Part shown: piece after piece, positions 1 through 64,000 of the stretch | How the letters are laid out: every line of letters starts with the position of its first letter | How positions within the stretch are numbered: the stretch's first letter is position 1 | NCBI GenBank assembly: GCA_965649295.1 | Contig: CBFGKH010000001.1 | Location: forward strand, 160,001-224,000 | DNA: 64,000 nucleotides | Source of the DNA: a candidate division WOR-3 bacterium | Lineage (GTDB): Bacteria; Hydrothermota; Tepidihabitantia; Tepidihabitantales; Tepidihabitantaceae | Direction of reading: 5' to 3' | Notes under the pieces: generated by a model | Told to the model about the DNA's origin: nothing | The model's database searches: none | The model's input: the letters and a program-made list of their open reading frames with translations, nothing else | Position numbers and translations under genes: made by a program

Positions 1-706
1 GTCGCCCCAACCCCAATCGAACTCGACGAACCCACCTCTGACGCAGTCGCCGTCGTCATTGACGTATTTCGCGCCTCGACAACCATAGTCACTGCCCTGG
101 CAGCCGGAGCACGACTTGTGCTGCCGACCGAAGACGTCGAGCAGGCAGTCCGACTGGCCGCGCCCTATCGCAAAGGCGAGGCCCTGCTCGGCGGCGAACG
201 TGAGTGTCAACGGATTGAGGGATTCCAACTCGGCAACTCCCCGCGCGAATACACCAAAGAAGTCGTAGCCGGTAAAGTGATTATCTTCACAACTACTAAT
301 GGCACACGGGCACTACTCGCCGCCCGCGAGTACCCGACGACCTATGTCGGCTGCTTCCTCAACCTCAGCGCAATCGCCACAGCCGTAGCAAGCAGCAACG
401 TAGTTAGCATCATCTGTGCCGGCAATGCTGGAACGCCAGAGCCTCGAAGACTACATCTGTGCCGGAGCGCTCGTTGACCGGCTGACCGGCCCCAGTGTTC
501 AACTCAATGACGCAGCGTTAGTTGCCAAAGCTGCCTGGCGCAACCTCCGCCGCACCTTCCGAACCGTGCTCCAGACCAGCACCCATGCCCAAACCCTTGC
601 CAGCCTCGGCTATGGTCCAGACATGGAAATAGCACTGAAGATTGACTCAATACCCGTCGTCCCAATCATCAGCGACGGTCGCATCACCGCGGCCGCACTT
701 GCCTAA
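1..706 (+). pseudogene. comB: 2-phosphosulfolactate phosphatase (ComB family), 5'-truncated by the window edge and split by an apparent +1 frameshift near 432-433
   Basis: Frame 1 from base 1 reads VVIDVFRASTTIVTAL...GGER...GNSPRE...TTTNGTRAL...CAGNAG. The expected continuation SLEDYICAGAL lies in the frame of ORF 416..706. Removing one A of GGAACGCCAG joins them as GNAG-RQSLED. Confidence 0.8.
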
Positions 707-727
707 GTCCGTCTCCCAGCGTATAAT
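699..727 (+). promoter_or_regulatory. sigma70-type promoter upstream of the TPR gene
   Basis: TTGCCT (699-704), 17-bp spacer, TATAAT (722-727). Confidence 0.5.
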
Positions 728-811
728 ATCGTATCGTGCTGACTAGACACGATGACTACCAAAGAATGGTAGCTTCACCAAAGGGGTTGGACGGTAACCT
801 CCCGGCCTAGT

Positions 812-2491
812 ATGCCTACTGCTGTCCGGTCACGAGAATTGGCTGTCGCACAGGCAATCGCCACGGTCGAGTCAACCCTCGAACGTTCGGCCCGTTACTA
901 CCCCCGCGACCTTCCTTCCCATCATTACGCCCGCCGCACTGGCTGGCACCTTCAGTTACACCGCTCCAGCAGTGGCTTCTGTCGTTACGAGCCGGACGAG
1001 TTCGCACGACTCTCACCGCTAGCGCAGCAGCTCGAGATTGGCCGTGCTCATGCCGAAGCCTTGCTGGTGAGTGAAGCGCTCGGCGAGGTGATTATCAACA
1101 CCACCGAACGCGAAGCCCTGATTGTACGTGCACTTGGCATCCTGCCGACCACCGAGGCCGACCGTTTGGCAGAAGTGCTTGCCTGCTCGGAACTCCAGCC
1201 TCGTCGCATCTGCCGCACTGCCGAGACTACTCTCACCGCCGTAGAGCAGATTGAGGCCGAGTTCGGCCCAGCCACCAGCCTGCTCTACGGCATGCTCGTT
1301 CTCGCCGGCGTGCGCGACGAGCCGGCCATGCTCCGCGAGGCAGCAAGGTTCGACACTCTTTTCGAACGGATTGTGGCTGCTCCGGCAGTCATCTCGGCCC
1401 TGAATCAATCATTGCCCGGTGACGAAACTGCTCGGTTCAACGTCCTCTTTTCGCTGCTACTGGCCGTAAGGGAAGAACTCTGGCGCTTGCGGCCCAATCG
1501 GGTCTCGACCGAGTTTCTCCTGCCGCAGGTGATTGCCGGCTATCTTGGCGAGCGTCCTGGCGTCGGCAACTCTCTCGGTCTTGCCATCATTGACGGACTG
1601 GTTATGGCCAAACTCGGGTTCCCGGTCAGTTGGGATATCGAGAATGACATCATCTACCTGCAGGTGATGGTTGATTCTCGCCGCATCTGCTGGGACCTGA
1701 CCCGACCGTCGCCGCTCTCCTTCGTCTCAATCTGCCGCGGCCGCAGCCTTGACCGCCGTGGCCTGTTTGCCGTTGCCTGGGGCTCGCTGGCCGCCTTCTG
1801 CTTCGGTCGCAGCATGTGGGACAAGGCGATTGACTCCTACAATCGGGTGCTCGAACTTGAGCCAGACTCCACTGCTGCTCGCACCAGCCTAGCTGTCTGC
1901 TACCTGCGCAAAGGTCTGCCAAACGAGGCAATCAAGCTCCTCAAGCAGGCTCTCGCTGCTGACCCGAACTCGGCCGAAGCCTATCATCAGCTTGGCAACG
2001 CCTACGCCACAACCGGCAACTGGTCGCGGGCCATTGACGCCTTCAAACATGCCCTCCGCATCCGGCCGGACTACGTTGAGGTTTATAACAACCTTGGGTT
2101 TGCCTACATGCACACCGATAATCCGACCCAGGCGGTTGCTGCCTTCGAGGCCGCCATCGAGCACCGCCCTGACTACCATCAGGCCTATTTCAATCTCGGC
2201 AACTTCTATTTCGAGCGGGGCGAGCTCGACCGGGCAATCAAGTACTTTCGCGAAACGGTCCGGCTCGCACCGAAGCTGGCCGGCGCGCACTACAACCTCG
2301 GCCGCGCCTACTACGAGAAAGGCGATATTGACAATGCTATCCACAGCTATCAGAAGGCGGTCCAGCTCGAACCCAAACACTTCGGTGCCTGGCACAATCT
2401 TGGCATTGCCTACCGCGACAAAGGCCAGACCGAGAAGGCAGTTGCGGCCCTGGAAAAGGCAGTAACAATCAATCCCAACCTGATGAGGTAA
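812..2491 (+). CDS. tetratricopeptide repeat protein with an N-terminal transglutaminase-like (SirB1-like) region
   Basis: 559 aa ORF. The C-terminal half has about 7 TPRs (AYHQLGNAY, AYFNLGNFY, AHYNLGRAY, AWHNLGIAY). The segment GNSLGLAIIDGLVMAKLGFPV resembles SirB1-like cores. Confidence 0.8.
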   Translation: MPTAVRSRELAVAQAIATVESTLERSARYYPRDLPSHHYARRTGWHLQLHRSSSGFCRYEPDEFARLSPLAQQLEIGRAHAEALLVSEALGEVIINTTEREALIVRALGILPTTEADRLAEVLACSELQPRRICRTAETTLTAVEQIEAEFGPATSLLYGMLVLAGVRDEPAMLREAARFDTLFERIVAAPAVISALNQSLPGDETARFNVLFSLLLAVREELWRLRPNRVSTEFLLPQVIAGYLGERPGVGNSLGLAIIDGLVMAKLGFPVSWDIENDIIYLQVMVDSRRICWDLTRPSPLSFVSICRGRSLDRRGLFAVAWGSLAAFCFGRSMWDKAIDSYNRVLELEPDSTAARTSLAVCYLRKGLPNEAIKLLKQALAADPNSAEAYHQLGNAYATTGNWSRAIDAFKHALRIRPDYVEVYNNLGFAYMHTDNPTQAVAAFEAAIEHRPDYHQAYFNLGNFYFERGELDRAIKYFRETVRLAPKLAGAHYNLGRAYYEKGDIDNAIHSYQKAVQLEPKHFGAWHNLGIAYRDKGQTEKAVAALEKAVTINPNLMR

Positions 2492-2494
2492 CCG

Positions 2495-3319
2495 GTGGGA
2501 CTGCTCAACTGGTTCAAGTCCATCTTCCGCCGCCGCGAGACTGAACTCTCTTCCTTTGTCTGGAAGCCGGGTCGCATCGGCCCCCGCTTCGACTGGCTTG
2601 ACTACACCCACATCATCATCCGCGAGGGCCCACTCAAGAATCAGCAGGTTGAACTCATCACCGACATTCAGGAGACACGAGCCAACGCTTACGTCTCAAT
2701 CAACGGCGTGCAGGTCGGCCGCACCTATGTCGAACGCGACCCACCCGGCAAGGGCGTCGTGCTCTGGGACATCGCTGTCAAACAGGAATACCGCCGCAAA
2801 GGCCTCGCCTCGATAATGACCTACTGCATCTTTCGCGAGCTGCTCACGCTGCAGGAAAGCGCGTTCTTCAAGATTCGGATGATGCGGCTGATGAAGCCGA
2901 CCGACAAGAACGTTGAACTTCAGAACGTCGGCATCGGTGTCATCGCCAATCGCCTCGGCTTCACCCCGGAGTTTCGCATTGACCGTATCCTCCATCCCGA
3001 CAACATCTCAGGCATCGAGATTCTACCGGCCAAAGGCGACTTCCCGCCCAGCTTCAAGATTGTCATCCGCACCTTCCCCCTGGTACTGATTGCCTTTGTC
3101 CTCGACCAGGACACCCTCAAACCGGTTGACGATTTCCGCACCTATGTCAAGCTGTCCAAGGACGAGCGGGTCATCTTTGACTGGGTTCAGCGCGGTCTGA
3201 TTGTCATTGGCAACGGTAACTACTGGTTACGCCGCAACGGCCTCGACCAGTTTGTCAACCACCTGGCCACCGATGAATTTGAGGCGCGGGTTTTCCGCCG
3301 CCGCTTGAGGGCAGTCTAG
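2495..3319 (+). CDS. GNAT-family N-acetyltransferase domain protein
   Basis: 274 aa; acetyl-CoA binding motif A: LWDIAVKQEYRRKGLAS. Confidence 0.7.
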   Translation: MGLLNWFKSIFRRRETELSSFVWKPGRIGPRFDWLDYTHIIIREGPLKNQQVELITDIQETRANAYVSINGVQVGRTYVERDPPGKGVVLWDIAVKQEYRRKGLASIMTYCIFRELLTLQESAFFKIRMMRLMKPTDKNVELQNVGIGVIANRLGFTPEFRIDRILHPDNISGIEILPAKGDFPPSFKIVIRTFPLVLIAFVLDQDTLKPVDDFRTYVKLSKDERVIFDWVQRGLIVIGNGNYWLRRNGLDQFVNHLATDEFEARVFRRRLRAV

Positions 3320-3985
3320 TTGCCGGCACGGTTGCGACTCGATGCCCAGCGCTGCATCGAGATAGCCTATGCGCGACTCAGCCCCCGCATCGGCTGCGGG
3401 CTGATGCTTGCCAGTCTGCCGACGATTGACAGCCCTGACCCGCTCGTCAACGTAATGGACAACTACGGTCTGGGCCGCCTTGCTGCCGACAAACCTGCCC
3501 AGAAGCTGCTCAACAACCCCGGGCTGCTCAAACCGTTCTTTGACAACGCCTTCACCCATCGCCTGCCGCTGAAGCAGAACTTCCGCGAGTCCTTTGGCCA
3601 CGTCGAACTCTACCTCGCCTACGACCCCAGCCAGAAGCGCGCCTGGTTTGTTAGCGACCCCCAAAACAAAATCGCCCTTACCAACTACTTCCGCGACGCC
3701 GTCTCGCTCAGCCTCAAGGCTTCCGGCATCACCCTTCAAGGCTCGCCGGTCAAACTCACCCCGGTCGGCTGGCAGAATCTCCACGACCTTCTCACCGACA
3801 AGTTCCTCAACGACCACAAGGACATTCAACGTATCGAAATCATGAGTCTCGTCTCTGGCACTCGCTGGCGGCAGAACTGCCTCGGCATCGGCGTCACCCT
3901 GCTCAACTTCCGCGACCTGATCGAGATTCGCAAGCTTGTCGAGGACGCCTACCAGGGCAAGGGTGGTGGCGAAGTTACGGTATGA
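3320..3985 (+). CDS. hypothetical protein
   Basis: 221 aa ORF with host-like codon usage, TTG start directly after the GNAT stop, ATGA overlap with the next gene. Confidence 0.65.
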   Translation: MPARLRLDAQRCIEIAYARLSPRIGCGLMLASLPTIDSPDPLVNVMDNYGLGRLAADKPAQKLLNNPGLLKPFFDNAFTHRLPLKQNFRESFGHVELYLAYDPSQKRAWFVSDPQNKIALTNYFRDAVSLSLKASGITLQGSPVKLTPVGWQNLHDLLTDKFLNDHKDIQRIEIMSLVSGTRWRQNCLGIGVTLLNFRDLIEIRKLVEDAYQGKGGGEVTV

Positions 3986-5679
3986 ACCTGCTACTACTCC
4001 TGCTCGCCGCCGCCGTACCGACGCTCGCTCCTTCTGAACTCAGGCCGGGCATGAAAGGCTACGGCCTGTCGGTCTTCTTTGGCACGAAGATTGAACGTTT
4101 CGAAGCCGAGGTGATTGACGTAATGCCAGGAGTTTGGCCGCGTTCAGACATGATTCTTTGCCGATTGAGCGGCCAGGGTCTAGAAGAGTCCGGTATCGTC
4201 GCTGGCATGTCTGGCTCACCAGTTTACATTGACGGCAAGCTAATCGGCGCTGTCGCCTATGGCTGGGAGTTTGCCAAAGAGCCGATTGCCGGCATCACCC
4301 CGATCGGTCCAATGCTCGACATCTGGCAGGCTGGTGATGCCGAGGGCTGGCGGCCAGGCCATCGCAGCCATCTCGCTACTAGCCCCAAAACACCGACCGG
4401 ACTGCGGCCACTCGGTCTGCCACTCGCAGTAGCTGGTCTCACCCCAAATCTGGCTCGCCTACTCGCACCTGAACTCGACTCGCTTGGCCTCTTCCCGGTT
4501 GCCGCCACCGGCCGCACCACCCGTCCCACCGACACTGCTGCCCTTGTGCCGGGCGCGGCAGTCGGCGTACTCCTGGTTGACGGCGATGTCCAGTTCTCCG
4601 GCATCGGCACCCTGACCTATCGTGAGGGTGACCGCATTCTGGCCTTCGGCCATCCGATGTTTGGCGCCGGGCAGGTACGTCTCCCGTTGATTGGCGGCAT
4701 CATCCACTCAGTGCTACCGTCAGCCCTCTCTTCGTTCAAACTCTTCACCCCGACCAGCCCGATTGGAACAGTCACCCAGGACCGGTTTTTTGGAATCGGC
4801 GGCGTCATCGGCCCGCCAGCACCAATGGTACCGCTGCGGATCGAGCTGAGCTCGCCAACCACCCGTGACGGGTACAATTGCCGAGTAATCGAGCAGGAGC
4901 AGCTTGCGCCGATACTTGTCAGCGCGGCACTGGCTGACGTCGTCTATCAGACTGAAGGCTCGCTCGAAGAGATGACTCTCGACTCACGAATGACTCTCTT
5001 TTTCTGCCCCGCCACCGGTCAACAGTCTGCACCGCTTGTCGTTCGGCACCAGCTTGCCGGCCTTGACCCGGCTGCTGCCCTGTTCCGCCGAGCTCGGGCC
5101 GAGCTCGATGCGGTCTGGAACAACGGCTTCGCCCCTGTCCGCGTTGACAGCATCACCTTCGAGCTACGCCTGCGCCGGGGCCAGCGGCTCTGCTATCTCG
5201 AAGCTGCCGAGCCAGAGCCGGCTACTGTCCGACCGGGCGACAGTGTCCGCGCTCGCCTGCGCCTGCGCGAATTTCGCGGCCAGACCTGGCAGAAGACCGT
5301 GACCTTCACCGTACCGCCAACTGCGCCGGCTGGTGAGCTTGAGGTAGTTATCACCACCGCCGATACCCTACGGGCTTTTGAGAGCATGCGGGCCCGGCCC
5401 CTGGTCGAACCCCGTTCACTTGACCGGCTCCAAAGCCTGCTTGCCGAATCCGGTCGCGAGGACGAATTGGTCATTGCCGGCTACAGCCGGACAACTGGTT
5501 TGGTTATCGCTGATGACGAACTGCCCGCGCCGCCGCCCTCATTCAGTTCGGTTGTCGCAAACCGCAGCAATGCCGAGTCAACCACCCTTTATCAGAGCCG
5601 ACTTTTCCGCCAAGTCCTACCATTCGACCGGGTAGTTTCCGGCTCTGCTCGCTTTCGCCTAGAAGTCAGGAGGCAGTAG
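3982..5679 (+). CDS. secreted SpoIVB peptidase S55 domain protein
   Basis: Signal peptide MNLLLLLLAAAV; GIVAGMSGSPVYIDGKLIGAVAY catalytic motif; LAFGHP. Confidence 0.85.
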   Translation: MNLLLLLLAAAVPTLAPSELRPGMKGYGLSVFFGTKIERFEAEVIDVMPGVWPRSDMILCRLSGQGLEESGIVAGMSGSPVYIDGKLIGAVAYGWEFAKEPIAGITPIGPMLDIWQAGDAEGWRPGHRSHLATSPKTPTGLRPLGLPLAVAGLTPNLARLLAPELDSLGLFPVAATGRTTRPTDTAALVPGAAVGVLLVDGDVQFSGIGTLTYREGDRILAFGHPMFGAGQVRLPLIGGIIHSVLPSALSSFKLFTPTSPIGTVTQDRFFGIGGVIGPPAPMVPLRIELSSPTTRDGYNCRVIEQEQLAPILVSAALADVVYQTEGSLEEMTLDSRMTLFFCPATGQQSAPLVVRHQLAGLDPAAALFRRARAELDAVWNNGFAPVRVDSITFELRLRRGQRLCYLEAAEPEPATVRPGDSVRARLRLREFRGQTWQKTVTFTVPPTAPAGELEVVITTADTLRAFESMRARPLVEPRSLDRLQSLLAESGREDELVIAGYSRTTGLVIADDELPAPPPSFSSVVANRSNAESTTLYQSRLFRQVLPFDRVVSGSARFRLEVRRQ

Positions 5680-7686
5680 ATGGCATCAAGAACTCAGAAC
5701 CCAGCATTCAACGTTCTCCACTCTCGGTTCAGACTCCTCGTCCTCTGTACTTTCTTACCTGCCCTCGGCTCGGCGGCAGTCTGGACAACCGACGGCACCG
5801 ACTCGCTCTTGGCCGCGATTGAACGGATTGAGTTCAACAACGTCACAATCAGTTCCAATGGCACCATCACCCTTGCTCCAGAACTGGTCGAGAAGGCAGC
5901 GACCGGTGACAACTCGGTCTGGTCAGTCTGTCCGGACAAGTCCGGGAACATCTACTTTGGCACCGGCCCTAATGCCCGCCTCTATCGGCTGGGTCGCGGC
6001 CAAGCTCAGCCCGAGCTCCTCCACGATGGCGGCACTGGTGAGCTCCTCGCCATCACTGCCGATCCTCGTGGCACCATCTACTTCGCAGTTACGCCTGAGG
6101 CCCGCATCTACCGGCTTCGGCCCGGCGGCCGACCTGAACCCTTCTTCGACACAAAGGAGAAATACCTAAGCTCGCTGCTCTGCGGACCCGACGGCACGCT
6201 CTACTGCGCTACCGGTCCCAATGGCAAGCTCTACCGGATAGCGCCGGACAGTCGGGGTGTCGAAATCTTCGCTGCCCCGCAGGCGAACATCTCCACCCTG
6301 GCCTGGCTCGCGGTGGGTAGAACCCTGCTCGCCGGCACTTCTCCAGACGGCATCGTCTATCGTCTCGAACTCGAAACCGACCAGCCGAGACCCCAAGTCA
6401 CCGTTCTCTACGACACGCCTGAGAATGAAGTCCGCAGCCTTGTCGTCGCCGGTGACATCTACATTGGCACCAATCCTGGTTCAGACGGAACCGGCGATAC
6501 GTCTCGGCCTCGCGTCTATCGCACATCCCCTGACGGCACTCTCCGGTGGGTCTGGACTGCACCGGAGACAACCCTCTTTGCTCTGGCCCCACGACAGAAC
6601 TCCCTCCTCGTTGCTACTGGCAACCGTGGCATTATCTACCAGCTCGACACTCTTGGCCGGCTCTCAGTCTGGCACCGGTCTCAGAACCGCCAAGTCCTGG
6701 CCCTGGCGGTCACTGCTCAAGGTTGCTGGCTCGGCACTGGCACCAGCGGCCGCCTCTACCTCGCCGGTGCCAACCCGGCCCGTTCTGGTCAACTCTCATC
6801 AGCACCATTCGACTGCCAGAACCCAGCCCGCTTTGGCCGCCTCGATTTCCGCGGCCAAGTGCCAGCCGGCACCAGCCTCTCCTTTGAGACCCGCTCTGGC
6901 AACTCAGCAGCGCCCGACTCAACCTGGAATCCCTGGCAACCCGTGCAGGGCCGGGTTGCGGCTGCGCCGGCTCGGTTCCTCCAGTGGCGGGCCCTGCTCG
7001 CCACCGAGTTCCCAGACCGCACACCGCTTCTCAGCCGCGTTGACATCTACTACGAGATTGCCAACCGCGCACCAGCCATTCGCAAGCTCGAAGTCGCTCC
7101 GCTGACTGCGGTTGACGCTCGCAAGGGTGTAGCTCGACCGACCCGCACCGTTACTTGGGAAGCAACTGACCCTGACTCTGACTCGCTCAGCTATCGGCTC
7201 TACTTCCGCGCCGAGGGCGATAAGAACTGGCAACCGGTCAGCCGCGAAATCACCGAACCGAGGTTTGAACTCGACACCCGCGCCATTGCTGACGGCTGGT
7301 ATGAACTCCGCCTGACCGCGTCTGATGCGCCTGACCGACCCAGGCAATCAGCCCAGACATCCGAGTTTATCAGCCGACCATTCCTCGTGGACAACACCGC
7401 ACCGGTCATTTCCGACCTTCGCGCCACCAGAAAGCCTAGCGCCGGCCAAGAGTCAACAATCACCCTCTCGTTCAGCGCCACCGATGCCCTCTCCGTGATT
7501 GCTGCCTGCCGCGTTACCACCAATGTCGGCGAATGGCAACCGATTATGCCAGCCGATACAATTTTCGATTCGAGCACCGAACGTTTTGAGACAACTCTGC
7601 AGCTCGGCCCTGAAGCCAGCACCATTGCAGTCTGGGTCGCTGATGCTCAGGGCAACGTCGGCACAGCCCGGATAAGGGTTCCCTAG
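5680..7686 (+). CDS. secreted beta-propeller (WD40/NHL-like) protein with C-terminal Ig/FN3-like domains
   Basis: Repeated GNIYFGTG/GTLYCATG/LLAGTS blades, then WEATDPDSDSLSY and VDNTAPVI Ig-like segments; SD AGGAGG and direct coupling to the S55 gene. Confidence 0.75.
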   Translation: MASRTQNPAFNVLHSRFRLLVLCTFLPALGSAAVWTTDGTDSLLAAIERIEFNNVTISSNGTITLAPELVEKAATGDNSVWSVCPDKSGNIYFGTGPNARLYRLGRGQAQPELLHDGGTGELLAITADPRGTIYFAVTPEARIYRLRPGGRPEPFFDTKEKYLSSLLCGPDGTLYCATGPNGKLYRIAPDSRGVEIFAAPQANISTLAWLAVGRTLLAGTSPDGIVYRLELETDQPRPQVTVLYDTPENEVRSLVVAGDIYIGTNPGSDGTGDTSRPRVYRTSPDGTLRWVWTAPETTLFALAPRQNSLLVATGNRGIIYQLDTLGRLSVWHRSQNRQVLALAVTAQGCWLGTGTSGRLYLAGANPARSGQLSSAPFDCQNPARFGRLDFRGQVPAGTSLSFETRSGNSAAPDSTWNPWQPVQGRVAAAPARFLQWRALLATEFPDRTPLLSRVDIYYEIANRAPAIRKLEVAPLTAVDARKGVARPTRTVTWEATDPDSDSLSYRLYFRAEGDKNWQPVSREITEPRFELDTRAIADGWYELRLTASDAPDRPRQSAQTSEFISRPFLVDNTAPVISDLRATRKPSAGQESTITLSFSATDALSVIAACRVTTNVGEWQPIMPADTIFDSSTERFETTLQLGPEASTIAVWVADAQGNVGTARIRVP

Positions 7687-7740
7687 CCCAACACCGGACT
7701 TCCCCCGACTGCCTCAGACCTGTTTGAGAGAGCTGGTCCA

Positions 7741-8016
7741 AGCAGCGTAGTAAACAGAGTTCCCAGCCCTGCGGGCAAGAACCCGGACAACGGCCCTGCG
7801 AGTGGTTCTGGGCATGCCAGTCCCAATAGCACAACCAACCCTTCGCCGAACAGCCCAACCAGCCCTTATGCGGACCCTTGGCCGAGCTAAGCCTCCGGCT
7901 ATCCACCAAGCCCTGTTGCCAGTACCTCTGCCGGTAGCCTGATGGGCAGACCCACGGGCAACCTAACCGGTGATTCCCCGAGCCACTCCCGGGACAGTCC
8001 CCGGGATGGGGCCTCA
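7741..8016. repeat. degenerate 12-nt periodic array between convergent genes
   Basis: Cut into 12-mers from 7741, 21 of 23 units start purine-purine-pyrimidine (e.g. AACCCTTCGCCG, AACAGCCCAACC, AGCCCTTATGCG, GACCCTTGGCCG ... AGCCACTCCCGG, GACAGTCCCCGG). Confidence 0.6.
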
Positions 8017-8128
8017 GAAAACCGTATTCATGGACTAACCCACTGTTCTCACGACACTTGCAACCAGGTTCCGCTCGGTTCCGCTGTGTACTTCATAGTA
8101 CACAGCCGGATAACCGATGCCGCTACTG

Positions 8129-10738
8129 TCAGCGAGAAGCCGGTTCCTCAACTACGACCAGTTGGTCAGGTCGGACATTGCGACGGACAACCACCCGACC
8201 CGGACCAAAGCGAACCTCGACTGTCACTGTCCGTGCTGATGACCCCAGTCCAAAGTGCTGAATGAGTGAGTTCTGGCTTGTCGTGCCCTTGCCGCCCTCG
8301 ACCTCGCGAATCTGGCTGTGCCGGCCCTGGGTCACAGTCACGCGGCAGCCGATACCGGCCCGATTCGCCTGCCGACCGATAACCTTTACCTTTAGCCAGT
8401 GATTGCTATTGCGCGTGTCGTTACGGAAAAGGCGAACCCCTGAACCTGAGCCGACAACGAGGTCTTGGTCGCCGTCGTTGTCAAAGTCAGCAAAAGCACA
8501 ACCCCAGCCATTCAGCACTCGAGTGCCGGACAGCCAGGTGATATCCTCAAAACGTGGAACCGCGCTCTTGGCTAGACCGGGCAAGAGCTGATTCTCATAA
8601 AGAAACGAACGCCGGCCCTCGTAGATTGAGGTAATGTAGAGGTCAAGGTCGCCATCTTTGTCCACATCAGCCCAGGCTGGGTCCGAGTGTGTCTCCTCAT
8701 AACGGATGCCAGCAGCGACCCGACAGTCAGCAAACCGCGGCACTGCCCGCGGGCCGCGGTTCTGGTACAACTGCGAACGGTTCGAGAACTCGATATAGCG
8801 GGGATGAGCAAGGTTGGCAGCAAATAGGTCAAGGTCGCCGTCGTTGTCAAAGTCAGCCCAGGCTGAACCAATCGTGTGGCCATAGGCACCATCAACCTCC
8901 TCGCCGGCCACACCAAGCTGACCAGCCAAATTGGTGAAAGTCGAATCACGGTTGTTGTGCCAGAGCAGGTTCTGGGTGAGACGGTAGTTCGAGACATAGC
9001 AGTCCTGCCAGCCGTCGTCGTCATAATCACCCCAGTTCACGCCCCGGCCAGCCAGGTGCTCGCCAAACGGCGGCACGATGCCAGCCTGCTCAGTTACATC
9101 AGCAAGATAGCCGCGCCGGTTCTGATAGAGCTTGTCCGGATAGTAGCTACGGTCCTGCCAGTTCTCGTAGTTTGCGCAGTAAAGGTCAACCCAGCCGTCG
9201 TTGTCAAAGTCAGCCCAACCCGCGCCTTCGGTCGGATAGTCGTTGTCCGGCCCACCAGCTCGATCCGAAAGGTCGGCAAAAATACCGTGCTCGTTCTTGT
9301 AGAACCGAGCTCCACCCGCAGCGCCGGCGACGTACAAATCAAGCAGACCATCGTTGTTGAAGTCAGCGAACAGCCCGCCGCGGCCATTCGCCCTGCCCAA
9401 GCCAACCGAATCGGTTACATCCACAAACCTGCGGCCTGAATCGTTCCAGAACAGCCGCGAGCCTGAAAGCAGCAGGTCCTGATAGCCGTCGTTGTCATAG
9501 TCGCCCCAGGCCACCCTGGATTCGCGGCGGCCAGCCAACCCCACAAGCTCTGTCACATCAGTAAAGACCGAACCGCGATAGCCCAACCGGCTACGGCCAA
9601 ACTCAAGCTGTTCCTGCCCTGTCGCCGGCCGGATTCGGCAGAACCCGGTCTCAGCCCGCGCACCCCAGTAGTTGCGCGAGTCCCCAACACTCAGCGCCGC
9701 CACATACTGAGCAAGCGCCTCATCTTTCCTGCCCTGCTGCTCGGCAATCTCGCCAAGCAAGGTGTGGAACGGTGCCGGTGTCCACTCTGAGTTCACATCC
9801 CAGCGGAACTGAGCCAACGCATCAGCCAGCACCGACCCTGCCTCTTCCAATCGTGTCTGCGCCATCAGTGCCTCAGCCAGGGCGATGCGGGCTTGGCCGT
9901 ACAGTGGCGGATATTCGAGTTCCCATTGCTCCTGCGGCTTATTAGTCGGTTTTCTAGTATTGGGCCACAATGTGATGGCACGGCGAGCATATGCCTCGGC
10001 CAAGCTCGGCGCAAAGCGGAGCCGATTGAACAGCGCCGCAGCGTAACGGTAGCGGAAAGGGTCGAGCGTATCATCGGCAATCATCTCGGCTGCTGCCTGA
10101 CGCAGGCCAGCGGTGTCACCAAGCCCAAAGAGCGAGCCAAGCAAGGTGGTGTAGAACAACTGCCGGCACTCACTGGTTGGGTAGCGGTCGAGAAAACGTC
10201 GGACAAGTGGAACCTTCAATGTGTCATTGTTCCAGACCGGATAGAGTGAATCATAGAAAGAGCTGAGAATCAGCTCGTAGCCACGCGGTGAATCCGGGAA
10301 AAGCCGCAGCAGTTCAGCCTTGACCGTGGCTGCGGCTGCCGAATCGGCCAACGCCAGACCATCGTAGGCCAATGTCAGCTCACGGGCAGTCCTGCCCAGA
10401 GCATAGCGCCGGGCTTCGCCTACAATCAACTGCCGCGTCGCTGCCAGCCGGACTGAGTCTTTCTCATCACGACGGTAGAGCGCCTGCCAGCGACCGACAA
10501 CTGCTGAATCACAGACAGAATCGAGTTCCAGGGAACGCGCCCACCAGACGGCGGCTGAATCGAAACGGCGCCAGTGGTCATAGACCCGGGCGAGGTCACG
10601 CATCGCTGCGGCATCATGCGGACTAGTAGCCAGCCTGCCGCGATAGAACCTGACCGCGCCATCATAGTCACGTCGGGCCAGAAACGATCGCAAGTCGGTG
10701 GCAGTAACCGTTGCTATCAGTAGCAAGAATAGATTCAA
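8129..10738 (-). CDS. secreted TPR + FG-GAP/VCBS repeat + ASPIC/UnbV (CRTAC1-family) protein
   Basis: Signal peptide, helical N-terminal half, multiple W(G/A)DxDNDGxxDL repeats, C-terminal NHWLKVKVIG...GIGCRV...QHFGLG motif. Confidence 0.85.
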   Translation of the reverse strand: MNLFLLLIATVTATDLRSFLARRDYDGAVRFYRGRLATSPHDAAAMRDLARVYDHWRRFDSAAVWWARSLELDSVCDSAVVGRWQALYRRDEKDSVRLAATRQLIVGEARRYALGRTARELTLAYDGLALADSAAAATVKAELLRLFPDSPRGYELILSSFYDSLYPVWNNDTLKVPLVRRFLDRYPTSECRQLFYTTLLGSLFGLGDTAGLRQAAAEMIADDTLDPFRYRYAAALFNRLRFAPSLAEAYARRAITLWPNTRKPTNKPQEQWELEYPPLYGQARIALAEALMAQTRLEEAGSVLADALAQFRWDVNSEWTPAPFHTLLGEIAEQQGRKDEALAQYVAALSVGDSRNYWGARAETGFCRIRPATGQEQLEFGRSRLGYRGSVFTDVTELVGLAGRRESRVAWGDYDNDGYQDLLLSGSRLFWNDSGRRFVDVTDSVGLGRANGRGGLFADFNNDGLLDLYVAGAAGGARFYKNEHGIFADLSDRAGGPDNDYPTEGAGWADFDNDGWVDLYCANYENWQDRSYYPDKLYQNRRGYLADVTEQAGIVPPFGEHLAGRGVNWGDYDDDGWQDCYVSNYRLTQNLLWHNNRDSTFTNLAGQLGVAGEEVDGAYGHTIGSAWADFDNDGDLDLFAANLAHPRYIEFSNRSQLYQNRGPRAVPRFADCRVAAGIRYEETHSDPAWADVDKDGDLDLYITSIYEGRRSFLYENQLLPGLAKSAVPRFEDITWLSGTRVLNGWGCAFADFDNDGDQDLVVGSGSGVRLFRNDTRNSNHWLKVKVIGRQANRAGIGCRVTVTQGRHSQIREVEGGKGTTSQNSLIQHFGLGSSARTVTVEVRFGPGRVVVRRNVRPDQLVVVEEPASR

Positions 10739-10852
10739 GATTCGGGCCTCCGTAATCCTGTTGTTCAGCCAATACGGTAGGCACGACTAGGTCGCTGTCA
10801 AATAGCGTCAGATTGACACCCATCCCAATCCTGACCGCGCTAGCCCTGACCA

Positions 10853-10880
10853 TTGACCACCACGGTTGCCGAGCTATAGT
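10853..10880 (+). promoter_or_regulatory. sigma70-type promoter, near-leaderless
   Basis: TTGACC (10853-10858), 16 bp, TATAGT (10875-10880), ATG at 10889 with no SD. Confidence 0.6.
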
Positions 10881-10888
10881 CAGACACG

Positions 10889-13402
10889 ATGCAGAGGTTC
10901 ACCATCCCGACGATAATGTTGGCCATTGGCGTCGCAGCCGGAACCGGCTTGCCACCACTGGCCGATACCATCCGTATCACTGATTGGCTGCTCGCCGGCC
11001 CGTTTGCGGTCGGCACACGCGAAGGCATTGCTGGCCCGCTTGAAGACCCAGCCACGTTCCGATTGGTCGAAGGCCAGGAGTTTCGCACAAGTCTTGTTCA
11101 AGGCGGCATCTGCCGAGCCCATCGGGTAATACCAGACTCAGCCGGCTGGCTTGCTACCGACTATCAAGATGTCCGCTGGGACACAATTGCTAACTACTAC
11201 GGCATTGCCGGCATCGTCAGCATGGGTATTGCCTATGCCGAGTTCGCAGCGCCCAAGCGTTGTCGAGCACTGGCAGTCGCGACTCGACTCGGCGGATTTA
11301 CACTGAACGGCCTCGGCTATCTTGGCGACGTCTATGGCAACGGCTGGTTTGTGACGCCAGTTGTGCTCGATTCCGGCACCAATCGTCTCCTCCTCCGTCT
11401 GTCCGGATTTGGTGACACCCGGGTTCGCTTCCTGCTGGTGCCGCCCCGGGCCGCAGTCCTGCCCATCGCCGCTGACCTGACTGCCCCTGACCTGCGGTCC
11501 GATTCTGCCCTGACCGCGTGGGTTGGCGTTCCCCTGCTCAACACGACCGACCAGCGCCTGGACTCAGTACGGTTACGGATAGTTTTCGGCACAACAACGG
11601 TTGAGACCATCATCAACAACCTGCCCACTCTTGGAGCGAGGAAGGTCAAGCTCAAGCTCTCATTCCCTGCCCAGCACCGGGAAACAAGCCACACCGAACT
11701 GCCACTGGTCCTGACCGCGATCGCGCTGGGCGACACCACCACTGACACCGCCCGGTTACCAATTCGCCTGCCATCTGAACCGGTGCGCCAGACGTTCATT
11801 TCCAGCATTGACTCATCGGTCCAATACTACGCCTGTCTCTATCCGAAGGGGTTTGATCCGGGCCGGCGCTATCCGGTCATCTTTACCTTACATGGTGCCG
11901 GCGTCGAGGCCTGGGGCCAGGCGAATGCCTATCAGCAGAAAGACTGGGCCTTTGTTGTCGCGCCAACTAACCGCCGGCCTTACGGCTTTGACTGGCAGGA
12001 CTGGGGCAGACTTGATGCCATCGAGGTGCTCGACACTGTTCTTTGCCGCCTGCCGATTGACCCTGCCCGAGTTCTGCTCACCGGTGGCTCAATGGGCGGA
12101 CACGGTGACTGGCATGTGAGCGTTCATCATCCTGACCGGTTTGCCGTTGTCGCCCCTCAGGCAAGCTGGCCCACCCACCAGCTCTATGTTCCCTGGTTCT
12201 TGCAGCGCTCAGCCATCTTTGCCCAGCCAGGCCAACTGGCGATTCGTGACCAGGTGCTGCGTTCGGACAATGTCCCGGCTCTGCTCGGCAATCTTTCGAA
12301 CCTGCCCTGCTTTGTGCTGCACGGCGGCGACGACGACAACGTCCCGCCACTACACGGCCGCAACTTTGCACTCTGGCTTGATGAACTCGGTCAAGAGTAC
12401 GTCTATCGTGAGCTACCGGGCAAGGGTCACTGGTGGACCGACGAAAGCCTCGGCATCACGGTCTGTGACGACACGGCACTACTGAACTATATTCGGCATC
12501 GGCACCGACCGCTGGACGTTCGCAATGTCAGTTTCCGTACTCCTGACCTCGGCACAAGCCATAAGGCCTACTGGTGCGAGATTGAACGGGTTGGCATTGT
12601 TGGGCAGGACGCAGCTATCGAGGCTACGGCTGATGACTCAGTCATTCGGATTGCGACTGAGAACATCGAGAGGTTCAGCCTCAATCTCTTCGGTACACCA
12701 AAGTTTGCCGGCCAGATTGTGGTATTCATAAATGGAACCAGAATTGGCCGACGCTTCACGCTGCCCAATCGGCTTACCTTTAGCCGCACGCGCTTTGGCT
12801 GGCAGCTTGGCCTTGGCCGTCAGGGCCGGCTAACCAAGACCCCAGACCGATACGGCCCAGCCCGACAGGCAATGATGCAGCCATTCTTGCTCGTTTATGG
12901 GACTACCAACCCTGGAATCACCCCCTACCTTCGCCACACCGCCAATCAGGAGGCACTGCGCTGGTGGCTGATTGGCAACGGCTCGGTCGAAATCCTGGCC
13001 GACACCGAGGTAACCAGCGCGCACATTGACCGCTACAATCTCCTGCTCTTTGGTGGGCCAACTGAGAACAGCCTGACCAGGAAAATCAACAGCCGTCTCC
13101 CCGTCCAGATAGCCAATGGCCGTGTCCAGCTCGGTTCTCGCGACCTAGGACCTGACCTGGCAGTCGCTTGTCTATATCCTAACCCACTCAACCCCGAACG
13201 GCTCGTGTATGTCAGAATGGGGACTGGCCCGGACGAGACAAAGCTTTCGTCTTACTTTGGCCTTGCCTCTTCCAGTGCCGGCGTGCCTGACTTTCTCGTC
13301 TTCGACCGCCGCGTCCGGCGCTACGGCTGGGCTGGTATCCGGGCTGCCGGCTTTTTTGACCCTGACTGGCAACTGGACGAGCGATCAATGTTTGTCGAAT
13401 AG
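10889..13402 (+). CDS. secreted alpha/beta-hydrolase (prolyl oligopeptidase S9 / esterase-like)
   Basis: Signal peptide; YPVIFTLHGAG, GGSMGG nucleophile elbow, HGGDDDNVP, GHWW. Confidence 0.8.
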   Translation: MQRFTIPTIMLAIGVAAGTGLPPLADTIRITDWLLAGPFAVGTREGIAGPLEDPATFRLVEGQEFRTSLVQGGICRAHRVIPDSAGWLATDYQDVRWDTIANYYGIAGIVSMGIAYAEFAAPKRCRALAVATRLGGFTLNGLGYLGDVYGNGWFVTPVVLDSGTNRLLLRLSGFGDTRVRFLLVPPRAAVLPIAADLTAPDLRSDSALTAWVGVPLLNTTDQRLDSVRLRIVFGTTTVETIINNLPTLGARKVKLKLSFPAQHRETSHTELPLVLTAIALGDTTTDTARLPIRLPSEPVRQTFISSIDSSVQYYACLYPKGFDPGRRYPVIFTLHGAGVEAWGQANAYQQKDWAFVVAPTNRRPYGFDWQDWGRLDAIEVLDTVLCRLPIDPARVLLTGGSMGGHGDWHVSVHHPDRFAVVAPQASWPTHQLYVPWFLQRSAIFAQPGQLAIRDQVLRSDNVPALLGNLSNLPCFVLHGGDDDNVPPLHGRNFALWLDELGQEYVYRELPGKGHWWTDESLGITVCDDTALLNYIRHRHRPLDVRNVSFRTPDLGTSHKAYWCEIERVGIVGQDAAIEATADDSVIRIATENIERFSLNLFGTPKFAGQIVVFINGTRIGRRFTLPNRLTFSRTRFGWQLGLGRQGRLTKTPDRYGPARQAMMQPFLLVYGTTNPGITPYLRHTANQEALRWWLIGNGSVEILADTEVTSAHIDRYNLLLFGGPTENSLTRKINSRLPVQIANGRVQLGSRDLGPDLAVACLYPNPLNPERLVYVRMGTGPDETKLSSYFGLASSSAGVPDFLVFDRRVRRYGWAGIRAAGFFDPDWQLDERSMFVE

Positions 13403-13411
13403 ACATCGGAA

Positions 13412-14341
13412 ATGAGAAACCCCACAAGTCCGGGCAGGCAGGGCCCCGGGACCAGCCTTGTTATCAAGTCACCCGCCAAGGTCAATCTTGGTCTGCAGGT
13501 CGGGCCTAGACGTACCGATGGATTCCATGAGATTGTTACCGTGATGGCCCTCCTCGAACTGCACGACACCATCCACATCCGGCTGACCAAGGCTGGGGTC
13601 CAAATAAGCTCAACTAACCCTGACCTACCCCCTGGACCGGACAATCTTGGCTACAGGGCAGCCGCAGCACTGCTGAACGCCACCGGCGCAGTTCACGGCT
13701 GCCGGATCAGGATAGCGAAAAGGATACCGGTCGGCGCTGGTCTGGGCGGCGGCTCCTCGAATGCCGCGGCAGTCCTCTTCGGCCTAAACCAACTCCTTGG
13801 CTCGCCCTTGAACGGCCACCAACTGCACCAGCTTGGCCAGACCATTGGCTCGGACGTGCCGGTCTTCCTGGCTTGGCTGATCCAGCCAACCCGAACCGCC
13901 TTTGTTGCTCGCGGTCGCGGTGAGCGCCTCCGCCCTATCTCATTACCCCAGCTTCAGTTGTGTCTCTACTTCCCTGGCTATCCCATCCCCACCGGCTGGG
14001 CTTTTCGTGAGCTCGACCGGCTGCGGGCCCGGCGTCGCTTGACTCCCTTCCGGTTCTCTCCTAAGATTCTCGCTGCGCTCTTGCGGCGCAACGAACTGGA
14101 CAGGGCCGCAGCCTGGCTCGGCAACGACTTCGAGCCGGTTGTCTTTGCCCGACATCCGGATTTGGCGCAAGCGAAGAGGCTGCTGCAGGAAAACTGCGCT
14201 GCTGCTGCCCTGTCTGGTTCCGGCAGTACGGTCTATGGCCTGGTGCGAAGTCACGAACGGCAGGACCTGATGGCCGCTCTGAAACGCCTCGGTTTCCCCG
14301 CCATCCTGACCAGGACACTAGGGCCGCCGGCACGAAAGTAG
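13412..14341 (+). CDS. ispE: 4-diphosphocytidyl-2-C-methyl-D-erythritol kinase
   Basis: PAKVNLGL, KRIPVGAGLGGGSSNAA, GSDVP, NDFE, LSGSGSTV. Confidence 0.95.
   Translation: MRNPTSPGRQGPGTSLVIKSPAKVNLGLQVGPRRTDGFHEIVTVMALLELHDTIHIRLTKAGVQISSTNPDLPPGPDNLGYRAAAALLNATGAVHGCRIRIAKRIPVGAGLGGGSSNAAAVLFGLNQLLGSPLNGHQLHQLGQTIGSDVPVFLAWLIQPTRTAFVARGRGERLRPISLPQLQLCLYFPGYPIPTGWAFRELDRLRARRRLTPFRFSPKILAALLRRNELDRAAAWLGNDFEPVVFARHPDLAQAKRLLQENCAAAALSGSGSTVYGLVRSHERQDLMAALKRLGFPAILTRTLGPPARK
14039..14067 (+). promoter_or_regulatory. promoter inside ispE, probably driving tRNA-Gln-prs-rplY
   Basis: TTGACT (14039-14044), 17 bp, TAAGAT (14062-14067). Confidence 0.5.
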
Positions 14342-14342
14342 T

Positions 14343-14414
14343 TGGGGCGTCGTTCAACTGGCAGGACCCAGGACTTTGGATCCTGTTATGAAGGTTCGAC
14401 TCCTTCCGCCCCAG
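14343..14414 (+). tRNA. tRNA-Gln(TTG), CCA not encoded
   Basis: Acceptor stem TGGGGCG/CGCCCCA, anticodon arm CAGGA-CTTTGGA-TCCTG, T-arm GAAGGTTCGACTCCTTC; classic ispE-tRNAGln-prs synteny. Confidence 0.95.
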
Positions 14415-14454
14415 CATTGGCTGAAAGGCAGAAACCCGCTGTGGAGCGAGTGAT

Positions 14455-15390
14455 ATGGCAGAACTCAAAATCTTCTCTGGTCGGGCCAATGGGCCGCTGG
14501 CTGAGAAAATCTGTCTCCACCTTGGTGTGGCCTGCGGCAATGCCGAGGTGCGTAATTTCGCCGACGGTGAGATTCGCGTCAATATCCGCGAGAGTGTTCG
14601 CGGCACTGACGCCTTCGTGATTCAGCCGACCCAGCCGCCGGCCGACAACCTCTTTGAGCTGCTGCTGATGATTGACGCTCTGCGCCGGGCTTCGGCCGAG
14701 CGGATTACCGCGGTCATCCCCTACTATGGCTACGCTCGGCAGGACCGCAAAGACCAGCCGCGCGTGCCGGTCTCGGCCAAGCTCATTGCCAATCTACTGG
14801 TTCGGGCCGGTGCCGACCGAATCCTGACAATGGAATTGCATGCCGAGCAAATTCAGGCCTATTTCGACATTCCAGTTGACCACCTCTATGCCACACCGGT
14901 ATTCGTTGAGTATCTGCGGCCTTCGGCCGAGAACTGCGTCGTCGTGGCGCCGGATACTGGTCGAGCCAACCGGGCCCGGGGCTTTGCCCGCCGGCTCGGT
15001 GACCACGTCCCGATCGCCATTATTGACAAACGCCGGCCAGAACTAAACAAGGCCGAAGTGGTCAACGTTGTCGGCGATGTCACCGGCCGGAACGCAATAG
15101 TCTTTGACGACATGATTGATACTGGCGGCACGCTCATCTCAGCCGCTACCGCTCTCTGCGAGCGTGGTGCCCGGTCAGTGCGCGCCGTTGCTGTTCATGG
15201 CATTTTCTCCGGCCCGGCAATCGAACGGATTGCCGACTCGATACTTACTGAGGTTGTCGTCACCGACACCATCCTGCTGCCACCGACAAAAAGGATTCCC
15301 AAAATCAAGGTGCTTTCCGTCGCCGCCCTACTGGCTGAGGCTATCCGCCGCACCCATCTGGGCGAGTCGGTCAGCTCGCTTTTCATCTAG
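14455..15390 (+). CDS. prs: ribose-phosphate pyrophosphokinase
   Basis: FADGEI, PYYGYARQDRK, VFDDMIDTGGT. Confidence 0.97.
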   Translation: MAELKIFSGRANGPLAEKICLHLGVACGNAEVRNFADGEIRVNIRESVRGTDAFVIQPTQPPADNLFELLLMIDALRRASAERITAVIPYYGYARQDRKDQPRVPVSAKLIANLLVRAGADRILTMELHAEQIQAYFDIPVDHLYATPVFVEYLRPSAENCVVVAPDTGRANRARGFARRLGDHVPIAIIDKRRPELNKAEVVNVVGDVTGRNAIVFDDMIDTGGTLISAATALCERGARSVRAVAVHGIFSGPAIERIADSILTEVVVTDTILLPPTKRIPKIKVLSVAALLAEAIRRTHLGESVSSLFI

Positions 15391-15399
15391 AGGAGTAAA

Positions 15400-16116
15400 A
15401 TGGCATACGTAGTCAAAGCTCAACCCCGTTCCGAGGCCGGCAAGAACAAGGTTCGCCGCCTCCGTCGCGCCGGGATGATTCCGGCCATAATCTACGGCCA
15501 CGGCGATCCCTCAACCATGCTGGCACTCTCTGCTCACGACTTTGGCCGTCTGCTTGACGAGATTCGCGGCCACAGTCCAATTGTTGAAGTCGAGGTCGAA
15601 AACCAGCCACCCCAGAAGTGCGTAATCAAGACAATCCAGCGCAATCCGATTGACGGCTCGCTGCTCCACGTTGACTTCCAGAAGGTCCACCTCCAGGAAA
15701 AGATCACCATGGCCGTCCCTGTCATCCTTCACGGCACGCCGATTGGTGTCAAACAGGGCGGCATGCTCGACTTCGTGCTCCGGCAAGTCTCAGTTCGAGC
15801 CACGATCGACCGCATCCCCGAGCACTTCGACATTGACATCAGCAACCTAAGGATTGGCCAGAGCTATCACATCGCTGACCTCGGCCGGGCCGACCTCGAA
15901 TTTGTGATGCCGCCGGAGTCGGCAATCGTCACGATCCTCTCACCGCGCAAGCTGGCTGAGACACCGACAGCCGCTGCAGCCGCCGCTGCCGCTGAGGCTG
16001 CCCCGGCTGAGCCCGAGGTCATCAAAGAGAAGAAGCCGACTGAAGAAGGAGCTGGCGAAGAAGAGACCAAGGGCAAGGGTGCCAAGCCTGGCAAGGAAGA
16101 GAAGAAAGAGAAGTAG
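15400..16116 (+). CDS. rplY: 50S ribosomal protein L25 / general stress protein Ctc
   Basis: RRLRRAGMIPAIIYG, LLHVDFQ, GVKQGG; Ala/Glu/Lys-rich tail. Confidence 0.95.
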   Translation: MAYVVKAQPRSEAGKNKVRRLRRAGMIPAIIYGHGDPSTMLALSAHDFGRLLDEIRGHSPIVEVEVENQPPQKCVIKTIQRNPIDGSLLHVDFQKVHLQEKITMAVPVILHGTPIGVKQGGMLDFVLRQVSVRATIDRIPEHFDIDISNLRIGQSYHIADLGRADLEFVMPPESAIVTILSPRKLAETPTAAAAAAAAEAAPAEPEVIKEKKPTEEGAGEEETKGKGAKPGKEEKKEK

Positions 16117-16120
16117 TCTA

Positions 16121-16714
16121 GTGACGATTTTCGGCCTCGGCAACCCGACCGAGCGCTACGCCGCCACTCGGCATAACATCGGCTTTCTCGTTCTCGATGC
16201 CCTTGCTGGCCGGCTGCATGTTCGATTCCGTCATGCCGCCGGCCGACTTGTGGCCCAAAAAGAGCTGGCTGGCAAGCCAGTCACCCTGGTCAAACCCCTC
16301 CGTTACATGAACAACTCCGGAATGGTTGTCCAGGAGCAGCTACAGGCCAGTCCTGACGAGTTTCTGGTCGTCTGTGACGACCTGGCCCTGCCCTTTGGGC
16401 GCCTGCGGCTGCGGCCCAAGGGTTCTGACGGCGGCCACAATGGTCTTGGGTCAATCATCTACGCCCTCGGCCGCAACGACTTCCCCCGTTTGCGCGTTGG
16501 CATCGGCCAGCCGCCGCCTGACCGACCCTGGATTGACTGGGTGCTCGAACCGTTCAGTCCCGAGGAAACTGCTCAGCTACCTGCGGTCGTGGACCGCGCT
16601 GCCGAGGCCTGCCTCACTGTTGTGACCGCCGGTCTCGCAACCGCCATGAATCGTTACAACGCTGAACCAGCGCCTCCCAAGGCCAAGTCGCCCGCCCGGG
16701 AGTGTTCGGCGTGA
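16121..16714 (+). CDS. pth: peptidyl-tRNA hydrolase
   Basis: GLGNP..Y..TRHNIGF, KPLRYMNNSG, GGHNGL, RLRVGIG; GTG start at 16121. Confidence 0.95.
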   Translation: MTIFGLGNPTERYAATRHNIGFLVLDALAGRLHVRFRHAAGRLVAQKELAGKPVTLVKPLRYMNNSGMVVQEQLQASPDEFLVVCDDLALPFGRLRLRPKGSDGGHNGLGSIIYALGRNDFPRLRVGIGQPPPDRPWIDWVLEPFSPEETAQLPAVVDRAAEACLTVVTAGLATAMNRYNAEPAPPKAKSPARECSA

Positions 16715-17760
16715 AAGTCGGCATCGTCGGCCTGCCGAACGTCGGCAAATCCTCGCTCTTCAACATTCTCACCGCTGGCAGCGCCCGGGTTGACATATTC
16801 CCGTTCACGACCATCGAAAAGAACACCGGGGTTGTCCTCGTGCCCGACGAACGGCTCGAACAGCTTGGCCGGATTCTCCGGCCCGAGAAACTCACGCCCA
16901 CCCATATCGAGTTCGTTGACATCGCCGGACTTGTCCCGGGCGCCAGTCAAGGCGAAGGCCTGGGCAACAAGTTTCTCGGCCACATCCGCGAGTGCGACAT
17001 CATTCTCCATCTCGTTCGTCTTTTCGCCACCCCCGACATTCCTGCGGTTCTCGACAGTATCAACCCCGACCGCGATATTGAAGTCGTTGAGGCTGAGCTG
17101 GCGCTCGCCGACCTGGCTATTGTCGAACGCAAGCTCGAACATGTACGCAAGGAGCCGCGCTCGATCGAACACGACCTGCTGCTCGGCGCCCTTGAGCAAT
17201 GTCACGCCGCCCTCGGTCGTGGCCAGCACCCGACGCTGTCGCCTGAACAGCGACACTCATTGCGTGAACTTGGCCTAATAATGACTAAACCGGTAGTCTT
17301 TGCGGCGAACTGCTCTGACTCCGACCCCGTTGACCTCACTCGCTACCCGACGCTCGCAGCTCACCAGCCGCTGCTCTTCTCGGCCGCCCTCGAAGTTGCG
17401 CTTGCTGACGCTAGTGAAACCGACCGAATTGAGTTGCGCACCGCCCTCGGCCTGCACCGCGACGGCCCGGCCGCAATTGTCAATGCCTGTTTTGGCGCGC
17501 TCGACCTGATTCGTTTCTATACCATCAAAGGCACCGAGTCGCGGGCCTGGGCCGCTCCTCGCGGCACAACCGCGCTCGCTGCCGCGAACATGATTCACAC
17601 CGCCATCGGCCAAGGTTTTATCCGCGCCGAGGTGGTCCGCTACGATGACCTGGTCCGGGCCGGCGACTACGCTGCCTGTCGCGAGCAGGGCCACGTCAAG
17701 ATTGAAGGCAAAAGCTACGTAGTGCAGGACGGTGACGTTCTGCTAATCAAATTCAAGTAG
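16711..17760 (+). CDS. ychF: redox-regulated ATPase YchF (OBG family)
   Basis: GIVGLPNVGKS, DIAGLV.GAS.GEGLGNKFL, C-terminal EGKSYVVQDGD; GTGA overlap with pth. Confidence 0.92.
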   Translation: MKVGIVGLPNVGKSSLFNILTAGSARVDIFPFTTIEKNTGVVLVPDERLEQLGRILRPEKLTPTHIEFVDIAGLVPGASQGEGLGNKFLGHIRECDIILHLVRLFATPDIPAVLDSINPDRDIEVVEAELALADLAIVERKLEHVRKEPRSIEHDLLLGALEQCHAALGRGQHPTLSPEQRHSLRELGLIMTKPVVFAANCSDSDPVDLTRYPTLAAHQPLLFSAALEVALADASETDRIELRTALGLHRDGPAAIVNACFGALDLIRFYTIKGTESRAWAAPRGTTALAAANMIHTAIGQGFIRAEVVRYDDLVRAGDYAACREQGHVKIEGKSYVVQDGDVLLIKFK

Positions 17761-17770
17761 GAGGCAATCA

Positions 17771-18151
17771 ATGAGTAATGCCAACACAGTTCACGAAAGC
17801 TACGAAATCGCGATGATTCTGGACCCAAGCATGTCCGACAAAGACGTCCAGAAAATCGCCCAGGAGGTCCGCGACCTGCTAGTCGCAGCCGGCGCCGCCG
17901 CCGTGTCTGATGAACGTACTGAACGTCGCGCCCTGGCCTATCCGGTGAAGAAACGAAACGAAGGGATTTACTGCTACATCTACTTCACCGGTCCGACCAC
18001 AACCCCCGAGAAGGTTCGCTACGAACTCCGGCACCGCGAAGGACTGCTCCGGATGACGTTTATCCGCAGACCGGCACCCGCGCCAGAGCCGATATCCGTT
18101 CCGTCGGAGCCTACTGAAACACCAAGCGAAGTACCGGCCGAAGGAGCCTAG
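17771..18151 (+). CDS. rpsF: 30S ribosomal protein S6
   Basis: YEIAMILDP, RALAYPVKK..EGIY, LLRM; SD GGAGG. Confidence 0.9.
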   Translation: MSNANTVHESYEIAMILDPSMSDKDVQKIAQEVRDLLVAAGAAAVSDERTERRALAYPVKKRNEGIYCYIYFTGPTTTPEKVRYELRHREGLLRMTFIRRPAPAPEPISVPSEPTETPSEVPAEGA

Positions 18152-18152
18152 T

Positions 18153-18626
18153 ATGGAACCAGACATCCCGCGTGGCCAGTCGGCCCCACTGCGGCTGGGT
18201 AGCCTCAATGTCGTCATCCTAATTGGCCGGGTGGCAATGGGGCCTGACCTCCGCTACACCCCCAAAGGTACCGCTGTCCTCAACTTCCGGATTGCCGTCA
18301 ACCGCCGTTACAAGGACAAGACAACCGACGAATGGAAAGAGGAAACCTCATTTTTCAATGTCAATGCCTGGGGCCCGCAAGCTGAGCGGCTCAGTGAGAC
18401 AATGAAGAAAGGCTCAGCCGTGCTCGTCGAGGGACAGCTACGCAGCCGCTCCTATGACACGCAGGCCGGAGACAAACGGTACGTTGTCGAAATCTGGGCG
18501 AACCGAGTTCAGGTCCTCGACCGTGTCAGCTCAGGCACCGGCGGGGTCGCGGCTCCACCGTCGAGCGCCCCTGCCGAGGATGAACCCGATTTCTCCCGGG
18601 ACCAACTCGACGACATTCCATTTTAG
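18153..18626 (+). CDS. ssb: single-stranded DNA-binding protein
   Basis: LNVVILIGR, DLRYTPKG, VLVEGQLRSRSY, C-terminal DDIPF. Confidence 0.95.
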   Translation: MEPDIPRGQSAPLRLGSLNVVILIGRVAMGPDLRYTPKGTAVLNFRIAVNRRYKDKTTDEWKEETSFFNVNAWGPQAERLSETMKKGSAVLVEGQLRSRSYDTQAGDKRYVVEIWANRVQVLDRVSSGTGGVAAPPSSAPAEDEPDFSRDQLDDIPF

Positions 18627-18663
18627 TCGTTGTTGTTGACCAGCTTGGCGGCTCCGTCGTGAA

Positions 18664-19314
18664 CTAGTACTTGCTGCGGCCCTCGTCGTAGGTCTGGGTC
18701 GGCTTGCTCGATTTCAGTTCCTCGGTTTCAACGTGCTCCCACGAATACGGAACCGTGACCCAGACCCGGCAGGGAGCGCCATAGACCTCAGCCGATGAGA
18801 ACTTGGCCCGCAGACCAGCATCAGCCGCTGCCGAATCTGCTGCCAGCGCACTGGACGATTGCCGAATTCGCACGGCGATAACCGAACCATCGTAGTCAAC
18901 CAACAGTTCAGCTAGCGCCTGCCCACTGAAACCGGTTCCCTTCAGCCGGTCGGGGTAAACTGCATTGGGCAGACTGATTGGCTCTGGCTTCTTAGTGGCT
19001 TGGGCATAGCGAGTGTTATGAGCAAAGTCGCCAAGCAACGGAACTGCCCAGTCCCCCCAGTAACGCAACAACCCAACGCAGTTGAACTGCACAAACACGG
19101 TGTCACCAGTCTTGACAGTAGCACCGGAATCAGGCTGCTGACCGACAATCATGAACTGCCGGGCCGCGGCAGTATCCTGTTCGACCTGAGCATAGCGGAT
19201 AACTAACCCTGCTTTGCGCAGCGGCTTGGTTCCAACGAAGAGACTCTGACCAACAATCGCCGGCATCGAAAGCTCAGCCTGGGCCAGCAGTATCAGTACG
19301 AGCAATGCATTCAT
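18664..19314 (-). CDS. exported PASTA domain + TonB C-terminal domain protein
   Basis: Signal peptide; MPAIVGQS...IVGQQPDSGATVKTGDTV (PASTA-like); YPDRLKGTGFSGQALAELLVDYDGSV...SS...DSAA...F...V.VPY (TonB_C-like). Confidence 0.65.
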   Translation of the reverse strand: MNALLVLILLAQAELSMPAIVGQSLFVGTKPLRKAGLVIRYAQVEQDTAAARQFMIVGQQPDSGATVKTGDTVFVQFNCVGLLRYWGDWAVPLLGDFAHNTRYAQATKKPEPISLPNAVYPDRLKGTGFSGQALAELLVDYDGSVIAVRIRQSSSALAADSAAADAGLRAKFSSAEVYGAPCRVWVTVPYSWEHVETEELKSSKPTQTYDEGRSKY

Positions 19315-19382
19315 AAACTACACTACTCCTCGGCCTATATCATTCCCGCCCCAGTTATTCGTATCGGCCGGCAGCTAGTCTC

Positions 19383-22300
19383 CTAGCGGGCCATAACCAG
19401 CTTAGTCCAAGCCTCGGTTGCCTGCGTTCTTACGCGACAGAAATAGACACCTGGTGTCACCGGTCTCCCGGCATCGTCGCGACCGTCCCAGCGATAGGTC
19501 GCCTCGCCAGACGGCTGTTGGCCAGTCGCCACCGTTCGCACCAGTCGCCCGTTGTTGTCAAAAACAGCAACATCGGCCTTGGTCGGCACTGGCAGCAACA
19601 CCGACAGCTCGACGTTACTGAGGAAAGGATTCGGCATGGCTCTAACCCTGGAGACTCGGTCTAGTGAGACATTGGGACTTTCTTCAACCGCCTGAACAAT
19701 CGGTTCCGAATATCGGATGGCCCGACCAGCAGCAATCGGCGCTGCTGCCCGGTGATAAGTCCCATCAAAAAGGCACTGGATCGCGATCGTACGCGATGGA
19801 CTCTGTTCGCCAACCGTGCACGACGAAAAGTCCCGGACAATCTGATACTGAGCCACGGCAACGCAATTTGTCCCAGCTAGCAGGGTCGTATCATAGAGAA
19901 TCAACTGGAACTTCTGGTAGGTTGTCTGAGCCCGATAGAGTGGCACCGAATCGTACTCAACGATAAAACGGTGGTTGGGTGCGTCGTGGTAATACCAGAC
20001 TCCGCCACCGCTCGGCGGATAGAGGTCATCCCAACAGAGACAAAACATCGGCGGCAGCGACGAGTTCGGTAAGGCGGTGTTCGTGTAAGTTGACAGCGTT
20101 GTACTGCCAAGTCCAACCCAACCGTTGGAGCAGACCGAAATCTGAGTGTAGTTCTGACCATAGAAGCGAAATGGCCCGAACGCGGACGGCAGGTTGATCG
20201 TTACCGTCTGGTCGTCCGACAGCGTCAGGCGCGTGCCGACACCGGCAATCTCAACCCAGTTATAAGTTGGCCGTTCCGGGTAAGCTATGTCAACATCATC
20301 CCAAGCATAGTAGAGCGGAACGGTGCCACCCGAATCCGGCTGAGGATCATACTGCGTAATAGCACCAATCCCGATACTGAAATCGAAGCTGTCGGTGTAC
20401 CCGCCGTGAAAACGCAGCCGGAAACTCGCCTGGTGCTCACGGGGACAGGCAGGACTAACCTGCAACCGGAATCGGTCTGTCCAGTTCCAACGCACTGAGT
20501 CCGGCAGCAGGTCGCCATAGTTAGCAACCGAATCAACCAGCGTTACATAGACATCAGCCGTCGCAAGTGTTGCGCTCACACCAGTTACGCCGGTGCGACC
20601 GACATTCTTCACTGCCAGCACCAGGTCCGCTGTCTCGCCTGGGTCGAGCCGACCGTTACCATTCCCGCCCGGTACCGAGTCCAGAATCACTCGATCATGA
20701 TAGATCAATGCCGGCTGGTTTGACAGAATCGCCTCAATCGCATCGAGATCGAATCCAGCAGTCGCTCCTGATGTTGCCGAACTGTCATCAACGACCTTCA
20801 CATAGCGACAGGTACCGACCGGGCCTAGGTCAAAACCCTGCGTGCCAGTGCCCCAGCCGAGCACTGTCCACGGCCCCCTCCAATCATTCGCCACCTCAAT
20901 TCGATAGCCTTCAGGATCGGCATCGTCTTCATACACGGTGAAGTCATTCCCGGCGAGATTGAAAACCTGTGTCCCGAAGTCATAGATTGCCATCCCGCCC
21001 CGGCCCATCGAGAACCGACGACCATCGCGCCGCCCCAGCGCCCAGTCCGGAGTCGAAAAAATGGCCTCATCGCTCACTCCTCGACCAGCCATGAAGCGGT
21101 GGAGTGTTACCGGTTCGGTCGTATCCGGAACTAGTTGCACGTCGAGCCGGGTAACAGTGTCGCCAGTCACCACAACCCCGTTCACCGTCTTGGACCGATA
21201 ACCGTTTGCCTCAAAGACGACCGAATAGGTACCTGGCCGCAGGTAACGATGATAGTCACCCAGCGAATCGCAATAGCTTGGAAAGTTAATCGGCATTGGC
21301 CGTAACCGGGCTCGCACCGGCTGACCAGTTAGCGAATCAGTCACAATGCCCCGGATGCCACGGTCAACGTTGGCTAGCACCATCTTCATCGCCTCTCGCT
21401 CCCGGGTACAGATAGCCGGCAGTGACTCAGCCGGCGGTGTCTTGTAGACACAGACCTCGACAGTCCAGCTGATGGCACCGTGCGCGCCGTAGGCGTAATC
21501 CTTGGATGAGCCATTAATCTGATACATCGTCCGGTAGCCAGGTCCATAATCGTAGCCAGTGATGTTGTGATATTGCTCGGCGAGATACTGGATCTCCATC
21601 GAGTCACGCGTGCCGTAGGGAGCATAACTCCACGGCGTCGAAATCATCGTCGTTCCGGCATGGCCTGACGACCAGAAACAGAACTGATTGCGCAACGACA
21701 GCTCGGCCAGCAGCCGCGCCTCGGGTTGCGTGAACGGCACCGATTGGTTGGTCTCGAAGTACCACATGTATCCGTAATCACGGTTACAGTCCTCGCCGTT
21801 TGCGTTGTAGCGGCTATTATTGATGTGCCCGTAGGGATTGCCTGGGCACAGTATCCAGATTTCACGCGTATTCACCCAGTAAGTCACGCTGGGGTCAATG
21901 CCATAGTTCTGCACCAAATAGACGGCGAACTCGAACAGTGCCTCGGTTGCCGCCTTCTCGTCACCGTGAATCGCTCCTTCAAAGAACAACTCTGGTTCGT
22001 CTTCCTCAATCGTTGGGTTGTCGGTAATCTTGAGCGCAAAGAGAATCGAGTCATTGGACGCACGGCCCAGTGTCTCAAGTTTGACAAATGACGAGTTGTT
22101 CTCAGCGATTATCCGAAACGTATCCTTGATCTGCGTGTAGGTGTGATAGCGGTAGTCTTGAGCATTCTTGGCATAGAAACCACGGATATCAGGCATCAAC
22201 ATCTCAACCGTGATGCCATCACGTCTGAGCTCGGCGACGACGCGCTGCGGCGCCTCAACCAACAACCAGCCTGACCGATCCAGACCATTGACAACGCATC

Positions 22301-22433
22301 CCTGTTGCTCCAGCCGACGCAGCTCATTGGAGCTGCGAATACCCTCAATTCGAATCAAGTCATACTGTTCTGCAGCAGTTGCTGCCGAAACTGTGACCAG
22401 TAGCACCCAAATCAACTGCAGCACGATTCTCAC
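19383..22433 (-). CDS. secreted M14 zinc carboxypeptidase with carboxypeptidase-regulatory domain and FlgD-Ig/T9SS-like C-terminal domain
   Basis: IHGDE zinc motif, NPYG, RYNANGEDCNRDY, SGH, TVE; C-terminal PNPF...WDGRDDAGRPVTPGVYF. Confidence 0.88.
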   Translation of the reverse strand: MRIVLQLIWVLLVTVSAATAAEQYDLIRIEGIRSSNELRRLEQQGCVVNGLDRSGWLLVEAPQRVVAELRRDGITVEMLMPDIRGFYAKNAQDYRYHTYTQIKDTFRIIAENNSSFVKLETLGRASNDSILFALKITDNPTIEEDEPELFFEGAIHGDEKAATEALFEFAVYLVQNYGIDPSVTYWVNTREIWILCPGNPYGHINNSRYNANGEDCNRDYGYMWYFETNQSVPFTQPEARLLAELSLRNQFCFWSSGHAGTTMISTPWSYAPYGTRDSMEIQYLAEQYHNITGYDYGPGYRTMYQINGSSKDYAYGAHGAISWTVEVCVYKTPPAESLPAICTREREAMKMVLANVDRGIRGIVTDSLTGQPVRARLRPMPINFPSYCDSLGDYHRYLRPGTYSVVFEANGYRSKTVNGVVVTGDTVTRLDVQLVPDTTEPVTLHRFMAGRGVSDEAIFSTPDWALGRRDGRRFSMGRGGMAIYDFGTQVFNLAGNDFTVYEDDADPEGYRIEVANDWRGPWTVLGWGTGTQGFDLGPVGTCRYVKVVDDSSATSGATAGFDLDAIEAILSNQPALIYHDRVILDSVPGGNGNGRLDPGETADLVLAVKNVGRTGVTGVSATLATADVYVTLVDSVANYGDLLPDSVRWNWTDRFRLQVSPACPREHQASFRLRFHGGYTDSFDFSIGIGAITQYDPQPDSGGTVPLYYAWDDVDIAYPERPTYNWVEIAGVGTRLTLSDDQTVTINLPSAFGPFRFYGQNYTQISVCSNGWVGLGSTTLSTYTNTALPNSSLPPMFCLCWDDLYPPSGGGVWYYHDAPNHRFIVEYDSVPLYRAQTTYQKFQLILYDTTLLAGTNCVAVAQYQIVRDFSSCTVGEQSPSRTIAIQCLFDGTYHRAAAPIAAGRAIRYSEPIVQAVEESPNVSLDRVSRVRAMPNPFLSNVELSVLLPVPTKADVAVFDNNGRLVRTVATGQQPSGEATYRWDGRDDAGRPVTPGVYFCRVRTQATEAWTKLVMAR

Positions 22434-22501
22434 AACGCCTCCTCGATGAAAACAGTCGGTCAGCCGACCTCTGGTTTTCTCTGCATCAGCTTCACATGAC
22501 G

Positions 22502-22585
22502 ATTATAGGCCTGGCCCATTGACGGTCAATCTACGGACTGCACCACTCGCGGCTGCGTTGACTTCGCCAGCCAGCAGGCTATCAT
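22502..22585. promoter_or_regulatory. divergent sigma70-type promoter pair
   Basis: Minus strand: TTGACC (22529-22524), 16 bp, TATAAT (22507-22502). Plus strand: TTGACT (22558-22563), 16 bp, TATCAT (22580-22585). Confidence 0.6.
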
Positions 22586-22596
22586 TGCCAAGATAG

Positions 22597-22995
22597 ATGG
22601 TGACATTCGAAGTGACGACCCACCGGCGGATCGAGTTCGTTGACATCACCAATCAGGTTAGCGTAATCATCAGTAACAGCCGAATCAGCTCTGGCGTCTG
22701 TGTTGTCTGGATACCCCACACAACTGCTGCCGTCATGGTAAACGAGGGCCACGACCCGGCTGTCCTCGCTGACATCGAGCGAGCCCTATCGCGGATGGTG
22801 CCCACCCGGTCCGACTATGCTCATCGCGAGGGCAACGCTGACGCCCACATCAAAGCCGCCATCGTTGGCACCTGTCAGTCGCTACCAATCGATGGCAACC
22901 AGCTTGCCCTTGGCCGCTGGCAGCGTCTTTTCTTCTGCGAATTCGATGGCCCCCGCCGGCGTCAAATAGTTGTTAGACTGATCAAAGATAGCTAG
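22597..22995 (+). CDS. yjbQ: YjbQ/UPF0047 family protein
   Basis: PHTTAAVMVNE, H.EGNADAHIKA, LGRWQRLFFCEFDGPRRR. Confidence 0.9.
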   Translation: MVTFEVTTHRRIEFVDITNQVSVIISNSRISSGVCVVWIPHTTAAVMVNEGHDPAVLADIERALSRMVPTRSDYAHREGNADAHIKAAIVGTCQSLPIDGNQLALGRWQRLFFCEFDGPRRRQIVVRLIKDS

Positions 22996-23011
22996 ATCGT
23001 AAGGAGCAATC

Positions 23012-24085
23012 GTGCATAAGAAACTATTTGTCCCTGGCCCAACCGAAGTCCGTCGTGAAATCTTGGATGCCCAAGCTCAGTGGATGATCGGCCACCGCTC
23101 CAAGGAGTTCGGCGAGCTAAACAAACGGGTGATCGAGAAGACACAGCAGGTACTTGGCACCAAGAATTACGTGATGTGGTTCACCTCGTCCGGCACCGGT
23201 ACGATGGAAGGCGCTCTGCGCAATGTCGTTACCGGCAAGGTTCTCCACACTGTCAACGGCGCGTTCTCTGACCGTTGGTTCAAGATTGCTAAAGCCTGCG
23301 GTAAGGATGCCCATGCGGTCAGCGTTGAGTGGGGTAAGGCAATCAAACCCGCGCTCGTTGACGCTGAACTGAGTAAGGGCGGCTATCAGGCCGTAACCAT
23401 CACCCAGAACGAAACCTCCACCGGCGTTCGCAACCCAATTGAGGAACTTGCCCAACTAATCCGCACGAAGTACCCCGACGTGCTGATACTCGTTGATGCC
23501 GTATCAAGCCTGATGGGCGACTGGTTCGACATTGACGCACTTGGCCTCGACGTCGTTGTTGCCTCATCCCAGAAGGCCGTCGCCTTGCCACCTGGTCTGG
23601 CCGTGGCAATTGTCTCGCAGCGTGCCCTTGATAAATGCCGTACTGTCCCTGACCGGGGCTACTACTTCGACTATGACGCCATGCTCAAACGCTACGAGAA
23701 GGACTTCCAGACGCCGACAACCCCGGCCATCTCGCTCTTCTGGGCGCTAGACAAACAACTCGACAGCATCGTCGCGGAAACAATGCCCAAGCGCTATGCC
23801 CGGCACGTCGAGATGGCACAGTTCACCCGGGAGTGGGCCAACCGCTTCTTTCAGGTCTTTCCCGAGCCAGGTTATGAATCGGTCACACTCACGACTGTTA
23901 CCAACACTCGGGGTATCAGCGTCAAAGACCTCAACACTGAGCTTGGTAAGCGCGGCTTGCAGATTTCCAACGGCTACGGCGACCTGAAGGAGAAAACGTT
24001 CCGCATCGCCCACATGGGTGACCTAACCCTGGCCGATATGAAAGAGGTCACCAGCGCGATTGCGGATATCCTTAAACTGGAGTAG
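23012..24085 (+). CDS. class V PLP aminotransferase (alanine-glyoxylate/serine-pyruvate family)
   Basis: LFVPGPT, IGHRS, NETSTGV, VDAVSS, SSQKAVALPPGL, FRIAHMG. Confidence 0.92.
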   Translation: MHKKLFVPGPTEVRREILDAQAQWMIGHRSKEFGELNKRVIEKTQQVLGTKNYVMWFTSSGTGTMEGALRNVVTGKVLHTVNGAFSDRWFKIAKACGKDAHAVSVEWGKAIKPALVDAELSKGGYQAVTITQNETSTGVRNPIEELAQLIRTKYPDVLILVDAVSSLMGDWFDIDALGLDVVVASSQKAVALPPGLAVAIVSQRALDKCRTVPDRGYYFDYDAMLKRYEKDFQTPTTPAISLFWALDKQLDSIVAETMPKRYARHVEMAQFTREWANRFFQVFPEPGYESVTLTTVTNTRGISVKDLNTELGKRGLQISNGYGDLKEKTFRIAHMGDLTLADMKEVTSAIADILKLE

Positions 24086-24121
24086 CAGGCGCTCGCAACC
24101 AGTGGCGATCGGCAGACGGGC

Positions 24122-26428
24122 CTGGGCCAACAGCAGTCTGCACTGCGGCTGGCGCTGGCCCTCTGCCTGCTAACCAGTGCTGCCGTCAGCAGCAACGGCT
24201 CACTACTGCACCCTCTCCAACCGCCACGACGGTTTGCTGCCGAACCTTATGATGATACTGTTGTCATCAAGTTTGCCAACGGTCTCACGCTCGACCGACG
24301 CTCGACATACCTAAACCCTGGGCAGCCTCGCCCTGGCCAGTACTGGCTCGCAGTAACGTCACAACCGCTCCATAACGAGATACTTGCCGAAATTGGGCAG
24401 TTTGGACTTGAGCCGGTTGCCGCGCTTGCCCGGCAGACCGTGGTCCTACGTTGCTGCGGCCCTGGGATGTTGTCAACCACCAGTGCCCCTCGCCTGCCTC
24501 TTAGTCTAGTCTGTCCCTTTCCGCCAGCAGCCAAGCTCGCGCCTGAACTCTGCTCGACAGAACAGTCTGCGACGACTAACCTGGTAGCGGCTGTCTGGCC
24601 CGACGAATCATCCTGGCTCCTCGCTAAAGCAATCGAATCACTTGGCGGTACCGTCAGTGATGTAACGAGCCGGGCCATCTTCTTTGTCGGCAGCCTGGCG
24701 CTTGCTGCCAAGGTCTGTTCGCTTGATGCGGTCTGCTGGGTCCAATCGGCTGCACCAGCTGAACCGTTCAACGAGGACGTCGAATGGGTCACTCAGATCG
24801 GCTGGCTGCAGGAAAGACCGGACTACTGGCCTGGCCGGCCAATCTGGAGCCGCGGTCTGGACGGCCGTGGGATGATTGTCGGACTATTCGACTCCGGTAT
24901 CAATACCGACCACGATGTTTTCCGTGAACCGCTCGGGCCGATTACCGGCCCGGGCATCTTTCCCTGGCATCGCAAGATCGCTGCTTACAAACTCTACGCC
25001 CGAGCTGACTTCGGCGACGCTTTCGGCTGTAACTATCACGGTACCGCTGTCGCCGGGACGTTAGCTGGTGATGATTCGGCTACTGGCGATGCCAAACGGC
25101 TTGACGGCGTTGCCCGCGCTGCCCGTATCTACTTTGTTGACCTCGCCCGTTCCAACGGAGCCTACGAGTTTCATTCCGACATGACTGCTCTGCTCGATTC
25201 GGTCCGACTGGGCAATGGTATGCCCGGACCTATTCGCCAGGTATCCGGGTCGTTTGGCACAACTAGGGCTTTGGGACAATACCTGCTCGAGGAAGCGACG
25301 CTTGATGCGGTCTGCTGGGCCGACAAGCGCTTTCTCGTTATCTGGGCTGCCGGCAATCTCGGTGCTGGCCCAGCCAATCTCGGTCACCCGTCCTGTGCTA
25401 AGAATGCCTTGGTAGTCGGTGCGACTGGCAACGGCACCAACAGCAATCTAATGGCTACCTTCTCGTCGCGTGGCCCGACTACTGACGGTCGCCAGAAACC
25501 CGAGATTGTCGCTCCTGGCGACCGAATCTTCACTCCCTACGGTGCCAGTCGTTCCGAGTATCGTGCGCGCAGCGGTACTAGCTTCTCCTCACCAGCAGCA
25601 AGCGGTGCCCTGATGCTCGTTAGGCAGTATCTGGCCGAGGGCCGCAACCCGACTGGAATACCCGACTCGGCTGCCCGCTACCCTGACCCAAGCTCAGCCC
25701 TGCTGCGAGCCCTGGCCTGCATCGGAACTGATATCAACGTGGACACCTGTCAGATTCCGAGCATTGCCAGTGGCTGGGGAAGACTGAACCTGAGCCGACT
25801 CCTGCGGTTTGATGCTGATTCGATTGGTTTTGCTTTTGTTGACGACTCGCTCGGACTGGCCGGTGGCTGGGAGGTCGAATATGAATTCACGCTCACAAAT
25901 CGCGCGCCGCTGCGCGTCGCGCTCGCCTGGACTGACACTGCGGCCCTGCCGGCTGCTGCCGTGGCGCTGGTCAATGACCTTGACCTGGAACTCATCAGTC
26001 CCGACGGCAACCGCTATCGAGGAAATTGCTTCTCATTCGGTCAGTCCCAGGCCAATCCGGCCGGCCGCGACGAGCGCAACAACCTCGAAGTCTGCTATAT
26101 TCACCCACCGCTGACTGGCCGCTGGACAGTTCGGGTTCAGGCCCGTTCGGTCTTTACTGAGCGCCAGCCATTTGCTCTCGTCGTCCAAGGTGGACTTGGC
26201 GGTCTGCCGGCACTGGCGAGCCAAGGCTCACCTACTCCGGCCCAAGATTTCACTCAAACCCTCACAAACAGAATCGTTCCGTCAGCAGCCGGCAGTCTCT
26301 TTGATGTGACTGGCCGCCGACTGGCTGTCCTGCCGCCACACGACAACACGGCCGGACGACTGCCGACCGGCGTCTACTACTTGACCATCAACGGTCGGCC
26401 GGTCCGCAAGGTAGTAATCACCCGCTAG
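24122..26428 (+). CDS. secreted S8 subtilisin-like serine peptidase with T9SS-like C-terminal domain; true start uncertain and upstream of the called GTG at 24440
   Basis: Catalytic triad motifs FDSGI, HGTAVAG, GTSFSSP. The frame is open from 24086 and encodes a signal-peptide-like LRLALALCLLTSAA about 100 codons before the first GTG. Confidence 0.8.
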   Translation: MGQQQSALRLALALCLLTSAAVSSNGSLLHPLQPPRRFAAEPYDDTVVIKFANGLTLDRRSTYLNPGQPRPGQYWLAVTSQPLHNEILAEIGQFGLEPVAALARQTVVLRCCGPGMLSTTSAPRLPLSLVCPFPPAAKLAPELCSTEQSATTNLVAAVWPDESSWLLAKAIESLGGTVSDVTSRAIFFVGSLALAAKVCSLDAVCWVQSAAPAEPFNEDVEWVTQIGWLQERPDYWPGRPIWSRGLDGRGMIVGLFDSGINTDHDVFREPLGPITGPGIFPWHRKIAAYKLYARADFGDAFGCNYHGTAVAGTLAGDDSATGDAKRLDGVARAARIYFVDLARSNGAYEFHSDMTALLDSVRLGNGMPGPIRQVSGSFGTTRALGQYLLEEATLDAVCWADKRFLVIWAAGNLGAGPANLGHPSCAKNALVVGATGNGTNSNLMATFSSRGPTTDGRQKPEIVAPGDRIFTPYGASRSEYRARSGTSFSSPAASGALMLVRQYLAEGRNPTGIPDSAARYPDPSSALLRALACIGTDINVDTCQIPSIASGWGRLNLSRLLRFDADSIGFAFVDDSLGLAGGWEVEYEFTLTNRAPLRVALAWTDTAALPAAAVALVNDLDLELISPDGNRYRGNCFSFGQSQANPAGRDERNNLEVCYIHPPLTGRWTVRVQARSVFTERQPFALVVQGGLGGLPALASQGSPTPAQDFTQTLTNRIVPSAAGSLFDVTGRRLAVLPPHDNTAGRLPTGVYYLTINGRPVRKVVITR

Positions 26429-27337
26429 TCACAACAGACTGCCCACCCACCGGTCGTTGACCAGCACATCCTGATTCCACGTCAGCCCCACCACTCTGAC
26501 CCCAGGAATACTGTTGAGAAAAGTCACTTTCTCCATAAGTTGACCCATGCCCCAGACATCGGCCTCAAGCTGCACATGCTGACCACGAAATGGCCGGCCG
26601 CCAAGGACAACATCAAATCCTTCTTCACTAACGAACTGACCGATACTGCTCGGCGGATGGGCAGTAGCTATCAAGAAATGGTAGTGCCCAAAGTTATCAA
26701 CCTGCGCCCAGCTCACCTCGGGCAACACGCGCAGCACACCACTGGGATTGGTTTCACTCCAGAGTAGCCGGTCAATCTTGGCCTGCACCCAGGCCGAGGA
26801 CTGGCCCAGCCCACGCGCAATCCCGGCGATGTCCTCGAGCGGATTGGCAACCACGTATTGTACCAGCCTCCGTTCCTCACCTGAGAGCGGGAGTGCCACT
26901 GGGAAAGAATACTCGGCAACCCGATAGACCTCGTGATAGTCAAGGTCAACGGTGCTGCGAATGAACTGCGTCTCACTTTCGAAATCCCGAGAGTAGAAAG
27001 AGACTGCCAGATTAGGACCGACGTTATCCGGCAGGCTGATATTGAGCACAAGCTCGGTAACAAATGGCAGCCGGCTGGCCAGCGCATTGGCCACCCCCAT
27101 AGCCCGCCGGGACTGCCCAACCAGCACTGCCCACACCCAGCGGTCTCCACCAACTAGCGGTGGCACGACGAGCGTTGCCTTGAACGTGCGGATTACCCGC
27201 GCGCTCAATAGCCTCCGCAATCTGGCTGCATACTCAGCTCCAGTTAGCCCAATACCAGCCAACTCGACAGCGCTTGCGAAAAATCCACGGCGTTCTGCTA
27301 GACGCAGTGCCGCAATATCCAGCTTATCTACTACCAT
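26429..27337 (-). CDS. tandem Lrp/AsnC-like winged-helix protein
   Basis: Two AsnC-type HTH units: DKLDIAALRL...ELAGIGLT...ARLRRLL..RVIRTF and LSGEERRLV...IARGLGQS..WVQAKIDRLL...GVLR. Confidence 0.55.
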   Translation of the reverse strand: MVVDKLDIAALRLAERRGFFASAVELAGIGLTGAEYAARLRRLLSARVIRTFKATLVVPPLVGGDRWVWAVLVGQSRRAMGVANALASRLPFVTELVLNISLPDNVGPNLAVSFYSRDFESETQFIRSTVDLDYHEVYRVAEYSFPVALPLSGEERRLVQYVVANPLEDIAGIARGLGQSSAWVQAKIDRLLWSETNPSGVLRVLPEVSWAQVDNFGHYHFLIATAHPPSSIGQFVSEEGFDVVLGGRPFRGQHVQLEADVWGMGQLMEKVTFLNSIPGVRVVGLTWNQDVLVNDRWVGSLL

Positions 27338-27371
27338 CCTGCCTCGCCTTCTGGATAGTGGCCATCGGTCA

Positions 27372-28664
27372 CTAGTAGGCTCCCCGCCGTTTCAACACAG
27401 CCGCCGGTGTCTTGGCGATTATCTTGATATCGTCCCACAGCGTCCACTCCTGGACATAACGGGTATCAAGGCGGACTCGATTCTCATAGCTCGTATCGGA
27501 ACGGCCCGAAACCTGCCAAAGCCCAGTTGCCCCCGGCCGAACCCGAAACATCAATAGCGAGTAGTCCTTATAGTACTTCACCTCGTCAGCGACGATCGGC
27601 CTTGGCCCGACAAAGCTCATGTCACCGGCTAGGATATTGAAGAACTGGGGCAGCTCATCAATACTATACTTGCGCAGAAAACGGCCCACCCTTGTCACCC
27701 GCGGATCATTCTTCAGCTTGAAAGTAGCTTCAAACTCCGCCCGCAGTTTCGGGTCAGAATCAAGCAACGCCTGCAGTCGCCGATCGGCGTCACGATGCAT
27801 TGTCCGGAACTTGAGCACATTGAACTCACGCATGTTGCGACCCAGCCGACGATGGCGATAGAATACCGGACCATCACTGTCGAGCTTGATCGCGATACTG
27901 ACCGCAATCAGTAATGGCGATAGTAGCAGCAGCGCGATAGCCGACAGTACCAGGTCGAGTATCCGCTTCACCCGCCGCAGCGTCCCGGTTACGTTGTACG
28001 ACGCAACTGGCCGCGGATGGGGACCGAGCAGATAGCTTGTCATCCGGAACGACGGAACCCCAAAGAAATCAACAAAGTAGTTCGCCGAGAGACCGACAAC
28101 GACCTGCTCGGTACGCTGGTCGCCGATATCAACAACCACCGAGTCGTAACGGCCAATGCGACCGTAGGCATCGGCGTTGGCCGCCAGCCAGTTCGGCAGG
28201 TCCTCAATCGTGATAACCTCCTCGCATTCGAATCCCCACCAGCGCAAGAGCGGCACCTTGTTGAGATGGATATCAGTGACCAACAACGCCGGCACCCGGG
28301 TAAGATAGCGAATGACAAGCCCAAGCAGGGGCGCGACCGCTGTCAGATACAGCCAGAGCACCAGCCAAAACTTCGCCGTCAGATTTTCACACCACGGCCA
28401 GACTGCGTGCACGAGACCATAGCCGGCATAGGCCATTCCGAAAGCCGCCTGTGTCCGTAGCGTCAGCCCGTAGTTCGCGCGGACCGTTGACTCGAACTCT
28501 CCAACCAGGTAGCTGGTCAACGCCAAGATCAAGAATGCGACGACAACCGATGTCAAACCAACAGACTCCGGAGCAAAGAAATTGCGGGCCAGCGCGACAA
28601 CCAGCAGCAGGAGCAGTAGCTCCAGCACAACCTGGGCCACACCACTGCTGCGTCGTGGAATCAT
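27372..28664 (-). CDS. undecaprenyl-phosphate sugar phosphotransferase (WbaP/WcaJ-like priming glycosyltransferase)
   Basis: N-terminal TM helices; [54 protein letters not shown]. Confidence 0.92.
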
Positions 28665-29395
28665 TACTGCGGCCGGGCCACCAGCACCAACTGGTAACTC
28701 ACCGCCAGCGGCACCAACCGGCCCAGAAAACGAAAGACAGACTGCAGTGCACGGCCAGGAACGTAAAAATTGTTATCCTTGTGCACCGACAACACCGCTA
28801 AACCGCCGGCCCAAAGCAGCTCACGCCACTCCTGCTCAGACGCATGTCGCTCAACTGGCTGTGAGAGTCGCGGAAACAGCAACTGGCGCAGCCGGATTAC
28901 CGGCATCATCAGATAGCGGCTGTTCGGTACCACAATCAGCACCCTGGCTGTTGGCCGCGCTACCCGTCGCATCTCGCGCACAACCTGCAGTGGGTCAATG
29001 ACATGCTCCAGACTACCAATGCAGCAGACGGCATCAAAGCTGCTGTCGGCAAACGGCAGCGACTCAGCCACACCAGCGTGCAGCTCCGCAGTAGGAACAG
29101 TCCTCCTGACCAAGTCCACTGCGACCGCTGAAATGTCAATCCCGGCAACGCTAAAGCCGTGGCTGGCTGCTACTGCCAGAAGCTGCCCGGTTCCGCAGCC
29201 CACATCAAGCAGCCGCCCACGCTCTGGCCCCAGCAGCGACACCAGCCACTCGTAGTAGCCAGCAACCGCGTTCATCGCTCCGCGGCTATGAATCTGGTCA
29301 TAGGCTATCTGCAACTCACTGGCGCCTAGGCTTGACCGCTGCCGCAGATCGCCGCCAAACTCAGGTGACGGCGGCAAACTCTCACCTCTGGCCAT
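28664..29395 (-). CDS. class I SAM-dependent methyltransferase
   Basis: LLDVGCGTG, AESLPFADSSFD, SLEHV; ATG at 29395 lies 7 nt after a -10 hexamer. Confidence 0.85.
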   Translation of the reverse strand: MARGESLPPSPEFGGDLRQRSSLGASELQIAYDQIHSRGAMNAVAGYYEWLVSLLGPERGRLLDVGCGTGQLLAVAASHGFSVAGIDISAVAVDLVRRTVPTAELHAGVAESLPFADSSFDAVCCIGSLEHVIDPLQVVREMRRVARPTARVLIVVPNSRYLMMPVIRLRQLLFPRLSQPVERHASEQEWRELLWAGGLAVLSVHKDNNFYVPGRALQSVFRFLGRLVPLAVSYQLVLVARPQ

Positions 29396-29402
29396 CGTTC
29401 TC

Positions 29403-29479
29403 AAGCTAGCCGAACACCGTCCAAAGTCAAACCAGGCATTGACCGAGGGCGTTGACCGACCGATAGGTGGTTCTATACT
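29403..29479. promoter_or_regulatory. divergent sigma70-type promoters for the methyltransferase and uvrA
   Basis: Minus strand: TTGACT (29430-29425), 16 bp, TAGCTT (29408-29403). Plus strand: TTGACC (29452-29457), 16 bp, TATACT (29474-29479). Confidence 0.6.
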
Positions 29480-29489
29480 CTAATCCCCA

Positions 29490-32321
29490 ATGCCAGAAGA
29501 CGTAATCTCCATCCGCGGTGCGCGCGAGCACAACCTCAAGAACATCAATGTTGACATCCCGCGCAACAAGCTTGTAGTCATCACCGGGCTCTCCGGCTCG
29601 GGCAAGTCTTCGCTGGCCTTTGACACCATCTACGCCGAAGGCCAGCGCCGTTATATCGAGTCGCTCTCTGCCTACGCCCGGCAATTCTTGGGCATGCTTG
29701 AAAAGCCGGACTGCGACGGAATCACCGGTCTCTCCCCCGCCATTGCCATTGAACAGCGGACGAGTGCCCGCAATCCCCGTTCGACTGTCGGCACCGTCAC
29801 CGAAATCCATGACTACCTGCGACTGCTCTTTGCCCGTATCGGCCAGCCGTTTTGTCCGCATTGCGACAAGCCAATCGCCTCGCAGACCTCGGACCAGATT
29901 GTTGACGCCCTCCTCGAACTGACGCCTGGTACCAATCTTGCCATCCTCGCCCCTCTTGTCCGTGGTCGCAAAGGCGAATACCGTGACCTGCTCGCCCGCG
30001 CTAAGAAACGTGGTTATCTTCGTGTCCGTGTTGACGGCGAGCTACTTGAGATTGATGAGGTCCCGGAACTGGAGCGTTACAAGAAACATGACATTGAGCT
30101 GGTCATTGATCGCCTGACCATTCGGCCTGAGAATCGCAAGCGTCTCGCCGACTCGGTCGAACTGGCCCTGAAAGAGGGCAACGGCATCTGTACCGTCGCC
30201 GTCGCTGGCCAGCCGGACCGGCTCTTCTCCTCTGCCCTCGCCTGTCCGGACTGTGGCTACTCGCTCGCCGAAATCTCACCGCGGCTCTTCTCCTTCAACG
30301 CACCCCAAGGTGCCTGTCCGACCTGCCACGGCCTTGGCCGTCGCCTGGAGATTGACCCCGACCGCATCATCGCCGACCCTGACCGCTCAATCCTTGATGG
30401 CGCCCTCGCTCCCTGGGGAGAGGCCCGCGAACGTGGCGAGTGGTTTCTCGGCCCCCTCCGGGCTCTGGCCCGGCGGCATAAGTTTCGGCTCGACACCCCT
30501 TGGCGCAAGCAACCCGCCGCGGTCAAACGACTCATTCTCTACGGCTCCGACGAAGAACTCCGCGTTCGCTACGAGTGGGACGACAACACGATTCACTTTG
30601 ACCGCCGGTTCGAGGGTCTTGTTCCCAACCTGCTCCGGCTCCACCGCGAGACCGATTCTGAATCCCGGCGCGAGTGGATTGAGCAGTTCATGTCCTGGCT
30701 GCCCTGCCCGGACTGCCGTGGCACTCGACTCAAACCCGAGGCCCTTGCCGTTCGTATCAACGGTCGCAACATCGCCGACATCAGCGCGCTCTCCATCAAG
30801 GCAGCCAGCGAGTTCTTCACCACCGGCATCAAGCTGACCGAACGTGAAACCGCTATTGCCCGCGAGATTATCAAAGAACTGCGCCAGCGGCTCGGCTTTC
30901 TGGCCGCGGTCGGCATTGACTATCTGACCCTCGACCGGACTGCCGACACCCTTGGCGGCGGCGAAGCCCAACGGGTTCGGCTTGCTACCCAAATTGGATC
31001 TGGCCTGGTCGGGGTTGTCTATATCCTTGACGAACCGTCAATCGGCCTGCACCAACGCGATAACCGCAAACTCCTCGCCACGCTCACTCGGTTGCGCGAC
31101 CTCGGCAACACCGTGATTGTGGTTGAACACGACGAAGAGACAATCCTCGCTGCTGACCACGTCATTGACCTGGGACCAGGAGCTGGTGCCAGTGGCGGCC
31201 AGATTGTTGCTCAGGGCACTCCCGATGAGATCAAGCGGAACGAGAACTCGCTGACCGGCGACTACCTGGCTGGCCGGCGACAGATTACGGTACCGGCGAC
31301 CCGCCGTGCACCAACAGCCGGCGAGCTACGGCTCTACAACTGCCGCGAGAACAACCTCAAGGGAATTGATGTCACCATTCCGCTCGGCCGTCTCGTCGCC
31401 GTCACTGGTGTCTCTGGTTCTGGCAAGAGCACACTCGTCACTGACATCCTCTACAACGCCCTTGCCCGCCACTTTTTCGCGGCCCGAACCAAGCCTGGTG
31501 CCCACGATCGCATTGAGGGAATTCAGAACATTGACAAGGTCATCAACATTGACCAGTCGCCAATCGGCCGCACTCCCCGCAGCAATCCGGCCACCTACAC
31601 CGGAGCTTTCGGCCCCATCCGCGAACTTTTTGCGATGACCAAGGATGCCCGGTTACGTGGTTACAAACCGGGCCGGTTTTCGTTCAATGTGCGAGGCGGC
31701 CGCTGCGAGGCCTGTGCCGGCGATGGCATCATCAAGGTGGAAATGCACTTCTTGCCTGATGTCTATGTCACCTGCGAAGTCTGCAAGGGTCACCGCTACA
31801 ACCGCGAGACCCTCGACGTCCGCTACAAGCAGAAGAACATCAGCGAGGTGCTCCAGTCAAGCGTCGAGGAGGCAGCCGACTTCTTTGCCAACATCCGGCC
31901 GATTGCCCGCAAGCTCCAGCTCCTCAAGGATGTCGGTCTCGGCTACATCAAGCTCGGCCAGCCCGCACCCACCCTGTCCGGCGGCGAGGCCCAACGCATC
32001 AAGCTTGCCCGGGAACTTGCCAAGATCGCCACCGGCCGCACCCTCTATCTGCTCGATGAGCCAACCACCGGTCTGCACTTTGAGGACGTCCGGTTGCTCC
32101 TCGGTGTGCTAAACCGGCTTGTTGACCGCGGCAATACTGTTCTGGTGATTGAACACAACCTCGAAGTCATCAAGTGCGCCGATTGGATTATTGATCTCGG
32201 CCCAGAAGGCGGCGACGCTGGTGGGACGATCGTCGCCACTGGCACCCCCGAACAGGTTGCCGCCAACCCGGTCTCCCACACCGGCCGCTATCTCCGGCCG
32301 CTCTTACCGACGTTAGCCTGA
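29490..32321 (+). CDS. uvrA: excinuclease ABC subunit A
   Basis: [23 protein letters not shown], two ABC modules, zinc fingers, LDEPTTGLH. Confidence 0.98.
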
Positions 32322-32346
32322 CAGAACCGCAACCTGCTGCCCGGCG

Positions 32347-34788
32347 CTAGGCCGCTCGGCACTCTTGCTGCCGACTGCTGCCTGTCGCTCGCGCTCGCCC
32401 GGACTTCTCAGCAGCAGGCCTCTTCTCTGCTGGCGGGCAGTGATCGGGAAACACCACCCGGCAGACATCAGCCGCAGTTCGAGCAAAGTGGAATCGCAGG
32501 CTGCGGCGCACTGCTGGCGGCACATCCCTGAGGTCACGACGGTTCTCAGCCGGAAGTATGACATCGGTGATGCCGGCCCGGGCCGCTGCCAGCACCTTCT
32601 CCTTGATTCCACCCACCGGCAACACTCGCCCGGTCAAGGTCAGCTCGCCGGTCATGGCAATGTGCGGGTCAATCGGCCGCTGCCGAAACAAAGACAGCAG
32701 CGACGATAGCATCGCTACCCCTGCTGACGGCCCGTCCTTGGGGATTGCTCCGGCTGGCACATGAATGTGGACATCGGTCTCCTCCAACGCCGCATCATCA
32801 ACTGCCAGTGCTGCTGCATGGGAACGGATATAGGACATCGCCGCCTCAGCCGACTCCTTCATCACTTCGCCGAGTGAACCGGTCAGCAGCAACCGCCGCT
32901 TCCCTTTCATCTTCGTTGACTCAACAAAGATAATCTCGCCGCCAAACGGTGTCACCGACAGACCGGTAGCAACGCCGACTGCGCCAGTGCGAGCTGCCAC
33001 TTCCGAAGTGTGGCGTCGCGGCCCCAGCAGCCGATGCACTTCCGCCACACCAACGCGCACCGGCTTGTTGCGGCCCTCAGCAAATCGCTTGGCCAGCTTG
33101 CGGGCAATCGCTCCAATCTCGCGCTCCAGGTTCCTGACACCGGCCTCACGGGTATAGCCGCTGACAATCTCTCTCAACGCCTCATCGGTAAACTGCACCT
33201 TACTGCTCCGTAGCCCGCATTCCTCCAGTTGCCGAGGCACCAGATACTGACGCCCAATCTGTAGCTTCTCCTCGTCGGTATAACCGGGCAGCTCAAGAAT
33301 CTCCATCCGGTCCCGCAGCGCCGGGATAATCGTATCAATAACATTGGCAGTGGTGATAAACATCACTCGCGACAGGTCAACCGGCACTTCCAGATAGTGA
33401 TCCGAGAAACTAGCATTCTGCTCAGGGTCAAGCACTTCGAGCAGCGCCGAGGACGGGTCGCCGCGAAAATCGGTACCGACCTTGTCAATCTCATCAAGCA
33501 TCAGCACTGGATTCATCGAACCGGCATTGCGCAAGGCCTGCACAATCCGCCCTGGCAGAGCCCCAACATAGGTCCGACGGTGACCCCTAATTTCCGCCTC
33601 GTCGCGGATGCCTCCGAGCGAGAACCGGAAAAACTTCCGGCCCAGGGCCCGGGCAATCGAACGTCCAAGCGAGGTCTTACCCACTCCTGGCGGCCCGACA
33701 AAACAGAGTATCGGCCCCTTCGAATCCTGCTTGAGCTTGCGCACTGCCAGGTATTCAACAATCCGCTCCTTCACCTTGGCCAGATTGTAATGGTCCTCGT
33801 CCAGCACCCGTCGAGCGCGCCGGATGTCGAGATTGTCTTCAGTCTGAACTTTCCAGGGCACAGCCAGTAGCCAGTCAAGATAGTTGCGGGCAACCGCATA
33901 CTCGGCCGACGACGGCTGCATGCGACCAAGCCGTTCCAGCTCACGGTCAGCAGCCTGCCGGGCCGCCTCGGGCATGCCGGCCTCCTCGATCCGTTTCCGG
34001 AGCTCAGCCAATTCGGCCTGGGTCGCGTCACCCTCGCCCAGTTCCTTTTGGATGGCCTTCAGTTGCTCGCGCAGGAAATACTCGCGCTGCGTCTTGTCAA
34101 TCTCACCCTTGACCTGGTCACGAATCTTGGCACCAAGTTCGAGGATGTGCAGCTCCTTGGAAAGCAGCGGCACAATCGCCTGTAGCCGTTCCCGGGCATC
34201 GGTCAGCTCCAACAGTCGCTGCTTGTCGGCCAGCTCAAAGTTGGCATAGGTGGCCACGAAATCGGCCAGCCGACCTGGCTGCTCGATGCTCAACGCTGCT
34301 GACTGCATGTCATCCGGCATGTTCGGCGCAGTCTCCACCAGCTTGGCGAACATCTCTGCCACGCTACGCTGCAAGGCCTTGGTGGCAACATCGCTCGTAC
34401 CGGTCTCCTCCAGCACCTTCACCTTGGCCCGCAGATAGGGTTCGACTGCCGTGTACTCTATTGCTCGGCCGCGCTTCAATCCCTGCAGCAGCAGCCGCAT
34501 CGAGCCATCCGGCAGCCGTAACATCTTCAGAATTGCCGATATCGTGCCGACTTCATACAGGTCACCCGGCCCAGCTTCCTCTTCTTGCGAGGAATCGCGC
34601 TGGGTGATTGCACAGACAAGCTTGTTGCCGGTCAGGGCGTCATCCACGAGCTTGGCCGACCGCTCGGTCGAAATCACCAACGGCGCAACCAGCCCGGGAA
34701 AGACCACCCCGCCCTTGACCACCAACACCGGCAGCTCTTCCGGTATCACGGTCGGCTTGGCTTGCTGATTCTTCTCTTCCTCACTCAT
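32347..34788 (-). CDS. lon: ATP-dependent protease La
   Basis: GPPGVGKTS, IRGHRRTYVGALPG, PKDGPSAG (catalytic Ser), GGIKEK (catalytic Lys). Confidence 0.97.
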   Translation of the reverse strand: MSEEEKNQQAKPTVIPEELPVLVVKGGVVFPGLVAPLVISTERSAKLVDDALTGNKLVCAITQRDSSQEEEAGPGDLYEVGTISAILKMLRLPDGSMRLLLQGLKRGRAIEYTAVEPYLRAKVKVLEETGTSDVATKALQRSVAEMFAKLVETAPNMPDDMQSAALSIEQPGRLADFVATYANFELADKQRLLELTDARERLQAIVPLLSKELHILELGAKIRDQVKGEIDKTQREYFLREQLKAIQKELGEGDATQAELAELRKRIEEAGMPEAARQAADRELERLGRMQPSSAEYAVARNYLDWLLAVPWKVQTEDNLDIRRARRVLDEDHYNLAKVKERIVEYLAVRKLKQDSKGPILCFVGPPGVGKTSLGRSIARALGRKFFRFSLGGIRDEAEIRGHRRTYVGALPGRIVQALRNAGSMNPVLMLDEIDKVGTDFRGDPSSALLEVLDPEQNASFSDHYLEVPVDLSRVMFITTANVIDTIIPALRDRMEILELPGYTDEEKLQIGRQYLVPRQLEECGLRSSKVQFTDEALREIVSGYTREAGVRNLEREIGAIARKLAKRFAEGRNKPVRVGVAEVHRLLGPRRHTSEVAARTGAVGVATGLSVTPFGGEIIFVESTKMKGKRRLLLTGSLGEVMKESAEAAMSYIRSHAAALAVDDAALEETDVHIHVPAGAIPKDGPSAGVAMLSSLLSLFRQRPIDPHIAMTGELTLTGRVLPVGGIKEKVLAAARAGITDVILPAENRRDLRDVPPAVRRSLRFHFARTAADVCRVVFPDHCPPAEKRPAAEKSGRARATGSSRQQECRAA

Positions 34789-34789
34789 G

Positions 34790-35209
34790 CTACTCAACCT
34801 TGATTACACGAGCACGGGCAGCTGACCGCGCCAGTTCAATCGTCAACACTCCATCACGCAGGCTTGTCTCATTACTCTCTGGCACAACCGTGGTCGGCAG
34901 GGTAATCCGCTTCTCAAACGGCCCATAGGTAATCTCCGACTCGTAAAAACTGACGCCCTGCCGCACCGCTGCCGGCACCGGCTTGCTGCCGCGAACAACA
35001 ACCATCCGCGGCCCAATCCTCAGCTCAATGTTGTTCGCAGGCACTCCCGGCAGTTCAAGCGTGATGTGGACGCTGTCGTCCGAGACAAATAGATCAATCG
35101 GCGGGTCCCACAATGGCGGCAGTTCATCTTCGCTAAAGAACTGCTCAAACATGGCATCAATCTCCCGTGCCATGCAGATTATTGCCCGTAGCCGATTGCC
35201 TGTTTGCAC
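34790..35209 (-). CDS. Hsp20/alpha-crystallin small heat-shock protein
   Basis: PPIDL, ELPGV, EITYGPFEKRITLP, LRDGVLTIEL; immediately upstream of lon. Confidence 0.88.
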   Translation of the reverse strand: MQTGNRLRAIICMAREIDAMFEQFFSEDELPPLWDPPIDLFVSDDSVHITLELPGVPANNIELRIGPRMVVVRGSKPVPAAVRQGVSFYESEITYGPFEKRITLPTTVVPESNETSLRDGVLTIELARSAARARVIKVE

Positions 35210-35226
35210 CTTGTTATTAGACTTTG

Positions 35227-36111
35227 CTAGCCGCGCTGCTGATTCCCCGCGTCGGCCAGCGGCATTACCAGCCGTTCGATTCGCAGTGCCCGGCCGGTTG
35301 CGGCCTCAATATCAATCACCACCCCGCAGAGCCGCAGGTCGGCCTGCCCCGGTGCCAGCCGCAGCGGCACCATATCAATCATCCGCCGAATCGAAAGCTC
35401 CTTGTTCATTCCCAGCACAGAATCAAACGAGCCGCACATCCCAACGTCAGTCAGGTAAGCAGTCCCGCCTGGCAGAATCCTTTCATCCGCCGTCTGCACG
35501 TGAGTGTGCGTACCAACCACCGCCGAGACCTTGCCGTCGAGAAACCAGCCCATTGCCTGCTTCTCGGCGGTGGCCTCGGCATGGACGTCAACGATAATAA
35601 TCGGTGTCTCCCGCACGAGGTCATTCACCACCGGCATCGCCCGGCGGAAAGGACAGTCAATTGGCCGCATGAACACCCGCCCCGCCAGACTTACAACGGC
35701 AACCCGCACCCCGCCGTCACTCGCTACCGTACCGACCGGCTCTGGCCCCAGCCCCTCAGCTCGATTCGCAAGCGTCGGTCGCAGCTCGTAAATCGCAAAC
35801 CCACGCCCCGGCACATCCGGCGGATAATTGAGCGGCCGCAGAATCCGCCGCTCACTGGCAAGGTAGTCCCATGCCTCTTTCCGATCAAACGCATGGTCCC
35901 CGGTAGTGAGACAATCGGCTCCGGCTGCCAGCAGCTCCTCGGCCAACTTCGGCGTTATGCCATAGCCGCCGGCCGCGTTCTCAGCATTGACAATCACAAA
36001 ACTCGCGCCGAGGGTCTGGCGCAGTCTGGGCAGACCAGCAACAACCGCTCGCCGGCCCGGCTCAGCACAAACATCCCCAAGCACCAGCACCCGTACTGTC
36101 GCGCTGCTCAT
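35227..36111 (-). CDS. ymdB: YmdB/TIGR00282 metallophosphoesterase
   Basis: GDV, NAENAAGG.G, DVHAEATAEK, GTHTHVQTAD, TDVGMCG; downstream of rny. Confidence 0.92.
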   Translation of the reverse strand: MSSATVRVLVLGDVCAEPGRRAVVAGLPRLRQTLGASFVIVNAENAAGGYGITPKLAEELLAAGADCLTTGDHAFDRKEAWDYLASERRILRPLNYPPDVPGRGFAIYELRPTLANRAEGLGPEPVGTVASDGGVRVAVVSLAGRVFMRPIDCPFRRAMPVVNDLVRETPIIIVDVHAEATAEKQAMGWFLDGKVSAVVGTHTHVQTADERILPGGTAYLTDVGMCGSFDSVLGMNKELSIRRMIDMVPLRLAPGQADLRLCGVVIDIEAATGRALRIERLVMPLADAGNQQRG

Positions 36112-36140
36112 CCCTCACTCCCTGCCTGCATTCCTTTCCC

Positions 36141-37712
36141 CTAGTGGGCGTAGCTCACTGCCCGCGTCTCGCGGATAACCGTCACCTTCACCTGTCCCGG
36201 ATACTTCAGCTCAGCCTGAATCTGCGCCGCAATCTTCGCTGCCAGGTCAGACGTATCCTCGTCGGTCACCCGATCCGGTTCGACCAGCACCCGGATTTCT
36301 CGACCGGCCTGAATCGCATACGCCTTCTCGACACCGGCAAACGACGCCGCAATTGCCTCCAGACTCTCCACCCGCTTGACATAGGTATCGAAGCTCTCAC
36401 GCCTGGCCCCGGGCCGCGAACTCGAGACACTATCAGCCGCCGCCACCAGGAACGCATACGGCGAATCAAGCGTTGCCTCCTCGTGGTGCGCGGCAATCGC
36501 ATTCACCACCACGTCCTGCTCACCACAGCGCTTGGCCAGTTCTGCCCCAATCTGCGCGTGTGTGCCCTCAACCGACTGGTCCGCCGCCTTGCCGATGTCG
36601 TGCAGCAACCCGGCCCGCCGGGCAATCGCTGCATCGAGATCCAGCTCCTGCGCCATCAGCCCGGCAAGGTAGGCGACCTCCTTCGAGTGGTTCAAGACGT
36701 TCTGGCCGTAGCTTGTTCGAAACTGAAGCCGCCCCAGCATCTTCGCCAGCTCCGGATTCAACCCGACAATCCCCAGCTCCAGTACCACCGCCTCACCAGT
36801 AGCCTTGATCGTATTCTCCAGTTCCTCCCGCGTACGGTTGACCAGTTCCTCAATCCGAGCCGGATGAATCCGGCCATCGTTCACCAGCTTCTCCATTGCC
36901 AGCTTCGCCACCTCACGCCGCACCGGATCGAAACCAGAGATGATTATCGCTCCCGGCGTATCATCAATCATCACCTCAACGCCAGTGAGAGTCTCAAACG
37001 TCCGAATGTTGCGACCCTCGCGGCCAATGATTCTGCCCTTCAGCTCGTCTGACGGCAGATTCACTACCGACACCGTCGTATCGGCCGCATGTGACACGGC
37101 ACAGCGCTGAATCGCCTGAATGATAATCTCCCGGGCCTCGGCCTCAGCCCGCTGCCGCGCCTCCTCCTTGATTTCCTTCGCCAGTTGTGCCGCCTCCAGC
37201 CGGGCCTGACTTTCCATATTCCGCAGTAACTCCCGCTTCGCCTCCTCCGACGAAATACCCGACAGCCGTTCCAGCCGGGCGTTCTCCTGCGCAATCAACT
37301 GGTCAAGCCGCTCCATCTTTGCCCGGGCGACCTTCTCCCGCGCCGCCAGGTCGCGGTCCTTGCGGATCAGGTCGGCCTCCTTCTGCGTCAACACACTGTC
37401 ACGGCGGGCCACAAACGCCTCCCGCTCAGCCAGCTTTGCTTCGGTGCGGTCCAGCTCCCGCCGGGCCGCCGCGGTCTGCGTCTCAAACTTCAACCGCTCC
37501 TTCTCCCACTCCGCCTTCAACTCGGCTTCGGCCTTGGCTCGCATCCGGTCAACCTCAGCCTGGGCCTCAGCCAAAAGCCGCTTGCGTTCGGCCTCGCCTG
37601 CTGCCAGCGAACGCTGCATCATCCGTCGGCTTCCCAGAATCCCGATAACCATCCCCAATGCTGCCACCACGACAAAAATCGGCACAGCCACCAAAAGGCT
37701 TACGCCATTCAT
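36141..37712 (-). CDS. rny: ribonuclease Y
   Basis: N-terminal TM, coiled coil, KH (KGRIIGREGRNIR), HD (LLHDIGK), RPGARRE; ATG at 37712 with SD GGAGG. Confidence 0.97.
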   Translation of the reverse strand: MNGVSLLVAVPIFVVVAALGMVIGILGSRRMMQRSLAAGEAERKRLLAEAQAEVDRMRAKAEAELKAEWEKERLKFETQTAAARRELDRTEAKLAEREAFVARRDSVLTQKEADLIRKDRDLAAREKVARAKMERLDQLIAQENARLERLSGISSEEAKRELLRNMESQARLEAAQLAKEIKEEARQRAEAEAREIIIQAIQRCAVSHAADTTVSVVNLPSDELKGRIIGREGRNIRTFETLTGVEVMIDDTPGAIIISGFDPVRREVAKLAMEKLVNDGRIHPARIEELVNRTREELENTIKATGEAVVLELGIVGLNPELAKMLGRLQFRTSYGQNVLNHSKEVAYLAGLMAQELDLDAAIARRAGLLHDIGKAADQSVEGTHAQIGAELAKRCGEQDVVVNAIAAHHEEATLDSPYAFLVAAADSVSSSRPGARRESFDTYVKRVESLEAIAASFAGVEKAYAIQAGREIRVLVEPDRVTDEDTSDLAAKIAAQIQAELKYPGQVKVTVIRETRAVSYAH

Positions 37713-37730
37713 TGCTTCCTCCAAAACAAA

Positions 37731-37898
37731 ACCCCGCCGGGTCGTGCTGGGCCAAGTCTATGAACCCAGTGCTAAATCGGGCGCCTCAGTCGAGCTTTCC
37801 GCTACACCTTGCGATGCGGCAGTCCACTCGCCTATTGCGGCACCCAACTAATGGGTGTTGGCTCAAGACTCAAGCCACAATCACGGACACGGCAGGGA
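37731..37898 (-). ncRNA. ssrS: 6S RNA
   Basis: About 170 nt between zapA and rny. Ends pair (CCCTGCCGTGTCCGTG / CACGACCCGGCGGGG), with inner pairings TTGAGCC/GGTTCA and GGGTGCC/GGCGCCC around a central bubble; typical zapA-ssrS synteny. Confidence 0.85.
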
Positions 37899-37922
37899 GC
37901 CTGTCGTTACCGTCGGACCAGC

Positions 37923-38204
37923 CTAGCTGGTCCCGATGACGGTATCCAATTTGTCAATCAGCGCACCGACGCGACGACAGCACCAGTCGGGATCAACGCC
38001 CCGCTGCTGCCGCAACAGCTCATCCGCAAAGTTCATGGCGGCAAACACCGCCGTCCGTGTTGGCGACGGCTGACGAAACTGGGCATCAATCTCCCGCATC
38101 TTCTCGTCAACCATCCTCGCGACCTCAACAATATGAGCTTCGTCGCCGCTATCGGCTTTAACATTATAGTCACTACCAAAGACTGAAACTACAATCGACT
38201 TCAT
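37923..38204 (-). CDS. zapA: cell division protein ZapA
   Basis: VSVFGSDYNV, VARMVDEKMREI, AVFAAMNFADEL. Confidence 0.88.
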   Translation of the reverse strand: MKSIVVSVFGSDYNVKADSGDEAHIVEVARMVDEKMREIDAQFRQPSPTRTAVFAAMNFADELLRQQRGVDPDWCCRRVGALIDKLDTVIGTS

Positions 38205-38224
38205 AGGCTCCCGTCTGCTTGACT

Positions 38225-38434
38225 CTAACGCAGACGGTCGATGTTGTCAATGAGCTGGTCCAGCCGGGACAGTGCCTCCCGTCGGACCCGCTCCGACTCA
38301 GCCAGCTTCGCGGCCAGCTTGTCCCGCTCGGCCTGCAACTGGACAATCTTCTGCGCTGCCAGGTCAATCCGCCTTTCCAGCTTGCGGAAGAGCCTTTCCA
38401 GTTCCTGCCGCGGATCAGAGACCATCTCGCTCAT
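38225..38434 (-). CDS. short coiled-coil protein (ZapB-like)
   Basis: 69 aa heptad pattern LERRIDLAAQKIVQLQAERDKL...RLDQLIDNIDRL; directly upstream of zapA. Confidence 0.65.
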   Translation of the reverse strand: MSEMVSDPRQELERLFRKLERRIDLAAQKIVQLQAERDKLAAKLAESERVRREALSRLDQLIDNIDRLR

Positions 38435-38440
38435 AGGCCA

Positions 38441-38468
38441 ATCCTAACCCGACCGCACCGCCTGTCAA
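38441..38468 (-). promoter_or_regulatory. sigma70-type promoter of the zapB-like-zapA-ssrS-rny operon (leaderless)
   Basis: TTGACA (38468-38463), 16 bp, TAGGAT (38446-38441), ATG 6 nt later. Confidence 0.65.
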
Positions 38469-38505
38469 TGCAGACTGTCCCGCTGCGCTGGCCACCAAGA
38501 AACTC

Positions 38506-38564
38506 GATCACCATTTGATCCCAAGTTGATCATTGACAAGGGGTTAGAAGTCTGTAGATCGATC
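38506..38564 (+). promoter_or_regulatory. methyltransferase promoter region carrying five GATC sites
   Basis: GATC at 38506, 38517, 38528, 38557 and 38561; TTGACA at 38533-38538 and a -10-like TAGATC 16 bp later. Confidence 0.6.
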
Positions 38565-38568
38565 ACGA

Positions 38569-39561
38569 ATGCCGCGAAGAAAACAAACAGAACCCTTTGT
38601 GCCGGTTTCGCCCGATAACCCTCTCGGCATACTCATGGAACCGACAGAAGTAACGTGTTTAGCTGCTCGTGATGCGGCACGAACGCAAGACAAGCCAGCG
38701 GTCAAACAACTTCCATTCAGGCTGCACTGGTTCAACGCCAAGGCTGGCATCTGGCTCTACCAAGCAGACTGCCTGACATTCATGGACCGTGTCGCGGAAG
38801 CGCACCCAGACGGCCGCTTCGACATGATCTTCGCCGACCCGCCCTATTTTCTTAGCAATGGCGGCATCACGTGCCATGCTGGCCGCATGGTTTCGGTTAA
38901 CAAAGGCGATTGGGACAAAAGCAGAGGGGCCGAAGAGAACCACGAGCTCAATCGTCAGTGGCTTGAGCGATGTCGGCGAGTCCTAAGACAGGACGGCACA
39001 ATCTGGGTTTCGGGTACGGCGCATGTCATACATTCAGTCGGGTATGCCATGCAACAGCTCGGCTTCAAGCTCCTGAACGACATCGTCTGGCTGAAACCCA
39101 ACCCTCCACCAAACCTCTCATGTCGCTACTTCACCCACACAACCGAAACGCTGATTTGGGCCGCAAAGAGCTCAAGTAGCAAACACCACTTCGATTACCA
39201 GCTAATGCGCAAGCTGGCTGGTGGCCGCCAGATGAAGAGCTATTGGCCGGATGTCAAAGAAGACAAGGTTGTGCCGACCGGTCTGCTGGAGATACCACCC
39301 CCAGGCCGCGACGAAAAGCAATATGGCAAGCATCCGACTCAAAAGCCGGTCGCCCTGCTGGAACGAATCATTCTGGCAAGCACCCAGGAAGGAGCGTTGA
39401 TTCTTGACCCGTTCATGGGCAGCGGCACAACCGGCGTGGCTGCCGTGCGGCTTCACAGAATGTTCGTCGGCGTGGAACTGGTTGAGCAGTACGTTCACAC
39501 CGCGTCAAGACGCATAGCGGATGAGTTGAAGCACTCGGATCAGTTGAAAGTCGGCATCTAA
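38569..39561 (+). CDS. N6-adenine DNA methyltransferase, beta class, DpnA-like (predicted GATC)
   Basis: DMIFADPPYFLSNGGI...VSVNKGDWDK, KPNPPPNLSCRYFTH, GKHPTQKP, LDPFMGSGTTG. Confidence 0.88.
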   Translation: MPRRKQTEPFVPVSPDNPLGILMEPTEVTCLAARDAARTQDKPAVKQLPFRLHWFNAKAGIWLYQADCLTFMDRVAEAHPDGRFDMIFADPPYFLSNGGITCHAGRMVSVNKGDWDKSRGAEENHELNRQWLERCRRVLRQDGTIWVSGTAHVIHSVGYAMQQLGFKLLNDIVWLKPNPPPNLSCRYFTHTTETLIWAAKSSSSKHHFDYQLMRKLAGGRQMKSYWPDVKEDKVVPTGLLEIPPPGRDEKQYGKHPTQKPVALLERIILASTQEGALILDPFMGSGTTGVAAVRLHRMFVGVELVEQYVHTASRRIADELKHSDQLKVGI

Positions 39562-40454
39562 TGCTAGCTAGCAGACAAGGCTTGACACCCGAGGCTTTCC
39601 TAGACGAGTTTCTGCGAACTCTCCAGCCTGGCGTGATCCCGCGATCTGAATTCATCGCCTGGTCTGCTATTGACCAGACCGTCGCTTCTGCCAGAAAGAG
39701 CCTTGAGTATTTTGAATCGTCACTCGCAGCTGCGGGGAAGCAAAGCCTGCTGAAACAGGAGATTGCCGATGCCCTTCTTGCCGACGATGATCCAGAAATG
39801 CTGCTACGCACTGCTTTTGCCCTGCTCGGCCACACCGGCGACCTTTTCGTATCCTCAGTTGACGACCTATCCATCAGGCAAGCTGCGGACAGAATAGCTG
39901 CTGGCGACCGAAAACAAGCCGAGCTTGTTGCGTCAATACTCACTGACATCGGAATCCATCGTGTCATTAGTCGTGAAAACGTTGTTGATACCTTCTTCGG
40001 CGTTCAAGTGGGACTTGAGTGCAACAGAAGGAAGAATGTCGGCGGCGAGGCCTTCAAGAATGCCGTTAGTATTGAGCTTCGTCGCACTGTCAATGAACTT
40101 TCCAAACGATTTGACGGACTGCAACTGAAGGAAGAGCTCAAGATCGCCTACAGCGGCATCTCAAAGACGGTCGATTTCGCGATAATCAAAGACAGCGCCC
40201 CTATCGTAGGTTTTGAAGCCAACTTCTACACGACAACTGGTTCGAAGCCAACTGAGATCAAACGGTCTTATCAAGCGGTGACTCAAGGTCTCAAGTCGGT
40301 CGGCGTTGAGCTTGTTTGGGTTACTGACGGCAAAGGCTATCTTCACATGCGGCGCAGCCTCAAGGATGCCTTCCGGGTCTTACCCAACATATACAACTTG
40401 GCAATGCTCCACAAGCACCTCACTAGCGACCTCACTGCTCTTCTCTCACAATAA
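39561..40454 (+). CDS. DpnII/MboI-family type II restriction endonuclease
   Basis: GVQVGLECNRRKNVGG, KTVDFAI, FEANFYTTTGSKPTE..RSY, VWVTDGKGY, IYN; TAATG overlap with the methylase; lower GC than flanks. Confidence 0.85.
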   Translation: MLASRQGLTPEAFLDEFLRTLQPGVIPRSEFIAWSAIDQTVASARKSLEYFESSLAAAGKQSLLKQEIADALLADDDPEMLLRTAFALLGHTGDLFVSSVDDLSIRQAADRIAAGDRKQAELVASILTDIGIHRVISRENVVDTFFGVQVGLECNRRKNVGGEAFKNAVSIELRRTVNELSKRFDGLQLKEELKIAYSGISKTVDFAIIKDSAPIVGFEANFYTTTGSKPTEIKRSYQAVTQGLKSVGVELVWVTDGKGYLHMRRSLKDAFRVLPNIYNLAMLHKHLTSDLTALLSQ

Positions 40455-40657
40455 GGTCTGCAGCATTGTATGGCTCCTGGTTGTCCGCCTGAGCCGCTTT
40501 CCTCTCGAAACAGAAACCTATGGTTTGCCTTCGGGCCGATTTCCGATTTCAGCCCGCTGCCATCGGCTAATCGTCGAAGCGTCCTCACTAGTTATACGCC
40601 GGCCTGAGTGTATCTGAGCACAACAATCTGACCACCCAACTGACGGTAATCCCTGCC

Positions 40658-40694
40658 CACGGTCCTTGCACCTCCTTTGAGGTGCAGGGCTGTG
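40658..40694. other. strong intergenic hairpin (about 16 bp stem)
   Basis: CACGGTCCTTGCACCTC-CTTT-GAGGTGCAGGGCTGTG; no clear U-tract on either side. Confidence 0.5.
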
Positions 40695-41137
40695 CCGCTC
40701 AGACCAGCCCTAACTCCCGCCGGTAGAACCAGCTAGCCGACTTCACGCCCCTCTCCCCTCCATCGTCCCCGGGATGGTCTCCACACCCGCCTGCTGACAT
40801 TCTTGCATGGGACATTGGCATTCTCATTCCGTTATCCTTGCTGAATTGGCTTCTCTTTGGGTCATCCGAAAGGTTGGCACCGGTATCAGCACAGCTCATC
40901 TCCACTGCGTTTGCTTCAGGACTTCCCCGCCTCCTCGGCTAGACCTCACCTGACGAGTCAGCAGCGACCTTCGCCCTTGCGCTTCGCTCTCGCTCATCAG
41001 AGCTCCGCGCTAATCTCTCTGACAAAGAGCCGCTATCACTCCTGGTCTCGGCCCGGCGTATCTGGTACCGACAGGTGACGGCTAGTCCTTTAGTCTGTCC
41101 TCGTGCCCTTGGTGACGAACCGTGCTTCGCACCTGGT

Positions 41138-41165
41138 TTGACTCAGCCTCCAAGCAGGCTAGAAT
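41138..41165 (+). promoter_or_regulatory. sigma70-type promoter of the iscS-iscU operon
   Basis: TTGACT (41138-41143), 16 bp, TAGAAT (41160-41165). Confidence 0.6.
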
Positions 41166-41214
41166 CGGCTTGCCGGCTCTGAACCGGCACTACTCCGGCT
41201 ACTGTCTAAACTAT

Positions 41215-42456
41215 ATGATGCAGGCTTACTTCGACCACGCTGCTGCCTCGCCGCTGCTGCCCGAAGCCCGTGCTGCGATGTTACCTTTCCTCGAAACCGA
41301 TTTTGGCAACCCAGCTAGCCTGCATCGTTACGGTGAGAAACCCCGCCAGGCAATCGAAGCTGCCCGCCGTGAGGTTGCTGCGCTCATCAACAGTCAGCCT
41401 GAGGAGATTGTCTTCACCTCGTCTGGTTCTGAAGCAAACAATCACGCGGTGAAAGGCTTTGCCCTGGCCCGCCCGGATAAGGGCAAACACCTGATTGTGT
41501 CGGCAATCGAGCATGTGTCGGTGTTGGCCCCGGCCCGGTCATTGAAGAAGCTCGGCTTTGAGCTGACCGAACTCCCGGTTGACCGTAGCGGTGTCGTCCA
41601 TCCCGAAGAGCTCGCTGCCGCGATCCGGCCCGACACTGTCCTCGTTGCCGTGATGCACGCCAACTACGAGGTCGGCTCAATTCAGAATATCAAGGAGCTG
41701 GCCCGAATCGCGCATACCAAGGGCGTGCCCTTCTTCGCTGACGGCTGCGCTGCGGTCGGCCGCATCCCAGTTGATGTTGCCGAGCTTGGTGTTGACGCCT
41801 ACTCTTTCCCGGCCCAGTCAGTCTATGGGCCGAAAGGCGCGGCCGCGCTCTATCTCCGGCGGGGAACTCAGCTTCAGCCATTGATTGAAGGTGGTGTCCA
41901 GGAACGGAATCGGCGGGCCGGCACCGAGGATGTCGCCGCCATTGCTGGATTCGGCGCAGCCGCCGCCGTGGCCAGACAGCACCTTGCCGAATGGTCGCAG
42001 CACCTGAGCCGCCTGGCCAGCCGCATCATCACTGAGCTACCCGCGAAGCTCGAACGGGTCGTCTTGACCGGGCCGCAAGAGAACCGGCTTCCCGGTCACG
42101 TCTCGGTCTGTGTTGAGTTTGTCGAGGGCGAGGCGATGCTGCTTCTGCTCGACGACGAGGGCATCGCTGCTGCCTCTGGCTCGTCGTGCACTGCGAAGAC
42201 GCTCAAGGCATCACACGTCCTACTGGCAATGGGCCTGCCCCACGCGCTGGCCCAGACTTCACTGGTACTGACCTTGGGCAAGGATTCGACCGATGCCGAG
42301 GTAGCTTACCTCCTCGAAAAGCTGCCACCGATTGCCCAGCGACTGCGCCAGCTCTCTCCGCTCTATGCGAAGTTCAAGCGCGGCGAGGACCCGTATGCGA
42401 CCAAACCAAAAGCAGCCTGCGATGACCACGAACACCAAGTTGAAGCCGATGAATAG
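41215..42456 (+). CDS. iscS: IscS/NifS-family cysteine desulfurase-like protein lacking the canonical PLP lysine
   Basis: YFDHAA, FGNPASLH, FTSSGSEANN, IEHVSV, RAGTE, SGSSCT; the SxHK motif reads PAQS. Confidence 0.85.
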   Translation: MMQAYFDHAAASPLLPEARAAMLPFLETDFGNPASLHRYGEKPRQAIEAARREVAALINSQPEEIVFTSSGSEANNHAVKGFALARPDKGKHLIVSAIEHVSVLAPARSLKKLGFELTELPVDRSGVVHPEELAAAIRPDTVLVAVMHANYEVGSIQNIKELARIAHTKGVPFFADGCAAVGRIPVDVAELGVDAYSFPAQSVYGPKGAAALYLRRGTQLQPLIEGGVQERNRRAGTEDVAAIAGFGAAAAVARQHLAEWSQHLSRLASRIITELPAKLERVVLTGPQENRLPGHVSVCVEFVEGEAMLLLLDDEGIAAASGSSCTAKTLKASHVLLAMGLPHALAQTSLVLTLGKDSTDAEVAYLLEKLPPIAQRLRQLSPLYAKFKRGEDPYATKPKAACDDHEHQVEADE

Positions 42457-42534
42457 GAGTGAATGCCCAGTGGCCAGCCCAAGACTGGCGGTCCGGCCCA
42501 AGCCACTGTCCACTGTGACTACTCAGGAGCGCTG

Positions 42535-42912
42535 ATGTACTCAGAGAAGGTAATGGATCATTTCCGCTCGCCCCGTAACGTTGGCGAGATTGAGAACCCG
42601 TCCGGTGTCGGCGAGGTTGGCAATCCGGTTTGTGGTGACATGATGACGTTCTACGTCAAGATTGAGAACGGCATCCTCACCGACGTCAAGTTCAAGACCT
42701 TCGGCTGCGGTGCGGCAATCGCGGTCTCCTCGATGGTCTCAGAAATGGCCATCGGCAAGACCGTTGAGGAAGCCCTGAAGATAACCAATGCCGATGTTGC
42801 CAAAGAACTCGGCGGCCTGCCGCCCAACAAGCTCCATTGCTCGAACCTTGGCGCCGACGCCTTGCACAAGGCGATCGAGGATTACCTTGCCAAGCAGCAG
42901 GAGAAGAAATGA
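42535..42912 (+). CDS. iscU: Fe-S cluster scaffold protein IscU/NifU
   Basis: MYSEKVMDHF..PRNVG, NPVCGD, FGCGAAIA, KLHCSNL; SD AGGAG. Confidence 0.93.
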   Translation: MYSEKVMDHFRSPRNVGEIENPSGVGEVGNPVCGDMMTFYVKIENGILTDVKFKTFGCGAAIAVSSMVSEMAIGKTVEEALKITNADVAKELGGLPPNKLHCSNLGADALHKAIEDYLAKQQEKK

Positions 42913-43106
42913 AGTCGCCCAAAACGACCGCTTGCCGCTGTCCCTACTGCGCCGGGCCGACCGACAAGGAGGGGACAATCTGCACGCCCTGCAGCGTCAA
43001 GATTAGATTCTGTCCCACCTGCGGTAGTCCCCTGCCGCAGGGGTCTGACGATTGTCCCGAATGCGCCGGCAGCCACTCTGCCGGCAGAAAAAGGAAACAA
43101 CGATGA
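42909..43106 (+). CDS. small double zinc-ribbon protein
   Basis: 65 aa with CPYC, CTPC, CPTC, CPEC; ATGA overlaps at both ends. Confidence 0.75.
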   Translation: MKSPKTTACRCPYCAGPTDKEGTICTPCSVKIRFCPTCGSPLPQGSDDCPECAGSHSAGRKRKQR

Positions 43107-43384
43107 CCCTCAATCATCAGTCCGGTACCAACAAGAATCACAAAGTCACCTTCTATGGTCTTTCCACCTGCGGCTGGTGCCGCAAGACCCGAGAATATCT
43201 TGACCAGCACAGCATCGACTACGACTGGATCTACGTTGACCAGACCACCGGCGACGAGCGCAACGAGGTAGTTGCCCGGGTCCGCGAGCTCAACCCGCGC
43301 GGCTCCTACCCAACCGTCGAGATTGATGGCCAGGTCGTGGTCGGCTATGACGAGGAAGAACTGGCCGACCTACTTGGACTATGA
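43103..43384 (+). CDS. glutaredoxin/NrdH-like redoxin
   Basis: LSTCGWCRK, NPRGSYPT, VVGYDE. Confidence 0.88.
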   Translation: MTLNHQSGTNKNHKVTFYGLSTCGWCRKTREYLDQHSIDYDWIYVDQTTGDERNEVVARVRELNPRGSYPTVEIDGQVVVGYDEEELADLLGL

Positions 43385-43902
43385 GCGGTGAAGAGTTTGC
43401 TCCCGAAGTAATCGCCGCCTATGAACGGTTGAAGAAAGAGGCCGAGGCGGGCGGCTACCGGCTCAACCCGGACCGAGAGTTCGTGCTCCGGCTGGTGCAG
43501 GGCCTACTCGAAAACGAACGCCGCTACGGCTACTGGCAATGTCCGTGTCGTCTCGCGTTCGGCGAACGGGCCAAGGACAAGGACGTCATCTGCCCCTGCG
43601 ACTATCGCGACGCCGACCTGGCCGAATACGGTGCCTGCTACTGTGCTCTCTACGTCACTGATGACTGGATTGCCGGCCGGAAACCGCACGGCTCAATCCC
43701 CGAACGCCGGCCGGAGAAGTTTATGAACGAAGGTTACCAGGAATCCACGCCGGTCAGCACCCCGCAGCCAGGACCAACTGCCGCGTTGGCCTATCCGGTC
43801 TGGCGCTGCCGCGTCTGCGGCTACCTCTGCGCCCGACCCGAGCCACCCGACAAGTGTCCTATCTGCAAGGTAACGAAGGACCGGTTTGAGAGGTTCATGT
43901 GA
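43381..43902 (+). CDS. ferredoxin-thioredoxin reductase catalytic domain fused to a rubredoxin-like domain (ferredoxin:disulfide reductase-type)
   Basis: CPCR, CPCDY, CYCALY (FTR 4Fe-4S/disulfide motifs); C-terminal WRCRVCGY...CPICK. Confidence 0.88.
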   Translation: MSGEEFAPEVIAAYERLKKEAEAGGYRLNPDREFVLRLVQGLLENERRYGYWQCPCRLAFGERAKDKDVICPCDYRDADLAEYGACYCALYVTDDWIAGRKPHGSIPERRPEKFMNEGYQESTPVSTPQPGPTAALAYPVWRCRVCGYLCARPEPPDKCPICKVTKDRFERFM

Positions 43903-44219
43903 GTAATAAGGGAAATGTCATTGCTGAGCTGACCGTGGTCCCGCTCGGCACCGGTTCCACCAGCCTCAGTCAGTATGTCCGCATCGTCGAGCAGATGATT
44001 GCCGCCAGCGGCCTCGAACACACCCTGACACCGATGGGCACCTGCGTCCAAGGCGACCTCGATGCAATCTTTGCCGTCGTCAAGCAGGCCCACGCTGCGC
44101 TGGCTGCTGCCGGCTGTGCTCGCATCTCAACCCATATCAAGCTCGACGACCGCCGCGACAAAGAGCGGAAGATGCAGGACAAGATTGACGCTGTGCTGGG
44201 CAAGCCTGCCAGCCGCTAG
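43899..44219 (+). CDS. MTH1187/UPF0045 thiamine-binding protein
   Basis: IAELTVVPLGTGSTSLSQYV, LTPMGT..QG, RISTHIKLDDRRDK. Confidence 0.88.
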   Translation: MSNKGNVIAELTVVPLGTGSTSLSQYVRIVEQMIAASGLEHTLTPMGTCVQGDLDAIFAVVKQAHAALAAAGCARISTHIKLDDRRDKERKMQDKIDAVLGKPASR

Positions 44220-44228
44220 CTGCCAACG

Positions 44229-44912
44229 CTAGATCTGTTCTTCATCGAAGAACAGGTTGACGAACTGGATTCCCGGTGTCTTGTTCAGGTCCTCGATGAA
44301 ACGACTGCTGCCGGCCTTGTCGCGCAGCCGCACGTAGAACGAAGCCTCAACCAGCTCGGTGTCACCCAACGTTCGGACATTGATTGGCGTTACCTTCTGG
44401 CAGTGCCGGTCAAGCACCGCCTGATAGGTCGGCGTACTGCCGTCACCCGGTCGGTAGTTGAACTGAAGCAGGTAATCATCACGCCGGGGGGCGGCAAACT
44501 TCGCTTTGGCCAGCAGTAGCACGGTCAGACCGATAACAACCGTACCCACAACCGCAATGGTGTAGAAACCGACACCAGTCGCCATTCCGATTGCAAGGGC
44601 CAGGAACACGAAAACGATGTCCTGCGTGTTCTTCACCGCGTGCCGGAAGCGAACCACCGACAGGGCGCCGACCAGTCCGAATGCCCGGGCCAGGTTGTTG
44701 CCAATGACCATGATCATTATCGCCGTGGTCATGGCTAGAAGAATAAGCGTGTTGGTATAGGCAACAGAGTACCCTGGCCCGCGATAGGACTTGCGATAGA
44801 CCCAGGCAATGAACAAGCTACAGATAAAGGCTACTGCCAGCTTGAGCACAACGATTGGTGCTTCGAACGGCAGCAGGTTCAGCGAATGCACAAACTGCCT
44901 CAGAACCTCCAT
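44229..44912 (-). CDS. DUF4956 membrane protein
   Basis: IGNNLARAFGLVGALSVVRFRHAVKNTQDIVFVFLALAIGMATGVG, about 4 TM helices plus a soluble C-terminal domain. Confidence 0.88.
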   Translation of the reverse strand: MEVLRQFVHSLNLLPFEAPIVVLKLAVAFICSLFIAWVYRKSYRGPGYSVAYTNTLILLAMTTAIMIMVIGNNLARAFGLVGALSVVRFRHAVKNTQDIVFVFLALAIGMATGVGFYTIAVVGTVVIGLTVLLLAKAKFAAPRRDDYLLQFNYRPGDGSTPTYQAVLDRHCQKVTPINVRTLGDTELVEASFYVRLRDKAGSSRFIEDLNKTPGIQFVNLFFDEEQI

Positions 44913-44913
44913 A

Positions 44914-45768
44914 TTACCTCTCAGTTCCTGCCCTGGCACCAGCTACTGGGGCAAACTCGGTCCAATGCGCCACCCCGCCCAGAAATTTCTTCTCGCGCCG
45001 CTGCACTTCAATGCCGGTCGCATACTTTGAGAAAGCCTGCCGCTGGAGATTGAATCGGCTGAGCCAGTTCCGCAACCACGCTGGCAGCGTCAGATAGAAC
45101 TTCACCTCGAGGATGAAGTGACCGGGAATCAGGAATGTGGCGTCGCGATCCGAATATAGCGATTCGAGTGCCGGATAGAGCCGTGAACGAATGTTCTTGT
45201 CAAAGGTGATCCGTAACCGCGGATCGAAACGGCCGAAGAAGGCCTCCCGTTCGTAGGCGACCAGCACTACCGGCAGCAATCGGCGTCGGTAATAGTTGTA
45301 AAGGAACCGGCTGGCGGCTTCGGCCGCCGCCGATCCTGGCGCAAAGGGCAGTACCTCGTTCTTGGGCCCGTAGCCGGCAAAAACCGACGGCAACTGGTCC
45401 CAGCGCACCGGTGCGCGATGCTTACTGATGAAATCCTCGTACCGACGCTTGATTTCGAGAAAAACAACGCTGTCTGGCCCGAGCCGATCGTAGCCGCGAA
45501 TGCGAAACTTCTTCTTCAGCCGGAATCCGTCAAACTTCTCATAGTAGCAGCCGAACCGCCGATTGTCGTAATAAATGCTGCGCACGGTGTATTGCCGGTC
45601 CGGACGCTGGGCGGAGAACGGATCAAGCCGCACATACGGCATCATCGCTGCCCGCAACTCCCCCAGCAGCTCGTTCGCTACCATGAATTTGTACTCCAGC
45701 CGACCAACGGGTTCGGCCGGCTGACTGCCCCAAGCCGCCCGACCAGCCCGTACCCGCAACCAGCTCAC
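44914..45768 (-). CDS. VTC-domain (CYTH superfamily) polyphosphate polymerase
   Basis: RLEYKF, YTVRSIYYDN, KFRIRGY, FLEIKRR, YEREAF, RITFD, ILEVKF, FSKY. Confidence 0.9.
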   Translation of the reverse strand: MSWLRVRAGRAAWGSQPAEPVGRLEYKFMVANELLGELRAAMMPYVRLDPFSAQRPDRQYTVRSIYYDNRRFGCYYEKFDGFRLKKKFRIRGYDRLGPDSVVFLEIKRRYEDFISKHRAPVRWDQLPSVFAGYGPKNEVLPFAPGSAAAEAASRFLYNYYRRRLLPVVLVAYEREAFFGRFDPRLRITFDKNIRSRLYPALESLYSDRDATFLIPGHFILEVKFYLTLPAWLRNWLSRFNLQRQAFSKYATGIEVQRREKKFLGGVAHWTEFAPVAGARAGTER

Positions 45769-47396
45769 TCGCCAGCTCGCGCTACCACGAATCTGACACG
45801 CTGCTCGTCAGCACCCAACCTGGCGCCCGCGAAATAAACACCTGGCTCCAGCCCAAGTTGAGCCGGCCGCAGTTCAATGCGCTGACTACCAGCAGCAGCC
45901 GTAACCGGCTGCAATCGTGCTCGAACGCGTCCAAGGCCATCCCAGATAACTGGCTGTACCCACGTCGGCGTACTCAGTTCCAGCCGCAGTTCGGCTTGCT
46001 CGCGGCAGGGATTCGGTGTCACGATCAGCACTGCTGCCCTGGCCCGCCGACCGGTGTCGCGCTCGCTAATGCCCAGCACCGGATAGCGCGCTGTCGCGTA
46101 GTCGCTGCCCGTGCTGCCACCATCGCTAGTGCCAGTGACGCAGATACCGTGGTCAGCATCAGCGACCATTGCCACTGGTTCATCGAGCCTGCTCGCTGGC
46201 CCATCGTAGCGATAGACCCAGCACTGGTTACCGAACGAGTCATAGACAACCGTGGCGTAGTCGTTGCGCGTACCATCGCCAGTACTCGTTCCAGCCACCG
46301 CCACCCAGCTGCCGTAATCGTCCACCGTAATCGCTCGCGCCTCATCAAACCCATGGCCTGGTCCGTCATAGCGCGCGACCCATTCCTGTCCGCCGCCACT
46401 ATTGAACTTCAGCGTCACGAAGTCGAAGTCGTTCTGGGTATCTTGACTGTAGCCGGTAACATAGACATTGCCCCAGTAATCAACCTCGATGGCATTGGCC
46501 CAGTCCACGCCATTGGCCGGCCCATTGTAGGTGACTGCCCAGAGTGACTCGCCGGTTGAGCCGTACTTGACGACGGTCAGATCAACACTGCTGGTCAGCC
46601 CAGTTGTACCGCCGGCAACACAGACGTTGCCGAACCGGTCGAGCACCATCGCCTTGACTTCATCATCGTCGTCGGCCTGACCATTCAGTCGCCTGACCCA
46701 CAGGGTCTCACCAGTCCGACCATCGAACTTGGCAGTCACCATGTCCCAGCGCAAGGTGTAGGGACTACCACTGTTGCCAGCGGCATAAACGTCGCCATTG
46801 GCATCAACCGCCACTGCCACCGCGTAGTCAAATTCGGGAGTCACATAGCTGCTGACCCAGCGCCGAACTCCGTCGCTGCCGTATTTGAGCACACACCAGT
46901 CCCATTCGGTCCCGGCACCGCTCTGATAGCCGGCAGCAATAATAGCTCCCGAGCTGTCGAATGCGACTGCCAGCCCATCTTCATTGCCCGCTGCCGGCCC
47001 GTCGTAGCAGGCTGACCAGATTGGCGTGCCGTTTGTGGCGTCATGAACGAGCAGCAGCGCATCGGTCATGAAATTGCTGGCGGTTACGCTGCCCGCAACC
47101 GCTACCCGTCCTCGGGCAACAGCAATTGCCCGACCTTCATCTGCTCCCTGCTGCGTACCGTCATAACGCATCGCCCAGAGCGATTCGCCGGCAAGACTAT
47201 ACTTGATTGTCAGCACATCGAACGAACTGCCGCCCCAGCTCGTTCCGGTCACATAGACACCGCTGGCATCGTTGGCGGCAATCGCTGCCGCCCTGTCCTC
47301 ATCGTTTGCTGGCCCGTTATAGCGCATTACCCAGCTCGAACCAGTACATAGTCCGGCCAGCACAACCAGTAGTCCTATCAACTGTTTGCATCTCAT
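45765..47396 (-). CDS. secreted SBBP-repeat beta-propeller protein with T9SS-like C-terminal domain
   Basis: About 7 repeats of W..RY(D/N)GP...D...AI.VD..GNVYVTG.S...D..T.KY; C-terminal PNP...PGVYF. Confidence 0.85.
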   Translation of the reverse strand: MRCKQLIGLLVVLAGLCTGSSWVMRYNGPANDEDRAAAIAANDASGVYVTGTSWGGSSFDVLTIKYSLAGESLWAMRYDGTQQGADEGRAIAVARGRVAVAGSVTASNFMTDALLLVHDATNGTPIWSACYDGPAAGNEDGLAVAFDSSGAIIAAGYQSGAGTEWDWCVLKYGSDGVRRWVSSYVTPEFDYAVAVAVDANGDVYAAGNSGSPYTLRWDMVTAKFDGRTGETLWVRRLNGQADDDDEVKAMVLDRFGNVCVAGGTTGLTSSVDLTVVKYGSTGESLWAVTYNGPANGVDWANAIEVDYWGNVYVTGYSQDTQNDFDFVTLKFNSGGGQEWVARYDGPGHGFDEARAITVDDYGSWVAVAGTSTGDGTRNDYATVVYDSFGNQCWVYRYDGPASRLDEPVAMVADADHGICVTGTSDGGSTGSDYATARYPVLGISERDTGRRARAAVLIVTPNPCREQAELRLELSTPTWVQPVIWDGLGRVRARLQPVTAAAGSQRIELRPAQLGLEPGVYFAGARLGADEQRVRFVVARAGE

Positions 47397-47397
47397 A

Positions 47398-48930
47398 CTA
47401 GCGCCCCTTCACAATCTGTCTTACCAGCCGTTCTGGAGCCGAACCGTCGGCCGGGACCAGCCTGAGCGCCACGAAATAGACCCCGCGCGTCAGACCTGAA
47501 CCCGGCCTAAACTCAACTGCGACGGTTCCGGTCGGCTGCTGCGCGTCAATCAATCGCGCCACAACCCGGCCAGTAGCGTCGTAAACCTCGAGCGTTACCC
47601 AGCCGGGCGACGGCAACTCACAACTGATGGTAGTGGATTGGTCGAAAGGTGAACCCACCGCGACTGCTAGTTGCCTGCTCGCTAATGGTGCCTTATCCTC
47701 CACACCAGTTGCGAAGTCACGCGGATACTTCAGACAGCGCCCAATCTGCCCGCCGAGACTCCGGGTCCAGACCACCGAACCAGAAGGTGTAATCTCCTGG
47801 ACAACACCGGTCGTACCAAGAATGGCGAACGTATTGCCGTTAGGCAGACGGTAGGCGCCGCCGAGATGCTGTGAATAGAAAGCGCTGCCGTTAGAGTAAG
47901 ACCAAGTTCGTGTTCTAGGCCCAAATGCCGAATCCGGAGCAATGTAGTAGTTGCCCTCTGAGTCGAGCGGCGGTGTTATCTGGATGACTTCTGAGTAGTC
48001 GTTGGCAGTGCCTGACCGATCACCGTTGTTGAGCACGATAATGTCACCCGCGCCCGGCAGGCCCGGCCGAATCCAGTTCGCGCCATGCACCACGTAGAAG
48101 ACTCGGTCGGCAGCTGTGCCGCGGTCATAGTTCTGAGGATTGCCCCAGCGATAGAGAAAATCACCGCCCCGCCCACGCCTGCCGCCAGTGTGGCCGGCTG
48201 CTTCAGCCGTGGTCGTACTGTGGTCAATCACAAAGATTTCGTGCAGATTGTGCGAGGTGAGAATTATCTCATCTCGCTCGGCATTGTAGTCAATGGTATT
48301 GCAGTGCATCCAGTCGCCGTTCTGAACTGTGCCGAGATTGATGTCAAGTAATTCCGGATGCTCGGCGACAACACCGTAGTTAGGCAACGCTGGGTTGACG
48401 TCCTGAATCAGGTGATCCCAGAAGTGCCACTCCCAGACGACCGCGTTGCTCACCGGGTCGTACTCAATTACCTCGTCTGGCCAGATTTCACCGGTGATAT
48501 TCTGTCGGCCGAGCGCCTGCGCCTGCGCCGCCGTCTTGCGCTCCCATGATATCAGCAGAACATGACCGTTCGGCATCACACAGAAATCATGGTGCTGTTG
48601 ATGGTTTGCATTCGACCAGATGAAGCTCTCGACGATGTTACCGTTCCAGTCATACTGCTGCATCAGCCCACCGTAGGCAGCGCCGCGCATCGTCGCCCCG
48701 GAATAGACATCACCACGCCAGATAGAACTGTCCGGCATCAGGTAAGCGACGTAAGCGCAGTTGACCGTGCCAGTCCAAGACCGCACTGTCTGGCCGTTGT
48801 TGTCAATCAACCGGGTCGTCCGGCTATTCATTAGGTTGTACAGCGTCAGACCATCAAATACCTGCGCTGAGACAACTCCCGCCAGACTGCATACAGCCAT
48901 AAACGCAGTCAGTGTTGTTCTCTTCAGCAT
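47398..48930 (-). CDS. secreted aryl-sulfate sulfotransferase (ASST) family protein with T9SS-like C-terminal domain
   Basis: QHHDF, VWEWHFWDH, DWMHCNTIDY, GDFLYRWGNPQNY, RLPNGNT; C-terminal GVYF. Confidence 0.85.
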   Translation of the reverse strand: MLKRTTLTAFMAVCSLAGVVSAQVFDGLTLYNLMNSRTTRLIDNNGQTVRSWTGTVNCAYVAYLMPDSSIWRGDVYSGATMRGAAYGGLMQQYDWNGNIVESFIWSNANHQQHHDFCVMPNGHVLLISWERKTAAQAQALGRQNITGEIWPDEVIEYDPVSNAVVWEWHFWDHLIQDVNPALPNYGVVAEHPELLDINLGTVQNGDWMHCNTIDYNAERDEIILTSHNLHEIFVIDHSTTTAEAAGHTGGRRGRGGDFLYRWGNPQNYDRGTAADRVFYVVHGANWIRPGLPGAGDIIVLNNGDRSGTANDYSEVIQITPPLDSEGNYYIAPDSAFGPRTRTWSYSNGSAFYSQHLGGAYRLPNGNTFAILGTTGVVQEITPSGSVVWTRSLGGQIGRCLKYPRDFATGVEDKAPLASRQLAVAVGSPFDQSTTISCELPSPGWVTLEVYDATGRVVARLIDAQQPTGTVAVEFRPGSGLTRGVYFVALRLVPADGSAPERLVRQIVKGR

Positions 48931-48983
48931 TCAAGACCTCCTACTACGTTGGGACGAACGAATCGGCAGCGTCTTGCTGGCGC

Positions 48984-51254
48984 TCATCTTGTCATCACTA
49001 GCTTAGTACAGGTTGAACCGCCGCCGTTCACGGTAAGCTGGACAAAGTAAACTCCAACGCCCCACCCTGACTCGGGACGGAAGTCAAACGTGTGCCAACC
49101 CAGTGTCGGCTGATACTCATCCTGCCCAGCGGCCAGCCGACCGGCCGCATCATAGACTCGCAGCGAGACCCTGGCCGGGCAGGGCAGCAAGTAACTGATT
49201 CTCGTTGAGCTCCGGAATGGATTGGGCAGGGCGACCAGCTGATACCGGCCGTCGGTTACGGTCACCACTTCTTCACTCACACCAATGCCACTCTGGTTTG
49301 CTCTGTCCGGTGTCGGGCTCATCAGCCGGAACAAGCCAGCGCCGTCCGGAAAACGCCCGTAGCTGATGTCTGCTCTTTGTGGCCCGAACGTTACACGATC
49401 GAGTGGCCGACCGTCATCATCGGCAAACAGCACTGTCTCGCCTGAACTTGAGAGTTGGAAGTTGGCATGTAGCCCAGGTTGATTGGTATCGCCATCGGCC
49501 CAAACCAGAAGATACCCTCCAGCGGGAATCGTTACATCGGGAAACACCCACTTGGCGATGGTAGCCGAGTCATCAGTCAGCAGAAATCCATCTAGAGCAA
49601 CCGCACTGTTCGTCGGGTTATGCAACTCAATCCAGTCGTCATACTCCCCAGCCGGGTCACGGACTGTGCTAACATTGTCCGCCATTAGCTCATTGATGAC
49701 AACCCTACCCGTCACCGGTAATGATAGGTATTCCTGTTCAGCCCGTGCCGGCGCGAATGTGCCGGCACCTCTGTTCTCCGCATAGATGTAATAGTGGACA
49801 TCACCGGAGCCGATTCTCACCGCTGTTCCGTAGCGGCCGTCACCAGCAGCGCCGTCACCGTGCAGCCCGTCATCGTACAGCGGTGTTAACACAAATCTCA
49901 ACCCTGGACTCTGACCCCAGCCAACCCAGACTGAGTCAGCATTAGCGACATCAGCAGTGAACTGCAGTAGGCCGCCCGGCACCGCCGGGCAAGGATTGGC
50001 AGTCACGGCACCAATAGTCGGGGACGATGCGCGAAACTCGCTATCGTTCAAGATGAAGCTGACGCGAGGATTCATCAGCTCAGTCAGCCCGACGACCGCC
50101 AGCGGCCCAGTTCCAACCGACCGGGTAATGTTGTTCAGAAAGTCGTTGTAACTGTAGAACTTGTTCGGGTCAGCCTGAACGTAGGAATCAATGATATCCT
50201 GAATCTCTAGCGCCCGCTGTCGGTACCAGTTGTTCGAAAAGACCTCGGCGATCATCGTCTTCATGTGGGCGACGTACATCCGTCGCAGCCGCGGATTGGA
50301 CAGAATCTTGCTCGCAATCGGGTAGTTCGTGTCGTTCTGCCGCAGGAATGGGTCAAGCTGCTGCATCTGACCCAGCGTCAGGGTTCCGACGCCGATAAGA
50401 TTGCGAAACACACCGAAGCTCTCGTTTAGGTCCCAGACAATCGGATTGAACCGCCGAGCCGCATCTCGATACAGATAGAAGTTCTGCGGCATGTTGATTG
50501 GTGCATCAAGATTCACAAGCAGCGCATCGAACGCCAGCATCCAAAGGTGGCGATCAACGTTCAGCACTCGGTCAACCACCTCCGTGAAGTTGTTTAGAGT
50601 GTCGAGCAAACTAACAAGCTCGGTCCAGCCCGAGTCAGACTGCAGTTCGAAGTAGTCGCGGTACGGTGTCGGGTCCGGCCCCAGATACTTCCAACCAATC
50701 ATCTGGGAGTTGTTCGTCAGCCGGCCCTTGAATCGAGCGTTCTCGTCACAGTAGAAGTGGGTACGCATGAACATCCGGTCCGGGTCCTCATTGTTGCTGT
50801 ACAAACCCAGTAACGTGTCGTTGACGTAGATGTTAGCGTAGTTGGACCTGCCGGCTGGCATGTACAGCCTGGCAATCTCATAGCTCAGCGCCTCGCGTAC
50901 GAAACTTGGGTCATTGAAGACATTGGCCAGCCGTAGCGTACCGTGTCCCTCAATCGTCTGACCAGGACGAACATAGTCGAGCTTGATATTGAAGGGATTC
51001 TTGCGCCGACCCGGCGAATAGGAAGAACCGCCCTTGTAGCGCACACCCACGCTGTCGAATCGCTGACCATTGATTACCGCCGTACCAATCAGCCGACCCT
51101 CTTCGCCCGCCGCATACAGGCTGTCGAGAATCTCATCCCAGTTTGGCTCAGCGAAGCTCAGTCTGATTTCGTTCACCTGTTCGATGTCAAAGAAGCCGGC
51201 GCTTGCTATCGTGAGACCAAGAAGCAGAGTTCCCGCCAGCCGTTGCCTGCCCAT
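48984..51254 (-). CDS. secreted CotH kinase family protein with lamin-tail domain and T9SS-like C-terminal domain
   Basis: VGVRYKGGSS, DPSFVREALSY, GLYSNNE, NLD...NFYLY, PIVWDLNESFG; LYDDGLHGDGAAGDGRYG repeat; LTD VINELMADN...DWIELHN; PNPF...GVYF. Confidence 0.9.
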   Translation of the reverse strand: MGRQRLAGTLLLGLTIASAGFFDIEQVNEIRLSFAEPNWDEILDSLYAAGEEGRLIGTAVINGQRFDSVGVRYKGGSSYSPGRRKNPFNIKLDYVRPGQTIEGHGTLRLANVFNDPSFVREALSYEIARLYMPAGRSNYANIYVNDTLLGLYSNNEDPDRMFMRTHFYCDENARFKGRLTNNSQMIGWKYLGPDPTPYRDYFELQSDSGWTELVSLLDTLNNFTEVVDRVLNVDRHLWMLAFDALLVNLDAPINMPQNFYLYRDAARRFNPIVWDLNESFGVFRNLIGVGTLTLGQMQQLDPFLRQNDTNYPIASKILSNPRLRRMYVAHMKTMIAEVFSNNWYRQRALEIQDIIDSYVQADPNKFYSYNDFLNNITRSVGTGPLAVVGLTELMNPRVSFILNDSEFRASSPTIGAVTANPCPAVPGGLLQFTADVANADSVWVGWGQSPGLRFVLTPLYDDGLHGDGAAGDGRYGTAVRIGSGDVHYYIYAENRGAGTFAPARAEQEYLSLPVTGRVVINELMADNVSTVRDPAGEYDDWIELHNPTNSAVALDGFLLTDDSATIAKWVFPDVTIPAGGYLLVWADGDTNQPGLHANFQLSSSGETVLFADDDGRPLDRVTFGPQRADISYGRFPDGAGLFRLMSPTPDRANQSGIGVSEEVVTVTDGRYQLVALPNPFRSSTRISYLLPCPARVSLRVYDAAGRLAAGQDEYQPTLGWHTFDFRPESGWGVGVYFVQLTVNGGGSTCTKLVMTR

Positions 51255-51269
51255 CGCGTTAATCAGGAA

Positions 51270-52259
51270 TCACCGCCGGCGGCCAGAATTGGAGCGACCC
51301 GGCGTAGGTACCGGTAGTAGGCGCCAGGTGTCACCGCCATCCGGAAGCCTCCCGTAGGCGGTGTCCGGGGCCTGCGGGCCAAAACTCAAAGTATCAACTA
51401 TCAGAATGTTGTGGCCGCTTGCCTGGTACAGACCAACCTGCTCACCGACCGCTGCCCCCAGGCTGAAAGTCGCGTGCAGTGGCCCTTCCGCTGGCTCATT
51501 GTCGGCCCAGACCAGTAGAAAGCGTCCTGGCCCCAGCACCACATCCGGAAACGGCCACTTGGTCGGTTGGGAGAGGTCGTCGGTCAGATAAACCCCCTTA
51601 AGCCCTATCGGTTCGCTACCGGCATTGTAGAGTTCAATCCAGTCATCGTAGTCACCGGCCTCATCGATCACCACCGTGTGGTTGGAAGCAAGAAACTCAT
51701 TTATGAAAAGCAGATGGGCCAGACTCGATTCGCCAGTCGAGTTGGCTGCGCCCGGAGTTGGTGCCCAGAGCCGTCGCCACTCACCACCATCCGGAACGCG
51801 CCCCATCGAAGTATCGGCTCCCTGAGGACCGAATGATAACGTGTCAATAACGAAAAGCCGCTCACCGTTTGTGGCATAGAGCCCAAGCTGCTCGCCGCTG
51901 TCAGCATTGAGCCGAAAAGAGGCGTGCAGTGCGCCCTGACGATACTCAGCATCAGCCCAGACGATGAGAAACCCGCCGGCTGGGATGAACGTATCCGGGA
52001 AAGACCACTTCATCGGCCGGGAAAGGTCGTCGGTGAGGAACATAGTGCCCAAGCGCAGACTCGTATCCCCAGCATTGTACAGCTCGATCCAGTCCGCGTA
52101 GTCGCCGAACTCATCAGCCACGGTCCGCTTGTTTGAAGCCATGAACTCGTTTATGAATAGAGTCCCGTGTAGCGGTGATTCGGCTGGCTGTGTCGGGCCA
52201 GCGCTGCAACCGCCAGCCAAGAATACTACTGCCACAATCAGAACCGTTCGTCGGCTCAC
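51270..52259 (-). CDS. lipoprotein with two lamin-tail domains
   Basis: Lipobox-like LAGGC; two copies of LFINEF(M/L)ASN...DE.GDY.DWIELYNAG...LTDDLS.P.KW.FP...GR.PDGG..W....PTPG..N. Confidence 0.85.
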   Translation of the reverse strand: MSRRTVLIVAVVFLAGGCSAGPTQPAESPLHGTLFINEFMASNKRTVADEFGDYADWIELYNAGDTSLRLGTMFLTDDLSRPMKWSFPDTFIPAGGFLIVWADAEYRQGALHASFRLNADSGEQLGLYATNGERLFVIDTLSFGPQGADTSMGRVPDGGEWRRLWAPTPGAANSTGESSLAHLLFINEFLASNHTVVIDEAGDYDDWIELYNAGSEPIGLKGVYLTDDLSQPTKWPFPDVVLGPGRFLLVWADNEPAEGPLHATFSLGAAVGEQVGLYQASGHNILIVDTLSFGPQAPDTAYGRLPDGGDTWRLLPVPTPGRSNSGRRR

Positions 52260-52272
52260 ATCTCACCTCCGA

Positions 52273-53262
52273 CTAGAAACTCGCCTGGGTCTGAATTCTT
52301 ATCTCCTGGGCAAAGGTCGGCCGCGAAGTGAAGTCCGCGGTCCAACCTACCTTTAGCTGTAACTGCTGTTGCAGCTGCCACGTACCTCCGACAGTTGCAG
52401 TTGTCCGCCAGTCACTGCGTCTCAGAATATCCTGATAGAACCGTTCCAATCGCAGCCAGGGTCTGGCCGGCCCAATCCGATATGCTCCTGTCAGTGTCGC
52501 GCCGAGCATAGTCGTCCCCGCATCAGCCGCACCGACCAGCAGCTCAGCTTCGGCATCGGCATTGCCCAGACACAGACTGGCATCAGCGCCATAGGCAATG
52601 ACCAGTCTGCCTGTTACCGAATCATGACGCTGGGTTGCGTTGAGACCAAAGTTGACGCCGCTGGCCGGTTTGAGCTCGATGCGCTGAGCTAACTGCTTGG
52701 CGTCGTTATCGTCACGGGCAAGCCGCGTACCGGTGCCGTTATACACACCTGCCGCGTAGCTGAGTAACAGCGAACCGAGCCGCAGGTCACCCATCGTCGT
52801 AAGACCGATGTCACGGCCAAGAAAACCCCGGTCAGCAAAAGCCTCATTGGTGATGCCACGCTCAATTGCCAGGAGCTTGCTCGCCGCTGTTAGTTCCTCG
52901 CGGCTGAACGGCAGCTTGCCCAGCCCAACAACGAGCTTCAGGCCGGACAACGCCTGATATCCGACAAATGCATCCTTGATTTCGGGTATCAACTCATCAC
53001 AGCCAAGCTCGATGCCAGACTGAAGCCTTGTTTGCTGGTAGTTGAACCTGACCCTGATCCGACGCAGGATGAAGCTGTGGTGCGGATAGACGCCAACGTG
53101 AGTATCGTAGTACCACTGGGCGTGAACGTAGCCACTTACTTCTGGCCGCTTCGCCCCACTTTGCCCACTGCCGGTAGCCAATCCGGCCAGGAGGGCGACG
53201 ATCAGCAGCAGCGCACTAGTCCGCACTGTATCTTTGCGCACAGAGCAGCCCACTCTGTGCAA
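52273..53262 (-). CDS. outer-membrane porin, phosphate-selective OprO/OprP-like (start uncertain)
   Basis: Signal peptide; VSGYVHAQW, FILRRIRV, IKDAFVGY, G..KLPFSRE, GRDIG, Y.AGVYNG.G...DDNDAK; C-terminal Phe. Confidence 0.7.
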   Translation of the reverse strand: MHRVGCSVRKDTVRTSALLLIVALLAGLATGSGQSGAKRPEVSGYVHAQWYYDTHVGVYPHHSFILRRIRVRFNYQQTRLQSGIELGCDELIPEIKDAFVGYQALSGLKLVVGLGKLPFSREELTAASKLLAIERGITNEAFADRGFLGRDIGLTTMGDLRLGSLLLSYAAGVYNGTGTRLARDDNDAKQLAQRIELKPASGVNFGLNATQRHDSVTGRLVIAYGADASLCLGNADAEAELLVGAADAGTTMLGATLTGAYRIGPARPWLRLERFYQDILRRSDWRTTATVGGTWQLQQQLQLKVGWTADFTSRPTFAQEIRIQTQASF

Positions 53263-53279
53263 GTAACCACTCGAATACC

Positions 53280-53325
53280 ATTGTAGGCCGTGCCTTTAGG
53301 ACTACAAGTGTTAACACAGTGTTTA
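53280..53325 (-). promoter_or_regulatory. promoter of the porin-CotH-VTC operon with an OmpR/PhoB-type direct repeat
   Basis: Minus strand: TAAACA (53325-53320) and TTAACA (53314-53309) at 11-bp period, abutting a weak -35 TTGTAG (53307-53302), 16 bp, TACAAT (53285-53280). Confidence 0.5.
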
Positions 53326-53367
53326 GACACAGGACCGGCGCTGTTCCTGCGTTGTTCTCTTGAATCT

Positions 53368-53388
53368 GACTAGCTCTACAAGCTAGTC
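53368..53388. terminator. hairpin, possible terminator of the 53419..54132 gene
   Basis: GACTAGCT-CTACA-AGCTAGTC 8-bp stem; weak U-tract. Confidence 0.35.
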
Positions 53389-53418
53389 CCGAACGTCTGC
53401 GGAGCTAAGAGGTTAGTC

Positions 53419-54132
53419 TCACTGCCCGACCTGACCGGAAACGACAGCCAGGGCACCCTCAAGCCTGAATGCCCGCTTTTCTCGGCCAAGTCTGGCCCAG
53501 AGCGCAGCCGAGTACTCACCAGCCTCAAACCCAGCCGGCACCGCTATTGTCGGGTTGAACTCGCCTTTGGGGATGAGCAATAGCACTTTAGAACTCTCGG
53601 CCGCACTGCTACCGGTTGCCGGCCGATGGAATGTCACCTCGAGCCAGCGGCTGTCTCGGGCATTACCACTGACTGTCAGAATCCGTTGGCCGTCCCTTGT
53701 GCCGACCTGGGTTTCCAACGCCGCCAGCGAATCGGCCAAGCGCAACTTCTCCGGTCCACTCGTGACCGAGCCCTTGCCTAGTGCCTTCAGCCCAACCGGC
53801 CGCACCGCTACCTCATCATCACCCAGCTTCCGCTGCCATAGCCCGACCTCGTAACTCCCCTGATAGTAGTCAGCCGGTATCGGCACCGGCAGCAGGAACC
53901 TGCCCTTGACCGAATATACTGTCCGCTGGCCCTGGCAGGTCGAATCTGGCTCGCCTGGCCGAAAGAAGGTCACTGCCAGCCAGTCACTGGCGTCAGGTGC
54001 GACACCGGTAACTTCGAGCACCGGCCTGCCTTCCTTTTTACTGACTCGCGCTGACAAGGTCGGCAGCGAATCTCCAGCGACTGCCGGCTGAACCAGCACA
54101 AGGGACAGAAAGAACAACATCGGCTTCGACAT
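53419..54132 (-). CDS. exported hypothetical protein with two tandem beta-rich repeats
   Basis: SD GGAGG, signal peptide MSKPMLFFLSLVLVQPAVA; two similar units G..(V/I)L.V(T/S)G...WL.VTF.RP...KG.F...PA....G.Y...LW..LG. Confidence 0.7.
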   Translation of the reverse strand: MSKPMLFFLSLVLVQPAVAGDSLPTLSARVSKKEGRPVLEVTGVAPDASDWLAVTFFRPGEPDSTCQGQRTVYSVKGRFLLPVPIPADYYQGSYEVGLWQRKLGDDEVAVRPVGLKALGKGSVTSGPEKLRLADSLAALETQVGTRDGQRILTVSGNARDSRWLEVTFHRPATGSSAAESSKVLLLIPKGEFNPTIAVPAGFEAGEYSAALWARLGREKRAFRLEGALAVVSGQVGQ

Positions 54133-54169
54133 TAGCACCTCCAGCAGGTCGGTCTGGAATGCAAGCTGA

Positions 54170-54198
54170 TTGACGAACCTCAGGCCCGTCCGTATGAT
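54170..54198 (+). promoter_or_regulatory. sigma70-type promoter of the TonB-dependent receptor
   Basis: TTGACG (54170-54175), 17 bp, TATGAT (54193-54198). Confidence 0.55.
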
Positions 54199-54233
54199 AC
54201 GCCAAATAGCACCTGTTGCAATCGGAGGTAGTG

Positions 54234-56627
54234 ATGGCAAAGCTCGTCCTCTTTTTTCTCCTCTGCCGCCAAGCCCTAGCTACTTTAACGCCGACCGGTA
54301 GCATTGCTGGTTACGTCATCGATGCCGCCACCCGCTCACCACTACCTGGCGCCAGCGTGACCGTTGTCGGCACCGAACTTGGGGCTGCTGCCGATGCTGC
54401 TGGCCGTTTTGTGATTAACCGTGTTCCGGTTGGCATCCACACGGTTGAAGCCTCAATGATCGGTTACGCAGCCCAGGCCCGTACCAACAGCGTAGTCAGC
54501 CCAGGCCGCCAGACTGAACTCTCCTTCCGACTCAGCCGGGCACGAATCAGTATCGGTGAAGTCACGGTTCGTGTCGAACACTTTCCCCGCGTCAAGGACG
54601 CAGCTGTCTCCCAGCGCAACTTTGCCGCTCAGGAGATTGAAATTGCTCCGGGCGGGCTGGGCGACATTCAACGCGTTGTCCAAGCGATGCCCTCGGTTGT
54701 CTCCTCCGGTGACCAAGACAATGAGGTCATCGTCCGCGGCGGCAGCCACAATGAGAATCTCTTCCTGATTGACGGGATTGAAATTCCCTATCCAAACCAC
54801 TTCGGCTCGTTTGCAGCCCAAGGTGGTCCGGTCAACATTCTCAACCCTCTGCTCGTTCGGGAAGTTGATTTCGTGGCCGGTGCTTTTCCGGCCCGCTACG
54901 GTGGCCGCGCCTCTTCAGTGATGGATATCAGCCTCAAACGCGGCTCGCTCGAAGAACTGGACGGCAGTATTGATATGGGGATGGCCGGGCTTGGTGTTGT
55001 GTTCGAATCACCGCTGCCCGGCCGCACCGGCTCATTCATCGGTTCCTATCACAAGAGCTTTCTGGAGCTGATGGCCCGGATGGGTGTCTGGGGAATGTCT
55101 GCAGTTCCCTACTACGACAACGCACTGGGCAAGGTGATTCTTCGCCCCTGGCCTGGTCATGAGTTCTCGCTGTTAGGACTGTGGGGCAGCGACCACATCT
55201 ACATCGGACCGGGCGAGAACGTGGACGAGAATACCTATACGATTAGGCAACAAACGCAGCGCTACGCCGGTGGCTTCGGCTGGCAAAGCCTGTTCGGCAA
55301 CCACGGCTATGGCCGACTGCTCTTGTCAACCAACAGCACTTCCTGGAACGCCTTTGTCCATGAGAGTACAGACGTCAACGACACGCTCCAGTCCCTCAAG
55401 TCGTCTGTCGGCACGCTCGCGGCCCGCTACGACGCTGCCCTGCGACTCGCCCCGGGCCAAGAGACACAGACTGGTGTGATGCTAAGCCGCACACCGGCTG
55501 ACATGCAGTTCTTTCTCAAGCCCTCGCCTTTCTACCGCTATCTCTACAACCCCGACAGCTCGATTGCCGACTCGTTTCCCGTGCTTGACTCGGCCGGCAA
55601 TCCAACCTACTGGACGATGAATAGCTACGGCCAGGCCAGCTCGGTCAACCTTTCGGCCTACCTCTCCCACCGCATCGAGCTCGGCCGTCTTCTTGATGTC
55701 ACTGCTGGGTTGCGGCTCGACCGTTTCGGCTACACCGGCGCGACAAGCATCGCTCCCCGCCTTGGCATCGCCACCCATCCTCTCTTCGGTGGTGCCAGCC
55801 TGCATGCCGGCTGGGGCTGGCACTTTCAGCCACCAGAGTGGTACATCCTCTTTGCCGACACGGTTGCCAACCGCAATCTCCGTGACCGCCGCAGCGACCA
55901 CTATGTTGTCGGGATAGAACGCCGGTTCGGTCAGGACATCAGGTTGTCGCTCGAGGGCTTTGTCAGGCGCAGCCGCTACCTTCCAATCCCCTACTCGGCG
56001 ACTACGCCCGACACCTACGACTATCCCAGTAACTACCTAGCTCAGGGCCGTGGCGGGTCAGAGGGACTTGAGCTCTTCGTCCAGAAGAAGCACGCTGGTA
56101 ACTGGCACGGTTCACTCGCCTACTCTCTTTCCCGTTCTTGGGTCATCGCTGCCCAAGACTCGACCATCCGCTACCCTGGCGACTACGACTACCGCCACAT
56201 CCTGACGGCTGCCGGCACCTACACGATCGAGTTCCACAAGCAGCAATGGTATCAGCACCTGCCGGGCTGGTTCCGCTCCACCATCGGTGGCCTGCTCTTC
56301 TCCGACGTAGCGGCCATTGGCCTGCGCTGGCGCTACCTGAGCGGCCGGCCCTATACCGAACCAAGCTGGAATCCGGAGATTCGTCGCTGGATTGCCGCTC
56401 CTGCGAACCTGAACAACCAACGCTATCCGGATTACCACCGCCTCGACATTCGCTGGGACCACAAGTTCTTAATGAAACGCTGGAGCCTCAACTGGTACCT
56501 CGAAATCCAAAACGTCTATGGGCGCCGCAATGTCTGGATGTATCAGTACAACGACGGCAATCCAGACCGTAGGACAGTTTATGGCCTAGCATTCTGGCCG
56601 ATGGCGGGAATGGTCATCGAGTTCTAG
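54234..56627 (+). CDS. TonB-dependent receptor with N-terminal carboxypeptidase-regulatory-like domain
   Basis: GSIAGYVIDAAT..PLPGASV, plug motif VRGGSHNENLFLIDGIEIP.PNHF, GAFPARYGGRASSV, YHRLD, NVYGRRN, C-terminal EF. Confidence 0.9.
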   Translation: MAKLVLFFLLCRQALATLTPTGSIAGYVIDAATRSPLPGASVTVVGTELGAAADAAGRFVINRVPVGIHTVEASMIGYAAQARTNSVVSPGRQTELSFRLSRARISIGEVTVRVEHFPRVKDAAVSQRNFAAQEIEIAPGGLGDIQRVVQAMPSVVSSGDQDNEVIVRGGSHNENLFLIDGIEIPYPNHFGSFAAQGGPVNILNPLLVREVDFVAGAFPARYGGRASSVMDISLKRGSLEELDGSIDMGMAGLGVVFESPLPGRTGSFIGSYHKSFLELMARMGVWGMSAVPYYDNALGKVILRPWPGHEFSLLGLWGSDHIYIGPGENVDENTYTIRQQTQRYAGGFGWQSLFGNHGYGRLLLSTNSTSWNAFVHESTDVNDTLQSLKSSVGTLAARYDAALRLAPGQETQTGVMLSRTPADMQFFLKPSPFYRYLYNPDSSIADSFPVLDSAGNPTYWTMNSYGQASSVNLSAYLSHRIELGRLLDVTAGLRLDRFGYTGATSIAPRLGIATHPLFGGASLHAGWGWHFQPPEWYILFADTVANRNLRDRRSDHYVVGIERRFGQDIRLSLEGFVRRSRYLPIPYSATTPDTYDYPSNYLAQGRGGSEGLELFVQKKHAGNWHGSLAYSLSRSWVIAAQDSTIRYPGDYDYRHILTAAGTYTIEFHKQQWYQHLPGWFRSTIGGLLFSDVAAIGLRWRYLSGRPYTEPSWNPEIRRWIAAPANLNNQRYPDYHRLDIRWDHKFLMKRWSLNWYLEIQNVYGRRNVWMYQYNDGNPDRRTVYGLAFWPMAGMVIEF

Positions 56628-56643
56628 TCTCGCTCAATGTTGG

Positions 56644-56737
56644 TTGACGGACCATCTCGTCTGGCCTAGAATCTAATTAGCTCCTGCTCCGTAAGCCTGT
56701 CACTGGGTTACCAGGTGTCGGCCGCGGAGCAGGAGCT
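56644..56737 (+). promoter_or_regulatory. promoter followed by a long 5'-leader hairpin
   Basis: TTGACG (56644-56649), 17 bp, TAGAAT (56667-56672); perfect 13-bp stem AGCTCCTGCTCCG/CGGAGCAGGAGCT (56679-56737) with inner CTGG-GTTA-CCAG hairpin. Confidence 0.6.
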
Positions 56738-56748
56738 TTGCTATTACC

Positions 56749-57228
56749 ATGGTAACTGCAACCAACCACACTCTTGCCGGCCGCTGCGGCAAGTACTGCG
56801 GCGCTTGCGCTATCTACCGTGCTTACAAGGACGGTGGCAAGCTCCGCGTTGACGTTGCCCGAACCTACCGTTGCCTGCCCTCTGAACTACGGTGCGATGG
56901 CTGCCGCACACTCCATATTGTCGGCTGGTCACGCGAGCCTGACCGGGGCCGCAACTGCCGTGTCCTGCGCTGTCTCAAGACTCAGAACCTCGAAACCTGC
57001 GGTGACTGCCGACAACAGCGAGATTGCGATATCTGGAAGGCAGTTGCCGCCTCGTGCCGTAGTTCTGGTATTGACCTTGGCGCCAATCTCCGGTCGCAGC
57101 GCGAGCAGGGTCTCGACCGATGGCTGGCCTCACAGGCCGAGCGCTGGCGCTGCCAACATTGCTCCAAACCGGTTGCTGCCTCGGCCGACAACCCCCGCTG
57201 TCCGTCCTGCGGCAATTTCCAGCTCTAA
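56749..57228 (+). CDS. DUF3795 cysteine-rich protein with C-terminal zinc ribbon
   Basis: CGKYCGAC..Y, CDGC, C.VLRC, TCGDC...C, WRCQHC...CPSC. Confidence 0.75.
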   Translation: MVTATNHTLAGRCGKYCGACAIYRAYKDGGKLRVDVARTYRCLPSELRCDGCRTLHIVGWSREPDRGRNCRVLRCLKTQNLETCGDCRQQRDCDIWKAVAASCRSSGIDLGANLRSQREQGLDRWLASQAERWRCQHCSKPVAASADNPRCPSCGNFQL

Positions 57229-57255
57229 CCCGCGGCTAGCTCAGGCCGGCAGCGA

Positions 57256-58095
57256 CTAATCAAGTAACACTGGCTTCCGTCGGCGAAACCGAGTCGGACT
57301 AATACCGAAGCGGGTCAGCAGTGCCATGACCGATGCAATTCCCGCGCCGACATCGCTCGCTCGATGAGCATCAGAACCGACTGTGAATCGCTTGATTCCG
57401 GCACTAACAGCTTGCTCAATTATCCAAACTGCCGGGTAGGGTTCACTCGAACCGCGTCGCAAAGCCGAAGAATTGACCTCGACGCCGGTACCAGACTGAG
57501 AGATAAACTGTAGCGTCGGCCCCAACTCAGCCGCCATCACCTCGTCAAAACGACTATCAAACAAAAGCCTGATATATTTGCGATAGATATCAAGATGGGC
57601 GAGCGCATCAAAAAGCTGGGTTCCAGCCGCAGCCCGTAGATTGTGCAGGTACTGTCGGGCGGTATGCTCTGGCCCTCGGTGCAGGTACTCGCGCCGAAAT
57701 CTGTCCAACTCGTCGCCGGCAGTGATTGCCACGTGGTCAAGACAGTGGACAGCCCCGAGCACGAAATCAAACTCGTGCTTCCCGAGGAAGTCAGCGATGA
57801 TGCCTTCGAGTCCCGGCTCATACCCGACTTCGACCCCGGCCAAGACGGTCAGCTGTGGGAAAGCAGTCCGACACTGTTCAATCTCAGCCAGATAGCCTGT
57901 CACCCAGTTCGACGCAACCGGCTGGCGCTCACCTGCCACCCGAACCCATTCAAGTTCAGCCCGGGCCGGGTCCGGCTCATAGTGACTGGTAAAGCAGAGC
58001 TCGGTAATGCCTGCGGCAATCGCCGCCCGGCAGCACTCGTGCATTGAATCACTCGCATCATGCGAGTAATCGGGATGAACGTGATAGTCAATCAC
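57256..58095 (-). CDS. PHP-domain phosphatase, histidinol-phosphatase HisJ family
   Basis: DYHVH, GVEVGY, FDFVLGAVH, LAHLD, EVNSS.LR, VGSDAH; GTG start at 58095. Confidence 0.88.
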   Translation of the reverse strand: MIDYHVHPDYSHDASDSMHECCRAAIAAGITELCFTSHYEPDPARAELEWVRVAGERQPVASNWVTGYLAEIEQCRTAFPQLTVLAGVEVGYEPGLEGIIADFLGKHEFDFVLGAVHCLDHVAITAGDELDRFRREYLHRGPEHTARQYLHNLRAAAGTQLFDALAHLDIYRKYIRLLFDSRFDEVMAAELGPTLQFISQSGTGVEVNSSALRRGSSEPYPAVWIIEQAVSAGIKRFTVGSDAHRASDVGAGIASVMALLTRFGISPTRFRRRKPVLLD

Positions 58096-59809
58096 CAGCC
58101 CATCCCAGTTCGGCTTGAGCGGCCATGGCCGGTAGGTACGGCTCACGCCAGCAGTAGCCAGCACTCATCCCGACCCGCACCCGCTCACTCGGCTGCCAGC
58201 CAACCGCCGCGCTTGTTCGCCAACCTGACACACTTGTACTGAACGAACGGCTGGTGCCTATCGCCGCCGGCTCAGACAGACCAAGTGTCACACCACTACC
58301 CGCAACCCAGAACCGGCCCAGCCCCATGCCGATACGAAGACTACCTAGCCGCGTTTGGGCCCGCAGCCCAACCGCCTGGCCATTGTCCGCACCAGTCTCC
58401 TTATGCTCATCAACCAGCGTTAGGGCCAGCTCGCTCGGTCCCAGTTGAAGCTCAAGTCCTAGCCGTGCGGTGCGGTAGCGTCCCTGCTCCCCTCGATAAC
58501 TGCGACCAAATCCAAACCGCAACGCTGCCGGTCGCAACCGCTGGCCGACTTCGATGGCGACCCGGGCCGGCAGCGAATCATCGCTGTATTCATGGTAGGT
58601 GTTACCGTTGAGTATCACGTGCAGACCAGCATGATGGTAACCAACGCGCACCCCAGCATCAACTCGCTCCCGCCGACCGGTCATCCCTCGCCAGCGGCCG
58701 TGCGGTGCAAAGAAACCCGGCTGCCGTACCCCTGCCCGTAACGCAACGCTCACCATTGGCCAGTCACCGGCGAGAGTCAGTAAACCAGCACTACCACCGG
58801 AACTGGCAGTCGCAGCCTCAGCTCCGACTCGCCATGGCCCGGTACCTAGACCCAGACCGAGCGCTGCACCGGCGAGCTGCCTGCCGTAGAAAGACTCAAC
58901 ACTCTCCCGCGGTGCGATTGACCGATCATAGCTTAGCCACTGGGCAGCTAGGGTTACGCGCAACGCGCCACGGCTATGCTCAACCGCCGCAGCCTGGGTC
59001 AACTCGCCAAGAGTCCGCCGAGCCACGGCGGCAGCCGAGTCGGCATGAACACCAGAACCGATCAGCCTGGCAACTGTTCCATCAGCGCGCAGAACCGCAT
59101 CCCGCCGGGCCGCCGAAACTAGCCCGGCAACCTGCCAGCAGCCGAGTCTGACTGTCGCCGCCCCGCCACGCAAGTATCTTGTCTCAGCCACTGTCTGTTG
59201 CAGCCCTAGCTCCATACCACGTCCGTCAACTGCTCCTGTCCCACCAAACAGTAGCCCCTGCCCTAGCCGTAGCCGAAAGTCGCCGGCCACCATTCGTATC
59301 GAGCGGTTTGCAAACTGCAACCCAAGCCCGACAAAGTCTGCAAGCTCAGTCTCGCCTCTGTCCTTCTCTAGCTGCAACAACCCAGTCCAAGCCCCACGCC
59401 TTGCCACCAGCCGTTCGTGCAGTTGCCAGGGTGCGAACTGAACCGCAGCCGAGTCGTTCCTCGCGCTAGCGACGAACCGGGCCTGCCATGGTTCACGCTG
59501 AACCCGAAACCGCAGCAACGGCGCCAAAGCCATAACCAACGCCGAGTCGGTCACAACCGAAAATAGGTCCTGGGCCGCTCGTAGCGAACCGAGTGAATCG
59601 CGCAGCCGAATAATCTGCTCAGCAGTCCGCAGGCTGAGCCAGGGAACTGCCAGTAGGTCCTCGACCGCGGCGGTATTGACATCAATCGGATGGGCCGTCA
59701 GGTACTCAATCTCTGCCTGAAGCTCCAGGTCAACGCTGGTGGCGGTTTCTTCTGACTGCAGGTAGGGAACCAATGCCAGCAGCAGCACCGGTACGAGAAA
59801 CTGCGTCAC
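58088..59809 (-). CDS. helix-hairpin-helix (ComEA-like) domain + outer-membrane beta-barrel protein
   Basis: Signal peptide; PIDVNTAAVEDLLAVPWLS...AEQIIRLR...G; LEKDRGE, GDFRLRLGQGL, beta-strand-rich remainder. Confidence 0.75.
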   Translation of the reverse strand: MTQFLVPVLLLALVPYLQSEETATSVDLELQAEIEYLTAHPIDVNTAAVEDLLAVPWLSLRTAEQIIRLRDSLGSLRAAQDLFSVVTDSALVMALAPLLRFRVQREPWQARFVASARNDSAAVQFAPWQLHERLVARRGAWTGLLQLEKDRGETELADFVGLGLQFANRSIRMVAGDFRLRLGQGLLFGGTGAVDGRGMELGLQQTVAETRYLRGGAATVRLGCWQVAGLVSAARRDAVLRADGTVARLIGSGVHADSAAAVARRTLGELTQAAAVEHSRGALRVTLAAQWLSYDRSIAPRESVESFYGRQLAGAALGLGLGTGPWRVGAEAATASSGGSAGLLTLAGDWPMVSVALRAGVRQPGFFAPHGRWRGMTGRRERVDAGVRVGYHHAGLHVILNGNTYHEYSDDSLPARVAIEVGQRLRPAALRFGFGRSYRGEQGRYRTARLGLELQLGPSELALTLVDEHKETGADNGQAVGLRAQTRLGSLRIGMGLGRFWVAGSGVTLGLSEPAAIGTSRSFSTSVSGWRTSAAVGWQPSERVRVGMSAGYCWREPYLPAMAAQAELGWAGD

Positions 59810-60570
59810 CGCGTCTGAGCGCGGATGCCAAGCTGATGGCTTATGCCCAGGGCCGGAACAAACCGCGCTGCGTAGTCTATTCCCAGCACGCCGACGTCGG
59901 CGCCCAATCCAGCAGCAGCTCACAACGGCGTTGTTCCCAACCCAGCCCGCAGTCCGAGTACCGGAATCAGCCGAAACTCAAGTCCAATCCGCGCCTCCTC
60001 GTCACTGCCGGCCCGAACTAGGTCCAGCGCCAGTAACAACTCTGACACCGGCTGCCAGACAGCACCCAGGCCCAAGAACAGTGGCAGGTTGCTCGGCCCA
60101 AGTGTGGGGCCATTCAGATTGGAACCGGCCGCGGCAAGTCGGACGTTACCAATTGCCCAGCACCCGCCAAGGTCAAATGCCGGCGCCGCGTACCTAATAC
60201 CGCTCCCGTCAGTCGTGGCTAAGAGATGCGCAGCAGCACCAACAAAACCAACACTCGTAGGTCTGAACGCCACTACCGCAGCTCCGTCGAGCTCGCCATA
60301 CCCGGCCAGACCGACATCACTTAGACCGATGACCGCGGCAACACGCCCAAACGAAGCCCCAGTCCGGATATCGATACTACGCAAACCCGGAAAGCCATAA
60401 GGTTGCTCATAGCAGAGAGCCCCTGCCAGGCGACGAATCGAACCGGCCGCTGCTGGGTTCAGACCAGAGCAGTGCTGCCAGTCTTCGACTGCCAGACCAG
60501 CTACCATTCCGCCTGCCCGACCCGCAGGATTATTCAACTCAAAAGCAGCGAGTAGCAGCAGGGCAACCAC
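59806..60570 (-). pseudogene. PorV/PorQ-like outer-membrane beta-barrel with an in-frame TGA at 59922-59920 (nonsense mutation, sequencing error or recoding)
   Basis: N-terminal NPAA motif. Past the TGA the frame continues AAAGLGADVGVLGIDYAARFVPALGISHQLGIRAQTR to a stop at 59808-59806 that overlaps the next GTG start (GTGA). Confidence 0.7.
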
Positions 60571-61820
60571 TAGAAGCTACACCCGACGCCAACATCAAAC
60601 ACTATTGTACTCAGCGGCGCAATTCTAGTTCCGCCTAGTCCGACCCCGAATCCGAGTTCCACCGAGTCGATGTTGCGACCGACCGCAAACCTGCAGGAAA
60701 GGCCATCAGTCTGGCGCCATCCGACTTCGATACCAAGCCAAGTACTAGAGACGGGCCGGACATCAATTTGACCAGCAAACCTCGGGGCACTCTCGATAAA
60801 ACCCCATGTCCGTAGTGGCAGCTCTGCCAATCCTGCCACCCTAACCCAAGGCAACGTCAGGGCTGCCCCGAATTCGGCAGCAGCTGGTAACTGCTCCCAG
60901 AAGCCGCTGCTCGGCACGAAACGCTTGCCCTTGACCAGCAGCGTGCTCGTTGCCTCACCACCGATTAGCCGACCAACCGCAAATGAATCAAACAGAATGA
61001 AGTTCTGCTGCTGGCCAGCGTTCCTATGCCAGTAAACAGGGGCCCATAGGTCCCTGATGACAATGCCAATCCGCCCCTGCCTGCCCAGCTCAAGTGTCAA
61101 TCCCGGTGTCAGACTGAACCCATCGCCACCCTTGGCAATTCTGCGAACCTGGCGCAGCTCACCCGAAACCTCGTAAGGCGTGGTCAGCACCCAGCCAATG
61201 ACCGAATCGGCTCGGGCGTAGCGAAACCCGTGAATCCAGACCGCGGTTGCTCCCAGCCGCAGCTTTGCGGGTCCGCCGGCCCAGACCTGATGCCCGTGTC
61301 CGAGACCGATCCGGCAGTACCGAATTGTGTCTACCCGGAGACTATCCAAGCAGTACCTGCGACCGACCTGGTTTCCCCAGAACGCTAAGTCGAGAAAATC
61401 ACGGGGCAGGGTAACAGCCCTGTTAGTCTCATAGCATAGCACGAGCCCGAACGACCTAACCTGAGCCTCAAGCAGCTGCAACCGCAGCCGGAGTCCGGCC
61501 CGAACCGGTCCGTTGCCAAGCCGGCCGAGCAGCTCCTGCTTTGCCGGCTCATCGATGTATGCCCGGTTGAGGACATACCGGCTGAACTCAGCACCGGTAA
61601 CAAAGTTACTGCCCGCACCGACACCAAGATGGACATAGTCCAGCGAAAACCGCGGCTCACCTTCTTTACCAAGCAGAGCCGGATTCGCCAGCACAGCTTC
61701 GTACCCGGTCGCAGTAACTACGTTGGCCTTACTTCCCGTTCCTGGTAGCCACTGCGCGGCAGCGACCGCTACCCCAGCAACTAAGCTGATACCAACCTGA
61801 AACAGCTGCGGCAGAGTCAT
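60570..61820 (-). CDS. outer-membrane beta-barrel protein (DUF5723-like)
   Basis: Signal peptide; GYEAVLANPALLG, LPRDFLDLAFWGN, alternating strands, C-terminal Phe. Confidence 0.6.
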   Translation of the reverse strand: MTLPQLFQVGISLVAGVAVAAAQWLPGTGSKANVVTATGYEAVLANPALLGKEGEPRFSLDYVHLGVGAGSNFVTGAEFSRYVLNRAYIDEPAKQELLGRLGNGPVRAGLRLRLQLLEAQVRSFGLVLCYETNRAVTLPRDFLDLAFWGNQVGRRYCLDSLRVDTIRYCRIGLGHGHQVWAGGPAKLRLGATAVWIHGFRYARADSVIGWVLTTPYEVSGELRQVRRIAKGGDGFSLTPGLTLELGRQGRIGIVIRDLWAPVYWHRNAGQQQNFILFDSFAVGRLIGGEATSTLLVKGKRFVPSSGFWEQLPAAAEFGAALTLPWVRVAGLAELPLRTWGFIESAPRFAGQIDVRPVSSTWLGIEVGWRQTDGLSCRFAVGRNIDSVELGFGVGLGGTRIAPLSTIVFDVGVGCSF

Positions 61821-61832
61821 CGCTAGATGCTG

Positions 61833-63725
61833 CTAACGTGGCTTGATGTCGATGGCCAGTTCCCCATGGGATTCCGCAATTTGGAAGTAGTCACGGGCCG
61901 TTAGGCTGATAGTATCTGTCTCGGGCAGAAACAACCGAATAGCGACCCGCAACTCGTCGGTGTCAAAAACCTTTGCCCCCAGCGAGTCAAGCTCGATGCC
62001 GACTGTCGAATCCCGCGCCTGGATGACAATACCTGATCCGGGTTCAACTACTGGCATGGGCACGCCAAGCCCAAGCCGGACCGTATCCGGCGCCCAGTCC
62101 CGCCAGAGACTCAACTCGCCAGTCACTGCCACGGACAGGTGATTGACGACATGGGCTGAAATGATCGCGCCGGACACCTTCGGCAGCTGACGACGGATGA
62201 TGGAATCAATCCGCACTGTCCATGGCCCAAGTTCAATTGTGTCGGCCAGCAGCTTGGCCTGCAACGGAAAGGTGGCCTCAGGCCGTATTCCAACATATGA
62301 CTCCCTGACCAGCACACCACTGCCGATGATACCAGCCCGACCTCTCAAGACGAGCCGGTCCGTAGCTAGATTGACGACCCCGGCCAAGTCAACTGCAAAA
62401 CCGGTGCTTTCCGGCATCCCTGGCGTTCCTCCTGGTACCGTAACCGCCAGCACTGCCGAGAGGCTCTCACCGGCCGCGTTCAATCCGGTAGCCCGGAGCT
62501 CAAACAGACCACAGAAGCCAATCGCGCTTACCACTGTTCCGTGTAGCACGAGCCGCCGCACCCGGACGCTCCGCGCCCAGTCAGGAAAACGCATCGCCAG
62601 CGTCTCAACCCATTCCGGGGTCCAGACCGTGTCAAGTGCCTCGCCTGCGAGATACTCGAGCGCCACCGCACCACCGACGAAGCCGACGACCAGTCCGCGC
62701 GTACTGTCGAACTGCAGTGCACCGGGTGGTGACCGTCGCTCAAGCGAACAGATGAAAGTCAGTTGGCTCGAATCAGGACAGGCACTGCGATAGCCGATGC
62801 CGGCCAAATCTAGCCGGTACTCGAACGCATCACCAGCCTCAAGCTCTTGCCGTTCAACGTAGTTGAACTCAACCAGCCGCACCGTGGCGTGAAATCCGAG
62901 CGGTAGTTCATTCTCAAGACCGAAGCAGAGTTGGCCAGCCGCGAACTGCCCGGTATCGACGCGAACACGGTAACGTGTTCGCAGATATGAAACCGAAGTG
63001 ATCGCGCCGCTCACGTGGCTGCTGTCTTGGAGGCGAATGCGGCCGTGCCGCACCCGCAGGGAATCAACAACCAACCCGATCACCAGCTCGTCGCCCAGTT
63101 CTACCACCACCGGCTCACCGTGTGAGCCAGACCCTGCCAGTCGTAGGCTACAAAGGACGAGTGAGTCGATTACCAGCCCAGAGAGATTGACTCGGCGATA
63201 GGCAATGGAGTCAACTGGGCCGCTAAAAACTGTGCCCAAACCAGCAACTGCCAGTTCGACATGCTCTAGACCAACCGGCAGACGGTTCTCAATCAAGAGA
63301 CTTAGCACACCGCCAGCCAGTACCGCTCCCTCGATGCCAGGAACGTGGCTGACAAACGTCGATTCGTAGCTGAAAGCAGGCACGACGAGGGTTTCGCCGA
63401 CCGCGGCCCCAAACAGCTGTCCGGCCGGCACCGTCCAAGTATCTCCGGCAACCGGCGTGACCACGATGTGCTCGCCGGTCAGTTTCAGCGTATCGGCAAT
63501 GTGCAACGTATCGATCAGGTCTTGGACCAGTACCGACTCAGTCCTGGCGGCGAAGTGAAGTTCAAGCAGGGAATCGGGCCTGACCCGCAGCCAATCTCCG
63601 GCCAGCATCTCGACAATACGGTAGTTGCGACTGATTATCGGCACGGTCAGCGTGGTCCGCAGGCCCGGCGTGTGCAGGCAACTGACGAAGACCAGCACGA
63701 CGCCGAGTAGTCGTTGAAGCATCAA
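61833..63725 (-). CDS. large beta-rich hypothetical lipoprotein
   Basis: 630 aa; lipobox-like FVSC after a hydrophobic stretch; SD GGAGG. Confidence 0.65.
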   Translation of the reverse strand: MMLQRLLGVVLVFVSCLHTPGLRTTLTVPIISRNYRIVEMLAGDWLRVRPDSLLELHFAARTESVLVQDLIDTLHIADTLKLTGEHIVVTPVAGDTWTVPAGQLFGAAVGETLVVPAFSYESTFVSHVPGIEGAVLAGGVLSLLIENRLPVGLEHVELAVAGLGTVFSGPVDSIAYRRVNLSGLVIDSLVLCSLRLAGSGSHGEPVVVELGDELVIGLVVDSLRVRHGRIRLQDSSHVSGAITSVSYLRTRYRVRVDTGQFAAGQLCFGLENELPLGFHATVRLVEFNYVERQELEAGDAFEYRLDLAGIGYRSACPDSSQLTFICSLERRSPPGALQFDSTRGLVVGFVGGAVALEYLAGEALDTVWTPEWVETLAMRFPDWARSVRVRRLVLHGTVVSAIGFCGLFELRATGLNAAGESLSAVLAVTVPGGTPGMPESTGFAVDLAGVVNLATDRLVLRGRAGIIGSGVLVRESYVGIRPEATFPLQAKLLADTIELGPWTVRIDSIIRRQLPKVSGAIISAHVVNHLSVAVTGELSLWRDWAPDTVRLGLGVPMPVVEPGSGIVIQARDSTVGIELDSLGAKVFDTDELRVAIRLFLPETDTISLTARDYFQIAESHGELAIDIKPR

Positions 63726-63753
63726 TCCTCCCCCAAGGCACCCCCCGTTGAGG

Positions 63754-64000
63754 CTATTTCACATAGTAGAGGAACCGACCACAGTTGGGGCAGGTCACAA
63801 GGTCAGTCTTGCACCGGGCCGCCAGCTCGGAAGGCAACTTGACGTAGCAGCCACCACAGAACTCGCGAATCACCTGAACGACGACGCGTCCGCCGTAACG
63901 CTTCATAATTCGCTCGTAGAGCTGAACCAGCTTCTGGTCCAGCTTCTTCGTCAGTTTCTCCCGCTCGCGCTCCGCCGTTTTGACAAACTCCTCGGAGGCC
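63754..64000 (-). CDS. C4-type zinc-ribbon (DUF164-like) protein, C-terminal part; 5' end outside the window
   Basis: Manual translation: ...LYERIMKRYGGRVVVQVIREFCGGCYVKLPSE...LVTCPNCGRFLYYVK*. Confidence 0.8.
   Translation of the reverse strand, partial: ASEEFVKTAEREREKLTKKLDQKLVQLYERIMKRYGGRVVVQVIREFCGGCYVKLPSELAARCKTDLVTCPNCGRFLYYVK

Follow-up and report, generated by a model that had tools for sequence, protein, structure and literature searches.

How could a bacterium enclosed by two membranes provide a kinase at its surface with a phosphoryl donor? Since the periplasm and the cell surface contain no ATP, the donor used by a secreted CotH kinase is a question, and it is raised by an operon found in a window of 64,000 nucleotides (the whole stretch of DNA that was analysed) from an uncultured lineage of candidate division WOR-3. 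We propose, tentatively and at a little less than an even chance, that this operon is the form taken in this lineage by a widespread VTC-DUF4956-CotH module, and that polyphosphate (polyP) made in the cytoplasm is carried over both membranes to a predicted surface kinase.

Gene organization

The minus strand of the window carries the seven co-directional ORFs that the initial annotation had described, listed here in the order of transcription behind a predicted promoter.

53323..53350, minus strand: predicted promoter of ECF-sigma type (GCAGG, 17 nt, GTCTAA), lying about 60 nt upstream of the porin ORF
52273-53262, minus strand: OprO/OprP-like outer-membrane porin (PF07396, 27 bits for a cut-off of 20.9, a weak match limited to residues 74-199)
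51270-52259, minus strand: lipoprotein with two lamin-tail (LTD) domains (PF00932 twice; lipobox LAGG-C from the sequence)
48984-51254, minus strand: exported CotH-family atypical kinase with choice-of-anchor X, LTD and T9SS-like tail (PF08757, E 6e-39)
47398-48930, minus strand: exported ASST-like beta-propeller (PF05935; alignment to 3elq)
45765-47396, minus strand: exported SBBP/delta-60-like beta-propeller with a C-terminal Ig-like tail (PF06739; NF047494 below threshold)
44914-45768, minus strand: cytoplasmic VTC (Vtc4-type triphosphate tunnel) protein (PF09359, E 5e-38), without membrane segment
44229-44912, minus strand: DUF4956 inner-membrane protein (PF16316; MgtC below threshold)

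From porin to DUF4956 the intergenic gaps are 13, 15, 53, 1, -4 and 1 nt, in exact agreement with those first given, and HMM searches bear out the domain set by Pfam matches over cut-off for all seven proteins (Porin_O_P, LTD twice, CotH with LTD, Arylsulfotrans, SBBP, VTC and DUF4956). The seven genes, their gaps and their domains are real. The limit formerly set at 53325 is an in-frame stop upstream of the porin and no gene boundary; the start codon of the porin is TTG at 53262 or GTG at 53226, and its last residue is Phe. The full order of the seven genes recurs in 7 of the 11 relatives' loci and the other four show no deviation up to their contig ends, so the arrangement is not due to chance. 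An upstream gene of 273 aa (53419-54240) was excluded from the operon, as it belongs to no family, is separated by a 156-nt gap and has no match in the 11 relatives' loci.

The VTC protein

The family assignment first given to the VTC protein is upheld and narrowed, its fold and tunnel residues predicting a Vtc4-like enzyme instead of a generic CYTH protein. It is a single domain of 284 aa which, unlike yeast VTC, possesses neither an SPX domain nor fused membrane helices. The best fold match of its structure model (pLDDT 86.8) is Vtc4 (3g3r, E 8e-16), other CYTH proteins being found at E of at least 3e-7, and its TM scores are 0.6-0.7 to Vtc4 versus at most 0.46 to any hydrolase. Equivalents of Vtc4 K200, R264, R266, R361, E426, K428 and K458 occur in 129 of 129 aligned sequences, and that of K281 in 128 of the 129; K200, K281 and K458 are taken by us to be tunnel positions. 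The tunnel residues of the window protein, kept in 129/129, are K27, R89, R91, R174, E221, K223 and K248. The Vtc4-type tunnel domain, the catalytic basic residues and the E426 equivalent are common to the yeast VTC complex (Vtc4/Vtc3/Vtc1; PDB 3g3q, 3g3r, 7ytj, 8i6v; PMC9911596), from which the bacterial protein differs by an extra acidic residue in the first tunnel strand. The N-terminal two-metal motif of CYTH/TTM triphosphatases is ExExK (PMC9582702), and the window protein reads RxEYK, the first Glu being replaced by Arg, like R196 of Vtc4, and the second acidic residue being retained. This position 25, part of the metal site in TTM hydrolases but occupied by Thr in Vtc4, is Glu in 129/129 aligned sequences and Glu or Asp in 79 of 80 broad homologues.

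The retention of this hydrolase-type residue speaks for a reading that we consider unlikely, in which the molecule that DUF4956 exports for the CotH kinase outside would be a small phosphoryl donor, namely ATP, another nucleotide or PPi/tripolyphosphate. VTC would then be no long-chain polymerase but an accessory tunnel enzyme for the trimming or synthesis of a short phosphate species. Against it stand the fold and residues, far nearer to Vtc4 than to any hydrolase, and the translational coupling of VTC and DUF4956 in most lineages; furthermore, the leakage of ATP through a porin or a duct would be costly.

PPK1 is present in 2 of 12 VTC-positive relatives, which argues that VTC does not simply degrade the product of PPK1; the window's own genome carries PPK1 too, and no PPK2 was found in it. 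A weak search detected no VTC fusion among proteins of 498-2000 aa and no VTC-DUF4956 fusion; one GT2-VTC fusion was seen among the 150 best VTC representatives. In reviews, VTC polymerases are still presented as a eukaryotic feature (PMC12526157, PMC13318637), and we found no biochemical work on any bacterial VTC protein in the literature.

The DUF4956 protein

VTC plus DUF4956 had been viewed as a possible split analogue of the eukaryotic synthase/translocase, and a homology of DUF4956 to Vtc1 finds no support: among the matches listed for its profile and its monomer model, none resembles Vtc1 or a VTC subunit, and the protein combines an MgtC-like membrane domain with an ACT domain. Five helices are predicted, four of them strongly hydrophobic and one bearing an Arg-rich RFR end, together with the cytoplasmic ACT domain; of 104 diverse sequences, 103-104 keep Y39, R88 and R90. 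The matches listed for the structure model (pLDDT 77) are ACT folds only. As in yeast, a soluble-type enzyme is paired with a small membrane protein bearing conserved arginines; unlike in yeast, the partner is MgtC-like/ACT and not DUF202/Vtc1, with its three-helix domain and 15-helix channel, and two membranes are to be crossed. The missing likeness to Vtc1 counts against a strict Vtc-like machine, and so do the persistence of DUF4956 without VTC in 40 Bacteroidota genomes and the VTC deletion of Streptococcus intermedius, which showed no phenotype (both below).

Could DUF4956 be an MgtC-like regulator and no channel? VTC would then make or turn over cytoplasmic polyP sensed by the ACT domain, and the exported genes would only be co-regulated cargo of envelope stress or surface remodelling. 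We find this distinctly improbable, although the MgtC and MgtC/SapB models match DUF4956 below cut-off, its ACT domain resembles the C-terminal domain of MgtC, and ATP synthase and PhoR are targets of MgtC (PMC12345266). The wide variety of exported partners of the core (CotH, Cthe_2159, SdiA-regulated propeller, ASST) would also fit such a regulator, and a common ECF-type motif could account for the clustering. What it leaves unexplained is the adaptor, barrel or porin beside the pair in diderms, absent in the monoderm sets, and the adaptor that is kept with DUF4956 after VTC loss, both described below.

The exported and outer-membrane proteins

The window CotH aligns to B. cereus CotH (5jd9) and keeps the kinase domain with the NxD (248-250) and WD (274-275) motifs of this Bacillus spore-coat kinase, from which it differs by a signal peptide, an LTD domain and an export tail, in a non-sporulating diderm. 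CotH is found in 119 of 301 Bacteroidota genomes, and secreted CotH is common in non-sporulating bacteria. Characterised CotH binds adenine nucleotide, a point in favour of a small exported donor given the 5jd9/5jda match.

The T9SS-like tails attributed to the three exported proteins remain below the cut-off of TIGR04183 (23), with 21.6 for CotH, 19.6 for ASST and no match at E<=0.01 for the propeller; they do match tails found on other exported proteins. PorV-like and SprA-like genes are present in the window's genome. The propeller is the least specific member of the operon, because it has many paralogues in the genome; the LTD lipoprotein shows 56-61% identity among family relatives.

H282 of the ASST-like protein is invariant in 71/71 sequences and is, by its motif, presumably the equivalent of AssT His436. 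In the alignment to 3elq, which is weak around His252, AssT His252, His356 and Asn358 correspond to H114, H209 and N211. The sulfuryl-binding Arg374 of AssT, described as conserved across all published ASTs (PMC13426309), is replaced by His227. All 40 VTC-linked copies (40 of 40) have this His and group in a single clade; in the unlinked paralogues the position is mostly Arg (20 of 31). This operon-linked ASST clade is a new finding; the window protein shares the His252, His356 and Asn358 equivalents with AssT (PDB 3elq; PMC13426309) and is distinguished from it by the His at the Arg374 position and by the T9SS-like tail. Relatives' operons carry one to three tandem ASST copies.

The porin may be selective for phosphate. 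The porins of two relatives score 43 and 56 bits with Porin_O_P, and 17 of the 201 genomes of the phylum hold an orthologue (at least 395 bits), each of them together with VTC. The window porin has no sequence match in the PDB and no alignment to solved OprP/OprO, so that R67, R68, K116, R135, R150, K189 and R194, invariant in 11 porin sequences, are given here unaligned to these structures.

OprO and OprP are import porins. This fits a third reading, very improbable in our estimation, which would have the system work inward: exported enzymes would free surface phosphate or sulfate, the OprP-like porin and DUF4956 would import it, and VTC would store it as polyP or hydrolyse it. MgtC promotes phosphate uptake, as cited in PMC12345266, a few loci hold a Pit transporter and a CYTH gene near the core, and a phytase-like propeller occurs in 17 of 80 loci (the best 80 of more than 529). 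Such import is opposed by the nature of CotH, a kinase and no hydrolase, by the absence of a binding protein or ABC importer from the block in the Pfam scan, and by the commonest partner of the core, an HlyD-type adaptor (62 of 78 loci), which is an export device.

Distribution and envelope partners

Of 201 genomes of the phylum, 19 have VTC and the same 19 have CotH, with a patchy spread inside genera; 17 of these 19 have porin and ASST orthologues. The co-conservation of the porin, LTD and ASST genes with the VTC/CotH core, as initially supposed, holds as co-inheritance within the phylum; the seven-gene set is not kept across FCB. In a neighbourhood survey of 80 loci chosen by DUF4956, the VTC alignment being too divergent as a seed (the best 80 of more than 529, biased to FCB-like lineages), the porin was found 4 times, ASST 8 and the propeller 7, versus 62 for the adaptor. 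The widely conserved part is VTC-DUF4956 only, CotH being loosely attached: VTC is directly upstream of DUF4956 in 78/78 DUF4956-selected loci with both genes, 46/48 VTC-selected Bacteroidota loci and 10/12 Chloroflexota loci. Among tractable hosts, profile matches to VTC, DUF4956 and CotH are present in each of B. thetaiotaomicron, C. glutamicum and M. acetivorans.

Other two-membrane bacteria have an HlyD-type adaptor or a DUF2490 barrel at the porin's place. Adaptor, barrel or porin is present in 41 of the 48 VTC-selected Bacteroidota loci (29/11/1, never two together) and in 66 of the 78 DUF4956-selected loci, and in 0/10 Chloroflexota and 0/69 gut Firmicute-type loci, the Firmicute set being highly redundant. 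The envelope partner thus tracks the envelope type, which favours export. Porin_O_P-like genes adjoin VTC-DUF4956-CotH in two further arrangements (L208, L278), and two WOR-3 loci (L022, L026) hold a porin together with a short adaptor, so the replacement is not strict. The adaptor family matches TriA, MacA, ZneB and EmrA (E 5e-9 to 2e-5), and HlyD models match 48/48 of its members below cut-off. Like tripartite efflux systems (MacAB-TolC, EmrAB-TolC, type I secretion), most diderm core relatives have a membrane-fusion-protein adaptor beside DUF4956; unlike them, the core has no ABC, RND or MFS pump, and the window operon has the porin without adaptor, the best match in the genome being a MacA-like gene elsewhere (E 6e-7).

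All 48 VTC-positive Bacteroidota carry CotH. Among the VTC-negative ones, CotH is found in 71 of 253 and DUF4956 in 40 of those 71; PPK1 is present in 38 of these 40, two genomes lacking both VTC and PPK1. An unfiltered profile search found no VTC gene in 20 VTC-negative DUF4956 loci of Bacteroidota, 18 of which keep the adaptor. A divergent hidden VTC was ruled out in these operons, the 240-aa gene that follows the duct gene being a short-chain dehydrogenase in 6/6; a gene of about 410 aa is weakly TolC-like (E 0.001-0.003 for three), with no Pfam match in the one scanned. Neither DUF4956 nor CotH strictly requires VTC. As the VTC-less lineages mostly have PPK1, VTC would be the dedicated supplier, and DUF4956, the exit and CotH the constant part. 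The persistence of DUF4956, adaptor and CotH without VTC, in two genomes also without PPK1, suits the export of a small donor as well.

The trio in pel loci

In Gram-positive bacteria, the cotH-polyphosphate polymerase-DUF4956 genes are known to accompany pel loci in an accessory role (10.1101/768473; PMC12345266, SIR_1592-1594), for which a regulation of Pel or of phosphate metabolism, not export, was proposed (same sources). The literature mentions the trio only as a Pel accessory, with no mechanism found, and a 2025 paper did not find it outside pel loci (PMC12345266); the cotH-VTC-DUF4956 trio is widespread outside them. The window operon has the same three families in one operon, with a secreted CotH and a DUF4956 of the type described as MgtC + ACT; unlike the pel trio, it is not contiguous with pelDEADAFG and adds the porin, the LTD lipoprotein, ASST and the propeller. 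A Pel linkage was rejected here, as PelG has no match in the window's genome (rated 100% complete) and the genes flanking the operon are unrelated in the Pfam scan. In S. intermedius, deletion of DUF4956 or CotH cut aggregation in sputum medium by more than half, with opposite shifts of Pel levels in the two deletions; aggregation persisted upon VTC deletion, no reduction being reported (PMC12345266). The two aggregation defects are in line with the export model; a silent VTC deletion beside non-silent DUF4956 and CotH deletions again agrees with a small donor.

Proposed model

The model of polyP export is built on what was observed: the seven genes form a block and are inherited together, VTC resembles Vtc4 in fold and residues, and the envelope partners are interchangeable. 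VTC would polymerise the gamma-phosphates of ATP into polyP, and a DUF4956 oligomer, whose passage would be lined by the conserved R88 and R90 and also by R76, as by the TM1 basic residues of Vtc1/3/4 in yeast, would conduct it to the periplasm under the control of the ACT domain. The OprP-like porin would let the polyP anion through the outer membrane, a role that would be played in other diderms by the HlyD adaptor with a TolC-type duct or by the DUF2490 barrel. CotH, exported by the T9SS-like pathway, would use polyP to phosphorylate a surface protein or glycan, with the LTD lipoprotein and the propeller as scaffolds; the Arg-to-His ASST clade would work on the same surface acceptor or donor, and an ECF sigma factor would turn the operon on.

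The polyP export reading of the initial annotation therefore survives for the Vtc4-like VTC, its adjacency to DUF4956 almost everywhere and the envelope partner in most diderms, and finds no support in a Vtc1 homology of DUF4956 or an FCB-wide seven-gene set. Counted against the model are the hydrolase-type acid at VTC position 25, the lack of Vtc1 likeness, the VTC-less DUF4956/CotH genomes, the persisting aggregation of the S. intermedius VTC deletion and the opposite Pel shifts of the other two, OprO/OprP as import porins, the porin with adaptor in L022 and L026, the lack of a VTC-DUF4956 fusion and the PPK1 of the window's genome. A bolder version, which we hold to be somewhat unlikely, would see a PPK-independent third bacterial polyP synthase with an MgtC-fold channel and swappable exits (HlyD/TolC duct, DUF2490 barrel, OprP-like porin) powering ATP-free surface phosphorylation by CotH, with the ASST clade of this lineage rewired, through its His in place of Arg374, from the transfer of sulfuryl groups to that of phosphoryl groups via phospho-histidine.

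If the model is true, prokaryotes gain a coupled route of polyP synthesis and export, and a function is assigned to DUF4956 and to an unannotated adaptor family. It bears on the donor of CotH and on the origin of extracellular bacterial polyP; a 2026 preprint describes PPK-independent extracellular polyP in B. cereus and calls the export mechanisms unknown, while reporting that this species has no homologue of VTC4 (PMC13484657). The core idea extends beyond the window locus, whose own contributions are a porin variant and an ASST clade with the altered residue.

Predicted promoter

Sigma-70 promoter and terminator scans gave counts at shuffle level (5 vs 3.9 and 10 vs 7.8), and a strict GGAAC-spacer-GTC pattern was dropped as shared promoter, being found in 0/12 relatives. 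The GCAGG-GTCTAA form is not shared by adaptor-type operons (2 of 59). It is matched at 10 or more of 12 positions upstream in 6 of 12 relatives, for a mean of 0.38 and a maximum of 3 in shuffles (n=200). Two further matches to this pattern exist in the genome, one of them between genes for an ECF sigma factor and a zf-HC2 anti-sigma factor.

A core module with variable envelope partners

We propose, tentatively and from comparative genomics, that in its most likely function the operon would combine polyphosphate (polyP) synthesis with trans-envelope delivery of the polymer to a surface kinase, a hypothesis that is important and directly testable and whose idea extends beyond this one locus. 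The module is already in print without a mechanism, and the operon is a new variant of it. In the parts of the sources covered, the trio of cotH, VTC-type polymerase and DUF4956 genes appears among Gram-positive pel accessory genes (10.1101/768473; PMC12345266) and in a C. perfringens locus table (PMC2879425), and VTC is treated as eukaryotic (PMC12526157, PMC13318637, PMC13484657). Within the openly accessible main texts covered, the trio was found only as annotation, with no export proposal and no adaptor or porin variants; how broadly the authors of the two Pel papers surveyed may be clearer from their supplementary operon figures.

Among DUF4956-selected GTDB loci (the best 80 of more than 529), VTC occurs in 78, an unannotated protein of about 356 aa in 62, CotH in 35, LTD in 30, an SdiA-regulated propeller in 17, ASST in 8, SBBP in 7 and the porin in 4. 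By its sequence the ~356-aa family is a predicted periplasmic adaptor: its profile matches TriA, MacA, ZneB and EmrA, HlyD models match 48/48 members, all below cut-off, and its Atlas neighbours are RND/HlyD adaptors. In 48 VTC-selected Bacteroidota loci (of 53 matches, three unfetched and two fragmentary ones lie outside the set), DUF4956 adjoins VTC in 46 and is at most three genes away in all 48. The adaptor flanks the pair in 29 of these loci; 11 have a DUF2490 barrel there instead and one has a porin, while 7 have none of the three and no locus has two. No adaptor, barrel or porin partner was found in the loci with both VTC and DUF4956 from Chloroflexota (10 of the 12 fetched from 15 matches) or gut Firmicute-type bacteria (69 of 80, many near-identical); CotH is present in 8/10 and 56/69 of these, the alternative there being Cthe_2159. 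Twelve of the 78 DUF4956-selected loci that hold VTC have no such exit: four belong to Anaerolineae, seven are cut by a contig end and one is truly without. Two WOR-3 loci, possible intermediates, hold the porin together with an adaptor of only 286 aa, in which the hairpin region has shrunk to about 65 residues from 136. The seven-gene system of the initial annotation is thus specific to its lineage; what recurs more generally is VTC-DUF4956 with an envelope-appropriate exit and exported enzymes.

At four loci (L067, L079, L080, L087) a separate 160-aa CYTH gene lies just upstream of adaptor-VTC-DUF4956, as does a Pit phosphate transporter in two of them. One protein of 718 aa (P0126) is a family-2 glycosyltransferase with a fused C-terminal VTC domain, a single case in which read-through is possible. 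CotH-VTC-DUF4956 lies within a surface-polysaccharide cluster in Pseudobutyrivibrio (L111:5241-20651) and after a CDP-glycerol glycerophosphotransferase in three gut loci (L172-L174), neighbours hinting at a glycan as acceptor.

Structure, inheritance and control of the operon

The seven minus-strand reading frames follow one another with gaps of 13, 15, 53, 1, -4 and 1 nt, as first described, and Pfam matches every domain originally called, the porin weakly and partially. The T9SS-like tails score slightly below the T9SS cut-off, and the supposed boundary at 53325 is an upstream stop codon, with no gene start. Operon G+C is similar to that of the remainder of the window. The window genome (2.28 Mb, completeness rated 100%), whose close DUF4956 homologues carry the label candidate division WOR-3, has one VTC, one CotH, a PPK1, PorV-like and SprA-like genes and, away from the operon, two TolC-like genes; PPK2 and PelG had no match in it.

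The operon is real and co-inherited. VTC occurs in 12 of 41 relatives, all of the window's family, and PPK1 in 3 of the 41, only 2 of them VTC-positive; the complete gene order was seen in 7 of 11 relatives fetched, the other 4 agreeing as far as their contig ends, with one to three tandem ASST copies. VTC and CotH have identical distributions, in 19 of 201 phylum genomes (one of the 19 has a CotH match below cut-off and a stop codon inside VTC). Their presence is patchy within genera (2/5, 1/2, 1/2, 2/3, 1/4). This points to an operon acquired or lost as a unit, although related genomes do not count as independent cases. With operon-member profiles, the porin orthologue scores at least 395 bits (next best 126) and the operon-type ASST at least 638 bits (the runner-up reaching 545); each is present in 17 phylum genomes, all VTC-positive, and VTC-negative genomes hold weaker paralogues of both. 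The expected co-conservation of porin and ASST with the core stands within the phylum but is rare among the 80 DUF4956-selected loci. One locus (L028, G046:C5), with the order DUF4956, CotH (a weak match), VTC, is possibly a decaying copy, its VTC gene being interrupted by a single in-frame TGA.

One candidate regulatory feature lies upstream:

53350-53323, minus strand: GCAGG-17 nt-GTCTAA motif, predicted promoter-like pattern

At 10/12 or better the motif recurs in 6 of 12 relatives (mean 0.38, maximum 3 in 200 shuffles). It occurs three times in the window genome, which has about five ECF factors, once between an ECF sigma gene and its anti-sigma gene, and a similar motif (9-10/12) precedes ECF genes adjoining adaptor-type operons in three other genomes; ECF control of the operon is likely from these patterns. 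The ECF sigma, zf-HC2 anti-sigma and Metal_resist-like genes of the window genome (G000:C8:53882-55383; L279:2882-4383) share the motif, and similar triads lie near VTC operons at L038, L044 and L077.

Putative polymerase and membrane protein

The VTC model (pLDDT 86.8) matches Vtc4 with E 8e-16 and TM 0.69, versus E of at least 3e-7 and TM of at most 0.46 for other tunnel enzymes. In the alignment of the window VTC to Vtc4, all 129 sequences keep the equivalents of K200, R264, R266, R361, E426, K428 and K458, and 128 keep that of K281. Position 25, Thr198 in Vtc4, is yet acidic, which is half of the hydrolase ExExK motif, described in the part covered of PMC9582702 as binding two metals, so that polymerase activity is likely at most.

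DUF4956 has five predicted helices, an ACT domain and weak MgtC matches; of 104 diverse sequences, 103-104 keep Y39, R88 and R90. The polyP channel of yeast VTC is lined by basic TM1 residues (PMC9911596, in part). A similar role for the DUF4956 arginines would be an analogy only, because profile and monomer-model comparisons showed no Vtc1 homology among the matches listed. Regulation without transport seems distinctly unlikely for the module, and uptake is still more improbable.

VTC as a partner dispensable in some lineages

Among 301 Bacteroidota genomes, VTC is found in 48, all with CotH, and CotH in 119; of the 71 CotH-positive genomes without a VTC match, 40 contain DUF4956. VTC was absent from the 20 DUF4956 loci examined in 19 VTC-negative genomes; 18 of these loci have the order DUF4956-adaptor-(~410 aa), and several are adjoined by CotH or LTD genes. 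In a tree, their DUF4956 proteins fall among the VTC-linked ones in three separate positions, suggesting repeated VTC loss; VTC is dispensable in some lineages. In S. intermedius, according to the part covered of PMC12345266, all four accessory deletions still aggregated, with aggregation reduced only in the DUF4956 and CotH mutants, and Pel rose in the former and fell in the latter. Together, these loci and deletions imply either that DUF4956 and CotH are the constant pair, with VTC a replaceable supplier, or that the donor is small. Export of a donor smaller than polyP, such as ATP, would fit both the persistence of DUF4956 and CotH without VTC and the mutants, and we consider it rather unlikely. 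PPK1 in 38/40 VTC-less DUF4956 genomes, a raw count among genomes of which most appear to be close relatives, is weakly compatible with polyP as cargo. The operons at L284-L301 (Bacteroidota, e.g. G437, G361, G293), in which DUF4956 and an HlyD-type adaptor precede a ~410-aa weakly TolC-like gene, lie in genomes with CotH and without VTC, and offer a natural test of the core's cargo.

A distinct ASST clade

The window ASST retains His252, His356 and Asn358 of E. coli AssT, whereas its His227 stands at Arg374, a residue conserved in all published ASTs according to the parts covered of PMC13426309 and 10.64898/2026.10.08.757629. His stands there in every one of the 40 copies linked to VTC, which come from WOR-3, two Zixibacteria loci and one Bacteroidota locus (same-genome duplicates removed) and form one clade, so that the change is a single evolutionary event and not 40. 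The comparison set of unlinked paralogues, 31 in number, was drawn from 20 fetched regions and the window genome; at this site 20 have Arg, 3 have His, one of which nests inside the linked clade, and 8 have other residues. This distribution shows a specialised ASST clade that accompanies the core in more than one phylum; that it has turned to phosphoryl transfer would be speculation. Two Zixibacteria loci (L046, L051) carry the same clade in an independent arrangement, adaptor-VTC-DUF4956-ASST-ASST-FGE-sulfatase-domain-CotH.

Neighbouring genes

Converging on the operon, 41122-44219 (plus strand) begins with genes we take from the sequence to be cysteine desulfurase-like, NifU-like and glutaredoxin-like, and ends with a ferredoxin-thioredoxin reductase/rubredoxin fusion, then the thiamine-binding protein, whose gene ends at 44219. 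Before it, 38569-40454 (plus strand), of reduced G+C (0.54), presumably encodes a DNA methyltransferase (DPPY motif), then a probable type II restriction enzyme. Upstream of the operon, a 273-aa reading frame (53419-54240, minus strand), not seen at the loci of 11 relatives and without a Pfam or NCBIfam match, has an apparent internal duplication. Beyond, 54216-63725 contains a divergent TonB-dependent receptor, DUF3795, PHP and helix-hairpin-helix proteins, a barrel resembling DUF5723 and a protein of 630 aa that has no annotation.
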